Source: Macrostomum lignano
Lineage: Eukaryota
NCBI GenBank assembly: GCA_002269645.1
Contig: NIVC01001428.1
Location: 1-54,814, forward strand
Length of the DNA stretch: 54,814 nt
Direction of reading: 5' to 3'
Shown here: positions 1-54,814 of the stretch, one piece after another
How positions within the stretch are numbered: the first letter of the stretch is position 1
Layout of the letters: each line of letters starts with the position of its first letter
The notes under the pieces: generated by a model
Databases searched by the model: none
Told to the model about the DNA's origin: nothing
What the model saw: the letters and a program-made list of their open reading frames with translations, nothing else
Position numbers and translations under genes: made by a program

Positions 1-972
1 CCTCCTCCCTCGCACTGCCTCGGCCAGAAAGCCTTCAGAACTGCGTCTGGTCTGCAGAAACGTCCGCGCCACCTCAAGTCAGTATTTTGTCGCTTGCCTT
101 CTGCGCCTCAGCAGTTTTTTCACAACTCATTCGTGACGCCGCTATCGCTGACTGTTTGTTCTCAACTCCCTCGATGTGTTCAGACCCGTCTCTATCTATT
201 ACTACAAGTAATACTGCTTTCTCTGCTTTTGATGTTCACTTTTGCATTCGATAGATGAAATGAAATTCGCTGCTCTACGCACCCTGCGCGTTTTCTCCTC
301 GCTTTTCTTTCACATGCTACTCAAAGTACACAGTGCTGGGTCTGTAAGCGCCGTTTAAAAAATCTGGTTTCGTTTGTAATAGACTTGTAAGTACTTTTTT
401 AACATGCGGCGCCATGACTGTAAGGTTGCTCACACATTGACAAGTTTTGGAACATGTATGCAAAGCAAACTTCCCTCTCCTTCACTATTTAACCGCTAAT
501 TCTATTGTTTAACTGTGATTAATTATCTGCGATGCAATCGCAGAACCAACAGCTGCTGATTAAAAGTGCGCAGCCGAATTGCTCCGTCTCATTTTCTAAA
601 AATTTCTATTCTTTGTTGAGTAAATTTTTGCCGCATGAAATCTGCCTGGCTTGTAAGCTTTTGGTGAGTCAGACGAGCGAGCCTGCTGGTTCTGCTTTAA
701 TAGAGCTGACAGGATGAAGGCTGAAGATGGAAGACTGGCAGGCGCGTCTCGTGCTAAACAGGAAGCAGGTTAAGAACTGACTGTTGCATCAGCTTGAGTC
801 TTGACTAATTAGCGCATAAATGCTTTATTGGAAATGCAAAAACCTTCTGTGCCAGTGTCACTTTATAAATAAACTACTACAAGTAGCAGCCATTGCGACT
901 ACTGAGGCTGCAAGTGCAATAGTCAATAGTGTCAATAGTGCAATTCTCGAACCGTAATATTTCCCGCTCAGG

Positions 973-1124
973 CAGGCGCATAGCCAGGATTCACGTCAGG
1001 GGGGACAGAGACATAAATCCATCTCTGATGGAAGCGATGAATGCAAAATACAAAGACAGAAAAAAATTTCGCCCTCCAGGGGGGGCAAGTCCCCAGTGTC
1101 CCCCCCCCCTTGGCTACGCCCCTG
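973..1124. mobile_element. 152-bp non-autonomous hAT-like MITE
   Basis: Imperfect TIRs (CAGGCGCATAGCCA / TGGCTACGCCCCTG) flanked by a perfect 8-bp target-site duplication CGCTCAGG (965-972 and 1125-1132). 8-bp TSD with CAG..CTG ends is typical of hAT. Confidence 0.8.
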
Positions 1125-1619
1125 CGCTCAGGTTTGCGAAGATTCGGAATCACTATCTGTATGGCGATTTTTCAACCTAAAAACTGAAATTAGGTGGAGG
1201 AGTGATTCCTAACAGACTAATCGCCACAACGAAGTCTGTATCAGAGCTATCGGATCCCTCTGTTGGATCGGAACTGAGTGGAGAATCATCGAAACCCCCA
1301 TCTCTCTGTCTCACTAGACCCCTAGTAGGATAAATAAGTTGACATGCATGTAAGGTCCCTATTTACATGTAAGCCATAATATCTGTAGCACAAACAAATA
1401 ACTTTTCATACCACAATGTCTATGAACAGTTTGCTTTGAGATATTTATACATAATATCACTTAATTTATGCACAAAATAAAGTTCGACTTCGACCGTCTT
1501 CGACCGACGAGAGGCATTGCTGCCCATTCCGCCGACTCTCATGAGCAGCCACACATGTGCGCGATATGTACGCAGTCATACGCACAGGCACACACTCATA
1601 CAGGAGTGTACAGCGGTCT

Positions 1620-1814
1620 TAACTTTATTTACGATCGTTAGGCATGTACACTTCACACTTTGTCTTGGGGATTGGCGCTCTAGATCGTTATTTGCACGAG
1701 CAGAGACAAGCCGAGATCTTCAACTTAGCCCCAATATAATATGACTGCAATGGAATCGAGCCTGGGCTGCTGGCACATAAGAACGCCGCGCTAGAACACT
1801 AAGGCTACGGCCCC
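1620..1814 (-). mobile_element. tRNA-derived SINE-like element
   Basis: Minus strand begins GGGGCCGTAGCCTTAGTG (A-box-like), then GGCTCGATTCC (B-box-like), followed by a non-tRNA body. No clean cloverleaf. 3' boundary approximate. Confidence 0.5.
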
Positions 1815-3343
1815 CATCTACGGTCACCTTTTAAAGTGCCGAAGCTCTGGCGAACAGGCGAAAGAATTGTCGTGATATCAGCAGTTCGTCTACCTCCGCT
1901 GTTTGGTTTTCGACCTTCACGAGGATCTGCGGCGTCGCAGTGGGTTTGGCTGGACTGCCTTTCGTTCTATGAGGGCAGTCCTGCAGTCCGAGGCCCTACC
2001 GCCAGAGCGCTCCATCTAGGCAGTGGCTGACGTTGATAGCTCGTAGACTCAGTCGAACAGCAATTTGACGACAAGCTTCAAGATCGGCGTACATCGAATT
2101 TGTTGCTTTTGTTTGTGCTATTTTCTACTTTCATCCACAGCCGACTGGCGCTCCTTCTATCGCTTCCGAACGGAGCCCCAGTCTGCCTATGAATTATACT
2201 CGTAGAAAACGCCTTCTGGTATAGGAGGAGTAAAATGAATTTCCAATCTAGCCGTGACATTTTTGCTTTGAATCTCTTTGCTTCCTGTTTCGTGGCTTTA
2301 GGCCGGCTACGATGTTCATTAAAGCCATTCAAATGCAATGGAAGCCTTAGGTGTCTCCCATCTGCTGCTTGGGTAGGAAAATGCATGTTATGTCGCCAAC
2401 AGCAAAGGTATATACGTCACTTTAGTCATTCGCGAGGCATCAAAAGTTGGGCTACTGTGAAGTTCCACTTCGTTTAGCCTTCGTTTAGGCTTCGTTTAGG
2501 CAATAACACAGGCAATTCTATTGCCTATGCATGCTTGCTCACAATTTTCCAATTAGCCGGCAACTCTGACAAAGAAATTAGCTCGTATAAGCATACGCTT
2601 TCCACTGAATTACCTAGCATATGCATAGAACGCTCTTACACTAATTAGATAAGTCATTTACTGTAACCGTGACAAAATTTTCGCGAATGATGTCCTGGGC
2701 CCCACAAAGCTTCAGGACTGGACAAATATATCTATAGAAAATAATTTGCACCAAAAAGTTTTCTGTGGCAACGGGCAGCGGTGTGAAGCCGGCTGAGGGA
2801 ATCTCTGCTGAGTAAACAAACTGGTTTCCTCCCAAATTTCCTTTGTCGGATCGCGAGCAAACTCATGACGCCTGACTGGATAGCTGACACACTCTGAACC
2901 TCAGCAAACATAAAGTTTTAACCTGCTGGCCCTACAGTCCTTCATTTGACACAGACAGTTGGTTTGTTCTAGAGTCCGCTTGCTAACTTGCCGAGATTCG
3001 GAACTTTACTTTGCATTCCGTTACAACCGCACGGCCCTCACTAGGCGTTTCGTCGACTGCCTGTTGGCTGACGCTGGCGCCCCGGATTCGGCCGGCGGCG
3101 CGGCTTTCATTCGCGACCTGGCCTTGAGGCGTGCCCTGTGACTTGTTGTTATTCTGTTATTGTTGTTGTTATTCCCAAAGTTTAACGACTGTTGGGGTAA
3201 ACTGATAATTTGAAGGTCCTTGTGATGGTTTAACTAAGATTTTAAGATCCAATGGTCTTTATACTCGTATAATCGACAGTCTCAGACAGTTTCATTAATT
3301 GGCATACCTAATGAGTTGCACAATATTCTGAAAGGATTTTTAG

Positions 3344-4968
3344 GATTCCACTAATCAGGAGATACAACTAAAGGTGTGGCTGCTATTGGTAAGCTCATAA
3401 AATGTTGTCTTTGAAGCTTCCCTACAGAGCTTTGATGCTAGCTGCAATTCATGTTGTTATTCCAGCACTGGACCGACAGTCGCTTGGCCTGGAAAGGAAA
3501 GTTCAACTCCAGTCTGGACCATATCCACGCAATTACCCTTCCAGCATCGTACCTGTGGCAACCTGACGCATCTCTTTACGATGTGTGAGCCAATTCTCCT
3601 TGAAGTTGAATTGCTGCTCCTTTCAGAAAGTAACAAACTGGTTAATTACTAAAATATTTTTTTCATTAAAACAATTCAATCTAGAGTTGAGCTCTTGGAT
3701 GCCACGAAAGGCCGCGCGATACTCTCTGTGATGTCTTCAGGCATTGTGCTACAGAGCACCGGAATGACTGTCCACCAAGTGCAGCATGCAAATGCAGATG
3801 TTTCCGTTTGACAAGCAAAACTGCTTAGTCAGGCTCTCGAGTCTGCAGCAAGTCACGGGATCGACTCGAATCCGCATCAAGTCCCTGAATGAGAATGATA
3901 CACCGACTGGGTACGTCATGAAGAGCAGCGAGTTCTGCATTCTGTGGGTCCGGTTAGAAAACGGGTCGTTTGGCTTCTATGACACAGCCGAGCTCCGGGT
4001 CGGATTTCAGGTGAGTTTTTGTCCGAAATTTGGTAGTACGAGTAATTCGTGGGATAATGTTAACAGCCAGAAAATAATGGACCAGGATTTGTAATTGCAG
4101 CGACTTTCGAATTTCTACATGATAAACCTGATGCTGCCCTGCATTCTTCTCTTTGGAGTTTCCGCGCTCGCCTTCTGCCTGCCTCCCGAGTGTGGCGAGC
4201 GAGTCTCCTTCAGCATCACCATCGTGCTGTCCATGTGCGTGTTCCTGCAGTTGGTCGGCAACTACACGCCCACACAGAGCGAGTCCGTGCCGTTTATCAG
4301 TGAGTTCCTCGAAGTATCTGCATCACTTCATTGCCTTGGAGCAATTGATCCGAATTTGACACTTACCCCACATTCCAGCCTGGTACTTCAGCTTGGCCGT
4401 GATCATGACAGTTGTAAATGTGCTCTGCAACGCATTTGTTCTCAACTGTCACTTCAGGCAGGAGAGCAGCGTCAGCAGTCGGGTCGTCCGTGCACTCTTC
4501 CTCAACAGATTCTTTGTCGGAGAAAACTCCGAGCGGACAGTCACACGCACCGCAGCCGATGCGGATGGCAAACTATCGGCATCTCAGACTTCCAACGCCA
4601 TTTTTGTAAATAATGGATGGAAGACTGTCGGATCTTCCGCTGATCGGGTGTTCTTCAAATTATTTATCAGCTTCGGAGTCGCAATGATGGTCGTGCCGTT
4701 TGCTATTTTCTGTGTAAAATCTAACACTAACTCTGCCTGGGCGATCTCTAGGATCCAATGGAACTTAGGAATAACTATGATCTCAGTTTTTATATCTAAC
4801 GTACGAACTACATCCAATTCTGTCAAAATGTCGGGAAAAAAGAAAAGGAAAGGGAAAAAGCGGCTGGCAAGTAACGTTGACTCCTGTAATCCTATTTTCC
4901 TAAACAGTAATATTTTCTGCTCTTGTTACACTAGCTTTATTAATACCAGCTCGCATTGCAAAAACTAA
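3344..4968 (+). pseudogene. Cys-loop ligand-gated ion channel, nAChR-like, copy 1 (frameshifted as assembled; 5' exon not located)
   Basis: GT-AG exons: 3344-3388 (45 nt, DSTNQEIQLKVWLLL), 3466-3584 (119 nt, HWTDSRLAW..WQPDASLYD), 3685-4010 (Cys-loop CSMQMQMFPFDKQNC), 4101-4299 (M1-M2, PPECGERVSFSITIVL), 4379-4968 (M3, M4). Exon 3685-4010 is 326 nt and changes frame near 3765-3770. Confidence 0.8.
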
Positions 4969-5799
4969 AATGCGAGAGTAGCTGAGCGCCTTTAGATCAG
5001 CCAAGAACTCCGTATGTCACTGATTGCGGCAGTGTCAATTTATCACCTTATTCGTCGGTGATGGAGCAATAGTTTTTTAACTCAAAATTTGACGATTAGA
5101 CAAAGCTTTGTTTATACTCGTACACCTCGAATAGAAAAGGCATATTCAAAACCTGTTGTTCCTGTATTCAGATTATTTTGCAAATTTAGCTCTAAGAGAG
5201 AATACTTTCCAAATTACAACAAAAATTATACTTCTACTAGCTGGTATCTACGTTGGTATTTTATGCCGGTTAATGATATTTTATCAACAAAATAAAATAG
5301 GAAAGCTGGATCGTCAGCACTTGTGATGAACTCGGTGGCATTCGGCAAGCTGAGCCAACACCTCAAGCCTAGAAATCCGAGAGGAAATCCGAGTAGCCTA
5401 AAGCTGCCATGTACATTCCTGTGGACTGGCTAATGTACATTATTGCTGAACCAATCAGCAAGTTGTTTACGCATGCAAACTTGGGCTTTTAAACTTAGCA
5501 AAGTCGTTTCAGCTGCCTTTATTTATATAAAATAGCTTATGTATTCCTCTTTGCTACTGAATTGAAAGTAGAAAGCTGTTTTACTACGTATATATGCCTG
5601 AGTGGCCCATCCAGTCATTTTAGTATCTGTGGCGCAGATGAAGACAGGGAAGCAGGAAAACCTTTACAATAAAAGAGCGAAAATGACAGTGAATACAATT
5701 CAGAGACTTGTTACCTGCACATTATTTCGAGACAGCAAGGTTAATTTGAGCAGAAAAACCAAATGCCATTTATTCATGCAGGAGACTCTGCATATCGAC

Positions 5800-5945
5800 A
5801 GCAAAATTATATTTGCACAGCATACAGTGAGGTCTATAGCTTGTGAGTCAGTTCACTCAACCACAGGACATAGCAAAATTATATTTGCAGAGCATACAGT
5901 GAGGTCTATAGCTTGTGAGTCAGTTCACTCAACCACAGGATATAG
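5800..5945. repeat. Tandem duplication, 2 x 72 bp
   Basis: AGCAAAATTATATTTGCA..CAACCACAGGA starts at 5800 and again at 5872. Confidence 0.9.
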
Positions 5946-6136
5946 CTGCTGAGTCTGCTCGAACTCTCTAATCAGCTAATTGAGTCGGGTAAATACGATA
6001 ATTTTAGGCAAAGCAAATACTGGACCGATCGTGTTTGCACAATTAATGCGGGGTTAGGACTGTACATTGGTGGTAAACTGATCCCTACTTTATACTCGTA
6101 TTTGTGCTCACCGCCATCAGTCCGACACTGTCCGCC

Positions 6137-9100
6137 ATGTTTTTTCTCACTAGCCTCATCGTATCCTTCGCTGCTCTGCTTGCTGCTTCAACCGCTGAAG
6201 TTGCCAATGACGTCTCACAGGACGCTGCCGTGATGGCGGCGCTAAAGCTGGGCACCGAGTACAACAGGGCGGTCCGGCCGCCCCCGGACAACGGCACCGC
6301 AAACACTGTGAACTTGTTCATCTTTCTGTACAGCCTCGCCAAAGTGGTGAGTTGATCTTCGTTGTTGCTCTTCCGGACATGAATTTACAGCAAGTATCCA
6401 CTGAATGTTTCAGAACTCTGCGTCTCAGGAGGTGACACTGCAGTTTTTACTCGGGAAGGTAACTACAGAAGATAATTTGTTTTAATAATACTGTGTACTA
6501 AAACCAGGAAATCCGGAGATTTTAGTTTCAAGTCGCATGACCAAGACGTTATTTTCACTCGTAATTCGTGATCGCGAGGCGATTCGAAGTTGTCTAAGTG
6601 ATGGGTTCAGCCTTCTATAGCCTTTGATCGGAGACTTCTTGGGCCTCGGAGTGCAGAAATTAATCACTGAGCACTCTCTCCCGTCAGACGGTCAGTCAGC
6701 CCCAGGTAGCGAAGATACAAGCGGCTGGGTCCCCGATAGCTAAGAGAGGACAGCGAGAGACAAGCAGGGAGAATTGGAAAAAAAAGTTGAAATCAGCTAA
6801 TGCAGAGATCAAACTAAACCCGCTGCCACCAACCCGCTGCCTCTGGAAATCGGGTTTCCGACTAGAAGGGGCTCTGAGACAACCTGAGAACCGGTTTCTT
6901 TTTTGCTGCCAACCTCGAAGTCATAGCGGCTTCAATAGGCAGTGAGTTGCAAGTGTACTTGTATGCGCTAGTCGCTAGAGCGGGGGTTGGGAGTTGCTAT
7001 TTCACAGTATGTACGTGCTTTCCACTCACCATCTGTCTCTATCGTCTATACCCAATTATTCAACAATCGTTGTAGTCGTATTTAACCTGCGTATCGATCT
7101 AATAAACGCCAAGCAGCTTCGTCAACTCTCAGTCGTACAGTATCTCTCTCTGACCATGCAGGGACAGTGTGGGCTTTTGCCGAGGGGTTCTGGCGATTCT
7201 CTATGCACCAATGAATGCTCAATTAATACTCAGCAATAGCCAAAAGTTCCACCCTCCAAGCGATATGAAAATTTTATCACTTATTGCGACAACTTCTCAC
7301 TCACAGTTCAAACCTCAAGTTACGCCACTACTCGTGGGCCGCCGCGAGGAAGGGAAAATAACAGTTTACTTTTTATGAAATACGCAGTTAGAATCGCATT
7401 GCTTAATAACGCATGCGAGATCCCCTCGCACGCAGAAGTGCGGTGACTCTTCGGGGCGTCCTTTGTAAGCTGCAGCCAAGCCTTTTCAGTGGTATGGCGC
7501 AGCTCCACAACATTCTGTGGTGGATAACCCTTTTCGAATGCTGCATTTTAGGAAGTCCCAGACATGCTCGATGGGATTCATGTCTGGGGACCGGGAAGGC
7601 CAGCGCAGAGTGCGCAGCTGTAGCTGTTCTTTCAGTTGACTGACACCATCGGCTTGGTGTGGCAGCGCGTTGTCATCCTGGACATTTAAGGAGACTCAAG
7701 CCACCCCAAGTGGCAATAAGCTTTGCGCGTGCCTTAAGTTGCGTCGCTCGCAAAGTGGAAAAAATTAATCTCGCTTGGAGGGTGGAACTTTCGACTGTTG
7801 CTGAGTATATCTCTTGCTCGCTTTTGGCCTGAAATTTGTCCACTGGTCTGTAAATGGTGCTGATGGCAGAACTATCAGAGCCTTCAAGAGATCCCTAGAC
7901 TAACTCTGAATGATTCCTTCCTGCTGCTTTGCCGCCTGGGACAGCACAAAAGTACACCCCTGGCAAATGGTTTGCCTGATTTCGGAATCTGACTGATTGA
8001 TAGGTTAAGTGAAAGGAGGCTGCAATGCTTCGTTCTGCTGCGACATTCGACTCAATAAATTACAGCCACTCATCGTGGCTAGCAAGGCTAAAAAGAAAGA
8101 TCGAACTCTTAAAAGAGAGAGATGCGATCTGGTTTTTCTCCTAAATCCACACTTCTTTGAAATTGTGTTGGAGTAAATAAGTAATTATTCCCAGCACATG
8201 AAAGCAAATAACTAAAAGTGCAAAGGGCTCGGAAAACAAGTGCGCTCCGATAGAGCAGGTCAAGAAAGCTTCTCAGCCAATCAGAGTTTCAAGCTGCTGG
8301 TGGCCAAGAAATCCACTGTGACAAAGACAGCAGGGTGCTGCTGCTGCTCTAAGATGATTTAGATCCAGGGAGTCTAAAGCTTGCAGAGGACTTTTCATCA
8401 GCGTGAACCCGGCGCTTTCGGGGTACTTAGCTGCAGCGTCTCGAGCGGGCATATGCACGGTGGTTTATCCAACCCGGTTATCAGACCGACAGCCGGATAA
8501 ACAACGTTTTCGAGAGGTAGGCCGGCCTTGAATATCCTTCCAGTGGCCAAATTGTTATACCAAGCGTCGAATTTTCTGATTGGACGAGCCCGGAATGACT
8601 AGCTTGATTTTGATTGGCTGAGCTTTCAGACCCTGAAAATCCTCTGCACCGGGCGACCTCTTAGACACCATAGGAACTTGACAGGTGCGGTCATAAATTT
8701 AAAAAGCACGGAAAAATCCAACTAAAAATACCTCGGCTAAAGATCCTGGCCCCAAAGTAACAATATTTTTTGTGTGGAACAACCAGTCGATTGAGTTAGG
8801 ATAGAAAGTCCTAACGGGGATCAGAATTGGCGGGTCCTATGAAGCCAAAATTAGACAGGTACTGGATTGTAGATCAAAATCGACCTATCAGTACAGCTGG
8901 TCTTTCGGTATTTTCTTTTCTTCTAGCATCAGAACAATTCTCGTATCTTTACGAGCAACACGAATTCACATGTACATGTCGAAATTCTCTGTAAATTTCT
9001 GTAGCATTGGTTCGATTCGCGACTGGTGTGGAATTCAACGCCTAATCGGACATTGGACACCACCATTCCCCTCTGGGTTCCGCCTCAAATGGTTTGGACA

Positions 9101-12100
9101 CCTGCTATTACAGTCGACACTGTGTGAGTTGACGAAAGTTTTTTAACCTGTTGACATCATCAAAGTAAAAATGTGCTTCGAACTTCGAACGCAGAGTGGA
9201 GATGAAGCATGTTGTACTGGACGAGTCGCCTGTTTCGATCAGTGCAGCTGGATGGCTTCGTCATAGTACTGTGCTTCTCGTGACCTTCAAATGTCAAATG
9301 CAAATGCACCTGTTTCCTTTCGACAGTCAGATGTGTGGCGTTAGCATCCGGTCTCAAACACCTGCCACCACGGCGCTCAACTTACTTTTTGACAAACAAT
9401 ATTCTGTCGAAAGATACTTGTCAAAGAGCAACGAATTCTGCATCAAGAAGGTTTTCCTAAAGAAATTTAATATAGATGCTCTAACTGCGCCGATGCTTCT
9501 GCTTACGTTTCAGGTAAGAAAAATCGTAAAACAGTAAAAAATCTATGTACGAGCTGTAAATAATCAGCGGTCGCAGTGCGTCACCACAGTGCAGCAGTGT
9601 GTACCATGACCTTTGTGCCCGCTGGGCACTTATTCTTGCCTTTTAATGCCATAAACTACATTTAAGCCCGCTTGTAGGAGTCAAACTTACTTTAATGCAA
9701 ATTAGCGGGCAGTTAATAGTACATTAATACCCATGCTTTAAGGGCGTTAATGGGAAAATCAGAGGGCGCCGTTAGGCACCCGAGGATTTCTCATTAACGC
9801 CCGCAAAGCATGGGTATTACTATCATTGTGCCATAGACATTTGTGTCCTTGACAAAGTGGGACAAAATTAGCGGGCAGTTAATGTATTAACTGCCCGCTA
9901 ATTTGCATTAGAGTAAGTTTGAAATAGACAATCGGGCGTTAAATGTCATTGACTGCCCGCTAATTTGCATTAGAGTAAGTGTGACTCGTGCAAGCGGGCT
10001 TAAATGTAGTTTATGGCATTAAAAGGCAAGAATAAGTGCCCAGCGGGCACAAAGGTCATGGTACAATGACATTAACTGCCCGCTAATTTTGTCCCACTTT
10101 GTCAAGTACTATTGGTTTTGTCAGCCTAACTGAGAATAAAGCCATCCAAAGTGAGAATCCTGCCTACGCTGACTGCGAAGGGCCTGGCTGCGTGCAGCCT
10201 TAGTCTATGGGCCATAGACTATAAAGGACAAGCAAAGTGATAAAAAGCCATCCAATGTGAGAATCGATTGGTCTATGCGTCGTATTCTTTTATTTTGCTT
10301 GTCCTTTATAGTCTATGGCTCATAGACTAGGCTGCACGCAGCCAGGCCCTTCGCAGTCAGCGTAGGCAGGATTCTCACTTTGGATGGCTTTTTATCACTT
10401 TGCTTGTCCTTTATAGTCCATGGCTCATAGACTAAGGCTGCACGCAGCCAGGCCCTTCGCAGTCAGCGTAGGCAGGATTCTCACTTTGGATGGCTTTATT
10501 CTCAGTTAGGCTGACAAAACCAATATTAGACAATAATATCATAATATTATCTAAGAGTTTAAACATTCAGCGGACCATAAAACCATAGAAAACCATAGAA
10601 AACCTAGATTGATTCGTATAGATGAAATTCAATTTTTCAAATTCTATTTTCGATGGCTAAAACTGAATTTAAACAGTTCAATTCAGACTTTAAACTCACA
10701 ATCACTGTGACTAAAATGTCAGAACACATGTGTGCTCAATCAGACGTTTTCACAGGCCAAACAACGGGGTAGGAAGCGCAGTGTGTAAGCTGAGCAAACC
10801 AGTCTAGGCTGCATTCTTGGCAACCATGATGGCATCCACAACTGACTCCGCAATTCTCTGCAGTACCATGAGACGCCAATCCTGTATTAGATTTCGTCTG
10901 GTGGACTCTCGCTTCGTTTGCAGAGTGGGTGCGACTTGTCTGAATTTAACTGCACTGTGTCTTAAATTCAGGGTTCTGCCTGCGCCCGAGCGATGGGCCA
11001 TAGACGTTTTGACCAATAGAGGAAAGTACGTGTAGAAACTTTAGTTAAATATAATTGACAGGGTCTTGAAATAAATTCTCGAATTCATAAACAAAACAAA
11101 AAATGCTATACATGCAGTACTCATAAATATTGTCGTAACCCGCGTCGTTTTGGGTTCCCAGTCCCGAGTAAAATATATTATACGTAATATAACAGGCGTA
11201 GTGACGCTCTGTCTGTACTTTTATGGATACGAGCAGGCGTGCGACGCCCTGCGATAATAGTTCGATCCCTCTGGTGTTGTGACACTCAGAGTTCACACTG
11301 CGGCTCGAGGTGTGGTGACACTCTCGAGTGCTTCTAGTTTCGATACTGTAGGTTGTACACACTATATAAAGTAACCGGTACAGTACTACAATAATACACA
11401 ATATACTATACGCTGCTGTGCTGCAGTGGTCACAGTCGCAGGCGTGATGACGCTCTAGCTATGGAACCACTGCTACGGCAAGGCCTCAGAAAAGCTAAAG
11501 AAGCGAATGAACTCGGGGTTCTACCGGTGCCAGAAGCTGTGAGGCTCGTTCGAATATCGCTACCACTTGACCGCTTTATTTGCTCGCAATCAATTGAGTC
11601 CTCGCAGTAAGAGACCGTCTAGACACGGCTCGCTTGAGTATCACATGCAAAATTAGGAGACTTCGCAGTAAGACACCGTCTTTACGACTCGCTTGAGTAT
11701 CGCTAGGTTAGTTTGAAGAGCTAGGCGAGGGGAGTGGAGCGGAGTGCGGCCAGCTGGCTGGGCCAGGCTTGAGCACTGTATACCACTTAACAGGGTAGAG
11801 GGGCAGACAGCGTGAGAGAGAGAAACGCCAAACAAAAGAAATGAACTCTCAGCCAATCAGCGTGCCCGCCGAGCAGATCTGACTGAAGAGGGGCTTGAAA
11901 AGAAAAACACAAAAACACAAGCCCAGCCAATCAGTGGCCGCTGCGGGGAAAGACTCCAGCCGGACAGAGCGCCCCCCCCCCAACCAGCCAGAACTGGTCT
12001 GGGGATGGCCGCCTAGGGCGCACGCAAAAACAACTAAAAAATTGCAAGAGCACTCAACAGACCAGACATCACAATATACGAGCGTATTTTAAATATATAA

Positions 12101-12925
12101 ATAAATTACATATATAATTAAATATATAACTAAAAATAAATAATATAATATGAAAATATGAAGGCCAACATCACGGACTACTTAAGTATAAACGACAATT
12201 AAGTAGTCCGTGGCCAACATATGCGTATGGTTATTTTCAGAGACGGGTGGCGTTCTACGTGACGAACCTGCTCTTTCCGAGCATCCTCCTGCTCGCCATC
12301 TCCGCACTCGCATTCCGAATGCCTCCAGACTGCGGCGAGCGAGTCTCCTTCAGCATCACCATCGTGCTGTCCATGTGCGTGTTCCTGCAGCTGGCTGGCA
12401 ACTACACGCCCACGCAGAGCGAGTCCGTGCCGCTCATCAGTGAGTCGCGAGATGGTCATTGTGCTGACCGAATCTCTGTACATGTATGCTTATGCGGTCA
12501 CAATTTCCGTTGCAGCTTGGTACTTCAGCATCGCAGTATTGATGACAATTCTGAACGTGCTGTGCAATGCATTCGTGCTGAGGTGTCACTCCAAGCAGCA
12601 TAAAAATGCTTACGTCAGCAACCGGCTGATCCGTGCTCTGTTCCTTAACCGACTCGTGACTGGGAGGAAGCCACAGGTGGATGCTGCACAAGATACAGCT
12701 GACCAGTCTGAGGGCTCTGATGGAGCCATCCCGCCAAGTCCCCTAACAACGACCAATGAGTGCAGCATTGTTGTAGCGTCAGCCGACAAAGTGTTCTTTG
12801 CGATGAACATCTTCGTCACTGTGCTTACAGTCATAGTCACGAGTGCATTTGCAGTCAGTGCGTATTCGAACAATTGCATTGAAGGAACCTTCTCTTCGTT
12901 GGTTGATTTGGTCAAAGACGAATGA
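6137..12925 (+). CDS. Cys-loop ligand-gated ion channel, nAChR-like, copy 2 (intact, 433 aa)
   Basis: Exons 6137-6346, 6414-6458, 9005-9123, 9195-9513, 12241-12439, 12516-12925 join to 1302 nt with no internal stop and all GT-AG. Signal peptide, YNRAVRPP, WFDSRLVW, Cys-loop CQMQMHLFPFDSQMC, PPDCGER-M2, SESVPLI, ADK-M4. Confidence 0.92.
7229..7805 (-). mobile_element. Internally deleted Tc1-family (DD34E) DNA transposon in intron 2 of LGIC copy 2
   Basis: About 35-bp TIRs (CTCAGCAATAGCCAAAAGTTCCACCCTCCAAGCGA) with TA on both sides. Minus strand about 7410-7690 encodes QDDNALPH..WPSRSPDMNPIEHVW with 34 residues between D and E, then a frameshifted C-terminus. Confidence 0.85.
9600..10107. mobile_element. 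Foldback/MITE-like element with about 115-bp inverted arms
   Basis: 9600-9715 is the near reverse complement of about 9951-10065. A second inverted pair lies at about 9845-9885 and 10069-10107. No clear TSD. Confidence 0.7.
10110..10525. mobile_element. MITE with TA ends and a duplicated right arm
   Basis: TATTGGTTTTGTCAGCCTAACTGAG.. is inverted at ..CTCAGTTAGGCTGACAAAACCAATA. An approximately 100-bp right-arm segment occurs twice (about 10294-10390 and 10399-10497). Confidence 0.75.
11131..12073 (-). mobile_element. Solo LTR (943 bp) related to the LTRs of the gypsy element at 28477-38566
   Basis: TG..CA termini on the minus strand and 4-bp TSD ATAT (11127-11130, 12074-12077). The 3' third is clearly homologous to 29170-29414 (e.g. 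AGAAGCACTCGAGAGTGTCACCACACCTCGAGCCGCAG). Confidence 0.88.
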
Positions 12926-14520
12926 ATGAAGAGAAACGTGATAACGTGATGCTACGGTGCGCCTGTGCACCATGAGCTTATCAGTAGTGACTGAACTTTT
13001 GCTATCGATAGCTTTCATCTTAAATTTCTAATATCTTGCGTAGTCTCGAAATAAAACTGAAAGGTTTGTGTACTTTATACGAGCGTAAATGGTTGATAGC
13101 AATCAGACTTTCGGTAACTACTATAACTTAACTTAACATTACAATTATCTTAATTCAAACGGTTCTACACAAAATTCTGAAGATATGGCTTGGGATAGTG
13201 TTTGGAAGACTTGCGATCTTGAATGCTGGAACTTTGCTACGATTATGTTTCTTCTATTCAATGGATGGATGTTTCGCTTGCATAGATAAAGTTTTAATTC
13301 TTTTATCTGTGGCAGGGTGCGCATCGCCACCTACTGCTTTTTGGAATTCACTCGAAAACCCTGCGATTTTCTCGGAACTATTGTAAGCCAGAGTATTTTC
13401 GAAATATTAGTTGTAGCCCATTCTCGATTCGCGAGCCTTTACTTTTTACTTTACTTTTTACTTTACTTTCGATTCGCGTCACTTTTGCAGAAATTTTCTC
13501 TGAGGTTGATGCACTTGATCGGGAAACCCGCGCGTCTAGTTGATCCCAAATGCTTGGCCTCACCAATGCGAATTTACCCTTTGTTTGATAGACTTGCGGA
13601 CCCCGTATTATAAACTCTGTATTGTCTTGTGATCAGTAATAACAGTCTTTTACTGTGAAGACTCAATTTATTACATGCTAGGGTTAAGCTAAAGTTTTTT
13701 GTCATAGTCAGAGGTTTCGGCATGTTCGATTATAGTTTTTCCTATCTTTCAGCGCTTCTCCCTTTTGCTCACTTCCTCGCACTGAACGCAACGTTTTTTT
13801 GACTCACCTACCCTGTTCGTTAAAACAGTTTAATACTTATCTCATCCCTGTACTTCGTTTACTTCACCTAATTTTTTGATGCCCGTTTTCGCTCTTTGAG
13901 CATTGCGTTATACGAGTAGCGATTAATTTTTTTCGTGCAAGATACTCGGTATTATGATATCTAATATTTCAACGTTAAGACGGTAGAGGGGTTCTTTGTT
14001 TTTATTGGAATGTGCTCATGCCAAGAAAGCTGGTATGGTTTGAGGAGTAAAGTTTTTGTTTATACCATTGTACGTCTGTACTATACTACTCTCACTCGTA
14101 ATCGCCTAGTGCACCGGCCTATTCAACTTCAAGCCACCTTTCTCAGCTCCCACTTTCTAATTTTTTATAACGTACGAGCGTAAATTGCAAATTATGCAAA
14201 CTTATCAACCCAGGCTAAAGCCTGTGTCAACCCCGCCTTTTATAAAATTGAGAATCAATACGTACCTGGCACAAGACTCAAGTGTGCTCAACTCGAGTAT
14301 CTTGCTTTGTGTAGCTACTATTGGCAATGCGGCGCTAGCGCCAAGTGTTAAGTTCTCTATTCTTCATATTCTCTTGTTAACACAGTAAATAAGGCTTTTC
14401 GTGACAATGCAAACAACAGAATATTGCTATTGAATTAGAGTTTATTCATACACGCTATAAAACCCATTGGCTCAAGTTGTTCCCTCATGATGTGTCGCAA
14501 TCAGTCAAACTCCGTCCGTC

Positions 14521-16939
14521 ATGGTTCCTACCAGTTGCCTCATTGTCTCCTTCGCTGCTCTGCTCGCTGCTTCAACCGCTAAAGCTGCCAATGAAGCCTC
14601 GCCGGACGCTGCTGTGATGGCGGCACTGAAGCTCGGCAACGAGTACAGCAGGGCGGTCCGGCCGCCCCCGGACAACGGCACCGCAAACACTGTGACCTTG
14701 TTCATCTTTCTGTTCAGCCTCGTCAAAGTGGTGAGTTGATATTTGCTATAGCTCTTCAAGACATTGATTTAATCAGCAGTAGTCTTTGTCAACTTCGCAG
14801 GACTCAGCGTCTCAGGAGGTGACACTGCAGTTTTCTCTCTCGAAGGTCAGTACTTGCTTATATCAATTAAAATAGAGCGATATTTTGTCGAATTGGTTTC
14901 ATTAAGAAAAGAACCAGCTAAAAGCTTTTAAAACCTCATCGTAGCAATGGTTCGACTCTCGACTATCATGGCTGACGAAGCCAAATTCGTCATTCGGCGG
15001 AGTGCGGAGAATATCGGTTCCCTCAAAAATGGTCTGGATAGCTGGTCTTACTTTCGACAATGTGTGAGTTGATGTCCCCTGTCTTTTGCCATCTCGCAGC
15101 AATTTATTAATTATGTTTCCCAATCTATTACAGGCTGGGAATAAAGGACCTTTCACTGGACGAGCCACCTGTTTCAATTTTTATCAATGGATTGGTTCAC
15201 CACCAGAAAGAGCTGCTCGTCACGTTTAAGTGTCAGATGGAGATGCAATATTTTCCGTTTGACAGTCAGAAATGCGGCATTAGCATCCGGTCTCAAAATT
15301 TACCTCACGAGACAATGCTGAAAACAAATTTCAACAGAGACTTTCCTACGGAAAAATACTTGTCAAGGAACAACGAATTCTGCATCAAGAGAATCTTTCT
15401 GGAGAAGCATCGATTGGATTTAGTTGATGCAGCTATTCTTGCGCTTAAATTTCAGGTAAGAGAAAAAAATGTGCACGATAATTTCTAAGGATGATTTCGT
15501 AATATTTATACACACACTTGCTACTGGGCAGAGCAGCTCAACGGTCTGACTCTCGCATCATGACCCTGGTTCGATTCCGTGCGAGGCCATATTCATTTGG
15601 GGCTTTTGTGTACTTAAATTATCCAAAGGCTTTCGTGCGATTCACCCCTATGAGATTATGATTATTATTTCAGCTCGTATTTGCTAGGCTGAGGCATTCT
15701 ATACCACTTTTTCTCTTTAGCCTCTGCTTAAGCCTTACGGAACTTCAGGCCTCTTTCAAACTATAGAACCTTTTTCGACATGAAATACGCGTTTTTAGCC
15801 CACCCATTAGAGCAGGATTTGCGCCTTGATGCATGGACTGTTTCTGCGTTGCATGTTTCTCTAACCGGTTTGCTCGGAAGCCGAGCTTCTTGCTCCCAAT
15901 TGAAATCACCTTGAGTATGATTATCAATTTATTGAATTTGATCTAATCAATACGAGCGTAAATGCAAACAAAAAATAGTTTACATCAATGTACCGTTTGA
16001 TTGTGTCTTTAGCGCCTGTGCATGATGCTAAACTTCCCGTGGACTGACCGTTTCACACGTGTTCATAAAGCCTCGGTAGTCTTTTGCTCCGAGGCTCATA
16101 CGCTTATGAACACGTGTTCACGTTCATGTTACGTGAACACATGAACACGTTATGAACACGTTTATGAACACGTGTTCATAAAGCCTCGGTAGTCTTTTGA
16201 ACGTAACAATTAGACAGATCAACCTAAAAGTGTTATTGCATTGCTTCTCTTAAGAGACGGTCGGCGTTCTACGTGACGAACCTGCTCTTTCCGAGCATCC
16301 TCCTGCTCGCCATCTCCGCACTCGCATTCCGAATGCCTCCAGACTGCGGCGAGCGAGTCTCCTTCAGCATCACCATCGTGCTGTCCATGTGCGTGTTCCT
16401 GCAGCTGGCTGGCAACTACACACCGACACAGAGCGAGTCCGTGCCGCTCATCAGTGAGTCGCGAGATGGTCGTTGTGCTGACCGAATCTCTGTACATGTA
16501 TGCTTATGCGGTCACAATTTCCGTTGCAGCTTGGTACTTCAGCATCGCAGTAGTGATGACAATTCTGAACGTGCTGTGCAATGCATTCGTGCTGAGGTGT
16601 CACTCCAAGCAGCACAACAGCGCTCACGTCAGCAACCGGCTGATCCGTGCTCTGTTCCTCAACCGACTCGTGACTGGGAGGAAGCCACAGGTGGATGCTG
16701 CACAAGATACAGCTGACCAGTCTGAGGTCTCTGATGGAGACATCCCGCCAAGTCCCCTAACAACGACCAATGAGTGCAGCATTGTTGTAGCGTCAGCCGA
16801 CAAAGTGTTCTTTGCGATGAACATCTTCGTCACTGTGCTTACAGTCATAGTCACGAGTGCATTTGCAGTCAGTGCGTATTCGAACAATTGCATTGAAGGA
16901 ACCTTCTCTTCGTTGGTTGATTTGGTCAAAGAGGGGTAA
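14521..16939 (+). CDS. Cys-loop ligand-gated ion channel, nAChR-like, copy 3 (intact, 434 aa)
   Basis: Exons 14521-14730, 14801-14845, 14945-15063, 15134-15455, 16255-16453, 16530-16939 join to 1305 nt in frame. Exon sizes and phases match copy 2 except that exon 4 is one codon longer. Confidence 0.9.
15520..15600 (+). mobile_element. Degenerate tRNA-derived SINE remnant in intron 4 of copy 3 (counterpart at about 20900-20980 in copy 4)
   Basis: GAGCAGCTCA..GGTTCGATTCC A/B-box-like motifs at the same intronic position in both paralogs. Confidence 0.45.
16055..16199. repeat. 32-bp direct repeat bracketing ATGAACACGT palindromic sub-repeats
   Basis: ACACGTGTTCATAAAGCCTCGGTAGTCTTTTG at 16055-16086 and 16168-16199. 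Confidence 0.8.
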
Positions 16940-18616
16940 TTTCATTGTGTTTCAATGCTATTAAGCACCAGTGCAGAAATACGAGCGTATTTTGCTATCG
17001 CTAGCAAAGGTGGTCAGGATTTTAAGTAAATAAATAATCTTTCCACTCGTTGAAAACTAAAAAGTGACATGGCAAAATCTAATGCTGAAAAAATCAGTCT
17101 TGTTCCGCTTTCAAGATCTCGGAGGCGTCTTGGGAAAGAGAAAGAGCTAGTTTCTCAGCGATGCACTGACAGTACATTGACAGACATCAATGGCAGAGAA
17201 ACGATTTGAAGAATGGGTAGATGCTTTAGTATTTATATTTAGGGCAGCTTTGCATGATTAATGCTCGACCCTATCAGAATTCTTTTAGTGGGAGCGGAAA
17301 ACTTGAGAATTGAGAATTTCTTTAAAAATGATAAGGTTTTGGAATTTAACTCAAGATGCACGTGAAACTTTTCGTGTATTTTTTGTACGCTTGTACGCTC
17401 GTAAAATGAAGAAAGATGTTGCCTAGTTCCGCTTCTCAGTGACATCTTTGTCACGCTCATTTGAAAATTTGTAACGGATTCAAGTTTGACTGATCTCGTT
17501 TTCTATTACTTGTCCATATCGTACCTCATTTTGGTGAAAATTTCGCATCATATTCGTAGTTACCTCGTAGTTTTTTATGGGACTCGGTAGCTGCCCATGG
17601 ACTGACGGGATGAATTTTGATTATGTTCGTGTGCCAGGATACTTTTCGTCGATGCTGCCTCGCAACAAGTACATTAAAAAATGGAGGTTCAATTACTGGT
17701 TTTTTAACTGATCCTGATCCATGACAGTTTATTTGACGATGCCATTAATTACGAGCTAATTGGTTATGCTGGATGCGGTACATGCAGAGGTCCACAGCCT
17801 ATAAACGCGCGACAAGCGCTCTCAGTAAAAAAACTAACGAAAGCAGATTTAAATCTTGCGTAGAAAATCATGCAGTAAAACAAAAACCTAAAAATGTTTC
17901 AACGAAACGGAAAAAATAACTCCAGAAAGTTAACTAGCAAGCTTCTACCCCCCGTCAGGGAGGCAATAAAGAATGGAATAAATGTTTTGAATAATCTACA
18001 TGTAGCCTTTGAGCTTGTAGAGTCACTGTTGTTAGTTTCTGGAGGAAAATGATGTTTAAAGCAAAACAGCATCAGCCCTGAAAGCCAGCTGTGTAGCCTA
18101 AGATATCAGCTCCCCTTTTTGAGCTTTGGCTCTGAGCAACTCCCTCACACTAAGCTCGTAATGTGTTATCATTTATTCAGCTGATAGTTATTTTACACAA
18201 TTGGAAAACAAAAATACCAGAAACAACTCTTGAAGTTTCGCTTTCCGCTAAAACATACGTGTTACCCACGGGTGCAACTTGCATTTTGTAGAAAATTATT
18301 CCGCCGAATCGCATCTCGCCGAAAAGCATTTTTCCGACATGCACTCTCAGTTCGTCGAAGCAAAATATGAAAATTTGAAGTGTCTCATTTCGCTGAAACG
18401 CATCTCGCCGAAGTTTTCAAAGGCGTGTTACGAGCTAATAGGTCATAAGACGCCACCAATTTTTACAGATTATCCACTAGTTCAGAGGATTATTCAGTAG
18501 GTTCTGATTCAACGCGTGATACGGTACACCAAACGGTTATTAAATCAGTCACGAATCCGATTGTTGTACTTCTAAGTAACTGTAACTGTCTCTGTTAACC
18601 ACCCATGGACAATATA

Positions 18617-19207
18617 GCATTTTGCGTTGCACTTAAGCTTACGGGCAAATCACTTAATCCTAAGTGGCAGAATTACACTGGCGAGGGCAGCTGCCGATCG
18701 ATTCTATGGTCTCAACTGGTGGCTAATGGGCAATTTACTTTAGCCTTAGGGTACAGACTTAATCCATTCATGCTCTATCGCAGTTTGAAACGCTTTCAAT
18801 CGGCCGCCCAGTGGGTGGTGCTGTGGCAAGGGCATAATTTTAATCGGTCAATATGAGCAACATATGAGCAAATGAGCAAAGTATGAGCAAATGAGGGAAC
18901 ATCGGCAGGTGGTTGGTTGGCCATAACAAAGTGGGAAAGTAAACAACAGCAGCTGCAACACAGTTCTGGCAATGAGCCAAAATGAGCAAAACATGGACCA
19001 TGTTGAGCTCATTTTGCTGCGAGCCTTAGCTTCTAGTTCGCTTTTATAGAGCATGAATGGATTAAGTCAGTGCCCCAAGGCTTAAGTAACTTGCCCGCCA
19101 GCCAACGGTTTGGGCCATAGACTTGATCGGCAGCTGCCCTCGCCAGTGTAATCCTGCCACTTAGGATCAAGTGATTTGCCCGTAAGCTTAAGTGCAACGC
19201 AAAATGC
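18617..19207. mobile_element. Non-autonomous element with about 160-bp imperfect TIRs
   Basis: GCATTTTGCGTTGCACTTAAGCTTACGGGCAAATCAC.. is inverted at 19040-19207. Internal ATGAGCAA repeats. TSD not evident. Confidence 0.7.
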
Positions 19208-19890
19208 AAAGTGCAACGCAAAAGCAAAATGCAAAATGCCAGAAATATACTTGAAAATCCCCCCTAGTCTCTGAGTTGTGCGAATAGTTTTCCCACAGAT
19301 ATAAAATACTTGGCAATATTGGTGCAGGACAACTTAATCAGCATTCAGCACTTTTACTCATTCCCTTTAAAATTCGGCAAATAAGTTTAGACAGAATGAG
19401 GCACACGTGTTACTCACTTTTGTCTGAAGCCTGATGGCGTCTCATATTTGCGCTTTGCGTGCGCTAATTAATATAATTGCATTTTTCTCTGCTTTCGGAG
19501 GCGAACACGAGAAGGATACTTAATCAAACAGTGCAAATGCACAATCGAATTACTTTGTTTAACTCAACAAATTTTAGCATGATTCAGCTGAAAATAGTTA
19601 ACAATTAAACCTTATTCAGGAAGCAAGTTTTTATCTCCTAAATAATTCATGTTTAACCAGCATTTTGGGCTTCAGTCAACAACTAATTTCACTAAACTGC
19701 AGCAATTCGCTAATTGCATCAATCAATCTTGGCAATGAAGCTAATGGAGTCAGTAAATAAAGCTTTTCTTGACAAGGCAAACAACAGAACATTGCTTGCT
19801 GAATAAACAATTGTCGATACACGCGATAAAATCCATTCGTACAGCATTTCACTCATTGTATCTGTCACACCCAGCCACGCTCCGTCCGTC

Positions 19891-22297
19891 ATGGTTCCAA
19901 CCAGTTGCCTCATCGTCTCCTTCGCTGCTCTGCTCGCTGCTTCAACCGCTGAAGCTGCCAATGAAGCTTCGCCGGACGCTGCTCTGATGGCGGCGCTGAA
20001 GCTCGGAACCGATTACAACAGGGAGGTCCGGCCGCCCCCGGACAGCGGTACCGCAAACACTGTACACTTGTTGATCTTTCTATACAGCCTCATCAAAGTG
20101 GTGAGTTGATATTTGCTATAGCTCTTCAAGACATCGATTTAATCATTACTAGTCTTTGTCGATCTTGCAGGACTCTGCGTCTCAGGAGGTTACACTGCAG
20201 TTTATGCTTTTGAAGGTCAGTACTTGCTTACATTGATTAAGGGGGAGCGATGTTTTGTCTAAGTGGATTTCATTACGAAAAGAACCTGCTAGAAGCTTTT
20301 CAAAACCTCATCGTAGCAATGGTTCGATTCTCGACTATCATGGATGGCAATGTCTAATTCAGCATTCGGCGGAGTGCACAACATATCCGTTCCTTCAAAA
20401 TTGTTGTGGATACCTGATGTTACTGTTGACACTTTGTGAGTTGAGGCCCCGTTTCTGTCGCCCGCCATCTCGCAGCAGTTTATAATGCTTTTTCCCCATG
20501 TCTTACAGGATGGAGATAAAGGATGTTACCCTGGACGAGCCACCTGCTTTAATTTTTATCGATGGATTTGTTCAACACCAGAAAGTGCTGCTCGTCACGT
20601 TCAAGTGTCAGATGGAGATGCAATATTTTCCGTTTGACAGTCAGAAATGCGGCATTAGCATCCGGCCTCAAAATTTACCGCACGAGACAATGTTGAAGAT
20701 TCTTTTTCTACAAAACTTTTCTACAGAAAAATACTTGGCAAGGAACAACTAATTCTGCATCAAGAGAATCTTTCTGGAAAAGCATCGACTGGACGTACTT
20801 GATGCGGTTATTCTTGTGCTTAAATTTCAGGCAAGAAAGAATCACGTGCACTTTATTTTCTAACGAACTATTTCGTACTTTTATTACATTTACTTGCTAC
20901 AGAGCAGCTCAGAGGTAAATGTGTTGACTCTCACGACATGACGCCTGTGTGTTCGATTCCGTACGTGGCCACATTCATTTGGCTTGTGCACGAAAATTAA
21001 CCGAAGTTTTTCGTGCCATTCAAACCTGTTAGGGCCAACATCCAAGGCACCGAGAATGCACCTTGCCTGACGACTAGAAAGTCAGAATCGCTGTACAGCC
21101 TGGGTGAGCTTGTATGAGTGCGTGCCTGTGTACAGTAGTAAAATTTCCTCAGTGCTTGTGGGACAATGTCATTGAAGGCTTTGCGCCAGGGCGCCCGCAG
21201 CCCTCTTTCAACCTATAGATACTAATTCGACAAGAAATACACATTTTAGCCCACCCATTACAGCCGAAGGGAGGAAGGACCTTGATGAACTGTTTCTGAG
21301 TTGCATGTTTACTTGCTCGAAATAATATTTCTTGCGATCGGTTTGGTACGAAGGCCTCGCTTCTCGTTCCTAATTGAAATCCTTTCAAGTAGGACTACAA
21401 CTTTGTTGGATTTGATCAAATAATTAATACAAACACAAATTAGTTCAATTTTATGCATGTACCGTGTGCTCATGGCTTTAGAGACAGCTCAAGCTGCTAA
21501 AATTAGCATTGAACAGATCGTTTTGCGAGTTCAAAAAGCCTTGGTAGCATTTAAAATGAAACAATTTGGACAGATCGATCTGAAAATATGTTATTTCATT
21601 GCTTCTTTTAAGAGACGGTCGGCGTTCTACGTGACGAATCTGCTCTTTCCGAGCATCCTCCTGCTCGCCATCTCCGCACTCGCATTCCGAATGCCTCCAG
21701 ACTGCGGTGAGCGAGTCTCCTTCAGCATCACCATCGTGCTGTCCATGTGCGTGTTCCTGCAGCTGGCTGGCAACTACACACCGACACAGAGCGAGTCCGT
21801 GCCGCTCATCAGTGAGTCGCGAGATGGTCGTTGTGCTGACCGAATCTCTGTACATGTATGCTTATGCGGTCACAATTTCCGTTGCAGCTTGGTACTTCAG
21901 CATCGCAGTAGTGATGACAATTCTGAACGTGCTGTGCAATGCATTCGTGCTGAGGTGTCACTCCAAGCAGCACAACAGCGCTCACGTCAGCAACCGGCTG
22001 ATCCGTGCTCTGTTCCTCAACCGACTCGTGACTGGGAGGAAGCCACAGGTGCATGCTGCACAAGATACAGCTGACCAGTCTGAGGGCTCTGATGGAGACA
22101 TCCCGCCAAGTCCCCTAACAACGACCAATGAGTGCAGCATTGTTGTAGCGTCAGCCGACAAAGTGTTCTTTGCGATGAACATCTTCGTCACTGTGCTTAC
22201 AGTCATAGTCACGAGTGCATTTGCAGCCAGTGCGTATTCGAACAATTGCATTGAAGGAACCTTCTCTTCGTTGGTTGATTTGGTCAAAGACGAATGA
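19891..22297 (+). pseudogene. Cys-loop ligand-gated ion channel, nAChR-like, copy 4 (nonsense codon in exon 4)
   Basis: Exons 19891-20100, 20171-20215, 20317-20435, 20509-20830, 21613-21811, 21888-22297. TAA at 20750-20752 where paralogs have Glu (N/S-E-F-C). Intron 4 donor is GC (20831). Confidence 0.85.
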
Positions 22298-23537
22298 ATG
22301 AAGAGCAGTTACATAATGTGATAACTTGATGCTACCGTGTGGTTTTGCACCATGTTCTATCAAGGAGAAATTAGCTTATCAGTAGTGAATGCACTTATGC
22401 TATCGACCGTTTCTATCTTAAATTTAAATTTCTAATGTATTTCGTAGTCTGAAGTAAAACTTAAAGGCCTGTGTACTTTATACAAGCGTATTCGTTGATA
22501 ACAATTAGATTTTTTGTAACCAACAAATCGCCGATTACAATGTTTGGGAGACTTGCAACCTTGAATTGCTGGAACTTTGCTATATTTCTTCTATTCAATA
22601 AATAAATGTTTAGCTTGCATGGATAAAGTTTAATTTCTTTCATCTGTGGCAGGTGCGCATCGCCCCCTACTGCTGTTGTGAATTCACTCGAAAACCCTGC
22701 GATTTCTCTGAATTATTGTAAGCCCGAGGATTTTCGAAATATTATTCGCAGTCCATTCGCGATCATTCCAGAATCACGCGCGTCTTTACCCTGAATGCGT
22801 CACTTTTCCAGCAATTGTCTCTGAGGTTGATTCCCTTGCACCGGGAAACCCCGCGCGTCTTGTTGATCGAAAATGATTGAACTTACCAATGCGAATTTAC
22901 TCTTTCTTTGAGAGACTTGCGGACCCTGTATCGTAAACTCTGTTAATATGAGTTGACAGAGAGCCCAAATAAACTTAATACTTTTAGGGAAAGAGACTTT
23001 ATTCGCCACTAAGATGCAAAACTGCAGGATCCCCTGAACGTGGTCGCCCCGGCTGGATTAACAAAAAAAGATGTTTTTTGTGACGCAATTGTAAAACGTG
23101 AAACTTTAAACCAGAAAATATGGGATTTCAGTTTCCTTAAAAAATTGTTTAACAAAGCACTCGTGATTCAGGAAACGTGAAAATGGATCGAGAAATCGTC
23201 GACTTTAATGAGGAAACAGTTTTGTATATAACTCTGTGCCGGACAAAATATGCTTAAAATAATTTTAAGAGCTTTAGAAATGTTAAGGGTAGTGAGGGTA
23301 AGGAAATTTAAGGGTATTATCTGTTGATCTGTTGTCTGTTATCCATCTGTTATCTATAAGTGCTGCTGCTCAAGCTACAGGGACCGCTCAGGCGAGACCA
23401 AGGGTGAACGGCGAGATACCCTGACTGGCTTTTGACTGGTGCTGGCGCCTAGGACCAAAATGGGGTGTGAATTTTTAGAGCCATGACCTAAAGACGCGCT
23501 CTCCGACTTCTCTCCCCTTTCTGGCCATTGAGTGGTT

Positions 23538-23538
23538 T

Positions 23539-23593
<55 letters not shown>
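23538..23593. repeat. (GTT)n microsatellite, about 18 units, probable LINE 3' tail
   Basis: Directly visible and abuts the LINE 3' end. Confidence 0.9.
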
Positions 23594-25800
23594 CATTGAT
23601 TGCGGAGTGCGGCTCCTTCAGATGGGGACCCAATCGAGGGCACCCAGGAGCCGCGCCACCAAGTGACCATCGGCAAGGTCGTTTAGGTTATAAACTCCAA
23701 ACAAGCGGCGTGTCGAAGCCAAGGCATCCAAGCCGCGGCCGCATGCCAAGCGACGGACTCGACGACCGCCTTGTAGACAGTGCGGAGGGTGTCACAGTCC
23801 CAGCCCCACTCTCTGTTGGCCAGGGCGCGGAAGATGCTGCATCGGCGGTGCAACTTAGAAACAACTTCGGCCGTCTGGCACTTGAAGGTCAGGCCACCGT
23901 CAATCCAGACGCCGAGGTATCGTACCTCACGCTTGGTAGGGAGACGAGTGCCAGAAATCGACAGGTTTAGAGGGCGATTTCGCTCGCTCCGATCGCGCGT
24001 GTACAGACAGCACTCAGACTTGGAGGGGTTTAGGTCGATTCTCAGGTCGGCAGCCCAGTTTTCAATGCGGTTTAGCGCAGTCTGAATGCGAAATTCCAGC
24101 TCGTTAGTGTTCCGACCGGTAGTCCAAATGCCGAGGTCGTCAGCGAATCCCCCGTAGCAGACCTGGGGGACCAGTTTGTCCCGCCAGTCGTTGATGTACA
24201 GGAGAAACAGAATAGGAGAGCTGACGGCCCCCTAGGGCACCCCCTCGCGGAGGGGCCGCCACTTGCCGACCTCCTCACCGACACGCACAGCGATTTGACG
24301 CCCTTCCATGAAGCTGGCGAACCAGCGAATAAAGCGACCGGGCAGGCCTTCGTCCATAAGACGAGCCAAAAGCTTTGCCCGCCAAACCCGGTCGAACGCC
24401 CTTGAGCAATCGAGCGTGACGGCCAACGTCTTGAGGTGGGGCCTTCTTTCCCATCCGTCCTGGATTTCTTGCACGAGGCGAGCTATTTGTTCCTCGCAGC
24501 TCCGGCCGCGTTGAAATCCCGCTTGCCAGGGCTGCAGAGTGCCGTTGGTCTTGAGCCTATGCATCAGCCGGTCAGCACCATCCGCTCCATGAGCTTGACG
24601 CAGATGGACGTAAGGCTGACGGGCCGGAAACTGGAGCAGTCTTTGACTGACATTTCTGTAGCGCTCCCCAGCCGCACCAAATTTTTGAGTACGTGCCCCA
24701 GAGGATATTTGGGGTCTTTGGTCTTCAGTCTTCAGTCTTTGGGGTCTTTTTCGTCTTTAAGGAGAGGCACGATGATGGCCTTTTTCCAGACTCCAGGACA
24801 GTGGCCAAGGCTCCAGCAGCGGTTGAACACCTTGAGCCAGGCCAACTGCCAAGTTGTCGGCAGATTTTTAAGGAAGGCCGTTTCAATGTCATCTGGGCCA
24901 CACTTTTTGGTGACATCCAGCTTGCATAAGGCACGCTGAAGTTCCCCAAGGGAGAACTGGCTTTCGTGGTTGGTGTTGCCCAGGGCCTATTTGCGGTCTC
25001 GACCTTAAAGGCGCGGTCACGGGCATCATGTTTGAGAGAGCTACGAGCTAATAGACACATAGAAACGCCCAAAGGCGTTAGCCTTTTCCAGGTCCGTGCG
25101 GTGTTCGCGATTGTTAACAACGATGTTCTCGTTTTTCGCCGTGCTCTTATCCCCAGTCTCCAGTATCTTGATGGTGCGCCAAATCTTCTTAGGGTCGGAT
25201 GAGGAGGAAAGGTCCTGGACGTAGGATTTCCAGAACTCCTGCTTCTTTTCCGCACAGCGCTTATTGAGCTCCGCATTTTTGTTGCGCCAGGCATCAGGAT
25301 CGCCCAGGCTTCTGAGACAATTTTTTTCCTCGCGAATGTGAGAAAGCTCCGCATCCCAGTACGGTTTTTGATTTCCACCGACTTTCTTGAGCGGGATGCT
25401 GGCGCTGGCGGCCTTGGACATTCTCTTACAGAGACGGTCAATTTGCTCTTTAATAGTACCCTTGTTGAGTCCATCGCTCCACTCCTCGAGCCTGTCCTGG
25501 TAGCTGTTCCAGTCAGCTTTCTGCCAGGCCCAGGTGAGGCGGGGGCGCCGGTCAAGGGTTTGACAGTCGGTGTTGAGCGTGATCAAAATAGGTTTCTGGT
25601 CAGACCCCAGCTCGTTGAGCGTCTCCCAGGTGCAATGATCAGCAACACTAGCACTGGCAAGGCTGAGGTCAGGCACGCTCTGCCCTCCGGTGCGACGATC
25701 AAGGCACGTTGGGCGCCGGTGTTCAGGAGCACCGATGTTGTTGGTGCTGATGGCGTCGGGGTTGATAACGGAATCTTTGAGAGACTAGATGAGGATGTCT
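23538..25800 (-). mobile_element. Degenerate non-LTR retrotransposon (LINE, probably I/Ingi/Nimb-like): APE end, RT and thumb, 5'-truncated
   Basis: Minus strand: APE C-terminus (PDLSLAS..GSDQKPI), RT (LDCSRAFDRV, GVP, FADD), thumb (YLGVWID..WGWD..LRTVY). Several frameshifts. Ends in an (AAC)n tail. Clade assignment is tentative. Confidence 0.85.
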
Positions 25801-26011
25801 ATGCAGCAGTTGTGGTTTATAGCCCACTGTCGAGGCTTGTTAAGCGAAACTAAAGAAATTAGCAACAGGGTGTCCATAGTCACCTTGTGCTTTCTGTTGA
25901 AGGTGCTGACGACGATGACAACTGTACCTGGTACCTTCAAGTTTAGATCGATTTGTTTCGTCTTTTGATAATAGTGCCATAAGTTAATAATACTATTATC
26001 ATTACTGTATT

Positions 26012-26260
26012 ATGGGCAGATGCGCAACCGGCAGCTCAGCCGTAGCTATTGCGCGGCGAATCTGAAGGCTGCGTACGGGTCGATGTTCAGTCCAACGACG
26101 GGGTCGCCAAGGGGGGTCGCTAAATGCTGGTACCCATTTGGGCCACTTTACAGCCGGTGAAGCCGCAGAGTTAAGTGTCAATTGCTGAAGTACACAAATT
26201 GTTCCGAGTGGGTCGAGACGCGAACCCCGACCTGTCAGTTGTGAGTTCGAAACACCTTAA
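26012..26260 (-). mobile_element. tRNA-derived SINE (partial second copy at 51250-51316)
   Basis: Minus strand TTAAGGTGTTTCGAACTCACAACTGACAGGTCGGGGTTCGCGTCTC (tRNA-like head), a GCTGTAAA..AATGGGTACC core and an AT-rich tail. A 67-bp segment recurs at 51250-51316. Confidence 0.6.
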
Positions 26261-26599
26261 ATCATAAATCCGAAATATCACAAACCCTAAATATCAAATT
26301 CTTGAAAACTCTGGCATAAACTCTGCATTTTGAATTTTCGAGAATGTGATATTTAGGGTTTATGAATTATGATGGGAGGTGCGTTTGAGGTTGTGATTTT
26401 TAGGGTTTGTGCTGGCGCCCCCATAAGACAAGCACTTTATAAAATTGGCTGATGATCTCTCCTCCCAGCTCCCTTTTTCTCTTCTATCTCTGCTCCACTA
26501 ATCTTAATTTTGGAGTCCAGGTAAGGTACACCGTTTGAGGAAAGTCAGGAAAATGAAAGCAAAGGCGAACATTCGCATTTTATCTTTGATAATACGAAA

Positions 26600-27231
26600 T
26601 TACGAAATGATAATTTATTAGTCAATTTACGCGCGACATGTTTCGCCGAACACTCGGCATCTTCAGGCAAGGCAATAATATATTTTCAGAGAGATGGTAA
26701 ATTGTTTAAAGTCTAGTAGGCCAAAATGATGCAAGAATGGGTAACTGAGTTAGATGGCCCTAAACAAGAGGCAAGCGCATGGGGTCAGAACACCCTTAGA
26801 TGGACACTCGCCCCTCTACCACCAAGTTGGATGTTCATGGTGGGCTTTAGCTGTTTAATGTACAACGCCTCAAGAGTAGACAACTTCAAACTCTGGCGAT
26901 TACGATCGATAATTTCAAATTTCTCAGCATTTCTAACTTTAGCACATTGATTGCACATCAGGAGGCGGTCGTACACAGCGCTAGCTCTTGTACAGTGCTC
27001 CTTAACCCTTGTGTGTGGGTGCCTTTCGGTTTTACCGATGTAAAACCGGCGTTGGTCAGCAACGCACGAGACTTTGTAGATAACTCCCGCACACAAGGTT
27101 TTCGGTACACTGCACTTGAGTCTTTGCACGTATTGCGACACCTTCGTAGTATAGAGCACAGGGGAGACCTTAGTGTTCAGGTGGGTATGGCGTAAAATAA
27201 AAAATGGCGTATGCCGTAAAATAACGGCCAT
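26600..27231 (-). mobile_element. Penelope-like element 3' fragment with GIY-YIG endonuclease
   Basis: ORF 26785-27231: GVIYKVSC..FYIGKTERHPHTRVKEH..LEALYIKQLKPTMN is the typical PLE GIY-YIG C-terminus. It is followed by a hammerhead-containing 3' region. Confidence 0.85.
26620..26675 (-). ncRNA. Minimal type I hammerhead ribozyme
   Basis: Minus strand UUGC-CUGAAGA-U-GCCGA gugu UCGGC-GAAA-CAU-GUC-GCG: conserved core, 5-bp stem II, palindromic ACAUGU stem III and a GUC cleavage triplet. Confidence 0.75.
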
Positions 27232-28476
27232 CTGCCATACCTATAGAATGTGAGAAGTGGTAATGCGTTTTCAAATTTGTTTAACACTTCCTGGAAGTAA
27301 ATTTTCGTAGAAACGTTCGGTCCTCAATGATGTCGCAATACTCGTACCATGGTACCTGAATAACACGTACATGGTTTCAAAATTTTCTATTATAAAACTT
27401 AAAACTTAAAACTTAAACTTAAATATGTTAACGTTAACGGCTAACATGACGGACGAATAATTTTGGCTTGAACCAAATGTCCGGTTGCCGTAATGTCTGG
27501 TTGACAAAATACCAGTTGACGAAATGCCGGTTGACGAAATGTCCTGGAACCTTTCATTGTACAACGCTCAAGCGTGCAGATAAGGCCTATGTCTATGGTA
27601 AAATCCTATAGTCAGTCTATACAAAAAGCGTGCTGATAATAAAAAAGCGTGCAGATAATTGATGTCTATGGCAAAACTTTAACATGGTTTGTCAGTGTGT
27701 ATATTTTAAGTAACACTGACAATATCTTATCTGTCAAGAAACACAGATTTTATCATTCTTTTATTGTGATAAAAGAAACACAATAGTGCAACAGTACTGC
27801 AAAGAACTGTATGAGAGGCGAGGCCTGTGTCACTTTCGCAGTATTGTCCATTTTAAAAGTAGATGTAAAAAAGGTACCGTCATTTTGGCAAATTAAAGGT
27901 GTAACCATTCACGTTTCCATGAAAGCTGAGTGTCAAGGCCGAATGCAGATTAGCGATGCTGGTGAATAAAATCCACCGTCAGGCTTACGAGCCGTGCCGT
28001 AGAACACTTGCAGCACACGGTTGATCTTATAGATCTTATATTCCCTGGATAGGCCACTTTGTATGGCGGCAATAGGGAAAGTGCGACTTGTGCGAAAAAA
28101 AGCCGACATGGGTTGCTTAAATTTTGAGTTCAGTAGCTCGTGGACATGGACGCTATTTTTTGAGAATGTGATAGAACTTTGACGAATTAAATAAAAAGCT
28201 ACTCAATCAAATTAAGAATGGTGCTTGCACTGCAGAGACTACTGACGAAATTGAGTTCAAAAGCTGATTTTCGCGCTTTCGCGAAACGCAAAACTTTTTA
28301 CAATAGCTTCTATGAACCCAAAGCGGTTAACGAGTGGCCCATCTTGTGTATAAATGATCTTTGGTCTCGATAAACTTTCTTAAAGACTCATTCACGCCCC
28401 CCATCAAATAAGGCCACATTTCGTGTGATCACACAATTTGTACATCAAATTTTCTTCTTTAATTATACATCGGTAG

Positions 28477-29414
28477 TGTAGTGCATGCGCCCTTGTCAGT
28501 TGGCAGGGCGCGTTGCACTTTGGGGCTGGTTGGGGGGGTTGGCGGGCGTGGCGGGCGTGGCAGGGTTTGGCCGCCGGCCGGGCTTTGCGCGTGCCCCTCC
28601 CCAGCCGTGCCCCTGCCCCGTGCTCAGGGCTGGTTGGCTGCGGCCGGGCCAGCTTTGGCGCGGGTGCTGCCCCTCCCCCCTTAGGCGGGGTTTTGATTGG
28701 CTGGGCCGGCGTGGTTTGTTTTGGTGAGCTTAGCCGGTGGGGCCGTCTGCCCAGGGTTTGGGTGCTATTTATGGTGCGACTCTGGCTCTTGCCCACCTCC
28801 TGCGTGCTTTTTGTGTTTTGGTGTGCTCCGAGAGTGCAAGCGCGAGACCTGATAAATGAAACAGCAACATTAGCTACTTCGATAAAAGAAACAGCAACAT
28901 TAGCTACTTCGATAAAAGAAACAGCAACATTAGCTACTTCGATAAAAGAAACACAATAGCCTAATTGAGAAGAGTCTTGGAGAATTAAGAAGAAGTCGGA
29001 AACTGCGCTTGAGACCTGCGAATAATAAACGGTGAACAGTCATCTGGCCACTGGTAAGCCGCCTGCTGTTTGAGTCCTTTCTTTTCGGGAAGCTTGCTAG
29101 GCCGAATTCTTGCCAGAGCGTCATAACGCCGGGAGACCATATAGCTTCTGTAGTACGGTACCGTTTACCATATATATTGCGTACGCCCTACGGTATAGAG
29201 AATAGAAGCACTCGAGAGTGTCACCACACCTCGAGCCGCAGCGTGAACTCTGAGTGTCACAACACCAGAGGGATCGAATTATTATCGCAGAGCGTCGCCA
29301 CGCCTGCTCGTCGTATTCATAAAAGTACAGACAGAGCGTCACAACGCCTGTTATATCACATATAATATATATTGTACTCGGGACTGGGCACCCAAGCCGA
29401 CCCGGGTTACAACA
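28477..29414 (+). repeat. 5' LTR (GC-rich 5' part, internal 30-bp tandem x3 at about 28851-28950, AATAAA at 29024)
   Basis: Direct repeat of 37629-38566, differing visibly only in two C-run lengths. Confidence 0.95.
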
Positions 29415-29417
29415 AAT

Positions 29418-29435
29418 TGGCGCCCGAACAGGGAC
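29418..29435 (+). promoter_or_regulatory. Primer-binding site complementary to tRNA-Lys(UUU)
   Basis: TGGCGCCCGAACAGGGAC begins 4 nt after the LTR end and is the 18-mer known as the tRNA-Lys3 PBS. Confidence 0.92.
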
Positions 29436-29659
29436 CCTGTCCCCAAAGATTGAAAGTCGGCTCAGTTGCTTTCTATGAAAATTGCTGTCATATTGTGAGC
29501 GTTTTTTCTTATTAAAACGACTGTTGCTTATCGCTTGCGGCTATTGCCCTACCGCAAAAGACATTGATCACGGTGACAGACAACTGATTGGTTATCAGAG
29601 ATCGATAGCTATCACCACCTCAGAGTAAAGAGTAGCAACGGTATTCAGTGACTTCGGCC

Positions 29660-30580
29660 ATGGGTGATCAAGCTATGGACCAACTGATCGATGCGCTGGC
29701 TGCGCGCCTCAGAGCCAACGCCGACCGAGCAGCGCCACGACTCTCGAAGCCGCCCAAGTACATACCAACGATGAATTTCAGCCTATGGCTGCAGAGTTTC
29801 AACGAGTACTGCGAGGCTGTCGGTATAGAAGAAGAAGCCAGGCGGCCGCACCTGATCGGCCTACTCGACCTCACAACAGCCTACGCTGCCGTTGATAAGC
29901 TGGACTTGGCAGACGACATCGAGTACGGGGAATTCACGGATGCACTACTGGCGCGGTTCACCATGAACAGAACAGCCCAGGACTACCGTTTTGAATTATC
30001 GAATCGAGATCAGCTAGACAAGGAGTCTGTGGAGACCTACGGGGACGAGCTGCTGGAGTTGGTGCGCAATGCCTTCCCCACCGCGGATGCCGACACCAGG
30101 ACAGAGCTGGCGAAAGACAGATTTCTAAAAGGCGTTCGAGTAACCGACACTGTCCGAGAAAGACTGTACCTGCAGCAGCCGGCCAACCTCACCGATGCCA
30201 TTCGAACAGTAAGACAACTTGAAGCAGCCCAGAAGGCGTCTTCGACCCAGTCCAAAGCCAGACCCAGGGCTGGGCTGAATGCCTTTGCCACCGAAACGTC
30301 GACAGGTGACACCGGCAAAGACGAGGAGCTACGCCAACTGCGTCAAAAAGTAAAGGAAATGGAAGAAAAGATCCGACGGATGGAGCAGATGCAGCAGGGC
30401 CAGCAGGAGCCGCCCGAACCCGGCCTTCAAGACAAGCAACAATCCAAGCAGGCGGCTCCGTCCAGCTCGAAGCAGCGTAGCGGTGTCAAGTGCTACAACT
30501 GCGGGGAGATAGGCCATCTCTCATTCCAGTGCCCAAAGCCGGGAAAAGGCAAGAGGGGCCCACCAGCTGGAGGCAAGTGA
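29660..30580 (+). CDS. gag: Gag (capsid-like region plus CCHC zinc knuckle)
   Basis: Intact ORF with CYNCGEIGHLSFQC knuckle. First ATG at 29660. Confidence 0.93.
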   Translation: MGDQAMDQLIDALAARLRANADRAAPRLSKPPKYIPTMNFSLWLQSFNEYCEAVGIEEEARRPHLIGLLDLTTAYAAVDKLDLADDIEYGEFTDALLARFTMNRTAQDYRFELSNRDQLDKESVETYGDELLELVRNAFPTADADTRTELAKDRFLKGVRVTDTVRERLYLQQPANLTDAIRTVRQLEAAQKASSTQSKARPRAGLNAFATETSTGDTGKDEELRQLRQKVKEMEEKIRRMEQMQQGQQEPPEPGLQDKQQSKQAAPSSSKQRSGVKCYNCGEIGHLSFQCPKPGKGKRGPPAGGK

Positions 30581-33500
30581 GCCCCTGCAATTCGTCAGCC
30601 TCCGAACAAGCCGTCATCTCATCTCATCATCATCAAACGCCCGGTACCGCATCTCATCAACCTCCAGTGTCCGGTACTGCGCCTCATCAGAATCCAGTGT
30701 CCGGTACTGCGCCTCATCAGCATCCAGTGTCCGGTACCGCGCTTCATCAGCCTCCAGTGTCCGGTACTGCGTCTCGTCAGCCTCCAGTGTCCGGTACAGT
30801 ACCTCATCAGCATCCAGTGTCCGGTACTGCGGCTCATCAGCATCCAGTGTCCGATACTGCGCCTCATCAGCATCCAGTGTCCGGTACAGCGTCTCATCAG
30901 CCTCCAGTGTCCGGTACTGCGTCTCATCAGCATCCAGTGTCCGGTACTGCGCCTCATCAGCATCCAGTGTCCGGTACAGCGTCTCATCAGCCTCCAGTGT
31001 CCGGTACTGCGTCTCATCAGCATCCAGTGTTCGGTACAGTACCTCATCAGCATCCAGTGTCCGGTACTGCGCCTCATCAGCATCCAGTGTCCGGTACTGC
31101 GCCTCATCAGCATCCAGTGTCCGGTACAGCGTCTCATCAGCCTCCAGTGTCCGGTACTGCGTCTCATCAGCCTCCAGTGTCCGGTACAGTATCTCATCAG
31201 CATCCAGTGTCCGGTACTGCGTCTCATCAGCCTCCAGTGTCCGGTACAGTATCTCATCAGCATCCAGTGTCCGGTACTGCGTCTCATCAGCCTCCAGTGT
31301 CCGGTACTGCGTCTCATCAGCATCCAGTGTCCGGTACAGTGCCTCATCAGCCCCCAGCGTCCGGTACTGCACCTCACCATCAACTAGCCGGTTTTGCACA
31401 GTCGCAGCGCCCAATCACCGTCAACGCACCTCAGTCAATTCAAATCAATCCTGCGTCGATATATGTTACGGCCTCAATCGCAGGGCGGAGGGTGAACGCG
31501 CTAGTGGACTCGGGAGCTTCCTGCACCATTATCTCACGGGAAGCTTACCAAAGTATGCCGAAACAGAGCGTCAGAGATTTGGCCGGTGCTGAAGGCTACG
31601 TTAGCTTAGCAAACGGCAGCCCGATCGAAATCGAGAGGACAGTCCTGTTGCGACTGTCAATCGCTGATAAAGTAATAGATACTCCAGCCTTGGTAGTCAG
31701 CGGAGTGAAGTACCAACTGGTATTGGGATCCGACTTCTGCAGGGACAACAGTTGCGTCATCGACTACAAGAGAGCTGTCTTTTCAGTGCAGGACTCTGCA
31801 ATCCCGTTCCGATGGCAAGCTGAGCGCCCGATCGTTTGCAGAATTTTGGCGACAAGGTCCAGCACAATACCGCCAGGTCATCAAGCAGTGCTGTCAGCAA
31901 GGCTGGAGAGCAAAGGACGACGGAACAGAGGGTGTGTCGGTCTAACTGAGAATCTCGGGGCGAACGATTTGGCAGCTGGCCGCTGGCTTGCTAAGGCCTT
32001 AGTGATCCCAAATAGCGGCAGCCGTCTGCCGACTCGACTCATCAATATCACGGAGGAGCCAGTCAGAATTCGCCAAGGTTGTACGCTCGGGTGGTTCTGC
32101 CCCCTAGAATCCACCGAACCGTTGAACACCATCAAGCTCTTAGCCGTAGAGTCAGGAGACGATCCACAGGAAGAGCCGAAGTTCCAAGGCAGCGACAGCC
32201 CTTCGGAAGCAGACTTGCTACCAAACTCGTACGGCGACTGTGGACTGTCGACGAAAGAAGACGAAGAATTTAGAATCCTTGTCCGGAGTTACGGCGATGT
32301 GTTCACGACCAAGCAGACTTCAAGCAAGTTAACTACCGTGGTGGAGCATGAAATTAACACCGAGAATGCGCGCCCAATCAAGATCCCACCGCGTCGTCTG
32401 CCTCCCCACTTACAGCCAGAAGTAGATCGTCAAGTCAACGAGTTGCTGGAAAAGGGGCAGATCGAAGAAGCACAGTCACCATGGTGCTTTCCTTTGGTGT
32501 GCGTAAAGAAGAAATCAGGGGAAATGAGGATGTGCGTCGATTATCGGAAGTTGAATGAGGTCACCGTCAAGGATGCAGTGCCGATGCCGAGGGTCGATGA
32601 TGCGCTGGAGGCAGTACACGGCGCCAAGATCTTCTCGACAATGGACCTTCACAGCGGGTTTTGGCAAGTAGGGGTGAGACCTCAGGATCAGGACAAGACG
32701 GCGTTTGCAGTGCCGCATCGCGGACAATTTCGATGGAAGGTTATGCCGTTCGGCTTAGTGAACAGCCCAGCAACATTCACCAGGTTGATGGCAGCCGTTT
32801 TGGACAAGCAGATGTGGAAAACCTGTCTCGTCTACATCGACGATCTACTGGTTTGGTCAACCGACGTGGATGAACACCTGAGAAGACTGGAGGAAATATT
32901 CAGCAAGTTGCGGCAAGCAAATTTGTGCCTGAAGCCCCAGAAGTGTCACTTTTTGCAAAAGCAAGTGAAATTTCTCGGTCACACGCTGTCGGCTGCTGGC
33001 ATCAGTACCGATGAGGAGAAAGTTCAAGAAGTGAAGAACTGGCCAACACCGCGATCCTCGACGGAGCTGCATTCATTCTTGGGCCTGTGTGGCTATTACA
33101 GAAAGTTTATTAAAGATTTCGCCGCAATAGCAGCGCCTCTAACTCGATTGACAACAAAAGACGCAAAGTTTGAATGGAAAACGGAACAGCAGCTGGCGTT
33201 CGAAACATTGAAGGAACGAATGACAAGTTCAGAGGTTATGGCTCATCCGGATTTCTCCCCGGATGCCGGAGAGTTTATCCTCGATACTGATGGCAGTTCG
33301 AAGATGGGCATAGGAGCGGTACTTTCTCAAGTCCAGCCAGATGGAGCAGAACGAGTGATCGCCTATGGGTCCAAGACACTAAATCAAGCCGAACGCAACT
33401 ATTGTACGACTCGTTTAGAACTACTAGCGGTTGTGACTTTCATCATGAAGTTCAGATACTATCTGCTTGGAAAAGCGTTCTGTCTGCGAACGGACCACAG

Positions 33501-35277
33501 CAGCCTGCAATGGTTAAAAAACTTCAGTGACGCCGAGGGACAGGTTGCTCGCTGGTTGGAGAAGTTGGCTCCATTTCAGTACCGCATCGTTCACAGACCA
33601 GGTCGATCGCATGGCAACGCGGACGCAATGTCGAGGAAGCCAGTACGGAGACATTTCGGAGCGGAGACATGCCCGGCATGTGCGCAGCATCCAGAAGGAC
33701 TAAATGCAGTCGAATTTGAACGATTCTCAGCCGGCAATCTGGCAAGCGAGCAGGATCAAGACGACGATTTGAGAACAGTAAAGGAAGCGCTTGGCTCAAA
33801 CCCAGTTCCAGATAAAAGCGAGACAGCTTGGAGTCCACTGGCTAGAGCCGTCTGGACTCGAAAAGACGACCTGGTGCTGCAAGAGAACGTGCTCCTTGTG
33901 AGAAACAAAGACAGGCGCGATGAGTATCAAATGGTGCTGCCACGAAAGGCATTGGATCGTATCTTGAAAACCCTACACGAGGGAGTGGGAGGTGGCCACA
34001 TGGGCTTTGCGAAGACAAAATTTAAAGTGCTTCAGCGCTACTGGCGTCCAGGATTGTCTCGTGCCATTGAAGAATATATTCGCGGTTGTGCCACCTGCTG
34101 CAAGTCAAAGCCGGGCAAGCGAAACCGAGCACCCCTGCAACCGTTGACATTCGCAGCACCATTCGATTGCGTCATGATGGACATTGTCGGGCCGCTACCG
34201 CGGAGTAAGGCTGGAAACATTTATCTCCTGACAGTCCAAGATTCGTTTACGAAGTGGCCTGACGCGTACCCGCTTCGCAACCAGAAGGCAAGGACGGTGG
34301 CAAGGGCGCTTTTCAATCGATGGATTAGCCAGCATGGATGTCCGAGTACTTTGCACAGTGACCAAGGAAGGAACTTCGAATCGCAAGTGATGCGCGAAAT
34401 GTGCAGGATACTCGAGATCCGCAAGTCCAGAACCACAGCTTATCATCCGAGCGGAAATGGACAAGTAGAAAACTTCAATAAAAGTTTAAAATCCATCCTC
34501 AAGTGCTGCCTAGAGGACTCAGGACGAAACGACTGGGAAGAATTCGTCAGCTCTGCGTTAATGGCGTACCGATCAAGCGTGCATCGAGCAACGGGTTATA
34601 CTCCCCACTACATGGTCTATGGCACGGAGATGCGCCTACCGATAGACTTGACTGACCAGCCGCCACAGCCTGTCGATTCGCATGTAAATTTCGTCAAGGA
34701 GCTAGAAGACAAATTGCAGACAGCTCATCGCGCTGCTCGACAGCAGTTGAATACTTATCAGCGGCGACAGAAGGACCAGTACGATAAAAGAACCCGAGGA
34801 TCCGATATTCAGGAGGGTGACCATGTCTTCGTCTACAGCCCCGCCCTGAAACCAGACGAAGCCGCAAAGTTTCACGTAAGCTGGCTCGGCCCAGTGAAGG
34901 TGCTCGAAAGAAGATCCGAGGTGCTCTTCAAAGTGGAAAACCCGTCAAATCGTAAAAAGTCGAAGTTCGTCCACTTCAACAACCTCCGGAAGTTCGCTCG
35001 ACCGGCCGCCCTGGAAACACCAGTTAGGACCGCGGCACCGCCGGAGGTGGTCGACGAGACGGACTCGGAGACAGAGGCGGAATGCGAGACTTGGACTCGG
35101 CCTCAACTGATGCCGCCACAGGACGCCGAGGAAGTCGCCGAGGTGCTGGAAGAGCAGATGGAGTTGGTTGACGACCCGCAGCCTACTCATAACCCGGTGG
35201 AAGCTGCACCTGAGCCTCGAAGGTCCGGAAGGTTGCGACGGCCGCCGGATCGCTACGGCCAGCCAGTGACATTCTAA
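30490..35277 (+). CDS. pol: Pol polyprotein (repeat spacer, aspartic protease, RT, RNase H, integrase), in the -1 frame relative to gag
   Basis: ALVDSGAS (PR), YIDD (RT), DTDGS..LELLAV..TDH..NADAMSR (RH), H..H..C..C plus DIVGPL..SDQG..VENFN (IN). No stops over 1595 codons and no chromodomain seen. Confidence 0.96.
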   Translation: MLQLRGDRPSLIPVPKAGKRQEGPTSWRQVSPCNSSASEQAVISSHHHQTPGTASHQPPVSGTAPHQNPVSGTAPHQHPVSGTALHQPPVSGTASRQPPVSGTVPHQHPVSGTAAHQHPVSDTAPHQHPVSGTASHQPPVSGTASHQHPVSGTAPHQHPVSGTASHQPPVSGTASHQHPVFGTVPHQHPVSGTAPHQHPVSGTAPHQHPVSGTASHQPPVSGTASHQPPVSGTVSHQHPVSGTASHQPPVSGTVSHQHPVSGTASHQPPVSGTASHQHPVSGTVPHQPPASGTAPHHQLAGFAQSQRPITVNAPQSIQINPASIYVTASIAGRRVNALVDSGASCTIISREAYQSMPKQSVRDLAGAEGYVSLANGSPIEIERTVLLRLSIADKVIDTPALVVSGVKYQLVLGSDFCRDNSCVIDYKRAVFSVQDSAIPFRWQAERPIVCRILATRSSTIPPGHQAVLSARLESKGRRNRGCVGLTENLGANDLAAGRWLAKALVIPNSGSRLPTRLINITEEPVRIRQGCTLGWFCPLESTEPLNTIKLLAVESGDDPQEEPKFQGSDSPSEADLLPNSYGDCGLSTKEDEEFRILVRSYGDVFTTKQTSSKLTTVVEHEINTENARPIKIPPRRLPPHLQPEVDRQVNELLEKGQIEEAQSPWCFPLVCVKKKSGEMRMCVDYRKLNEVTVKDAVPMPRVDDALEAVHGAKIFSTMDLHSGFWQVGVRPQDQDKTAFAVPHRGQFRWKVMPFGLVNSPATFTRLMAAVLDKQMWKTCLVYIDDLLVWSTDVDEHLRRLEEIFSKLRQANLCLKPQKCHFLQKQVKFLGHTLSAAGISTDEEKVQEVKNWPTPRSSTELHSFLGLCGYYRKFIKDFAAIAAPLTRLTTKDAKFEWKTEQQLAFETLKERMTSSEVMAHPDFSPDAGEFILDTDGSSKMGIGAVLSQVQPDGAERVIAYGSKTLNQAERNYCTTRLELLAVVTFIMKFRYYLLGKAFCLRTDHSSLQWLKNFSDAEGQVARWLEKLAPFQYRIVHRPGRSHGNADAMSRKPVRRHFGAETCPACAQHPEGLNAVEFERFSAGNLASEQDQDDDLRTVKEALGSNPVPDKSETAWSPLARAVWTRKDDLVLQENVLLVRNKDRRDEYQMVLPRKALDRILKTLHEGVGGGHMGFAKTKFKVLQRYWRPGLSRAIEEYIRGCATCCKSKPGKRNRAPLQPLTFAAPFDCVMMDIVGPLPRSKAGNIYLLTVQDSFTKWPDAYPLRNQKARTVARALFNRWISQHGCPSTLHSDQGRNFESQVMREMCRILEIRKSRTTAYHPSGNGQVENFNKSLKSILKCCLEDSGRNDWEEFVSSALMAYRSSVHRATGYTPHYMVYGTEMRLPIDLTDQPPQPVDSHVNFVKELEDKLQTAHRAARQQLNTYQRRQKDQYDKRTRGSDIQEGDHVFVYSPALKPDEAAKFHVSWLGPVKVLERRSEVLFKVENPSNRKKSKFVHFNNLRKFARPAALETPVRTAAPPEVVDETDSETEAECETWTRPQLMPPQDAEEVAEVLEEQMELVDDPQPTHNPVEAAPEPRRSGRLRRPPDRYGQPVTF
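30625..31380 (+). repeat. 30-bp coding tandem repeat, about 25 copies of HQ(H/P)PVSGTA(S/P)
   Basis: Unit CCAGTGTCCGGTACTGCGTCTCATCAGC(A/C)T, in frame with pol. Confidence 0.95.
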
Positions 35278-35700
35278 TGGGTTACTCGTCATCGTGAAGT
35301 CTCATCAGTTTCATATGCGATTATCGTTAAAAGCCAGAAAAATATTTCGCGAATGCGTCATTCATCATAAATACGAGTACTTCATCAATGCATCATTCAT
35401 CATGAGTACGAGCAGTTCGCCAATGCGTCATTCAAGAAATTCGTTAATGCGTCATTAAGTCATTTTAATCGCATCTTCATCGAAGTTTTGACGAGAATCA
35501 AATTTTGCCTACAAAATCTATGCATCGGTGGAGGGTATTCGGACTGGCATCCGGTGACAACTCGAATTTGCGCTGGGACTTTACGATGCAGGGTACCGCG
35601 GGCCACGGTCCGAGGAGATGACGCTCTGGCAAGAGGGGAGCAGGAGTAGAATCTGGAGTCAGGGACAGTGTGTCGCAGGTTTGAGTACGTTGCTTTGCAG

Positions 35701-36735
35701 ATGGATTTGTACGCTGTCCTCCAAGTCGGACACACAGCCGAACGTGCCGAGATCAGGCGAGTCTATCGACAGCTAGCGCTCTTCTGGCACCCGGACAAGC
35801 ACCCGGACAAGGAACTCGCAGGACGCCGTTTCCAAGAAATTGAGACTGCTGGTAGAATTCTATCGTGTCCATATCGCCGAGCGATGTACGACCAGTTGGG
35901 CGATAAATCAATCCCGTATGACGAGGCTGTAACCTTCGCAATGACGTTCATACCTCCTACTGGTGTAAGAATGCCGGCGGACATCGAAGAGGGAGTACAG
36001 CAAAGGCGAGAAGTTGAAGAAGCTCAGCGCAAGGAAGCTGGTCTCAGGCAGGGGAGACAGGGACAGAGGAACGATTACGAAGCGGATGGCTACATTCTAA
36101 TCTCGGACGACGATGAGAGCGAGGAGTCGGATGAGTGTAGCATCGACACAGAAGAAGAAGACGAGTTGCTGGCATCGGATGGCTCCTCCGGAAGTAGTGA
36201 GTCAGAAGCTATGGAGATCGATGTACCGGAAAGCAAGGAGGTTGTCTCACATCGCGCGTCGGGAGCAATATGGGATGATGAAAAGCTGTCGTTATCGGCA
36301 GCTGCGCGTCAGCTCCGCCATCGTTTGATGAAGCATATTTTGGCTGGACAGTCGGACGGAATCGTGTCAGTGCTCACGGCTATGAGACGGCTGTTTCGAG
36401 ACTCGCAGCGAGAACCGAGGAGCGCACTGTCAATGGTCCTGCTGCAGGCGTTGTTCTTCATCCGCAGAGATATCGCTCCGGTAAAGCGTCAGAGAGCAGG
36501 CCGCCGTTACTGGTCTAGGCAGAGTTTTGATTGTTTCGTCCGACAGCTCTGTCACGAGCTCATCCCGCTGTTCGGTTTGCGCCGGCCCGGCAGGCTGCTC
36601 GAGGTCCTGAAAAGCTGCGTCGGTCTCCCTGGACTTCGGGTTCGCTGGGTGCCCAGTTCCGATTCATACTGTATTTTCTACTTACTTGTATGTATGTTGT
36701 TACGCTCGTACTGTATGGGTTTATTTGCATGCTAG
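35701..36735 (+). CDS. Retrotransposon accessory ORF3: N-terminal DnaJ/Hsp40 J-domain, acidic linker, unknown C-terminal domain (344 aa)
   Basis: MDLYAVLQV..AEIRRVYRQLALFWHPDKHPDKELAGRRFQEIETAGRILSCPYRRAMYDQLG matches all four J-domain helices and the HPD motif (35788-35796). It lies between pol and the PPT. Confidence 0.88.
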   Translation: MDLYAVLQVGHTAERAEIRRVYRQLALFWHPDKHPDKELAGRRFQEIETAGRILSCPYRRAMYDQLGDKSIPYDEAVTFAMTFIPPTGVRMPADIEEGVQQRREVEEAQRKEAGLRQGRQGQRNDYEADGYILISDDDESEESDECSIDTEEEDELLASDGSSGSSESEAMEIDVPESKEVVSHRASGAIWDDEKLSLSAAARQLRHRLMKHILAGQSDGIVSVLTAMRRLFRDSQREPRSALSMVLLQALFFIRRDIAPVKRQRAGRRYWSRQSFDCFVRQLCHELIPLFGLRRPGRLLEVLKSCVGLPGLRVRWVPSSDSYCIFYLLVCMLLRSYCMGLFAC

Positions 36736-36769
36736 TGGGGTCAAGCTTCCTGGGGGAATGGCTCAGCAG

Positions 36770-37380
36770 CTGTGCGGCGGCCACGTGCGCTTCCTGCCGG
36801 CTTCTGCGGCGGCCACGTGCGCTTCCTGCCGGCTTCTGCGGCGGCCACGTGCGCTTCCTGCCGGCTTCTGCGGCGGCCACCTGCGCTTCCTGCCGGCTTC
36901 TGCGGCGGCCACCTGCGCTTCCTGCCGGCTTCTGCGGCGGCCACGTGCGCTTCCCGCCCGGCCATCTGCGCGCCTCGCCCGGCCGCCTTCGCGTCTTGCC
37001 GGCCACCTGCGTGCCCTGTCGGCCATCTGCGCGTCCTGTCGGCAACCTGCGTGCCCTGTCGGCCATCTGCGCGTCCTGTCGGCAACCTGCGCTTCCTGCC
37101 CGGCCATCTGCGCGTCCTGTCGGCAACCTGCGCTTCCCGCCCGGCCATCTGCGCTTCCTGCCGGCCACCTGCGTGCCCTGCCGGTTATCTGCACTTCCTG
37201 CCGGCCACCTGCGTGTCCTGCCGGCCACTTGCGCGTCCTGCCGGCCACCTGCGCGTCCCGCCCGGCCACCTGCGTGCCCTGCCGGCCATCTGCACTTCCT
37301 GCCGGCCATCTGCACTTCCTGCCGGCCACCTGCGCGTCCCGCCCGGCCACCTGCGCGTCCTGCCGGCCACCTGCGATGGT
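36770..37380. repeat. GC-rich compound minisatellite (32-bp units, then 20/24-bp units) in the element's 3' region
   Basis: CCACGTGCGCTTCCTGCCGGCTTCTGCGGCGG repeats, then GGCCA(T/C)CTGCG(C/T)G(T/C)CCTG(T/C)C repeats. Confidence 0.92.
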
Positions 37381-37616
37381 TTTCTGTGGCGCCAGCTTTG
37401 ATGTAAAGCCTATTCCGTGCCCCGTGGTTGCTCTGACGAACTTGCGTGCAGAAAACCAGTATTTTTTTTCATATTTCTTTTGCGGCAACCATTTTTCTTT
37501 TTCCCCTTTGCATTAGTGTGTTTCCAATTTTTTTGTTGTTTTTGATTTTTTTGCTTTGTTATTTAAAAAATTTGGAATCCCAGTCGCCGTGGTTCGAGCT
37601 CCGCCCTGTTTTTTTT

Positions 37617-37628
37617 AGGAGGGGAGGG
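37617..37628 (+). promoter_or_regulatory. Polypurine tract
   Basis: AGGAGGGGAGGG immediately before the 3' LTR, preceded by a T-run. Confidence 0.9.
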
Positions 37629-38566
37629 TGTAGTGCATGCGCCCTTGTCAGTTGGCAGGGCGCGTTGCACTTTGGGGCTGGTTGGGGGGGTTGGCGGGCG
37701 TGGCGGGCGTGGCAGGGTTTGGCCGCCGGCCGGGCTTTGCGCGTGCCCCTCCCCAGCCGTGCCCCTGCCCCGTGCTCAGGGCTGGTTGGCTGCGGCCGGG
37801 CCAGCTTTGGCGCGGGTGCTGCCCCTCCCCCTTAGGCGGGGTTTTGATTGGCTGGGCCGGCGTGGTTTGTTTTGGTGAGCTTAGCCGGTGGGGCCGTCTG
37901 CCCCAGGGTTTGGGTGCTATTTATGGTGCGACTCTGGCTCTTGCCCACCTCCTGCGTGCTTTTTGTGTTTTGGTGTGCTCCGAGAGTGCAAGCGCGAGAC
38001 CTGATAAATGAAACAGCAACATTAGCTACTTCGATAAAAGAAACAGCAACATTAGCTACTTCGATAAAAGAAACAGCAACATTAGCTACTTCGATAAAAG
38101 AAACACAATAGCCTAATTGAGAAGAGTCTTGGAGAATTAAGAAGAAGTCGGAAACTGCGCTTGAGACCTGCGAATAATAAACGGTGAACAGTCATCTGGC
38201 CACTGGTAAGCCGCCTGCTGTTTGAGTCCTTTCTTTTCGGGAAGCTTGCTAGGCCGAATTCTTGCCAGAGCGTCATAACGCCGGGAGACCATATAGCTTC
38301 TGTAGTACGGTACCGTTTACCATATATATTGCGTACGCCCTACGGTATAGAGAATAGAAGCACTCGAGAGTGTCACCACACCTCGAGCCGCAGCGTGAAC
38401 TCTGAGTGTCACAACACCAGAGGGATCGAATTATTATCGCAGAGCGTCGCCACGCCTGCTCGTCGTATTCATAAAAGTACAGACAGAGCGTCACAACGCC
38501 TGTTATATCACATATAATATATATTGTACTCGGGACTGGGCACCCAAGCCGACCCGGGTTACAACA
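37629..38566 (+). repeat. 3' LTR
   Basis: Direct repeat of 28477-29414, followed by the GTAG TSD. Confidence 0.95.
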
Positions 38567-39583
38567 GTAGTGATGGTGGCTCATTTGATGGCCTAGTATA
38601 ACTGTATAAATATGATTATAAACTCCAAAAAGATGCAGTTTTATGGTAAGCATGTAAAGGCCCTGTAATAAATCATCTGCAAGATCTTTATCGATATTTG
38701 GCCAAAAAATGTACAATCATCTTGTGACGAATATCTGGTCCGAGAGTTCGCATGCTGACGGACTGCTATTCAAGTAGTGATTGAACACACAGTTAGTGGT
38801 GACCGATAACTGACGGAGCCGATTATTCGATTACGGATTATGTATATTTGTAGGTTACAGACACGAACGGTACATGTATATAGCTGATGCTAAACAGGTA
38901 ATTGGTAACGAACAGCTGTAGTGTCGATGGAATGGCTTCGAAGATGACCTTAGTGGGAATTAGTTAATTGAGAGCGATTTTGAACTACTGTTTATCAATG
39001 TTTACGGAAATCAAATTTGCTGGCCATAGGAACAGCAGCCGAACTCCATGTACGAGTTAGTCCTCTCCGAAGCCAAAGAATTCAAAATGTTAAATATAAC
39101 TATTTCAATTCAGTAAAACAAAGCATTGTTTACTTTTGTCGATAAACATAAAAATGAAACCATCTGATATTAATAACATACATATTAAATATTTTTAGTA
39201 GATATTAATCGATGAATTGAAATAATAAAAAGAACCACCAACGTACGTCACAATCTTATTGTGGCAGGCGAGGCCGCCACTGGCTTTTCCCACAGCGTGT
39301 AACTCTATTTTTCGCCGCGCGATTTCCCTTTGCCGTAATTTTACGTCATCCTGACGTCACGCGCGCTACAGTTAATGTAACTCCCCGTTCCACTCCGTGT
39401 ATTTTTCGTTCGTTTTAATGCTTTTGAATAGGGGTCCACCCGGTGTTTAGTCGTCACCACCCGGTGTTACCCCGTCCCTTTTTCTATCCGGTGTCGCTCT
39501 CTCCCCACCCGGGGTAACCCCTTTCCTCCCGGTGGCTCATGAGAGCGCTATTTAAGAGTCTGCGCCCCGCCTTTCCCAGCCAG

Positions 39584-39715
39584 ACTCGTGGAATCCGCCC
39601 AACTCTCATGGAATCCGCCCCAACTCTCGTGGAATCCGCCCCAGCTCTCGTGGAATCCGCCATAACCCTCGTGGAATCCGCCTCAACTCTCGTGGAATCC
39701 GCCCCAACTTTCGTG
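39584..39715. repeat. About 21-bp minisatellite, about 6 copies
   Basis: CTCGTGGAATCCGCCCCAACT units. Confidence 0.85.
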
Positions 39716-40427
39716 GTTTTGCCCCGATCCCTTGTGAGACCGACTTCCGTGGTATTGCCCATCTTCTTTAACTCTAATACAGTCCATTACGAGAGGCCCC
39801 TACGTGTAAGCCCGACATCCCGACCCGACCAGCTCCTCACCCAGCCAGCTAATTATTATCTCTTAATAATAACATCATAGTACATTGCTTGTGGCTCGTG
39901 CAACAGTTAATAACAATAATACGTGCTATTCAGCTACCTGGCCCCTTTAACGCCAGCCAAGTAATCTCTTGTATGGAAACGGTGTCTTAGCCTTCGTGAC
40001 CTCGGAAGCTTTATTTGACCTAGCGGTCTCAAGAGAAGTCCTAGAGCCAACTCGAGCTAGTTTTGAGCTCTAGAGAGCTTTTCCCATGTATAACCGCGGT
40101 GGTGGCAGCAAACTACTACTATTAGCAACAATCTCGACAAACTTAGCTTATTTTGAAGTTTTCCCCATTTCGGCTACAAATTTCTGCATTCGGCATTCTG
40201 GATGTCGGAAAAACTAGACCGCTCTGCCGCGACCACAGCTACCCTCCCCTTGAGCCTGAGGAACTCAGCAGCCGGAGCTCCCCGTCATCTGCAAGCCGAG
40301 ATCCTCGCTTAAGTTTGTTTGAATCGTAGAAACCGCACCGATTTGAACGGCTGAGATGAACGAATTAAATCTCGACCAATCAACACAGACGAAACCCTCC
40401 GACCTTATTATCATCTGTGAGAATATA

Positions 40428-41735
40428 CGAGGGATACTCCAAAAGTTTTGCAATTCAACCACTTGCGCAAGTCGCACAATCTTCAAAACCAACTCTCTGT
40501 ACAATAAACATGTACATAGTCCCCACCTCAATTTTCAAGTGAATTCATACATATACGCCTGCTCAGCCCCCAGTCAAAGTCAGAGACCCCTTAACTGTAC
40601 AGCTGCAGCCATGGAATTGAATCGTGAGCAGAATCGGCTACTAATTTGGTACTGCCACAAGCGAAAGCTCACGGCGCTTGAGACTCATGCCGAGCTACTA
40701 GCAACATTGGAGGCTCAAGCGCCGTCATATGCTACGGTTACACGCTGGTACCGCGAGTTCCAGGCCAGCAGGACCAGCTTTTCTGACGACCCCCGGCCCG
40801 GGAGACCTCCGACAGCAGTGACGGAGGAAAACATCGCTGCAGTGCAGGAGCTGATTCATCAGGATCCGCGAATCACCACGGACATGCTAGCTATGAATGT
40901 CAGCATTGAATCGGCAACGGTCGATACGATTCTACACGATCACCTGAGAGTCAGGAAGCTTTGTGCCCGATGGATACCCCACATCCTGACAGATGCTCAG
41001 AAACAGGCCCGCATGGAGTTCTGTCAGTTTCTCATCGATCAATATGAGCATGGGAGCCATCAGCGCCGCTCTGAGGTCATCACTGGTGATGAGACGTTTC
41101 TCTATCATTTTGACGTCGAGACAAAGCGCAGCAGTGCAGAGTGGGTGCCGGAAGGTGGGCAACGACCCCTGAAAGCAAGGCGGTCCCGGTCCCAGGGCAA
41201 GCGGATGTTTGCCATCTTCTTCGACTCACAAGGCGTGGTGGCGATGGAGAAGCTGGAGGGTCAAGCTACAGTCACTGCTCGATGGTACACTGAAGAGTGC
41301 TTGCCAGTCGTGATCGACAGCGTGACCCAGAGGGCACCAAGGACGGGAATGCGAGGGCGGAAACTTCACCATGACAACGCCCCCGCCCATACGGCTGCTG
41401 CAACTCGAGCGTTCCTGGACCAAGAGGGCATTTCAACGCTACCACACCCGCCCTACTCACCCGACCTCGCCCCCTGCGACTTCTGGCTCTTTCCAGAAAT
41501 CAAAAAATCGCTTAGGGGGCGCAGGTTTCAGTCCGACGAGGAGCTGGAGCAGGCGGCGAAGGAGACGATTGACGGCATCCCAATTGAAGACTTCCAGGGC
41601 TTGATGAACAAGTGGCTCGGACGAGCGCACAAGTGTTTGCAGTTCCGGGGAGCCTACTTTGAAGGATTGTAATAGAAAAGTTTGCCAAAATTAACTTTAA
41701 ATAGTCGAATTGCAAAACTTTTAGAGTATCCCTCG
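40428..41735 (+). mobile_element. Intact mariner transposon (1308 bp)
   Basis: 29-bp TIRs CGAGGGATACTC(C/T)AAAAGTTTTGCAATTC with one mismatch, TA on both sides, single transposase ORF. Confidence 0.96.
40611..41672 (+). CDS. Mariner DD34D transposase (353 aa)
   Basis: WIPHIL, TGDET, HHDNAPAH, YSPDLAPCD with 34 residues between the second and third D. Confidence 0.95.
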   Translation: MELNREQNRLLIWYCHKRKLTALETHAELLATLEAQAPSYATVTRWYREFQASRTSFSDDPRPGRPPTAVTEENIAAVQELIHQDPRITTDMLAMNVSIESATVDTILHDHLRVRKLCARWIPHILTDAQKQARMEFCQFLIDQYEHGSHQRRSEVITGDETFLYHFDVETKRSSAEWVPEGGQRPLKARRSRSQGKRMFAIFFDSQGVVAMEKLEGQATVTARWYTEECLPVVIDSVTQRAPRTGMRGRKLHHDNAPAHTAAATRAFLDQEGISTLPHPPYSPDLAPCDFWLFPEIKKSLRGRRFQSDEELEQAAKETIDGIPIEDFQGLMNKWLGRAHKCLQFRGAYFEGL

Positions 41736-42052
41736 TATGTTGGCAAACGCTGCCGAAAATGGTGTTTCTGGATTACCATAATCTGTGGCCTATATTCGAA
41801 AGATATGCGAATATGAATCCGTGATATGAATTTCAAAAACAGCATTTTTAGTTCAGTAGATCAAAGCGGCAAAGCCCCATAGAAAAAATTATGGAGGTCA
41901 TGCTGTTAAAAAATTAATAGTTTTGTTAGTCCTAGACCAAATTTATAAAATGTCTTTGTACTATTAGAATTTCATTGGCCCTGGACATTCTACCTACACT
42001 ACACGACTTTATAGTTCTTAGGTTCTTTCGCGTTTTTTTTGGTATTAAATTT

Positions 42053-42647
42053 GGTTTCAACCTACTTCGGCGAAAGAATTTTCGGCGAAAGTCAAAAACG
42101 GCGAAAAATACTTTCGCAATGACCATTTGTCTAAAGCTGACCATTTCGGCGAAAAATTTATTCTAAGCTTCGCTGAGAAGTTTTTTGTTTTAGAAGTAAG
42201 CTAAAAAAACGACGAACTTTAAAAAGACTAATTTTATCTTAGCATGTTTTTGTTTTGTCGCAGTTTAATTTAGTTGTTTTATTAGATGCCCTTCCATTAC
42301 GGCGGAATTTCAAAGTACGATTTTAAGAGCCTGGTGATTTAATCTGAAAAACCACACCGTCATCATCCCTAATCTATTGACTGCATATCGATAGATCGCA
42401 TGTACATAACATAGCTACGAGCTAAGTCATGAGTTTTTTAATTTTCTAACTGCAAATAATTTGCAGCAATGAACAATTTATTAAAAGCTATAATCACCAA
42501 AGTGGTATATTTGCAATATATACGTAGCCCATCTTTTCGCCGCACTGGTCACTTTCTTTCGCCGAAATGTACATCTATTGAAACTTAAAATTCACTTTCG
42601 CTGAAGCGTCCTTCGCCGAAAATTCTTTCGCCGAAATGGGCTGCACC
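42053..42647. mobile_element. Non-autonomous TIR element with TTCGGCGAAA subterminal repeats
   Basis: Imperfect GG..CC TIRs flanked by (A/C)TTAAATTT (8-9-bp TSD). A related fragment lies at about 18270-18420. Confidence 0.6.
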
Positions 42648-45600
42648 CTTAAATTTGAAGCTTGCATGACGCTTATTAATTTATTAGACAGGTACACTTT
42701 AAATGAAAATTGCTTACTTGGTGGATTTGAGAGGGGCCATGGCCTTTTGGCTTTCCCTTCGCTTCAGTTTCAGCTTAGCTTAAGCAGTTTTTAAGCTTAG
42801 CTTAGACCTAGCTATGTTATGGCCAAAAATTTGCCATCAAAGGGACATAGGAAGTAGGTATAGATTGTAACAATTATACCTAGCTAGGACACAATCTAAA
42901 TTGTGTAGAAGCAAAAATTTTGTAGGCAAACATTGTTAAGCATGCCCTCAATCCTTCATGTCATGCTTAGGCAAACATCTTGGTCTTAAAGCAGGTCTTT
43001 TAGGCACTTGATATTAATCTTTACTATTTATTTATCAGCCTAGGCCTAGGGCCCTAGGCCCCTATGCACTCTAAAAAATAAAGACAAGTTATAAAATATG
43101 AGGCCTAGTTGAAGAAAAGTTTTACTTTAAGCTTAGTAATTTTTTGGTGTAGCTAGGCTCTACCCTTAAATATGCATGCTAAATTCAAAATAGTGCCAAA
43201 CCATACTCCAGGGTAAATCTCAAACACAGAAGTAAAAAAATTGACAAAAAATAAAAGTTCTGTGGCATGCAAAATAATGCTTTACCTCTGAAGATTAAAC
43301 AATAATATAATAATTTTTCTACTTAAAACCACAAGTAGGCCTGAATTTCAAGAAAGAATGCTGTTTGTTTTTTCGAAGGGTATTCTGACAACGATTAATA
43401 CCGAAGATAAACTGTTTGTTTATTTAACATACAAAATTGTAGTTTTTGTTTTTTAGAGTTAAATTTCTATTGGTTTGTAGTATACACAAAATATTCTTTG
43501 TTTTTAAGAAACATTTTGTTATAAATTGAGGCTGTTTATAGTTACTTAATTTAACGTGCTAAGAATCTGCCTGATTTAATATAAACGGAATATACGGTAC
43601 CTAAACCATTTTTTATATATATATCGACAACATATCCCGTTGACGGACTGATAACGAACGGAGTTTATTATTGATGGCAATGAAACGACGCCAATTGGTT
43701 TATTTATCTTTACTAAAATTTAATATGGCGAAACCTACAAATTCTGTAATATTCAGACTGACACCGATGGATCATGGATCTAGTATTCAACTTGAACATA
43801 TTTTAATTAAGCAAATGTATTGAATTTTCTTTAAATTACACGTTTGTCTCTTTAATTCAACTGAATCAAGTTTTGCAACTATCAAATTGCAAGCCATACC
43901 ACAAAAATAACACCAATACTTTCCCTTAATTTCTTGACAAAGAACTCAAAGCTGCTGTTCTCTCATACTGCTAAAAAGCTAGAAGTTAAAAAATATACTT
44001 ATACATTTTACTTTTGAAGTTTTGACTAAGGTTTCCATCACTGATCAAATATATCGTCTGTAGAATGTAGATGTTTGTTTGTAAATTAAAGCAAAACAAA
44101 AAATTGCATGTATATTTCCCATTTCTACTTTAAAATGTGCAAGAAAAAACAGACTGAAACAGATACTTGAACTGCACTGGACTTATATAAAGAAGTGCAG
44201 ACCATAAAAATGCAATGAAATTAAAAGCGTACAGTTACTCGCACTGGGAAAATGTACAACAGTAAATAAAAGCCAAAAAGATACTGGCAAAAAGAAAAAA
44301 AAAACAGAAAACTTACAGACTGAAAAATACTATATAAAGCAGATATGGCACTGAAAACTAAGAAAAATGTAAATGGCAAATGGCAAATGTTAAACTGGAA
44401 ACTAAAACATATATATATGCTGAGAGAAAGGTAATACAGTATGCTAAGAGAAAGCAACAGATGTACAGGCCAGGATAAGATGCAACTGACAGTACAAATA
44501 CAGTATATAGGATTTCAAACTCTTACATAGATGTGTTAGTTTTTATGCCCAACACTGTAACTACACAGTGCACATGTGAAACAATGTGCATGTGTGGCAT
44601 TTGGCATTGGCCCAGCCCAGCAATTCTTTCTACCCTCATGACTGCTATGCCATCATGGCCAACACTCCCTTCTTGCACTGTACTATAGAGATACATATAA
44701 ATATATTCTATTATCATGCAATATCCACTTTTATTCCAGACAAGAAATGAATTTTGAAGTAAATTTGTGTATTGTAGAAAATAGAAACCATATAAGAATG
44801 AGGTATTATCATCTTAATGTTATCTGGTATCAATTTAAAGAAAATAACTGTAGTAATTTTAGGAATGTCTACATTGAAAATTGCCAAAATTTGCAAATAG
44901 ACAGATAGACTCTCACTTTGTATTTTTGTAAATGAATACCAAGATAGCAGAGTACAATTGAAAATGACTAAATAGAAATAATAGATATGGCATTCAAATT
45001 GCAAGGTAAACATATACTGCTACACACAGATATTGAGATATAAATACAAATAGAAGTAGATAGATTGTGCTTCCTAATTATGAGTAAAAAGGCTTTCTAA
45101 GGTGTCATTAAATACAATAAAAGTATGCAATACCAGGATTCTTTTTGCTTTCTCCTAACCATGCAAACTGTTTCTAAGGGTTCCTGTTCCTGCCATACCT
45201 ATTGTCTTTTGCTAGCCCAAATAGGCATTCAAATATGATAACATTGGAGGAATATATTAAATACATTGGCAAAAACAAATTAGAATATTTATATGGATTA
45301 CCAAACATTAGAGCTCAAAATATACACATAAGATCAAAATTGAATATCATTACAAGCGAATTCATCAAAGATTTTCATACAAAAATAAACAAACTGCTTA
45401 CTTAAGTATGTTAGTTGGCTATAAATGGTAAAAACCCATATAATGAACTTAATAAGGTCTATACTTCTTTAGTAAAATCACAAGAACATGCAATAAAAAA
45501 CTACTCTTTGTTTAGTATTTTTCTACATAATAACAAGTTTTGGGAACATTTACATGCTTATGAGCTGAGTAAACTTACACCTTACAGGAAATTTTGTGCT

Positions 45601-46408
45601 CATGAAAAAAGTCAAAATGTAACATCAATAGGCATAAGTAAGTAACAATGCATTGACAGTCGCAGATAAAACAAAATAACAATATTTAAAATGTCTCTGA
45701 AAGAATGAATCACTAAAGATCAAAATGTTTGGCGTTGTTTATCAGAAAACCTACACCTTACAGGAATTTTTCAACAGTAGACAAGTGTCATGCAATTAAG
45801 ACAGGGCTAAATAAGTTCATAAATATTGAAAACACAGCCGTAAAATATCCACAAGCTCACAGATAAAGGTTTTCCCCTATATTTTCAGTCATTGTCCCAT
45901 AGACAAAAATAGTACACGTACACAAAAGAGCGTTATGAAACAAAAAAACGTACTTAAAGTACAAGTCAGAAAAATACGTTTTCGGTCGCTATCGCCACGA
46001 TAAAAGCATAAGCTCTGGCTAAAAGTTTAAAGACACATTTTTCAATCAGTTTTTTATAAATAAAAGTTAAATTTATGTACAAATACTTCTGGTTTAACAA
46101 TTAAATTCATGCTGAAAGAAAAAATTTGTTTATAACTTACGTATATTTCAATTTGAGATTTACCCTCCATAGTTCAAATCATATATTAATGTATGCCACA
46201 GTCCAATCAGTGGGGAAAAGCATGCTTTTGTTTGTATGCTAGGACTAAAAATATGTCATTAAGAGTGTTTGTGTTTCTACTATATTTGTATCATCATGTA
46301 GGCTTATACTAGGATGTTTATTAAAGTAATGTATATTGAAAATTGCTAATACCTCTATTGTAACTTGTATGCCAGGAAATCCTAGCATACATGATATATG
46401 TCAATTGC

Positions 46409-47264
46409 GGTTCCTGGACACTTTGTCATCTTACCAGTTCGTCATCCAGATGATGAAGTGACCATGGTTTTTGGACACTTCATCATACAAAAAAATTGTT
46501 AGAAATCTAGATGACGAAGTGACCAAATTTTAAGGACACTTCGTCATCGCAAGATTTCGCAAAGCTGTAAAATTGTTATTCGATTGTTTTTTATATATGT
46601 AAATTGTTTCTCAATCAATAGTATGTAAAATATATGATTAAATACACGTTTAGGGATTCAACTTCTTGCTATAATTGGCATCTAAATGCACGCTATATGT
46701 GTACAAGTGTTGATTGTAATTTTATTATAGCTTTGCTTCCACAACCATGTGTGGAGTTGTAACAATGTAGATTTAATTATGTTTATGAATAGTGTATTTT
46801 TTAGTATTTATTATTATTTATTTTTTAAATTGTATTTAATTTTGCTATTCAGGTATGCAAATTTACAATTCATTATTATTTTTGTTTCATTGTATGATTA
46901 CAAGATTTTGTATGGTATTCAAAACCGCGAGTAGAATTTAATTTTGTACTGATCGCGATATCTTCTCTTCTCCAGCTCTTCCCCTGTCGTAGTTAATCCA
47001 CATTAATTATCAGTTAGTTAATCAATTAGTTAATACTCAGTGTAGCCACCTATATTTATGACTACTCAATACAACTTAGCTGACAAAGTTACATATAGCT
47101 ATTCATTCAATAAGTTTTTCAGACAAAGTGGATGACGAAGTGTCCAGGGAGTAGATGACGATGTGTCCACAATAGTATCGTAGATGACAAAGTGGTAAGA
47201 TGACGAAGTGTCTAGAAATATGAGTGGATGACGAAGTAGTAAGATGACGAAGTGTCCAGGAACC
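46409..47264. mobile_element. Non-autonomous TIR element with 9-bp TSD (Mutator/Merlin-like)
   Basis: About 40-bp TIR GGTTCCTGGACACTT(T/C)GTCATCTTAC and perfect TSD GTCAATTGC (46400-46408, 47265-47273). GATGACGAAGT subterminal repeats. Confidence 0.8.
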
Positions 47265-49419
47265 GTCAATTGCTTTCTAAACTATAAATAGGCCTACCAA
47301 ACAATGTAGTATTAGGGATATATCCAAAAGTTTCATTTTCAGGATAAGAGGGCTAGTTGGGGCCTAATAAAAACTAAAGGGGCAATTATAATACTATCAA
47401 AGAGTAGAAAAAAAGAAAGATAAGAGAGCAAAGATAAGACAGAAAAGATGAAGGAATATTGACAAGAGAATGGAGAGAGAAAAGATAGGGAAAAAAATAC
47501 ATAAGAAAAAGAAAATAGAAGAAACAAAAAAGAAGATATAAGTTTCAAAGGATCTAAGAAGAATAAAGCAAGGTAGAGACAAAGGCCAGAGCACCTAGTC
47601 AACAAGATCAATGCTTGCTTCTAATCTTAATTTTATACAATTTATTCTATTTATATTCATCTCTATCCTAATGATTAGGCCCTAAGGCCTAACAAGTTTT
47701 TGTTTGAGTATGACTTCAAATTTAATAGTAAACTATTGTTTCTAAAATTAAAATTGTTAAAAAGAAAAAAAGGGTTTTTCAAATTCTTTTTTAAAAAATC
47801 CAAAGTAGGCCTTAAAATAGTAGAGAACCTATGGCCTAACAGGCCCTCCGTGACCCTCCCTTAGTTGCATCACTGGGTAGCAAAGGCTTAATTCAATTCT
47901 AATATTAACATGCTTTATTTAATTAATAAAAGAATAAATATATTTTATTTGTTACAAATGATCATTGACATTAATATTAGGCCTAGTCAGCTCTATAAGG
48001 TTCTTAATAGAGGAAACTAATTGTAAATTGATACATGGCAAGATATAGAGGCAATGGTTCTTAATCATTTTGCCATTTGTCATTTTATTATCTAGGGCAG
48101 GGGTCCTTTAGCCCTTAGGTCCTTTGAAACTTTATAGTAGCAATCTGGCCTAATTTAGGTTTATGTCTCTTCTCTTTTCTTTTCTCTTATCCCATTTATT
48201 TTTCCCTTTTCCTTTCTCTTTTTTTCTGTCTTCTTCTCTTTTGTCCTTTCTTTTCCTATCCTCTTTTTTCTTTTATCCTTTCTTTTTTCTCTCCTTTCTT
48301 ATATTCTACTTTTTCCTCTCTTATTTTATTCTTTCTTATCCTTTTCTTTCTTCTCTCTTGTCTTCTCCTCCTTTGTTTTAGTCACTTTGTTATCTTAAGT
48401 AGCATATACTAACCTAACTGAGGAAGTATTTTCATTATCTACTAAGCATGTCTATTCTAAGCAAATTATAGTCAGAAAAATTATAAATGAAGTAAAAGTT
48501 TGAAATGTTTAGATTTTGGATAAAAATTTTAATATTCGAGACTTGATATCCATTTTTTAATATTAGTGACTTTCTCACTAGAAGATTATTACAGTGTCTA
48601 AATTTCTAGTTAAATAGCTTTGTATATATTGTTATCTATATTCAATGCAATTTTATTTATTATTAATGGCTACTTTGCTCCTTGTCACTTCATTATATAA
48701 TATGATAAAATAGAATATAATAATCTAACTAGCAACCATGACAAGTTTAGCATATTGTATTTTGAAAATTGTATTCTTTTGTTATAGTTTAGTTCTAGTT
48801 ATATATTGATAAGTTAAACCATCTCATATGTAGTATTTTTCAACTGGCCAAATATGTGTATAATAATATAGGTCTTTTTCTATTAAGCATCATTTCTTAT
48901 AGATTTCACATTTGATATAGATTGTGCCCCCTATAGACACACTTCCATAGTCAGGAAACTTATCTTTGTTAAAATAGGAAAAACTATCCCCATTCTTAAA
49001 AGGATAAAAATGCTTTTATAAAGTTGGCCTTATCTGGATTTGCTATTGATAACACAGAATATTAAACAATAAAGTCAATAATATGGCATTCAGAAATTGA
49101 AACTATGCAATTAGTCTTAATTGCTTTAGCCTTATATTATTAAATATTAAATTGTCAGAGTATAGTTGATTTGAAACTTTAAAAAAAAGGTAATGAAAAA
49201 TTTCATAAATATGATTCACTATATTATTTTTTGACATAATAGGAGTTAAATAAAGTTTTTTTATGCAAACAGAGCATTCAAGAATAAACTGAAGCATATT
49301 TTTGCCTTAAGGCAGTTATTTGCATTTGGAATTTGTCATGTCTTTGATGCATTTTGTTTGAGTTATATTATAGAACTATGGAAAAATATTGACTTTCAGC
49401 ATTCACATCTGTGCACAGA

Positions 49420-49500
49420 ATGGCAGAAAGCAATGACCAACCAGTTCCCAAAACGGAATTGGAAGAAATTCAACTTCTAATGAATCAAAAAACTGATGAG
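49420..49500 (+). CDS. Snap25: SNAP-25-family first coding exon (partial gene)
   Basis: MAESNDQPVPKTELEEIQLLMNQKTDE followed by a GTATGT donor. It resembles invertebrate SNAP-25 (VPKTELEE..ADE), and the intron falls after D-E as in SNAP-25 genes. Downstream exons were not found in the window. Confidence 0.72.
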
Positions 49501-50305
49501 GTATGTTTTATTAACAGTTTCAGTTTTATTGCACTTCTAGGTAGTACAAAATTTTTAGCATTCAAAGCACTGTTTTTTAGGTATGCTACTTACCAGTAGA
49601 GTGATCAGTGTATATACTTGTTTTATAGATTGCATAGTCTACTGGCCATGCCTGGTAAGTGCATATTGGCTTGTAAGTTAATGCTAGATCTATTTACAGT
49701 TGATCTGTGATCAGTTCTTTCAGTTATTATTTTTGTTTTTTAATTGAATTTTTATTTCGTCTAAAGGAAGTATTTTACATTTTTCTATCATTTTTTTCTT
49801 TACTTTACTTACTTCACCTTTCTTTTCTTGGTTGTTATTGACGATTGCTGTGCCCTTTAAGCTGATTTTTTATATCCTTAATCAGCTGATTTTGTTGCTT
49901 GAGTGCCATTCAATAGTTCAGCATTGCTGAAAGATCTGGACGCGAAGGTCGTACAGTCTTGGAAAGCTTTTAGCATGGGCCACTTAGATATTACTGCTTC
50001 TCTACTTTGAGTTCAGTAGTAATGAAGAATGTGTAAGCTATTTCATGAAAAGAAAGACAGTTTGGGATGTCTGCACTTTTAGATGTCTATCTAACACACC
50101 CAAATATGTCTATGGCCTAACACACCCAAGCATGTCTATGGCCTAGACAGAGCTTTGACTTTGAGTTGTTCCTCCGCCCTCTTACTCCCCAAAAAGGTAG
50201 TTAAATTGTTTTGGAAACAATTAACAATAGTACATCTGCGCGTTGAACTATCGTGGTTTTGGGTTATTAATGATTGCTAGCAACCATAATAATTATAATA
50301 ATTAA

Positions 50306-51230
50306 TATAGGATTTTTCGTTTGATTTCATGAAATTGTCATTTGATTTCGTCCATAGAAGTTGGCAGCGCGGCCATAGAGTCTATGGCAATAAAGTGCGC
50401 TGTTTTCCGATTGAATTCATGACTTTGCCACTTCATTTCGACTTGACGCGCGGAGTGGCTCAAACACTGCCAGAGGGGGCTGGGATATCAGTGGGTGAAT
50501 ATCTATGGCCAAACCTCTCATAGAAATGAAAAGCCTATATGAACGTGTCCTCTTGGGCAAGAGTCACCTTCCTTGTGTGCCTAAAAATGGCTGCATACGC
50601 GTCCATTGGAAACGTATAAACGCGGCCAATCGTATTCAACTGTGAACTAACTCTGCCACCGTACTCTCCATTTCTTAACGCCGCGGAGCAGGCACACAGT
50701 TGTCTCAAGGCTTCGCTTAAACGCCAGCTAGCAACACCTGAGCTTCAACAGGAACTTAGCTATCCGCCTGATGGCATCAACCTAACGCAGTGGAGACTCA
50801 TGATGCTTTTCCGCTGCGGCTACGTTGCACTAGAGGAAATTTCCGCCGCGAAGTTCTTGCCTGGGAACGACATGTGATGCGGTTTCTGCCCCTGTGCATC
50901 AATGAGCAGCAGATAATGTGAAATTTGTAGCTTGTTGCAGCGAACGAGCATTAACTTTGGCGGACATAACTGATTTCACTGATTGCAACTGCCTACTTCC
51001 TCATGTGACTTAAATACACAGCTTTCTGTTTTTAACAGTTCTTTCTGTACTGGACAAGCGCATCGACTTTTCTGTTGCCTTTCTACTGGGTATGTCGAAA
51101 TGAAGTGGCAAAGTTATGAATTCAATTGGAAAACAGCGCACTTTATTGCCATAGACTCTATGGCCGCGCTGCCAACTTCTATGGACGAAATCAAATGACA
51201 ATTTTATGAAATCAAACGAAAAATCCTATA
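50306..51230. mobile_element. Non-autonomous element with about 135-bp TIRs and TA ends
   Basis: TATAGGATTTTTCGTTTGATTTCAT..CATTTCGAC is inverted at 51095-51230. Confidence 0.85.
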
Positions 51231-52297
51231 ATTGATTACACGTGCCCTAATGGGCAGATGTGCAACCGACAGCTCAGCCGCAGCTATTGCGCGGCGCATC
51301 TGAAGGCTGCGTACGGCTGTAGCAACCATGCATGTAGGCAAAAGTGCGTGCTTCTTCGAAAGCAGAAATTGAAGCGACTCGCCGCTTGTCGGCTAAACAC
51401 TTAGCAAGGCCCATCTTTCTGACTTCTTCCGCAGGCGATTAGCTCTGCAGCATCTGCTTCTGCAAAGCCTTAAGCGCCTGAGCTCCCCGTGGATTTAGGA
51501 CAGGGCCTCTTTATATAAATAGTCGCCTCTGGCTAGCAACTGAATGTCATGCAAAAATTCGAGCAGTTATCATCCCATTGGATAGATAGGGGGTGCGGGA
51601 AGTTGTGGCCCGCCTGGCTTCGCTGAGTTCGCGCGTGCTGATGTGTGCGTTTTTTATTACACTCATTTGAGAGGCTTCGTGTGGCCTTGATTGGGTTAAT
51701 TTCCTGCTGGCTGACACTGGCAAATCAGACTCATTCTCTTCCTCTTGGCTATCTCACTGCTGCTGCTTATGCCTCTGGCCGCCTGCGCTGTCCCATCAAA
51801 TCAAATATCCAACGATGGAGCAGACAGGCGGGAAGCACAGACAGGCGGCTGTCTTGCGTCCCCCGCCGCCGCTGCCGAAGCTTCCGCTTGCCTTGCTCGG
51901 ATTCTGCCTGCCTCCCTTGTCCAGTCGAGGAAAGGAAAGGAAATGAGAGAGATGAGAAGCTCGGGGTACCGGTCAGCTCTGAGTTTGTCCATCGGGCCTA
52001 ACGATTGCTTCGCTTAACAACTTTATTATTGTTGTTGTACCCGTTATAGTCTGGTCTGTATGTACGGTCACCATTGAGTATCTTTTGAGTATCGGCATCC
52101 AGTAGAAGTTCAATTAGACATGATTTTCCTTAAACAAAGCCCATAAATTTCATGAAACCTAGCATAGATATGAACAGACTGAACTGCTAATGTAGCTACC
52201 GGGTTTGACTTTATTAATTAAAATCTTTTTAAACTGAGGCAGATTTAACGAAAAGGAATTAAAATAAAAGATTCACCATGTCAACTATAAAAAGCCT

Positions 52298-52745
52298 CAT
52301 GTCAGCCATAAAACAATCGCCATGTCAGCCATAAAACAATCGCCATGTCAACCATAAAACAATCGCCATGTCAGCCATAAAACAATCGCCATGTCAGCCA
52401 TAAAACAATCGCCATGTCAGCCATAAAACAATCGCCATATCAGCCATAAAACAATCGCCATATCAGCCATAAAACAATCGCCATGTCAGCCATAAAACAA
52501 TCGCCATGTCAGCCATAAAACAATCGCCATATCAGCCATAAAACAATCGCCATGTCAGCCATAAAACAATCGCCATGTCAGCCATAAAACAATCGCCATG
52601 TCAGCCATAAACAATCGCCATATCAGCCATAAAACAATCGCCATGTCAGCCATAAAACAATCGCCATGTCAGCCATAAAACAATCGCCATGTCAGCCATA
52701 AAACAATCGCCATATCAGCCATAAAACAATCGCCATGTCAACCAT
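52298..52745. repeat. 23-bp minisatellite, about 19-20 copies
   Basis: CATGTCAGCCATAAAACAATCGC head to tail with no spacers. Confidence 0.95.
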
Positions 52746-53865
52746 CAAAGAATCGTCTTTTTGGCTTTTTAGCTTTTTCTTTTGTACACCATTTTCGTTA
52801 AGAAACTAACAATAACTGCTGTACCAAATCACCAAAAAACATCAAGCTCGGCCGAACCCTAATGTGCTGTGTGGCTATCGGTGCGTGGCTTTGGAAGTTG
52901 GGACTCTGCAGACTCCAGCTCTGAATTCGTTTAACGGTTTAACTTAACTTTCATTTTTACAATCTCCTCGCCTGAGCTTTATTGATCCGCTGAGCGTGTG
53001 CGGAAGTGGCAAAGGTAGCCGTCTGCCGCCTCCCTTTCTCAATTTCCTCTGCTGAATGTCTCAGACTGTGCTGGGTGTTACACGCTAGAAAATTAAACCC
53101 CACGGCATAGTGCATGCACGGAGCAACGGGCTTCTAGTTGTAAAAAATCGACTTTTCTCTCTTCCCTGGCTGATGCTGATGAAGCTTTAGCTGAGGAGGC
53201 TAAAGGTTGGGTGGATCCGCCGTGGGCAAGTGGCAAGCTGCTAGTTGTCAGGCATGCGACCTTGAGACCTAGAGCAGTTATCCTCCCCTTCTGCAGCTCC
53301 AGCTGGACTACTTTTCCGTCCCAGTCTCCAACCCCCACACTCCATCCTTTCCATTTCTGCCTTGACTATTAGTGCGAGCCGGCTGCTGCTGCTGCAACTA
53401 CTTGCTTACTTTGAAAGAGAAGAAGAGGAATTGTCGGCAGAGCCATTCAGCCTACCGCAGTTATCCCACCTCAGTGGCCCGCCGTCTCAGCCACAGTGTC
53501 TATGGCTCGGGGTCTGCCTCGCATTGAGCCGTCCTAATTCTCCCCAATCCCAGTCTGCCTGTAGAAAACTCGCCCTCTCAACTCCCCCGCTCCAGCCTCA
53601 GGCTGAGCCTGGCGGGCTATGCAAACTCTTTCCCCGAGCCTGCCAGCCAACCCGCGGGCTCGGCTCCCAGTTATTCCTGGCACTCCTCCCCTGTCTCTCT
53701 GTCTACCCGGTTACTATCGACCGGGCTTGAAATAAAAGTGACAATACTAGGATATGAATGAGACGGCAGGTCGGAGCGGCTCCGTGGGTGTCTGTTTATC
53801 CCAGTGAGCCCATCAGTTTTCCCGGTAACTCCGTCTGAATAAAAATAATTGTCGAGGCGCCCAGG

Positions 53866-53988
53866 ATGTCTAATCGGCGAAACCAGCCCGCTGATGTCGG
53901 GGGCGTCCATCTGGACGAGAATGGCGAGCCGCGTCCGCTCACCGAGGCCGAGGAGCTCATGATGGAGATCGACCGGGCTCAGAACGAA
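53866..53988 (+). CDS. Second SNAP-25-like N-terminal exon (candidate alternative first coding exon)
   Basis: CCCAG|G-ATG, MSNRRNQPADVGGVHLDENGEPRPLTEAEELMMEIDRAQNE, then a GTGCGT phase-0 donor. The last 18 aa align without gaps to the end of the 49420 exon. Confidence 0.5.
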
Positions 53989-54327
53989 GTGCGTTTCATT
54001 GCTCATTTGCACCTCCCCCCGCCAATCGGAATCCTCCTTTGACAGCCGTCTTTGTCCCCCTTCCTGCCAGGGGGTTACTGCTCAGTTCTCATTGCTTAAT
54101 TATTGTATGAACTTCCGCATTTCCAGCTTCTCTCCATTTCCACGATTAAATGAACTTCTATTGGAGAGAAAGGCTCTGCGCGAGTTTGAAGGGATTAGGC
54201 TTGACAAAGCAGCGCAGAGGAGACAGGCAGTGAAGTGCAGTCGGACGGATTGGTGGGAAGAATAACCGGGCTAAGACATTGCAGACAGAAAAACAGACTG
54301 ACTGAAAAAACAGACTAGCAGATAGGT

Positions 54328-54329
<2 letters not shown>

Positions 54330-54374
<45 letters not shown>

Positions 54375-54814
54375 TAGACAGACAGGCAGGCAGGTTAGCA
54401 GACAGACAGGCAGACAGGTTGGCAGACAGGCAGGTTGACAGACAGGCAGGTTGGAAAGACAGGCAGACAGTTAGGCAGACAGTTAAACAGGCAGGTTGGC
54501 AGACAGGCAGATAGTTAGACAGGCAGGTTGGCAGACAGGCAGACAGTTAGACAGGCAGGTTGGCAGACAGGCAGACAGTTAAACAGGCAGGTTGGCAGAC
54601 AGGCAGCAGACAGTTAAACAGGCAGGTTGGCAGACAGGCAGACAGTTAGAGGCAGGCGGTTGGCAGACAGGCAGGCAGACAGTTAAACAGGCAGGTTGGC
54701 AGACAGGCAGGCAGACAGTTAGACAGGCAGGTTGGCAGACAGGCAGGTTGGCAGACAGGCAGGTTGGCAGACAGGCAGGTTGGCAGACAGGCAGGTTGGC
54801 AGACAGGCAGGTTG
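54330..54814. repeat. (AGAC)n grading into a GGCAGACAGGCAGGTT compound minisatellite (runs off the window)
   Basis: Directly visible. Confidence 0.95.

Follow-up and report, generated by a model that had tools for sequence, protein, structure and literature searches.

A tandem array of Cys-loop cation-channel genes in Macrostomum lignano with an apparently gene-converted pore half and a diverged ligand-binding half

The chemotactile receptors of cephalopods are derived from nAChRs, insensitive to ACh and clustered in tandem (PMC11526382; PMC10338036), and strong diversifying selection has been reported at the sites of their ligand pocket (PMC11526382). Lophotrochozoans, too, have orphan nAChR-like genes that expanded in tandem within particular lineages and whose ligand-binding domains diverged (PMC6896357; PMC10338036), and orphan expansions of such channels are already known in animals related to flatworms. 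Flatworms themselves were outside the scope of the 2019 survey (PMC6896357), and our literature search found nothing on the Macrostomum lignano family described here.

The M. lignano genes resemble the cephalopod receptors (CRT1, CRB1) as cation pLGICs, plausibly of nAChR type, that probably no longer use the ACh aromatic box and that are arranged in lineage-specific tandem clusters. They differ from them in being restricted to Macrostomum and in lacking gross positive selection, a comparison based on published descriptions only. With the bivalve arrays and Alvinella Alpo4 they share the status of orphan nAChR-like channels. The bivalve expansions, however, consist mostly of intron-poor retrocopies, whereas the M. 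lignano genes have six exons including a 45-nt microexon. In Alpo4 the aromatic box is retained and only the loop-C Cys-Cys (CC) is missing, while copies 2-4 of the array lack both. The family is set apart from the lophotrochozoan expansions by a signature of its own, a short loop C with one Cys in beta9 and another after M4.

The window analysed here is a stretch of 54,814 nucleotides. An earlier note, made from the sequence alone, had reported four tandem copies in it, and tblastn and splice models recover exactly these, all of a six-exon type and on the plus strand between positions 3344 and 22297:

3040-3132, plus strand: conserved 5' remnant upstream of copy 1 (tblastn match to residues 58-88 of paralog P0003, 74% identity, E 7e-11)
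3344-4968, plus strand: copy 1, pseudogene-like; exons 2-6 at 3344-3388, 3466-3584, 3685-4010, 4101-4299 and 4379-4968
6137-12925, plus strand: copy 2, intact, 433 aa; exons at 6137-6346, 6414-6458, 9005-9123, 9195-9513, 12241-12439 and 12516-12925
14521-16939, plus strand: copy 3, intact, 434 aa; exons at 14521-14730, 14801-14845 (the 45-nt microexon), 14945-15063, 15134-15455, 16255-16453 and 16530-16939
19891-22297, plus strand: copy 4, with disabling lesions as assembled; exons at 19891-20100, 20171-20215, 20317-20435, 20509-20830, 21613-21811 and 21888-22297

The splice model of copy 2 has GT-AG at every junction and an open reading frame, with introns 2 and 4 of 2.5 and 2.7 kb and Pfam matches of 2.9e-27 (LBD) and 2.2e-20 (TM). 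Copy 3 is 95% identical, across 90% of the length, to the M. lignano UniProt protein P0001, with which it shares the exon 3-6 junctions; among annotated proteins no match to copy 2 was found. That copies 2 and 3 have open frames does not prove that they are expressed.

As assembled, full-length subunits can come from copies 2 and 3 alone, because copies 1 and 4 carry lesions. Copy 1 starts at position 3344 with exon 2 and lacks exon 1, and therefore has neither a start codon nor a signal peptide; residues 89-159 of P0003 (signal peptide, N-helix, beta1) gave no tblastn match within positions 1-6000. Its exon 4 measures 326 nt, against 322 or 319 nt in the other copies, and a frameshift between 3768 and 3779 destroys the frame, as assembled, 12 nt ahead of the first Cys-loop Cys, so that the spliced reading ends at ...DVSV* within the Cys-loop. 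Its exon 6 has an abnormally long, Lys-rich tail. In copy 4 an in-frame TAA (20750-20752) stands where copies 2 and 3 read GAA, and the exon 4 donor is GC (20831-20832) instead of their GT. From the tail of P0001 it is evident that an intact copy-4-like NNEFCIKR exists elsewhere in M. lignano.

The following features of the encoded channels are referred to below:

3780-3824, plus strand: Cys-loop C-x13-C of copy 1, CSMQMQMFPFDKQNC
9292-9336, plus strand: Cys-loop C-x13-C of copy 2, CQMQMHLFPFDSQMC
15231-15275, plus strand: Cys-loop C-x13-C of copy 3, CQMEMQYFPFDSQKC
20606-20650, plus strand: Cys-loop C-x13-C of copy 4, CQMEMQYFPFDSQKC, a peptide identical to that of copy 3
15231-15311, plus strand: Cys-loop and loop B of copy 3, CQMEMQYFPFDSQKC GISIRSQNLPHE
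3780-3860, 9292-9372 and 20606-20686, plus strand: counterparts of Cys-loop and loop B in copies 1, 2 and 4
4182, 12322, 16336 and 21694, plus strand: M1-M2 motif PP[D/E]CGERVSFSITIVLSMCVFLQL in copies 1-4
16336-16416, plus strand: M1-M2 linker and pore-lining M2 of copy 3, PPDCGERVSFSITIVLSMCVFLQLAGN
4182-4262, 12322-12402 and 21694-21774, plus strand: counterparts of linker and M2 in copies 1, 2 and 4
15369-15386, plus strand: beta9 motif NNEFCI of copy 3 with an extra, family-specific Cys (C208)
near 16903-16905, plus strand: post-M4 Cys (C423) in the SNNCIEG tail, exon 6 of copy 3

Membership in the pLGIC superfamily is indicated by the Pfam domains of the array proteins (Neur_chan_LBD 1.7e-26, Neur_chan_memb 1.6e-21), by the Cx13C in all four copies (from 3780, 9292, 15231 and 20606) and by an AlphaFold2 model of paralog P0005 (mean pLDDT 84.7), which is predicted to adopt the full topology of beta-sandwich and M1-M4. 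A -1' Glu without an extra Pro, in G-E-[KR] rather than P-A-R, together with a 9' Leu marks cation-selective channels. The motif PP[D/E]CGERVSFSITIVL is present in every copy, with Glu, Arg and Leu at -1', 0' and 9', respectively, which assigns the genes to the cation-selective branch (nAChR / 5-HT3 / ZAC type), and the top sequence matches among solved structures are cationic receptors only. The intact subunits retain the elements that gating of a cation channel requires: a signal peptide, the Cys-loop FPFD, the pre-M1 Arg, the -1' Glu, the 9' Leu and the M2-M3 Pro. The Cys-loop, the PP[D/E]CGER linker and its pore residues are thus as the earlier note described them, and so is the very short M3-M4 loop, for which we measure about 63 aa in copy 3 between the end of M3 and the start of M4 where about 65-70 had been claimed.

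The family numbers about 12 distinct units, all from M. lignano. With the family profile, full-length units reach 430-690 bits each, in M. lignano proteins only; next come the M. lignano protein P0041, which retains GSW (211 bits), and then nAChR alpha-9/10-like proteins and 5-HT3A (170-200 bits). Family and P0041 are monophyletic in 93% of neighbour-joining bootstraps. The supposed lineage specificity agrees with this distribution, but sparse sampling of macrostomorphan proteomes may explain the restriction.

A derivation from nAChRs, as proposed before, is plausible and no more, because the family is equidistant from nAChR-like subunits and 5-HT3A. Percent identity to invertebrate nAChR-like subunits equals that to vertebrate 5-HT3A, and 5-HT3A and nAChR subunits are the best sequence matches among solved structures with equal E-values of about 1e-34 (5-HT3A on top, 6e-35). 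In the phylogeny suggested as a check by the earlier note, run as a neighbour-joining tree without an outgroup, the family stands beside the 5-HT3 clade with 13% bootstrap. Vertebrate 5-HT3A also shares the M1-M2/M2 start PPD(S/C)GERVSF with Arg at 0', and in the alignment the GERVSF of the mouse protein is identical to that of copy 3. By contrast, profiles slightly favour the nAChR-like assignment by 40-70 bits (259 bits for the nAChR-like against 197 bits for the 5-HT3 profile), and Foldseek ranks alpha7 and muscle nAChR chains ahead of 5-HT3A for the P0005 model (TM-score about 0.7). Unlike the family, 5-HT3 possesses the loop-B Trp (FTSWLH); a serotonin aromatic box of the 5-HT3 type is absent from the M. 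lignano genes, in which loop B lacks an aromatic residue and the W183 equivalent is missing.

Loop B reads SSLQQ, RSQT, RSQN and RPQN in copies 1-4, and loop C is devoid of CC and about 9 residues shorter than in the aligned nAChR alpha-9/10-like relatives. Motif check and alignment thereby agree with the reported loss of loop-B Trp and loop-C CC in all four copies, which extends to every M. lignano family unit and rules out an nAChR alpha subunit. In copies 2-4 the loss goes further, and all four aromatic-box positions are non-aromatic or missing: Asp replaces the expected Tyr of loop A, Gln the Trp of loop B, and Leu, Ser and Met (copies 2, 3 and 4, respectively) the Trp of loop D, while the aromatics of loop C are absent. 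Copy 1 keeps the loop-A Tyr and the loop-D Trp. Lacking that loop-D Trp, copies 2-4 do not qualify as ACh-binding complementary (non-alpha) subunits either.

Loss of this "alpha signature" does not by itself establish a new function. It had been taken as a sign of non-cholinergic channels, for which it is insufficient because ordinary non-alpha subunits share it: the muscle subunits epsilon, gamma, delta and beta1 have neither the vicinal Cys of loop C nor the loop-B Trp, and loop B of muscle epsilon reads FRSQTY in PDB chains, close to the IRSQT and IRSQN of the M. lignano copies and with the same RSQT as copy 2. The loop-B Trp is missing from 49 of the 174 related units examined, bivalve, hemichordate, tardigrade and nematode units among them.

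It is possible, though we consider it doubtful, that the genes encode such ordinary structural or complementary subunits, joining canonical flatworm alpha subunits in ACh-gated receptors of muscle or neurons. By structure as well as by sequence, muscle beta, gamma, delta and epsilon chains rank among the best matches (at only about 22% identity), and some units keep the loop-D Trp (the disabled copy 1, P0003 and P0008b only) or the loop-A Tyr (copy 1, P0003 and P0004). Copies 2-4, however, have lost the aromatics of loops D and A. Muscle subunits retain the loop-D Trp and have long intracellular loops, whereas in these copies loop C is shorter by about 9 residues and the M3-M4 loop spans about 63 aa. 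The about 12 divergent paralogs have hypervariable binding loops, these being the least conserved parts: identity within the family is 0.18 in loop B and 0.23 in loop F compared to 0.76 in M2, and loop B reaches 0.49 among nAChR-like comparators. So many paralogs with a variable pocket would exceed what is expected for a silent structural partner.

The channel-encoding half of the genes is nearly identical among copies, most clearly in one tract (self-BLAST):

12228-12918, plus strand: homogenised 3' tract comprising the end of intron 4, exon 5, intron 5 and exon 6

Positions 16242-16932 and 21600-22290 match this tract with 97% identity. Intron 5 is homogenised along with exons 5-6, and dS is 0.02-0.06 in the tract versus 0.30-0.94 in the ligand-binding exons 3-4 (0.05 and 0.02 in exons 5-6 where exons 3-4 have 0.94 and 0.30). 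We interpret the near identity as gene conversion, which accounts for the pattern of a "conserved pore, divergent ligand-binding domain". Values of dN/dS, computed by region (site models need more orthologous DNA), lie at 0.36-0.76 across all parts, mostly about 0.4-0.5, and at 0.41-0.44 in the ligand-binding exons (103 non-synonymous and 52 synonymous differences). They are below 1 everywhere, and gross positive selection is therefore not apparent.

This bears on the earlier proposal that the genes encode ionotropic chemoreceptors of sensory cells, a reading that we regard as unlikely and that would give flatworms a counterpart to the cephalopod chemotactile receptors. The tandem array with its birth-and-death turnover, the dismantled ACh pocket, the binding loops varying among paralogs and the intact cation pore would suit such receptors, for which a nAChR derivation, ACh insensitivity and tandem arrangement are on record (PMC11526382; PMC10338036). 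But a dN/dS of 0.41-0.44 differs from the strong diversifying selection at chemotactile receptor pockets, gene conversion explains why the ligand-binding domain differs so much from the pore in conservation, and no chemotactile receptor is among the best named relatives. The genes are intron-rich, loss of the Trp is common in pLGIC expansions of orphan role, and only two of the four copies are intact.

The two dead copies, together with the elevated dN/dS (0.4-0.76) and the transposable elements that fill the flanks and the long introns of copy 2, might alternatively point to a decaying, largely non-functional remnant family in which duplicated receptor genes become pseudogenes. We judge this very improbable, as the 433-434 codons of copies 2 and 3 are open with all splice sites intact, dN/dS of the ligand-binding domain is clearly below 1, and gating and pore residues as well as the family-specific Cys pair are conserved among paralogs down to 31% identity.

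Our preferred reading, to which we give a probability of roughly 45%, is that the genes encode lineage-specific orphan cation-channel subunits under birth-and-death evolution, at whose own interfaces ACh is probably not the gating ligand. The array, with two members intact and two disabled, would evolve through duplication, pseudogenisation and gene conversion. Conversion would hold the half encoding M1-M4 at about 97% identity, while the ligand-binding exons 3-4 would escape it and diverge under moderate purifying selection. The subunits would most likely co-assemble within the family, and another ligand or stimulus than ACh may act at the pocket that varies between paralogs. Synaptic receptor subunits usually have a dN/dS lower than about 0.4. 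The value near 0.4, high for subunits of that kind, speaks against the non-alpha alternative, and its combination with frequent pseudogenes suggests a birth-and-death process more typical of environment-facing than of synaptic receptors. Several observations count against the preferred reading: ordinary non-alpha subunits such as muscle epsilon show the same loop-B and loop-C losses, units of the copy-1 type keep the loop-A Tyr and loop-D Trp like complementary subunits, the restriction to M. lignano may be a sampling effect, copy 2 has no match among annotated proteins, and relaxed constraint with two of four copies dead could mean decay.

If these subunits form channels gated by another stimulus than ACh, they would represent a second independent conversion of a neurotransmitter-receptor channel to other cues beside the cephalopod chemotactile receptors, and the genetic tractability of M. 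lignano (transgenesis, RNAi) would bring tests of ligand and cell type within reach. For the present, the chief value of the locus is to show that in tandem receptor arrays a pore half subject to gene conversion can be joined to a ligand-binding half that diverges, and to show the limits of "alpha signature" loss.

More speculatively, and with little likelihood in our estimate, macrostomids would have recruited a Cys-loop cation channel lineage independently as ionotropic receptors for non-neurotransmitter cues, chemosensory or facing the environment in some other way, convergently with the cephalopod receptors. A new disulfide tether may link the beta9 Cys at the domain interface to the post-M4 Cys. 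All 11 of 11 family units carry the beta9 Cys, against 0 of 163 other pLGIC units, and the post-M4 Cys is kept in most full-length family units.

Four homologous Cys-loop receptor genes lie on the + strand within positions 3344-22297, as recovered by six-frame translation and by tblastn with a hand-built model, and no further family copies were found elsewhere in the window. The tandem array described in the earlier note is therefore correct and its genes are real. Splice models built from the DNA gave the following structures:

Copy 1, + strand: begins at exon 2 (3344-3388), where the earlier note had placed the start of the array
Copy 2, + strand: exons 6137-6346, 6414-6458, 9005-9123, 9195-9513, 12241-12439 and 12516-12925; open frame of 433 codons
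Copy 3, + strand: exons 14521-14730, 14801-14845, 14945-15063, 15134-15455, 16255-16453 and 16530-16939; 434 aa, GT-AG introns throughout
Copy 4, + strand: 19891-22297; structure as in copy 3

Copies 2 and 3 share a six-exon structure and are the only ones here that can encode complete subunits. Exon 2 of copy 3 is a 45-nt microexon; vertebrate nAChR genes likewise possess a microexon at this position. Copy 4 carries an in-frame TAA (20750-20752, ...ARNN*FCIKR...) where the others have GAA or GAG, and the donor of its exon 4 is GC (20831) instead of GT. A copy-4-like fragment fused to the database protein P0001 reads intact NNEFCIKR, so the stop must be specific to this copy or haplotype. In copy 1 a conserved 5' segment (3040-3132) matches residues 58-88 of P0003, another family member, and no counterpart of the next 71 P0003 residues (signal peptide, N-terminal helix and beta1) was found in the first 6 kb. 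Its exon 4 measures 326 nt instead of 322 or 319 nt, and as a consequence the assembled spliced frame meets a stop inside the Cys-loop. This frameshift (3768-3779) could be an assembly indel; assembly errors are a less likely explanation for the exon loss of copy 1 and the substitutions of copy 4.

All motifs listed in the earlier note were recovered in the splice models and alignments. The Cx13C Cys-loop is present in 4/4 copies, as is the M1-M2 linker PP[D/E]CGERVSFSITIVLSMCVFLQL, in which position -1' is Glu, 0' is Arg and 9' is Leu. In loop B the copies show SSLQQ, RSQT, RSQN and RPQN; loop C lacks a vicinal Cys and falls about 9 residues short of its length in alpha-9/10-like relatives, and the short M3-M4 loop is reflected in an M3-to-M4 spacing of about 63 residues. 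Both pLGIC domains are detected by Pfam well over threshold. For the full-length paralog P0005, an AlphaFold2 model (mean pLDDT 84.7) displays a complete beta-sandwich and M1-M4 topology, in which the post-M3 and MA-M4 helices are no more than short; the structures closest to it are alpha7 and muscle nAChR chains, with 5-HT3A close behind (TM-score about 0.7 for all).

The nearest database protein, P0001, is an uncharacterised UniProt entry of Macrostomum lignano with 95% identity over 90% of copy 3, the aligned parts being nearly identical. An exhaustive family-profile search of 1.84 billion representative proteins returned a discrete top tier (430-690 bits per full-length unit) composed of M. 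lignano proteins only, namely P0001-P0005, P0007 and P0008 (three fused units each), P0009 and P0028. Next comes P0041 (211 bits), another M. lignano protein, whose loop B retains GSW, and a third tier (170-200 bits) consists of nAChR alpha-9/10-like proteins of Ptychodera, Pecten and Lingula together with vertebrate 5-HT3A. The family thus numbers roughly a dozen distinct members, several of which are predicted as fused neighbours, implying other tandem arrays. No orthologue outside Macrostomum was detectable in the searched databases. A word-based homologue search started from P0041 likewise gave no orthologue in flatworms; its hits were limited to nAChR alpha10-like, muscle beta and 5-HT3A-like relatives sharing about 29% identity. 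Searches of the literature on Macrostomum nicotinic, Cys-loop or acetylcholine receptors and on flatworm orphan pLGICs turned up no account of the family, and flatworms lie outside a survey of nAChR expansions in lophotrochozoans published in 2019 (PMC6896357).

Membership of the family in the cationic branch is clear. The earlier note regarded it as nAChR-derived, which holds in the broad sense of nAChR-like, but the evidence for descent from nAChRs proper is split. In a sequence search of solved structures, 5-HT3A and nAChR alpha1/beta2 tie at an E-value of about 1e-34, and the GERVSF at the start of M2 is the same in the family and in 5-HT3A. Percent identity is equal to nAChR-like and 5-HT3 groups (about 21% in the extracellular domain, 30-33% in M1-M3), while a profile of nAChR-like relatives outscores a 5-HT3 profile on the family by 40-70 bits. 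A neighbour-joining tree of 174 units groups the family with P0041 as one clade in 93% of bootstraps, but the placement of this clade beside 5-HT3 receives 13% only, and the tree does not discriminate between nAChR and 5-HT3 affinity.

In the alignment, every aromatic-box position of copies 2-4 is non-aromatic or absent:

Loop A: Tyr replaced by Asp
Loop B: Trp replaced by Gln
Loop D: Trp replaced by Ser, Leu or Met
Loop C: Tyr residues and CC gone

The binding loops are also the least conserved parts across paralogs (loop B 0.18, loop F 0.23, compared with 0.76 for M2), and the loop B identity of 0.18 contrasts with 0.49 among alpha-9/10-like comparators. With the aromatic box lost and the binding loops divergent, copies 2-4 are unable to provide a canonical site for acetylcholine at either subunit face. 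We tentatively favour, at a probability of about 0.45, the reading that these are orphan cation-channel subunits: members of the family would assemble among themselves into cation channels, and a stimulus other than acetylcholine would open these at a pocket differing between paralogs.

The same losses may be read in another way, as the subunits could be ordinary non-alpha partners in acetylcholine-gated receptors. Bona fide non-alpha subunits normally lack the loop-B Trp and the CC as well; muscle epsilon PDB chains read FPFDWQNCSLIFRSQTY, sharing RSQT with copy 2, and the copy-1 type retains the loop-A Tyr and loop-D Trp like a complementary subunit. Considering the pocket of copies 2-4, altered on both faces, we regard such a partnership as rather unlikely. 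The loop-B Trp is moreover absent in 49/174 related units, among them proteins from bivalves, hemichordates, nematodes and a tardigrade as well as 5-HT3-like paralogues from vertebrates. What the earlier note concluded from the lost acetylcholine signature stands as a reasonable hypothesis, but is weaker than stated. Its proposal of putative chemosensory receptors is a special case of the orphan-channel reading, and we consider it doubtful in this specific form. Orphan nAChR-like expansions without an acetylcholine site are already known (PMC10338036, PMC6896357, PMC11526382), so that the array represents a further case of a known phenomenon.

A pair of cysteines distinguishes the family. A beta9 Cys (NEFC; C208 in copy 3, 15369-15386) occurs in 11/11 family units and in P0041, the M. 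lignano sister protein, and in 0/163 other pLGIC units. It aligns with V177 of muscle alpha1, two residues past E175, a residue of the beta8-beta9 linker, where the extracellular domain meets the membrane domain. A second Cys follows M4 by 4-8 residues in most full-length members (in copy 3 in exon 6, near 16903-16905), and both positions have equivalents in other copies. Both cysteines would be extracellular, and it is reasonable to propose a disulfide between them that would anchor the M4 tail to the extracellular domain. The pair thus constitutes a family signature without earlier mention. A parallel with ZAC was dropped, as the ZAC structure paper offers no precedent for a C-tail disulfide.

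Self-BLAST reveals copies 2-4 to be about 97% identical over a tract that starts 13-84 nt before the end of intron 4 and takes in exon 5, intron 5 and exon 6, but only 67-83% identical in exons 3-4. Nei-Gojobori estimates display the same contrast:

Synonymous divergence (dS) between copies
Exons 3-4 (ligand-binding): 0.94 for copy 2 vs 3; 0.30 for copy 3 vs 4
Exons 5-6 (M1-M4): 0.05 for copy 2 vs 3; 0.02 for copy 3 vs 4

Since dS differs so strongly while dN/dS is alike across regions (0.36-0.76; ligand-binding exons 0.41-0.44), the "identical pore, divergent ligand-binding domain" is a footprint of gene conversion, or else of 3' halves exchanged very recently. The pattern does not reflect a more constrained pore, and positive selection is rejected as the source of the ligand-binding-domain divergence, since dN/dS there is about 0.4 over the region and dS explains the contrast. 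With dN/dS near 0.4, copies 2 and 3 are still under purifying selection, although synaptic receptors generally have lower values. This ratio and the presence of two dead copies are consistent with birth-and-death evolution; that the family as a whole is decaying, as the dead copies might suggest, appears very improbable next to the constraint on the intact ones.

Copy 2 is a mosaic, as its exon pairs differ widely in dS to copy 3 (exons 1-2 0.16, exons 3-4 0.94, exons 5-6 0.05). Its introns 2 (6459-9004) and 4 (9514-12240) are repeat-bearing, 2.5 and 2.7 kb long, and exceed those of copies 3 and 4 by 25x and 3.5x. An inverted repeat (9600-9717 / 9948-10065, 96%) lies within them, along with tandem repeats (9870-10008, 10294-10497), and the repeats are probably MITE/TE insertions. 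Upstream of the ATG, copies 3 and 4 are homologous over no more than about 138 nt (14383-14520 vs 19751-19890), and copy 2 over about 25 nt. Very little promoter sequence has therefore been duplicated, and any regulation shared by the copies must be compact or located elsewhere.

Mobile elements and repeats are found in the remainder of the window:

24232-25676, - strand: fragmented non-LTR reverse-transcriptase ORFs (RVT_1, 4.7e-09), directly downstream of the receptor array
28476-38201: young Ty3/Gypsy-type LTR retrotransposon, LTRs 28476-29049 and 37628-38201 (97-100% identical)
29648-30580: retrotransposon gag
30490-35277: retrotransposon pol
30622-31370: 30-nt repeat x25, in frame at the N-terminus of the pol ORF (peptide HQ[HP]PVSGTA[SP])
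35668-36735: DnaJ-domain ORF (Pfam 6.8e-18), unusually situated between pol and the 3' LTR
36773-37375: GC-rich 20/81/162-nt repeats following the DnaJ ORF
40356-41672: intact mariner/Tc1-like transposase ORF, 438 aa (Pfam HTH_48, HTH_32, DDE_3, Transposase_1)
42000-50000: about 8 kb in which G+C falls sharply to 29-33%, against 42-61% elsewhere, and long ORFs are absent
52298-52755: satellite, 23-nt x 20, 96% matches
54334-54814: 8/16/32-nt (ACAGGCAG)n-like array reaching the end of the window

What the first reader, a model, noticed from the sequence alone, without database searches (positions are those of the whole stretch)
35701..36735. Ty3/gypsy retrotransposon carrying an intact DnaJ/Hsp40 J-domain gene in the env position
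Seen: between pol and the PPT of a complete, young element is an uninterrupted, intronless 344-aa ORF. Its first 67 aa form a canonical J-domain with an intact HPD, oddly duplicated as a perfect 12-nt tandem (HPDK-HPDK). No env-like signal peptide is present. Established: J-domains recruit and activate Hsp70; polyomavirus T antigens carry one; pestiviruses depend on host DNAJC14/Jiv; retroviral and retrotransposon RT folding and particle assembly use Hsp70/Hsp40 chaperones. Inference: this lineage captured a DNAJB-like module and may encode its own co-chaperone for Gag/Pol folding, particle assembly or anti-silencing. I know of no described J-domain-encoding LTR retrotransposon family, but could not search.
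Basis: partly seen in the sequence, partly recalled or inferred. Interest (0 to 1): 0.92.

Follow-up and report, generated by a model that had tools for sequence, protein, structure and literature searches.

The report
Flatworm retrotransposons encoding a J-domain co-chaperone
A young Ty3/gypsy-type retrotransposon of the flatworm Macrostomum lignano carries, where retroviruses carry env, a conserved third gene for a J-domain (Hsp40-type) protein; the gene is shared by at least seven diverged element lineages, so the elements appear to bring their own adaptor for the host's Hsp70 chaperone.

Summary
The window is a whole Macrostomum lignano contig. A 10,090-bp Ty3/gypsy element lies at 28477-38566, with 938-bp LTRs that differ only by two single-base indels. 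It has a 4-bp target duplication, PBS, PPT, and open gag and pol. Between pol and the PPT sits ORF3 (35701-36735), whose first 64 residues match Pfam DnaJ end to end (E 6e-18).

ORF3 is not a one-off passenger. All six sibling copies examined carry it, and four have different target duplications. A second M. lignano family (pol 56% identical) and five environmental or read-archive lineages also carry it, always directly after pol. All keep HPD. Non-synonymous differences stay well below saturated synonymous ones.

The protein has a J domain, an acidic linker and a novel five-helix domain. It has no G/F region, so it is class C, not DNAJB. One sister family adds a chromodomain. A splice-acceptor-like AG abuts the ORF3 start in 7/7 lineages.

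Two details need correction. 'HPDK-HPDK' is the ordinary J-domain loop with one substitution, not an insertion. The 344-aa length is specific to this copy; three siblings have 315 aa.

No paper in the library describes such an element. Function is inferred, not shown.

The parts
28473..28476 (+). Target-site duplication, 5' copy (GTAG)
   Evidence: The same 4 nt directly flank both LTRs.
28477..29414 (+). 5' LTR (938 nt, TG..CA). It contains a 30-nt x 3.4 tandem repeat at 28851-28953.
   Evidence: Alignment of the two LTRs: identical except for two single-base indels. Repeat. No canonical heat-shock element.
29418..29435 (+). Primer-binding-site-like 18-mer, 3 nt after the LTR
   Evidence: Read directly from the sequence. 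The identical 18-mer lies at the same place in L009 and L010. Which tRNA it matches was not tested.
29660..30580 (+). gag (open; CCHC zinc knuckle; weak Retrotrans_gag/PNMA match)
   Evidence: 99.7-100% identical in sibling copies.
30490..35277 (+). pol (open, -1 frame relative to gag, overlapping it by 91 nt): protease, RT, RNase H, integrase with the Ty3-type C-terminal domain. A 30-nt x 25 tandem array (30622-31370) lies upstream of the protease.
   Evidence: Pfam. Best PDB relative is Ty3 Gag-Pol 7q5b (E 1.5e-119). Repeats.
35278..35700 (+). pol-ORF3 spacer (423 nt) ending in a pyrimidine-rich tract plus AG (35699-35700), directly abutting the ORF3 ATG. A splice-acceptor-like site.
   Evidence: AG lies 0-2 nt before the ATG in 7/7 lineages against 19.6% of all ATGs. 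The UniProt model A0A1I8G8I7 uses this AG as an acceptor.
35701..36735 (+). ORF3, J-domain protein gene as it stands in this copy (344 codons plus stop). It carries one frame-changing single-base length difference relative to the 315-aa form of three sibling copies.
35704..35892 (+). J domain (residues 2-64), HPD at residues 30-32
   Evidence: Pfam PF00226 E 6.4e-18. PDB sequence hits DNAJB2, HCG3 and E. coli DnaJ at E about 1e-13. Fold match.
36046..36282 (+). Acidic, Ser-rich, predicted-disordered linker (residues 116-194) with a hydrophobic-core-plus-acidic motif
   Evidence: pLDDT below 50. Length varies among lineages. The motif is present in 6/7 lineages.
36298..36630 (+). Conserved C-terminal five-helix domain (residues about 200-310), with no known family
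   Evidence: AF2 pLDDT 84.5, pTM 0.80. No Pfam hit. No PDB hit by sequence or by fold (best E 0.5). Invariant R/L/G/Q/RD/GRR-W columns.
36773..37375 (+). GC-rich tandem arrays (32-nt x 5.8, 20-nt x 21.6) in the 3' untranslated region of the element
37617..37628 (+). Polypurine tract (AGGAGGGGAGGG), directly before the 3' LTR
   Evidence: The same tract is present in sibling copies.
37629..38566 (+). 3' LTR
38567..38570 (+). Target-site duplication, 3' copy (GTAG)

Best explanation
ORF3 is a genuine, selected third gene of a clade of flatworm-associated Ty3/gypsy (Ty3/Mdg4) LTR retrotransposons. It encodes a class C (type III) J-domain protein.

Shown:
- The gene lies inside the LTRs, directly after pol, in every copy and lineage examined.
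- It co-diverges with the adjacent pol.
- It stays open while synonymous sites are saturated.
- It always keeps the HPD tripeptide and a canonical J fold.

Inferred from what J-proteins are known to do: the J domain docks on the host's Hsp70/Hsc70 and triggers ATP hydrolysis. The rest of the protein decides where this happens. The conserved five-helix C-terminal domain is the likely client- or target-binding module. The variable middle part acts as an address label: an acidic segment with a SUMO-interaction-like motif in most lineages, and a chromodomain in one sister family.

My best guess is that the protein brings Hsp70 remodelling activity to the element's own nucleoprotein complex at a nuclear or chromatin-associated step. 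That step could be uncoating or remodelling of the particle or integration complex, tethering to chromatin, or dismantling of host repressive complexes. I consider general Gag/Pol folding less likely.

Expression is most likely from a processed mRNA whose 5' exon is joined to the conserved acceptor that abuts the ORF3 start codon. The 5' exon could be a cis-spliced leader, as for env genes. [quoted passage not shown]
For: Family-wide presence:
- tblastn finds ORF3 at the same place after pol in 5/5 further M. lignano copies. The first 313 residues are 99.6-100% identical at the nucleotide level.
- Four copies have distinct 4-bp target duplications (GTAG, GAAG, TTTT, CTTA) and LTR pairs 99.3-99.9% identical. 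ORF3-bearing copies therefore transposed recently and repeatedly.

Clade-wide presence:
- The exhaustive protein search returned full-length homologues at 34-53% identity.
- Their contigs show an integrase C-terminus directly upstream (L006, L007) or a whole gag-pol-ORF3 unit (L009, L010).
- The closest non-M. lignano pol (P0006, 57%) and an ORF3 homologue (P0143) lie on the same contig and were reached by two independent searches.
- A second M. lignano family (L091; pol 56%, gag 42%) has a 326-aa J-ORF3 99 nt after pol.

Selection:
- pN is 0.32-0.50 against pS 0.68-0.84. dN/dS is 0.16-0.24 where dS can be computed.
- All seven lineages match Pfam DnaJ at E 1e-16 to 1e-19 and keep HPDK.
- ORF3 similarity tracks similarity of the adjacent pol C-terminus (Spearman 0.69).

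Architecture. Chromodomain in L091's ORF3: PF00385, E 9e-9, above the cut-off.

Acceptor: AG lies 0-2 nt before the ATG in 7/7 lineages (background 19.6%, binomial P about 1e-5) and directly adjacent in 5/7 (background 7.9%). An automatic gene model uses it.
Against: - No expression data were available here: no transcript, junction read or peptide.
- No conserved 5' splice donor was evident in the leaders I could compare.
- The acceptor statistic treats homologous lineages as independent.
- Hsp70 binding is inferred from sequence and predicted fold only.
- The C-terminal domain has no recognisable relative and shows no likeness to the element's gag (hhalign probability 0.4%), so its target is unknown.
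- The SUMO-interaction-like motif was defined after looking at the sequences.
- Synonymous sites are saturated, so dN/dS values are rough.
- Within the young family there are too few substitutions to measure selection. Three of six copies have a frame-changing difference in ORF3, which may be PacBio assembly error.
- The organisms behind five of the seven lineages are unidentified.
Confidence: 0.7

Rival explanations
1. ORF3 is not a separate protein. It is a spliced C-terminal extension of Pol: removal of a short intron from near the pol stop to the acceptor before the ORF3 ATG would fuse the J-protein to integrase, so that Hsp70 is recruited in cis to integrase or the integration complex.
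For: The UniProt model A0A1I8G8I7 joins the pol end (three codons before its stop, GT at 35266) in frame to the ORF3 ATG using the AG at 35699-35700. A Val codon (GTN) lies a few codons before the pol stop in the window, L006, L007 and L091. The spacers are short in L009, L010 and L091 (75-99 nt).
Against: That model is an ab initio chimera of 3375 aa that also runs through repeats and unrelated sequence, so it is no evidence of a transcript. Every ORF3 begins with its own ATG directly at the acceptor. Spacer length varies from 75 to 423 nt. The pol C-terminal residues differ among lineages, and L009 and L010 show no conserved donor context. A fusion would make the J-protein as abundant as Pol and no more.
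Confidence: 0.12
2. ORF3 is a neutral passenger: a host J-protein gene fragment picked up once and carried along without use to the element.
For: LTR retrotransposons do occasionally transduce host sequence. Within the young M. lignano family there is no measurable selection: 0-4 substitutions per copy, of which 3 of 4 in L004 change the residue. Three of six copies have a frame-changing difference in ORF3. One environmental copy (L007) has a disrupted J-domain part.
Against: The gene is retained, open, in seven lineages whose pol proteins are only 47-57% identical and whose synonymous sites are saturated. pN is about half of pS or less. HPD and the J fold are kept in all. The non-J domain is conserved too. 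The intact sister of L007 exists (P0289). No host protein with the C-terminal domain was found among 1.84 billion representatives.
Confidence: 0.05
3. ORF3 acts mainly against the host, not on the element's own proteins. It would use Hsp70 to dismantle or mislocalise repressive chromatin or small-RNA silencing complexes (an anti-silencing factor), or would steer integration towards marked chromatin.
For: One sister family's ORF3 carries a chromodomain between the J domain and the C-terminal domain. Six of seven lineages have a hydrophobic-core-plus-acidic motif of the SUMO-interaction type. A basic G-R-(G)-R-R-x-W loop is invariant. J-domain-dependent disruption of host complexes is what polyomavirus T antigens do (my own knowledge). 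M. lignano has an active piRNA pathway in stem cells (PMC4604429, abstract seen).
Against: No target is identified. The chromodomain occurs in only one of seven lineages. The motif was defined post hoc. Nothing distinguishes this from the best explanation except the identity of the client, and it overlaps with the chromatin-step version of that explanation.
Confidence: 0.13

Closest known systems
LTR retrotransposons with non-env third ORFs. Examples: bdelloid rotifer Juno/Vesta elements with GDSL esterase or DEDDy exonuclease ORF3 (PMC5408684), plant elements with additional ORFs (PMC7264820), C. elegans Cer1 with CERV (PMC10309623).
   Same: An extra, lineage-specific gene sits between pol and the 3' LTR of a gag-pol element. 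It is acquired from outside and is expected to be expressed from a spliced message (PMC5408684 states this for ORF3s in general).
   Different: None of those ORF3s is a J-domain protein. None of the papers read or searched mentions DnaJ, a J domain or a chaperone in an LTR retrotransposon. Here the cargo is a co-chaperone module plus a novel helical domain.
Virus-encoded J-domain proteins: polyomavirus large and small T antigens (my own knowledge), and DnaJ-domain proteins of giant viruses and phages (BFVD hits).
   Same: A mobile genetic parasite encodes a J domain with HPD, and is thereby expected to commandeer host Hsp70 for its own purposes.
   Different: Those are DNA viruses. Their non-J parts are unrelated, and no T antigen came back as a hit in any search here. 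The present case is a reverse-transcribing element of an animal genome. The fold matches to viral proteins rest on the J domain alone.
Cellular class B J-proteins DNAJB2/6/8, whose J domains are the nearest by sequence
   Same: The J domain is 40-46% identical. The same helix II basic face, HPD and HPDK-xPD loop are present, and the length is the same within one residue.
   Different: There is no G/F-rich region and no Ser/Thr-rich or DnaJ C-terminal domains. The rest of the protein is unrelated, so by the usual definition it is class C.
Chromoviruses (Ty3/gypsy elements with a chromodomain at the integrase C-terminus; PMC3350952 and my own knowledge)
   Same: A chromodomain is carried by a Ty3/gypsy-type element, seen here in the sister family L091.
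   Different: Here the chromodomain sits in the separate ORF3 J-protein, not on integrase. The window's own element has no chromodomain at all.
Catalogued M. lignano Ty3/Mdg4 LTR retrotransposon families, some heat-inducible through heat-shock elements in the LTR (PMC12801592)
   Same: Same host and same superfamily. The window's family very probably belongs to the 137 catalogued families.
   Different: That study does not mention ORF3, J domains or chaperones. This element's LTRs hold no canonical heat-shock element.

Membership tests
J-domain protein (DnaJ/Hsp40 superfamily) | Sequence match to the J-domain profile above the curated threshold, over its full length | tested here: met
   PF00226, 65 bits against a cut-off of 27.8, model positions 1-63 of 63. 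All six other lineages score 58-69 bits.
J-domain protein (DnaJ/Hsp40 superfamily) | HPD tripeptide in the loop between helices II and III | tested here: met
   HPD at residues 30-32, aligned to the HPD of DNAJB2 and HCG3. Present in 7/7 lineages.
J-domain protein (DnaJ/Hsp40 superfamily) | Four-helix J fold | tested here: met
   AF2 pLDDT 87-91 for residues 1-60. Foldseek matches 2ej7 (rmsd 1.0 A), 6rzy and 5nro_B. This is a predicted structure, not a solved one.
J-domain protein (DnaJ/Hsp40 superfamily) | Stimulation of Hsp70 ATPase | not testable with these tools
   This is a biochemical property. It is inferred only from conservation of HPD and helix II basic residues.
Class B (type II, DNAJB) J-proteins | Gly/Phe-rich region after the J domain and DnaJ-type C-terminal substrate-binding domains | tested here: not met
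   No DnaJ_C or other Pfam hit beyond the J domain. The sequence after residue 67 is Pro/acidic, not G/F. Only the J domain itself is DNAJB-like.
Class C (type III) J-proteins | A J domain combined with unrelated domains, without G/F region or zinc finger | tested here: met
   J domain, acidic linker and a five-helix domain with no known family.
Ty3/gypsy (Ty3/Mdg4, Metaviridae) LTR retrotransposon | Direct LTRs with TG..CA ends, short target duplication, PBS after the 5' LTR, PPT before the 3' LTR | tested here: met
Ty3/gypsy (Ty3/Mdg4, Metaviridae) LTR retrotransposon | gag with a zinc knuckle; pol in the order PR-RT-RNaseH-IN; RT closest to Ty3-type RTs | tested here: met
   Pfam order along pol: 326-416 PR, 672-833 RT, 896-1029 RNase H, 1151-1320 IN, 1467-1500 Ty3 IN C-terminal domain. 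Ty3 Gag-Pol is the best PDB hit at E 1.5e-119, ahead of caulimovirus and retrovirus RTs.
Ty3/gypsy clade assignment (Mag, CsRN1, Gmr1/Osvaldo, Mdg3) | Placement of the RT in a reference (GyDB) phylogeny | not tested
   No reference RT set was available in the tools. PMC12801592 places most M. lignano families in Mag, CsRN1 and Gmr1/Osvaldo.
env-bearing retrovirus-like elements (errantivirus type) | ORF3 product with signal peptide, transmembrane anchor or fusion-protein features | tested here: not met
   Maximum 19-residue hydropathy is 0.9-1.6 in the family's proteins. The only hydrophobic stretch (1.9) is the copy-specific tail of the window's ORF3. No env-type Pfam hit.
Chromovirus | Chromodomain at the C-terminus of integrase | tested here: not met
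   No Chromo hit in the window's pol. The Chromo hit in L091 lies in ORF3, not in pol.

The most novel reading that the evidence does not exclude
A clade of animal LTR retrotransposons has evolved its own Hsp70-recruiting adaptor that works on chromatin. The J domain would power Hsp70-driven remodelling at sites chosen by the C-terminal helical domain together with a chromodomain or a SUMO-interaction-type motif. The result would be either to guide or complete integration or to take apart host silencing complexes. This would be the first retroelement-encoded co-chaperone and a new type of accessory gene for reverse-transcribing elements.
Probability: 0.25. Interest if true: 0.88.

Novelty: new variant of a known kind. 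Interest (0 to 1): 0.72.

Why it matters
Retroviruses and retrotransposons are known to depend on host Hsp70/Hsp40 chaperones. Until now, however, the co-chaperone has always been a host factor. Among mobile elements, J domains were known only from DNA viruses and phages.

A retrotransposon clade that keeps its own J-protein through deep divergence implies that chaperone recruitment can limit a retroelement's success enough to be worth encoding. The non-J part of the protein then marks the step at which it acts.

The host, M. lignano, is a transgenic laboratory model with public RNA-seq, small-RNA and heat-shock data. It also has LTR elements already shown to exploit the heat-shock response (PMC12801592). 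Existing data could therefore show whether and where ORF3 is expressed.

The C-terminal domain is a new fold family with no relatives. The J-plus-chromodomain variant is an unusual domain combination in its own right.

Tried and rejected
1. The first word-indexed protein search with ORF3 gave only four weak generic J-domain hits. The family was found only by the exhaustive search.

2. A metagenome scan with an alignment of three homologues returned 80 loci. All were ordinary J-domain genes: none held the C-terminal domain or an RT.

3. A word-indexed search with the C-terminal-domain alignment found nothing.

4. The C-terminal domain gave:
- no Pfam family;
- only de novo designed helical bundles in the PDB sequence search;
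- no fold match (best E 0.5, TM 0.41 or less);
- no likeness to the element's gag.

5. Heat-shock elements in the LTRs, an attractive link to PMC12801592: none found. The two matches in the window lie outside the LTRs and are at chance level.

6. A conserved 5' splice donor in the leaders was not evident by eye in the four leaders available.

7. Selection among the young M. lignano copies could not be measured: 0-4 substitutions per copy.

8. Organism of the read-archive runs SRR31628392, SRR31628394 and SRR31628435: no paper found. [quoted passage not shown]

9. tRNA genes in the window, to name the PBS primer: none found.

10. The idea that HPDK-HPDK is an insertion was rejected. There is no net length change against the Pfam model, the relatives or DNAJB2. 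A closer relative has HPDKHPDG with an imperfect nucleotide repeat. Given the amino-acid repeat, identical codons are not very improbable (about 1 in 32 with even codon use; my arithmetic).
Full report
**What is there**

The window is an entire 54,814-nt contig of the Macrostomum lignano assembly GCA_002269645.1. Its pol product is 100% identical to a protein named for M. lignano, and one member of that protein cluster sits on a contig of exactly this length. The rest of the window fits an animal genome: an exon of a ligand-gated ion channel and an intact Tc1/mariner-type transposase.

At 28477-38566 lies a 10,090-bp LTR retrotransposon.
- The 938-nt LTRs begin with TG and end with CA. They differ only by two single-base indels in homopolymer runs.
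- GTAG flanks both ends.
- An 18-nt PBS-like sequence starts 3 nt after the 5' LTR. A 12-nt polypurine tract abuts the 3' LTR.
- Gag (29660-30580) has a CCHC knuckle.
- Pol (30490-35277, -1 frame) has protease, RT, RNase H, integrase and the Ty3-type integrase C-terminal domain, in that order.
- Its best solved relative is the Ty3 Gag-Pol polyprotein (E 1.5e-119).

**The finding itself**

ORF3 (35701-36735) is open for 344 codons.
- Residues 2-64 match the Pfam DnaJ model over its whole length (E 6.4e-18).
- The nearest solved sequences are the J domains of human DNAJB2 and HCG3 and of E. coli DnaJ (E about 1e-13).
- The predicted structure is confident for this part and superposes on solved J domains at about 1 A.
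- The perfect 12-nt tandem is real.
- No signal peptide or membrane anchor is present in the family's form of the protein.

**Two corrections**

First, the 'duplicated HPD' is not an insertion.
- The J domain matches the 63-position model with 63 residues.
- In the alignment with DNAJB2, the window's HPDK-HPD lies exactly over HPDK-NPD, the ordinary loop of such J domains.
- The relatives have the same spacing with other residues there.
- The closest relative reads HPDKHPDG with an imperfect nucleotide repeat.
- The second HPD is therefore a one-residue variation on a common motif. Only the first HPD sits at the functional position.

Second, the 344-aa length belongs to this copy only.
- Three sibling copies encode 315 aa, and that end coincides with the ends of the out-group homologues.
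- The window copy, and two other siblings in different ways, each carry one frame-changing single-base length difference in ORF3.
- The assembly derives from PacBio reads (PMC5730564). The only LTR differences are homopolymer indels. These differences may therefore be assembly errors rather than mutations.

**Not a one-off**

Five further M. lignano loci with a pol at least 90% identical all carry ORF3 at the same distance after pol. Identity is 99.6-100% over the first 939 nt. Four full-length copies have different flanks and different 4-bp target duplications, and LTR pairs 99.3-99.9% identical. ORF3-bearing copies have therefore transposed several times recently.

The ordinary protein search missed relatives. 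The exhaustive search found full-length homologues at 34-53% identity. Their contigs show the same arrangement:
- L007 and L006 have an integrase C-terminus upstream.
- L009 and L010 are 7-kb contigs with gag, pol and the J-ORF in a row.
- L009 was reached twice independently, once from ORF3 and once from the closest foreign pol (57% identity).
- Both come from a co-assembly of brackish microbial-mat metagenomes from the Mediterranean coast (PMC8605020). An unidentified small eukaryote is the plausible source.
- A second M. lignano family (L091; pol 56% and gag 42% identical) has a 326-aa J-ORF 99 nt after pol.

That makes seven lineages. All have a full-length J-domain match and HPDK. Similarity of ORF3 tracks similarity of the neighbouring pol C-terminus (Spearman 0.69), as expected for one acquisition followed by co-divergence. 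Synonymous differences are saturated (pS 0.68-0.84) while non-synonymous ones are 0.32-0.50. Where dS can be computed, dN/dS is 0.16-0.24. One environmental copy (L007) has a disrupted J-domain part: three stops when read in the frame of the downstream part. Its intact sister exists (P0289).

**Anatomy of the protein**

After the J domain comes a short conserved stretch. An acidic, Ser-rich segment of variable length follows, predicted to be disordered. The protein ends in a conserved domain of about 110 residues, predicted with confidence as five helices (pLDDT 84.5, pTM 0.80).
- This domain has no Pfam family, no sequence or fold relative in the PDB, and no likeness to the element's gag.
- It was not found in any other protein context among 1.84 billion representatives.
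- There is no G/F region or DnaJ C-terminal domain. The protein is therefore a class C J-protein whose J domain merely resembles DNAJB J domains.
- In six of seven lineages the acidic segment holds a hydrophobic core followed by acidic or Ser residues, the pattern of SUMO-interaction motifs. This is a post hoc pattern and only a lead.
- In L091 the same region holds a chromodomain (PF00385, E 9e-9, above threshold).

**Expression signal**

In all seven lineages an AG lies 0-2 nt before the ORF3 ATG, and in five it directly abuts it. A tract 45-70% pyrimidine precedes it. Among all ATGs of these sequences the frequencies are 19.6% and 7.9%. The spacers themselves vary from 75 to 423 nt.

This looks like a conserved 3' splice site. 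ORF3s of LTR elements are generally expressed from spliced messages (PMC5408684). In M. lignano about 39% of transcripts are trans-spliced, and about 7% of transcription units are polycistronic precursors (PMC5730564). Either a cis-spliced leader or the spliced leader could therefore serve.

An automatic UniProt model (A0A1I8G8I7, 'J domain-containing protein') instead splices the pol end in frame to the ORF3 ATG. That model is a 3375-aa chimera and is not evidence of a transcript, but the Pol-fusion reading is kept as a rival. It also shows that the domain was detected by machine earlier, without being recognised as part of a retrotransposon.

**How it most likely works**

Shown: a conserved, co-diverging, constrained gene for a J-protein inside the element.

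Inferred from the established mechanism of J-proteins: the HPD-bearing J domain docks on Hsp70 and triggers ATP hydrolysis, so that Hsp70 clamps onto whatever the rest of the J-protein holds.

Inferred further: the five-helix domain holds the client, and the middle segment (SUMO-interaction-like motif or chromodomain) directs the protein to nuclear or chromatin sites.

I therefore favour a role at a nuclear or chromatin-associated step over general folding of Gag/Pol. That step could be remodelling of the particle or integration complex, tethering, or removal of repressive host complexes. The client is unknown.

My confidence that ORF3 is a functional element-encoded J-protein is about 0.85. 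For the whole statement, including splicing and the nuclear step, it is about 0.7 at most, with the specific client far less certain.

**Comparison with what is known**

The kind, an LTR retrotransposon with a captured non-env ORF3, is known from bdelloid rotifers, plants and C. elegans (PMC5408684, PMC7264820, PMC10309623). J domains in mobile elements are known from polyomaviruses (my own knowledge) and from giant viruses and phages.

The full-text searches found no paper describing a J-domain or DnaJ gene in an LTR retrotransposon. The recent catalogue of 137 M. lignano LTR families does not mention ORF3, J domains or chaperones. Repbase and Dfam could not be consulted. I rate this a new variant of a known kind.

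**Limits**

- No expression or protein data were available.
- Five lineages come from unidentified organisms.
- The dN/dS values come from saturated comparisons.
- The acceptor statistic ignores shared ancestry.
- The clade within Ty3/gypsy was not determined.

Noticed in passing
L091:12953-13930 (second M. lignano family, contig NIVC01000975.1): The ORF3 of this sister family combines a J domain, a chromodomain (PF00385, E 9e-9) and the same C-terminal helical domain. A J-plus-chromodomain protein encoded by a retrotransposon is an unusual combination.
   Followed up: partly
window 30622-31370: A 30-nt x 25 tandem array lies inside the pol reading frame, between the gag overlap and the protease. 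It encodes a 10-residue Pro/Ser/His-rich repeat. Aligned pol lengths differ among sibling copies, so the copy number varies.
   Followed up: partly
window 36773-37375: About 600 nt of GC-rich tandem arrays (32-nt x 5.8, then 20-nt x 21.6) lie between ORF3 and the polypurine tract. All six reading frames are open across them, which produces several spurious long ORFs.
   Followed up: no
window 35352-35434: A 35-nt x 2.4 tandem repeat lies in the 423-nt pol-ORF3 spacer. The spacer is much longer here than in the related lineages (75-245 nt).
   Followed up: no
window 28851-28953 and 38003-38105: A 30-nt x 3.4 tandem repeat lies in each LTR and may be a repeated regulatory module. LTR length varies among sibling copies (869-938 nt), with the difference in the 5' GC-rich part.
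   Followed up: partly
window 11126-11390 (- strand): A fragment 88.6% identical to the last 270 nt of the LTR. It is a remnant of an older or related insertion.
   Followed up: no
window 40356-41672: An intact 438-aa ORF with HTH and DDE_3/Transposase_1 domains, a Tc1/mariner-type transposase about 1.8 kb downstream of the element.
   Followed up: no
window 21457-22074: An ORF containing the transmembrane region of a neurotransmitter-gated ion channel (PF02932, E 6e-13), presumably an exon of a host gene.
   Followed up: no
window ~42000-50000: An AT-rich block (GC 0.29-0.33) against 0.42-0.61 in the rest of the window.
   Followed up: no
window 29418-29435; L009 and L010 after their 5' LTRs: The same 18-nt primer-binding-site-like sequence is present in the window's family and in both environmental elements. 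The second M. lignano family (L091) has a different one.
   Followed up: partly
UniProt A0A1I8G8I7 (P0139): A 3375-aa automatic gene model named 'J domain-containing protein'. It stitches pieces of this family's pol, ORF3 and the GC-rich repeats to unrelated sequence. The NCBI annotation of the same genome calls pol but not ORF3.
   Followed up: yes
L003 and L091, element ends: The 4 nt flanking the two LTRs do not match in these two copies, unlike the other four. This could reflect recombination between copies or misassembly.
   Followed up: no
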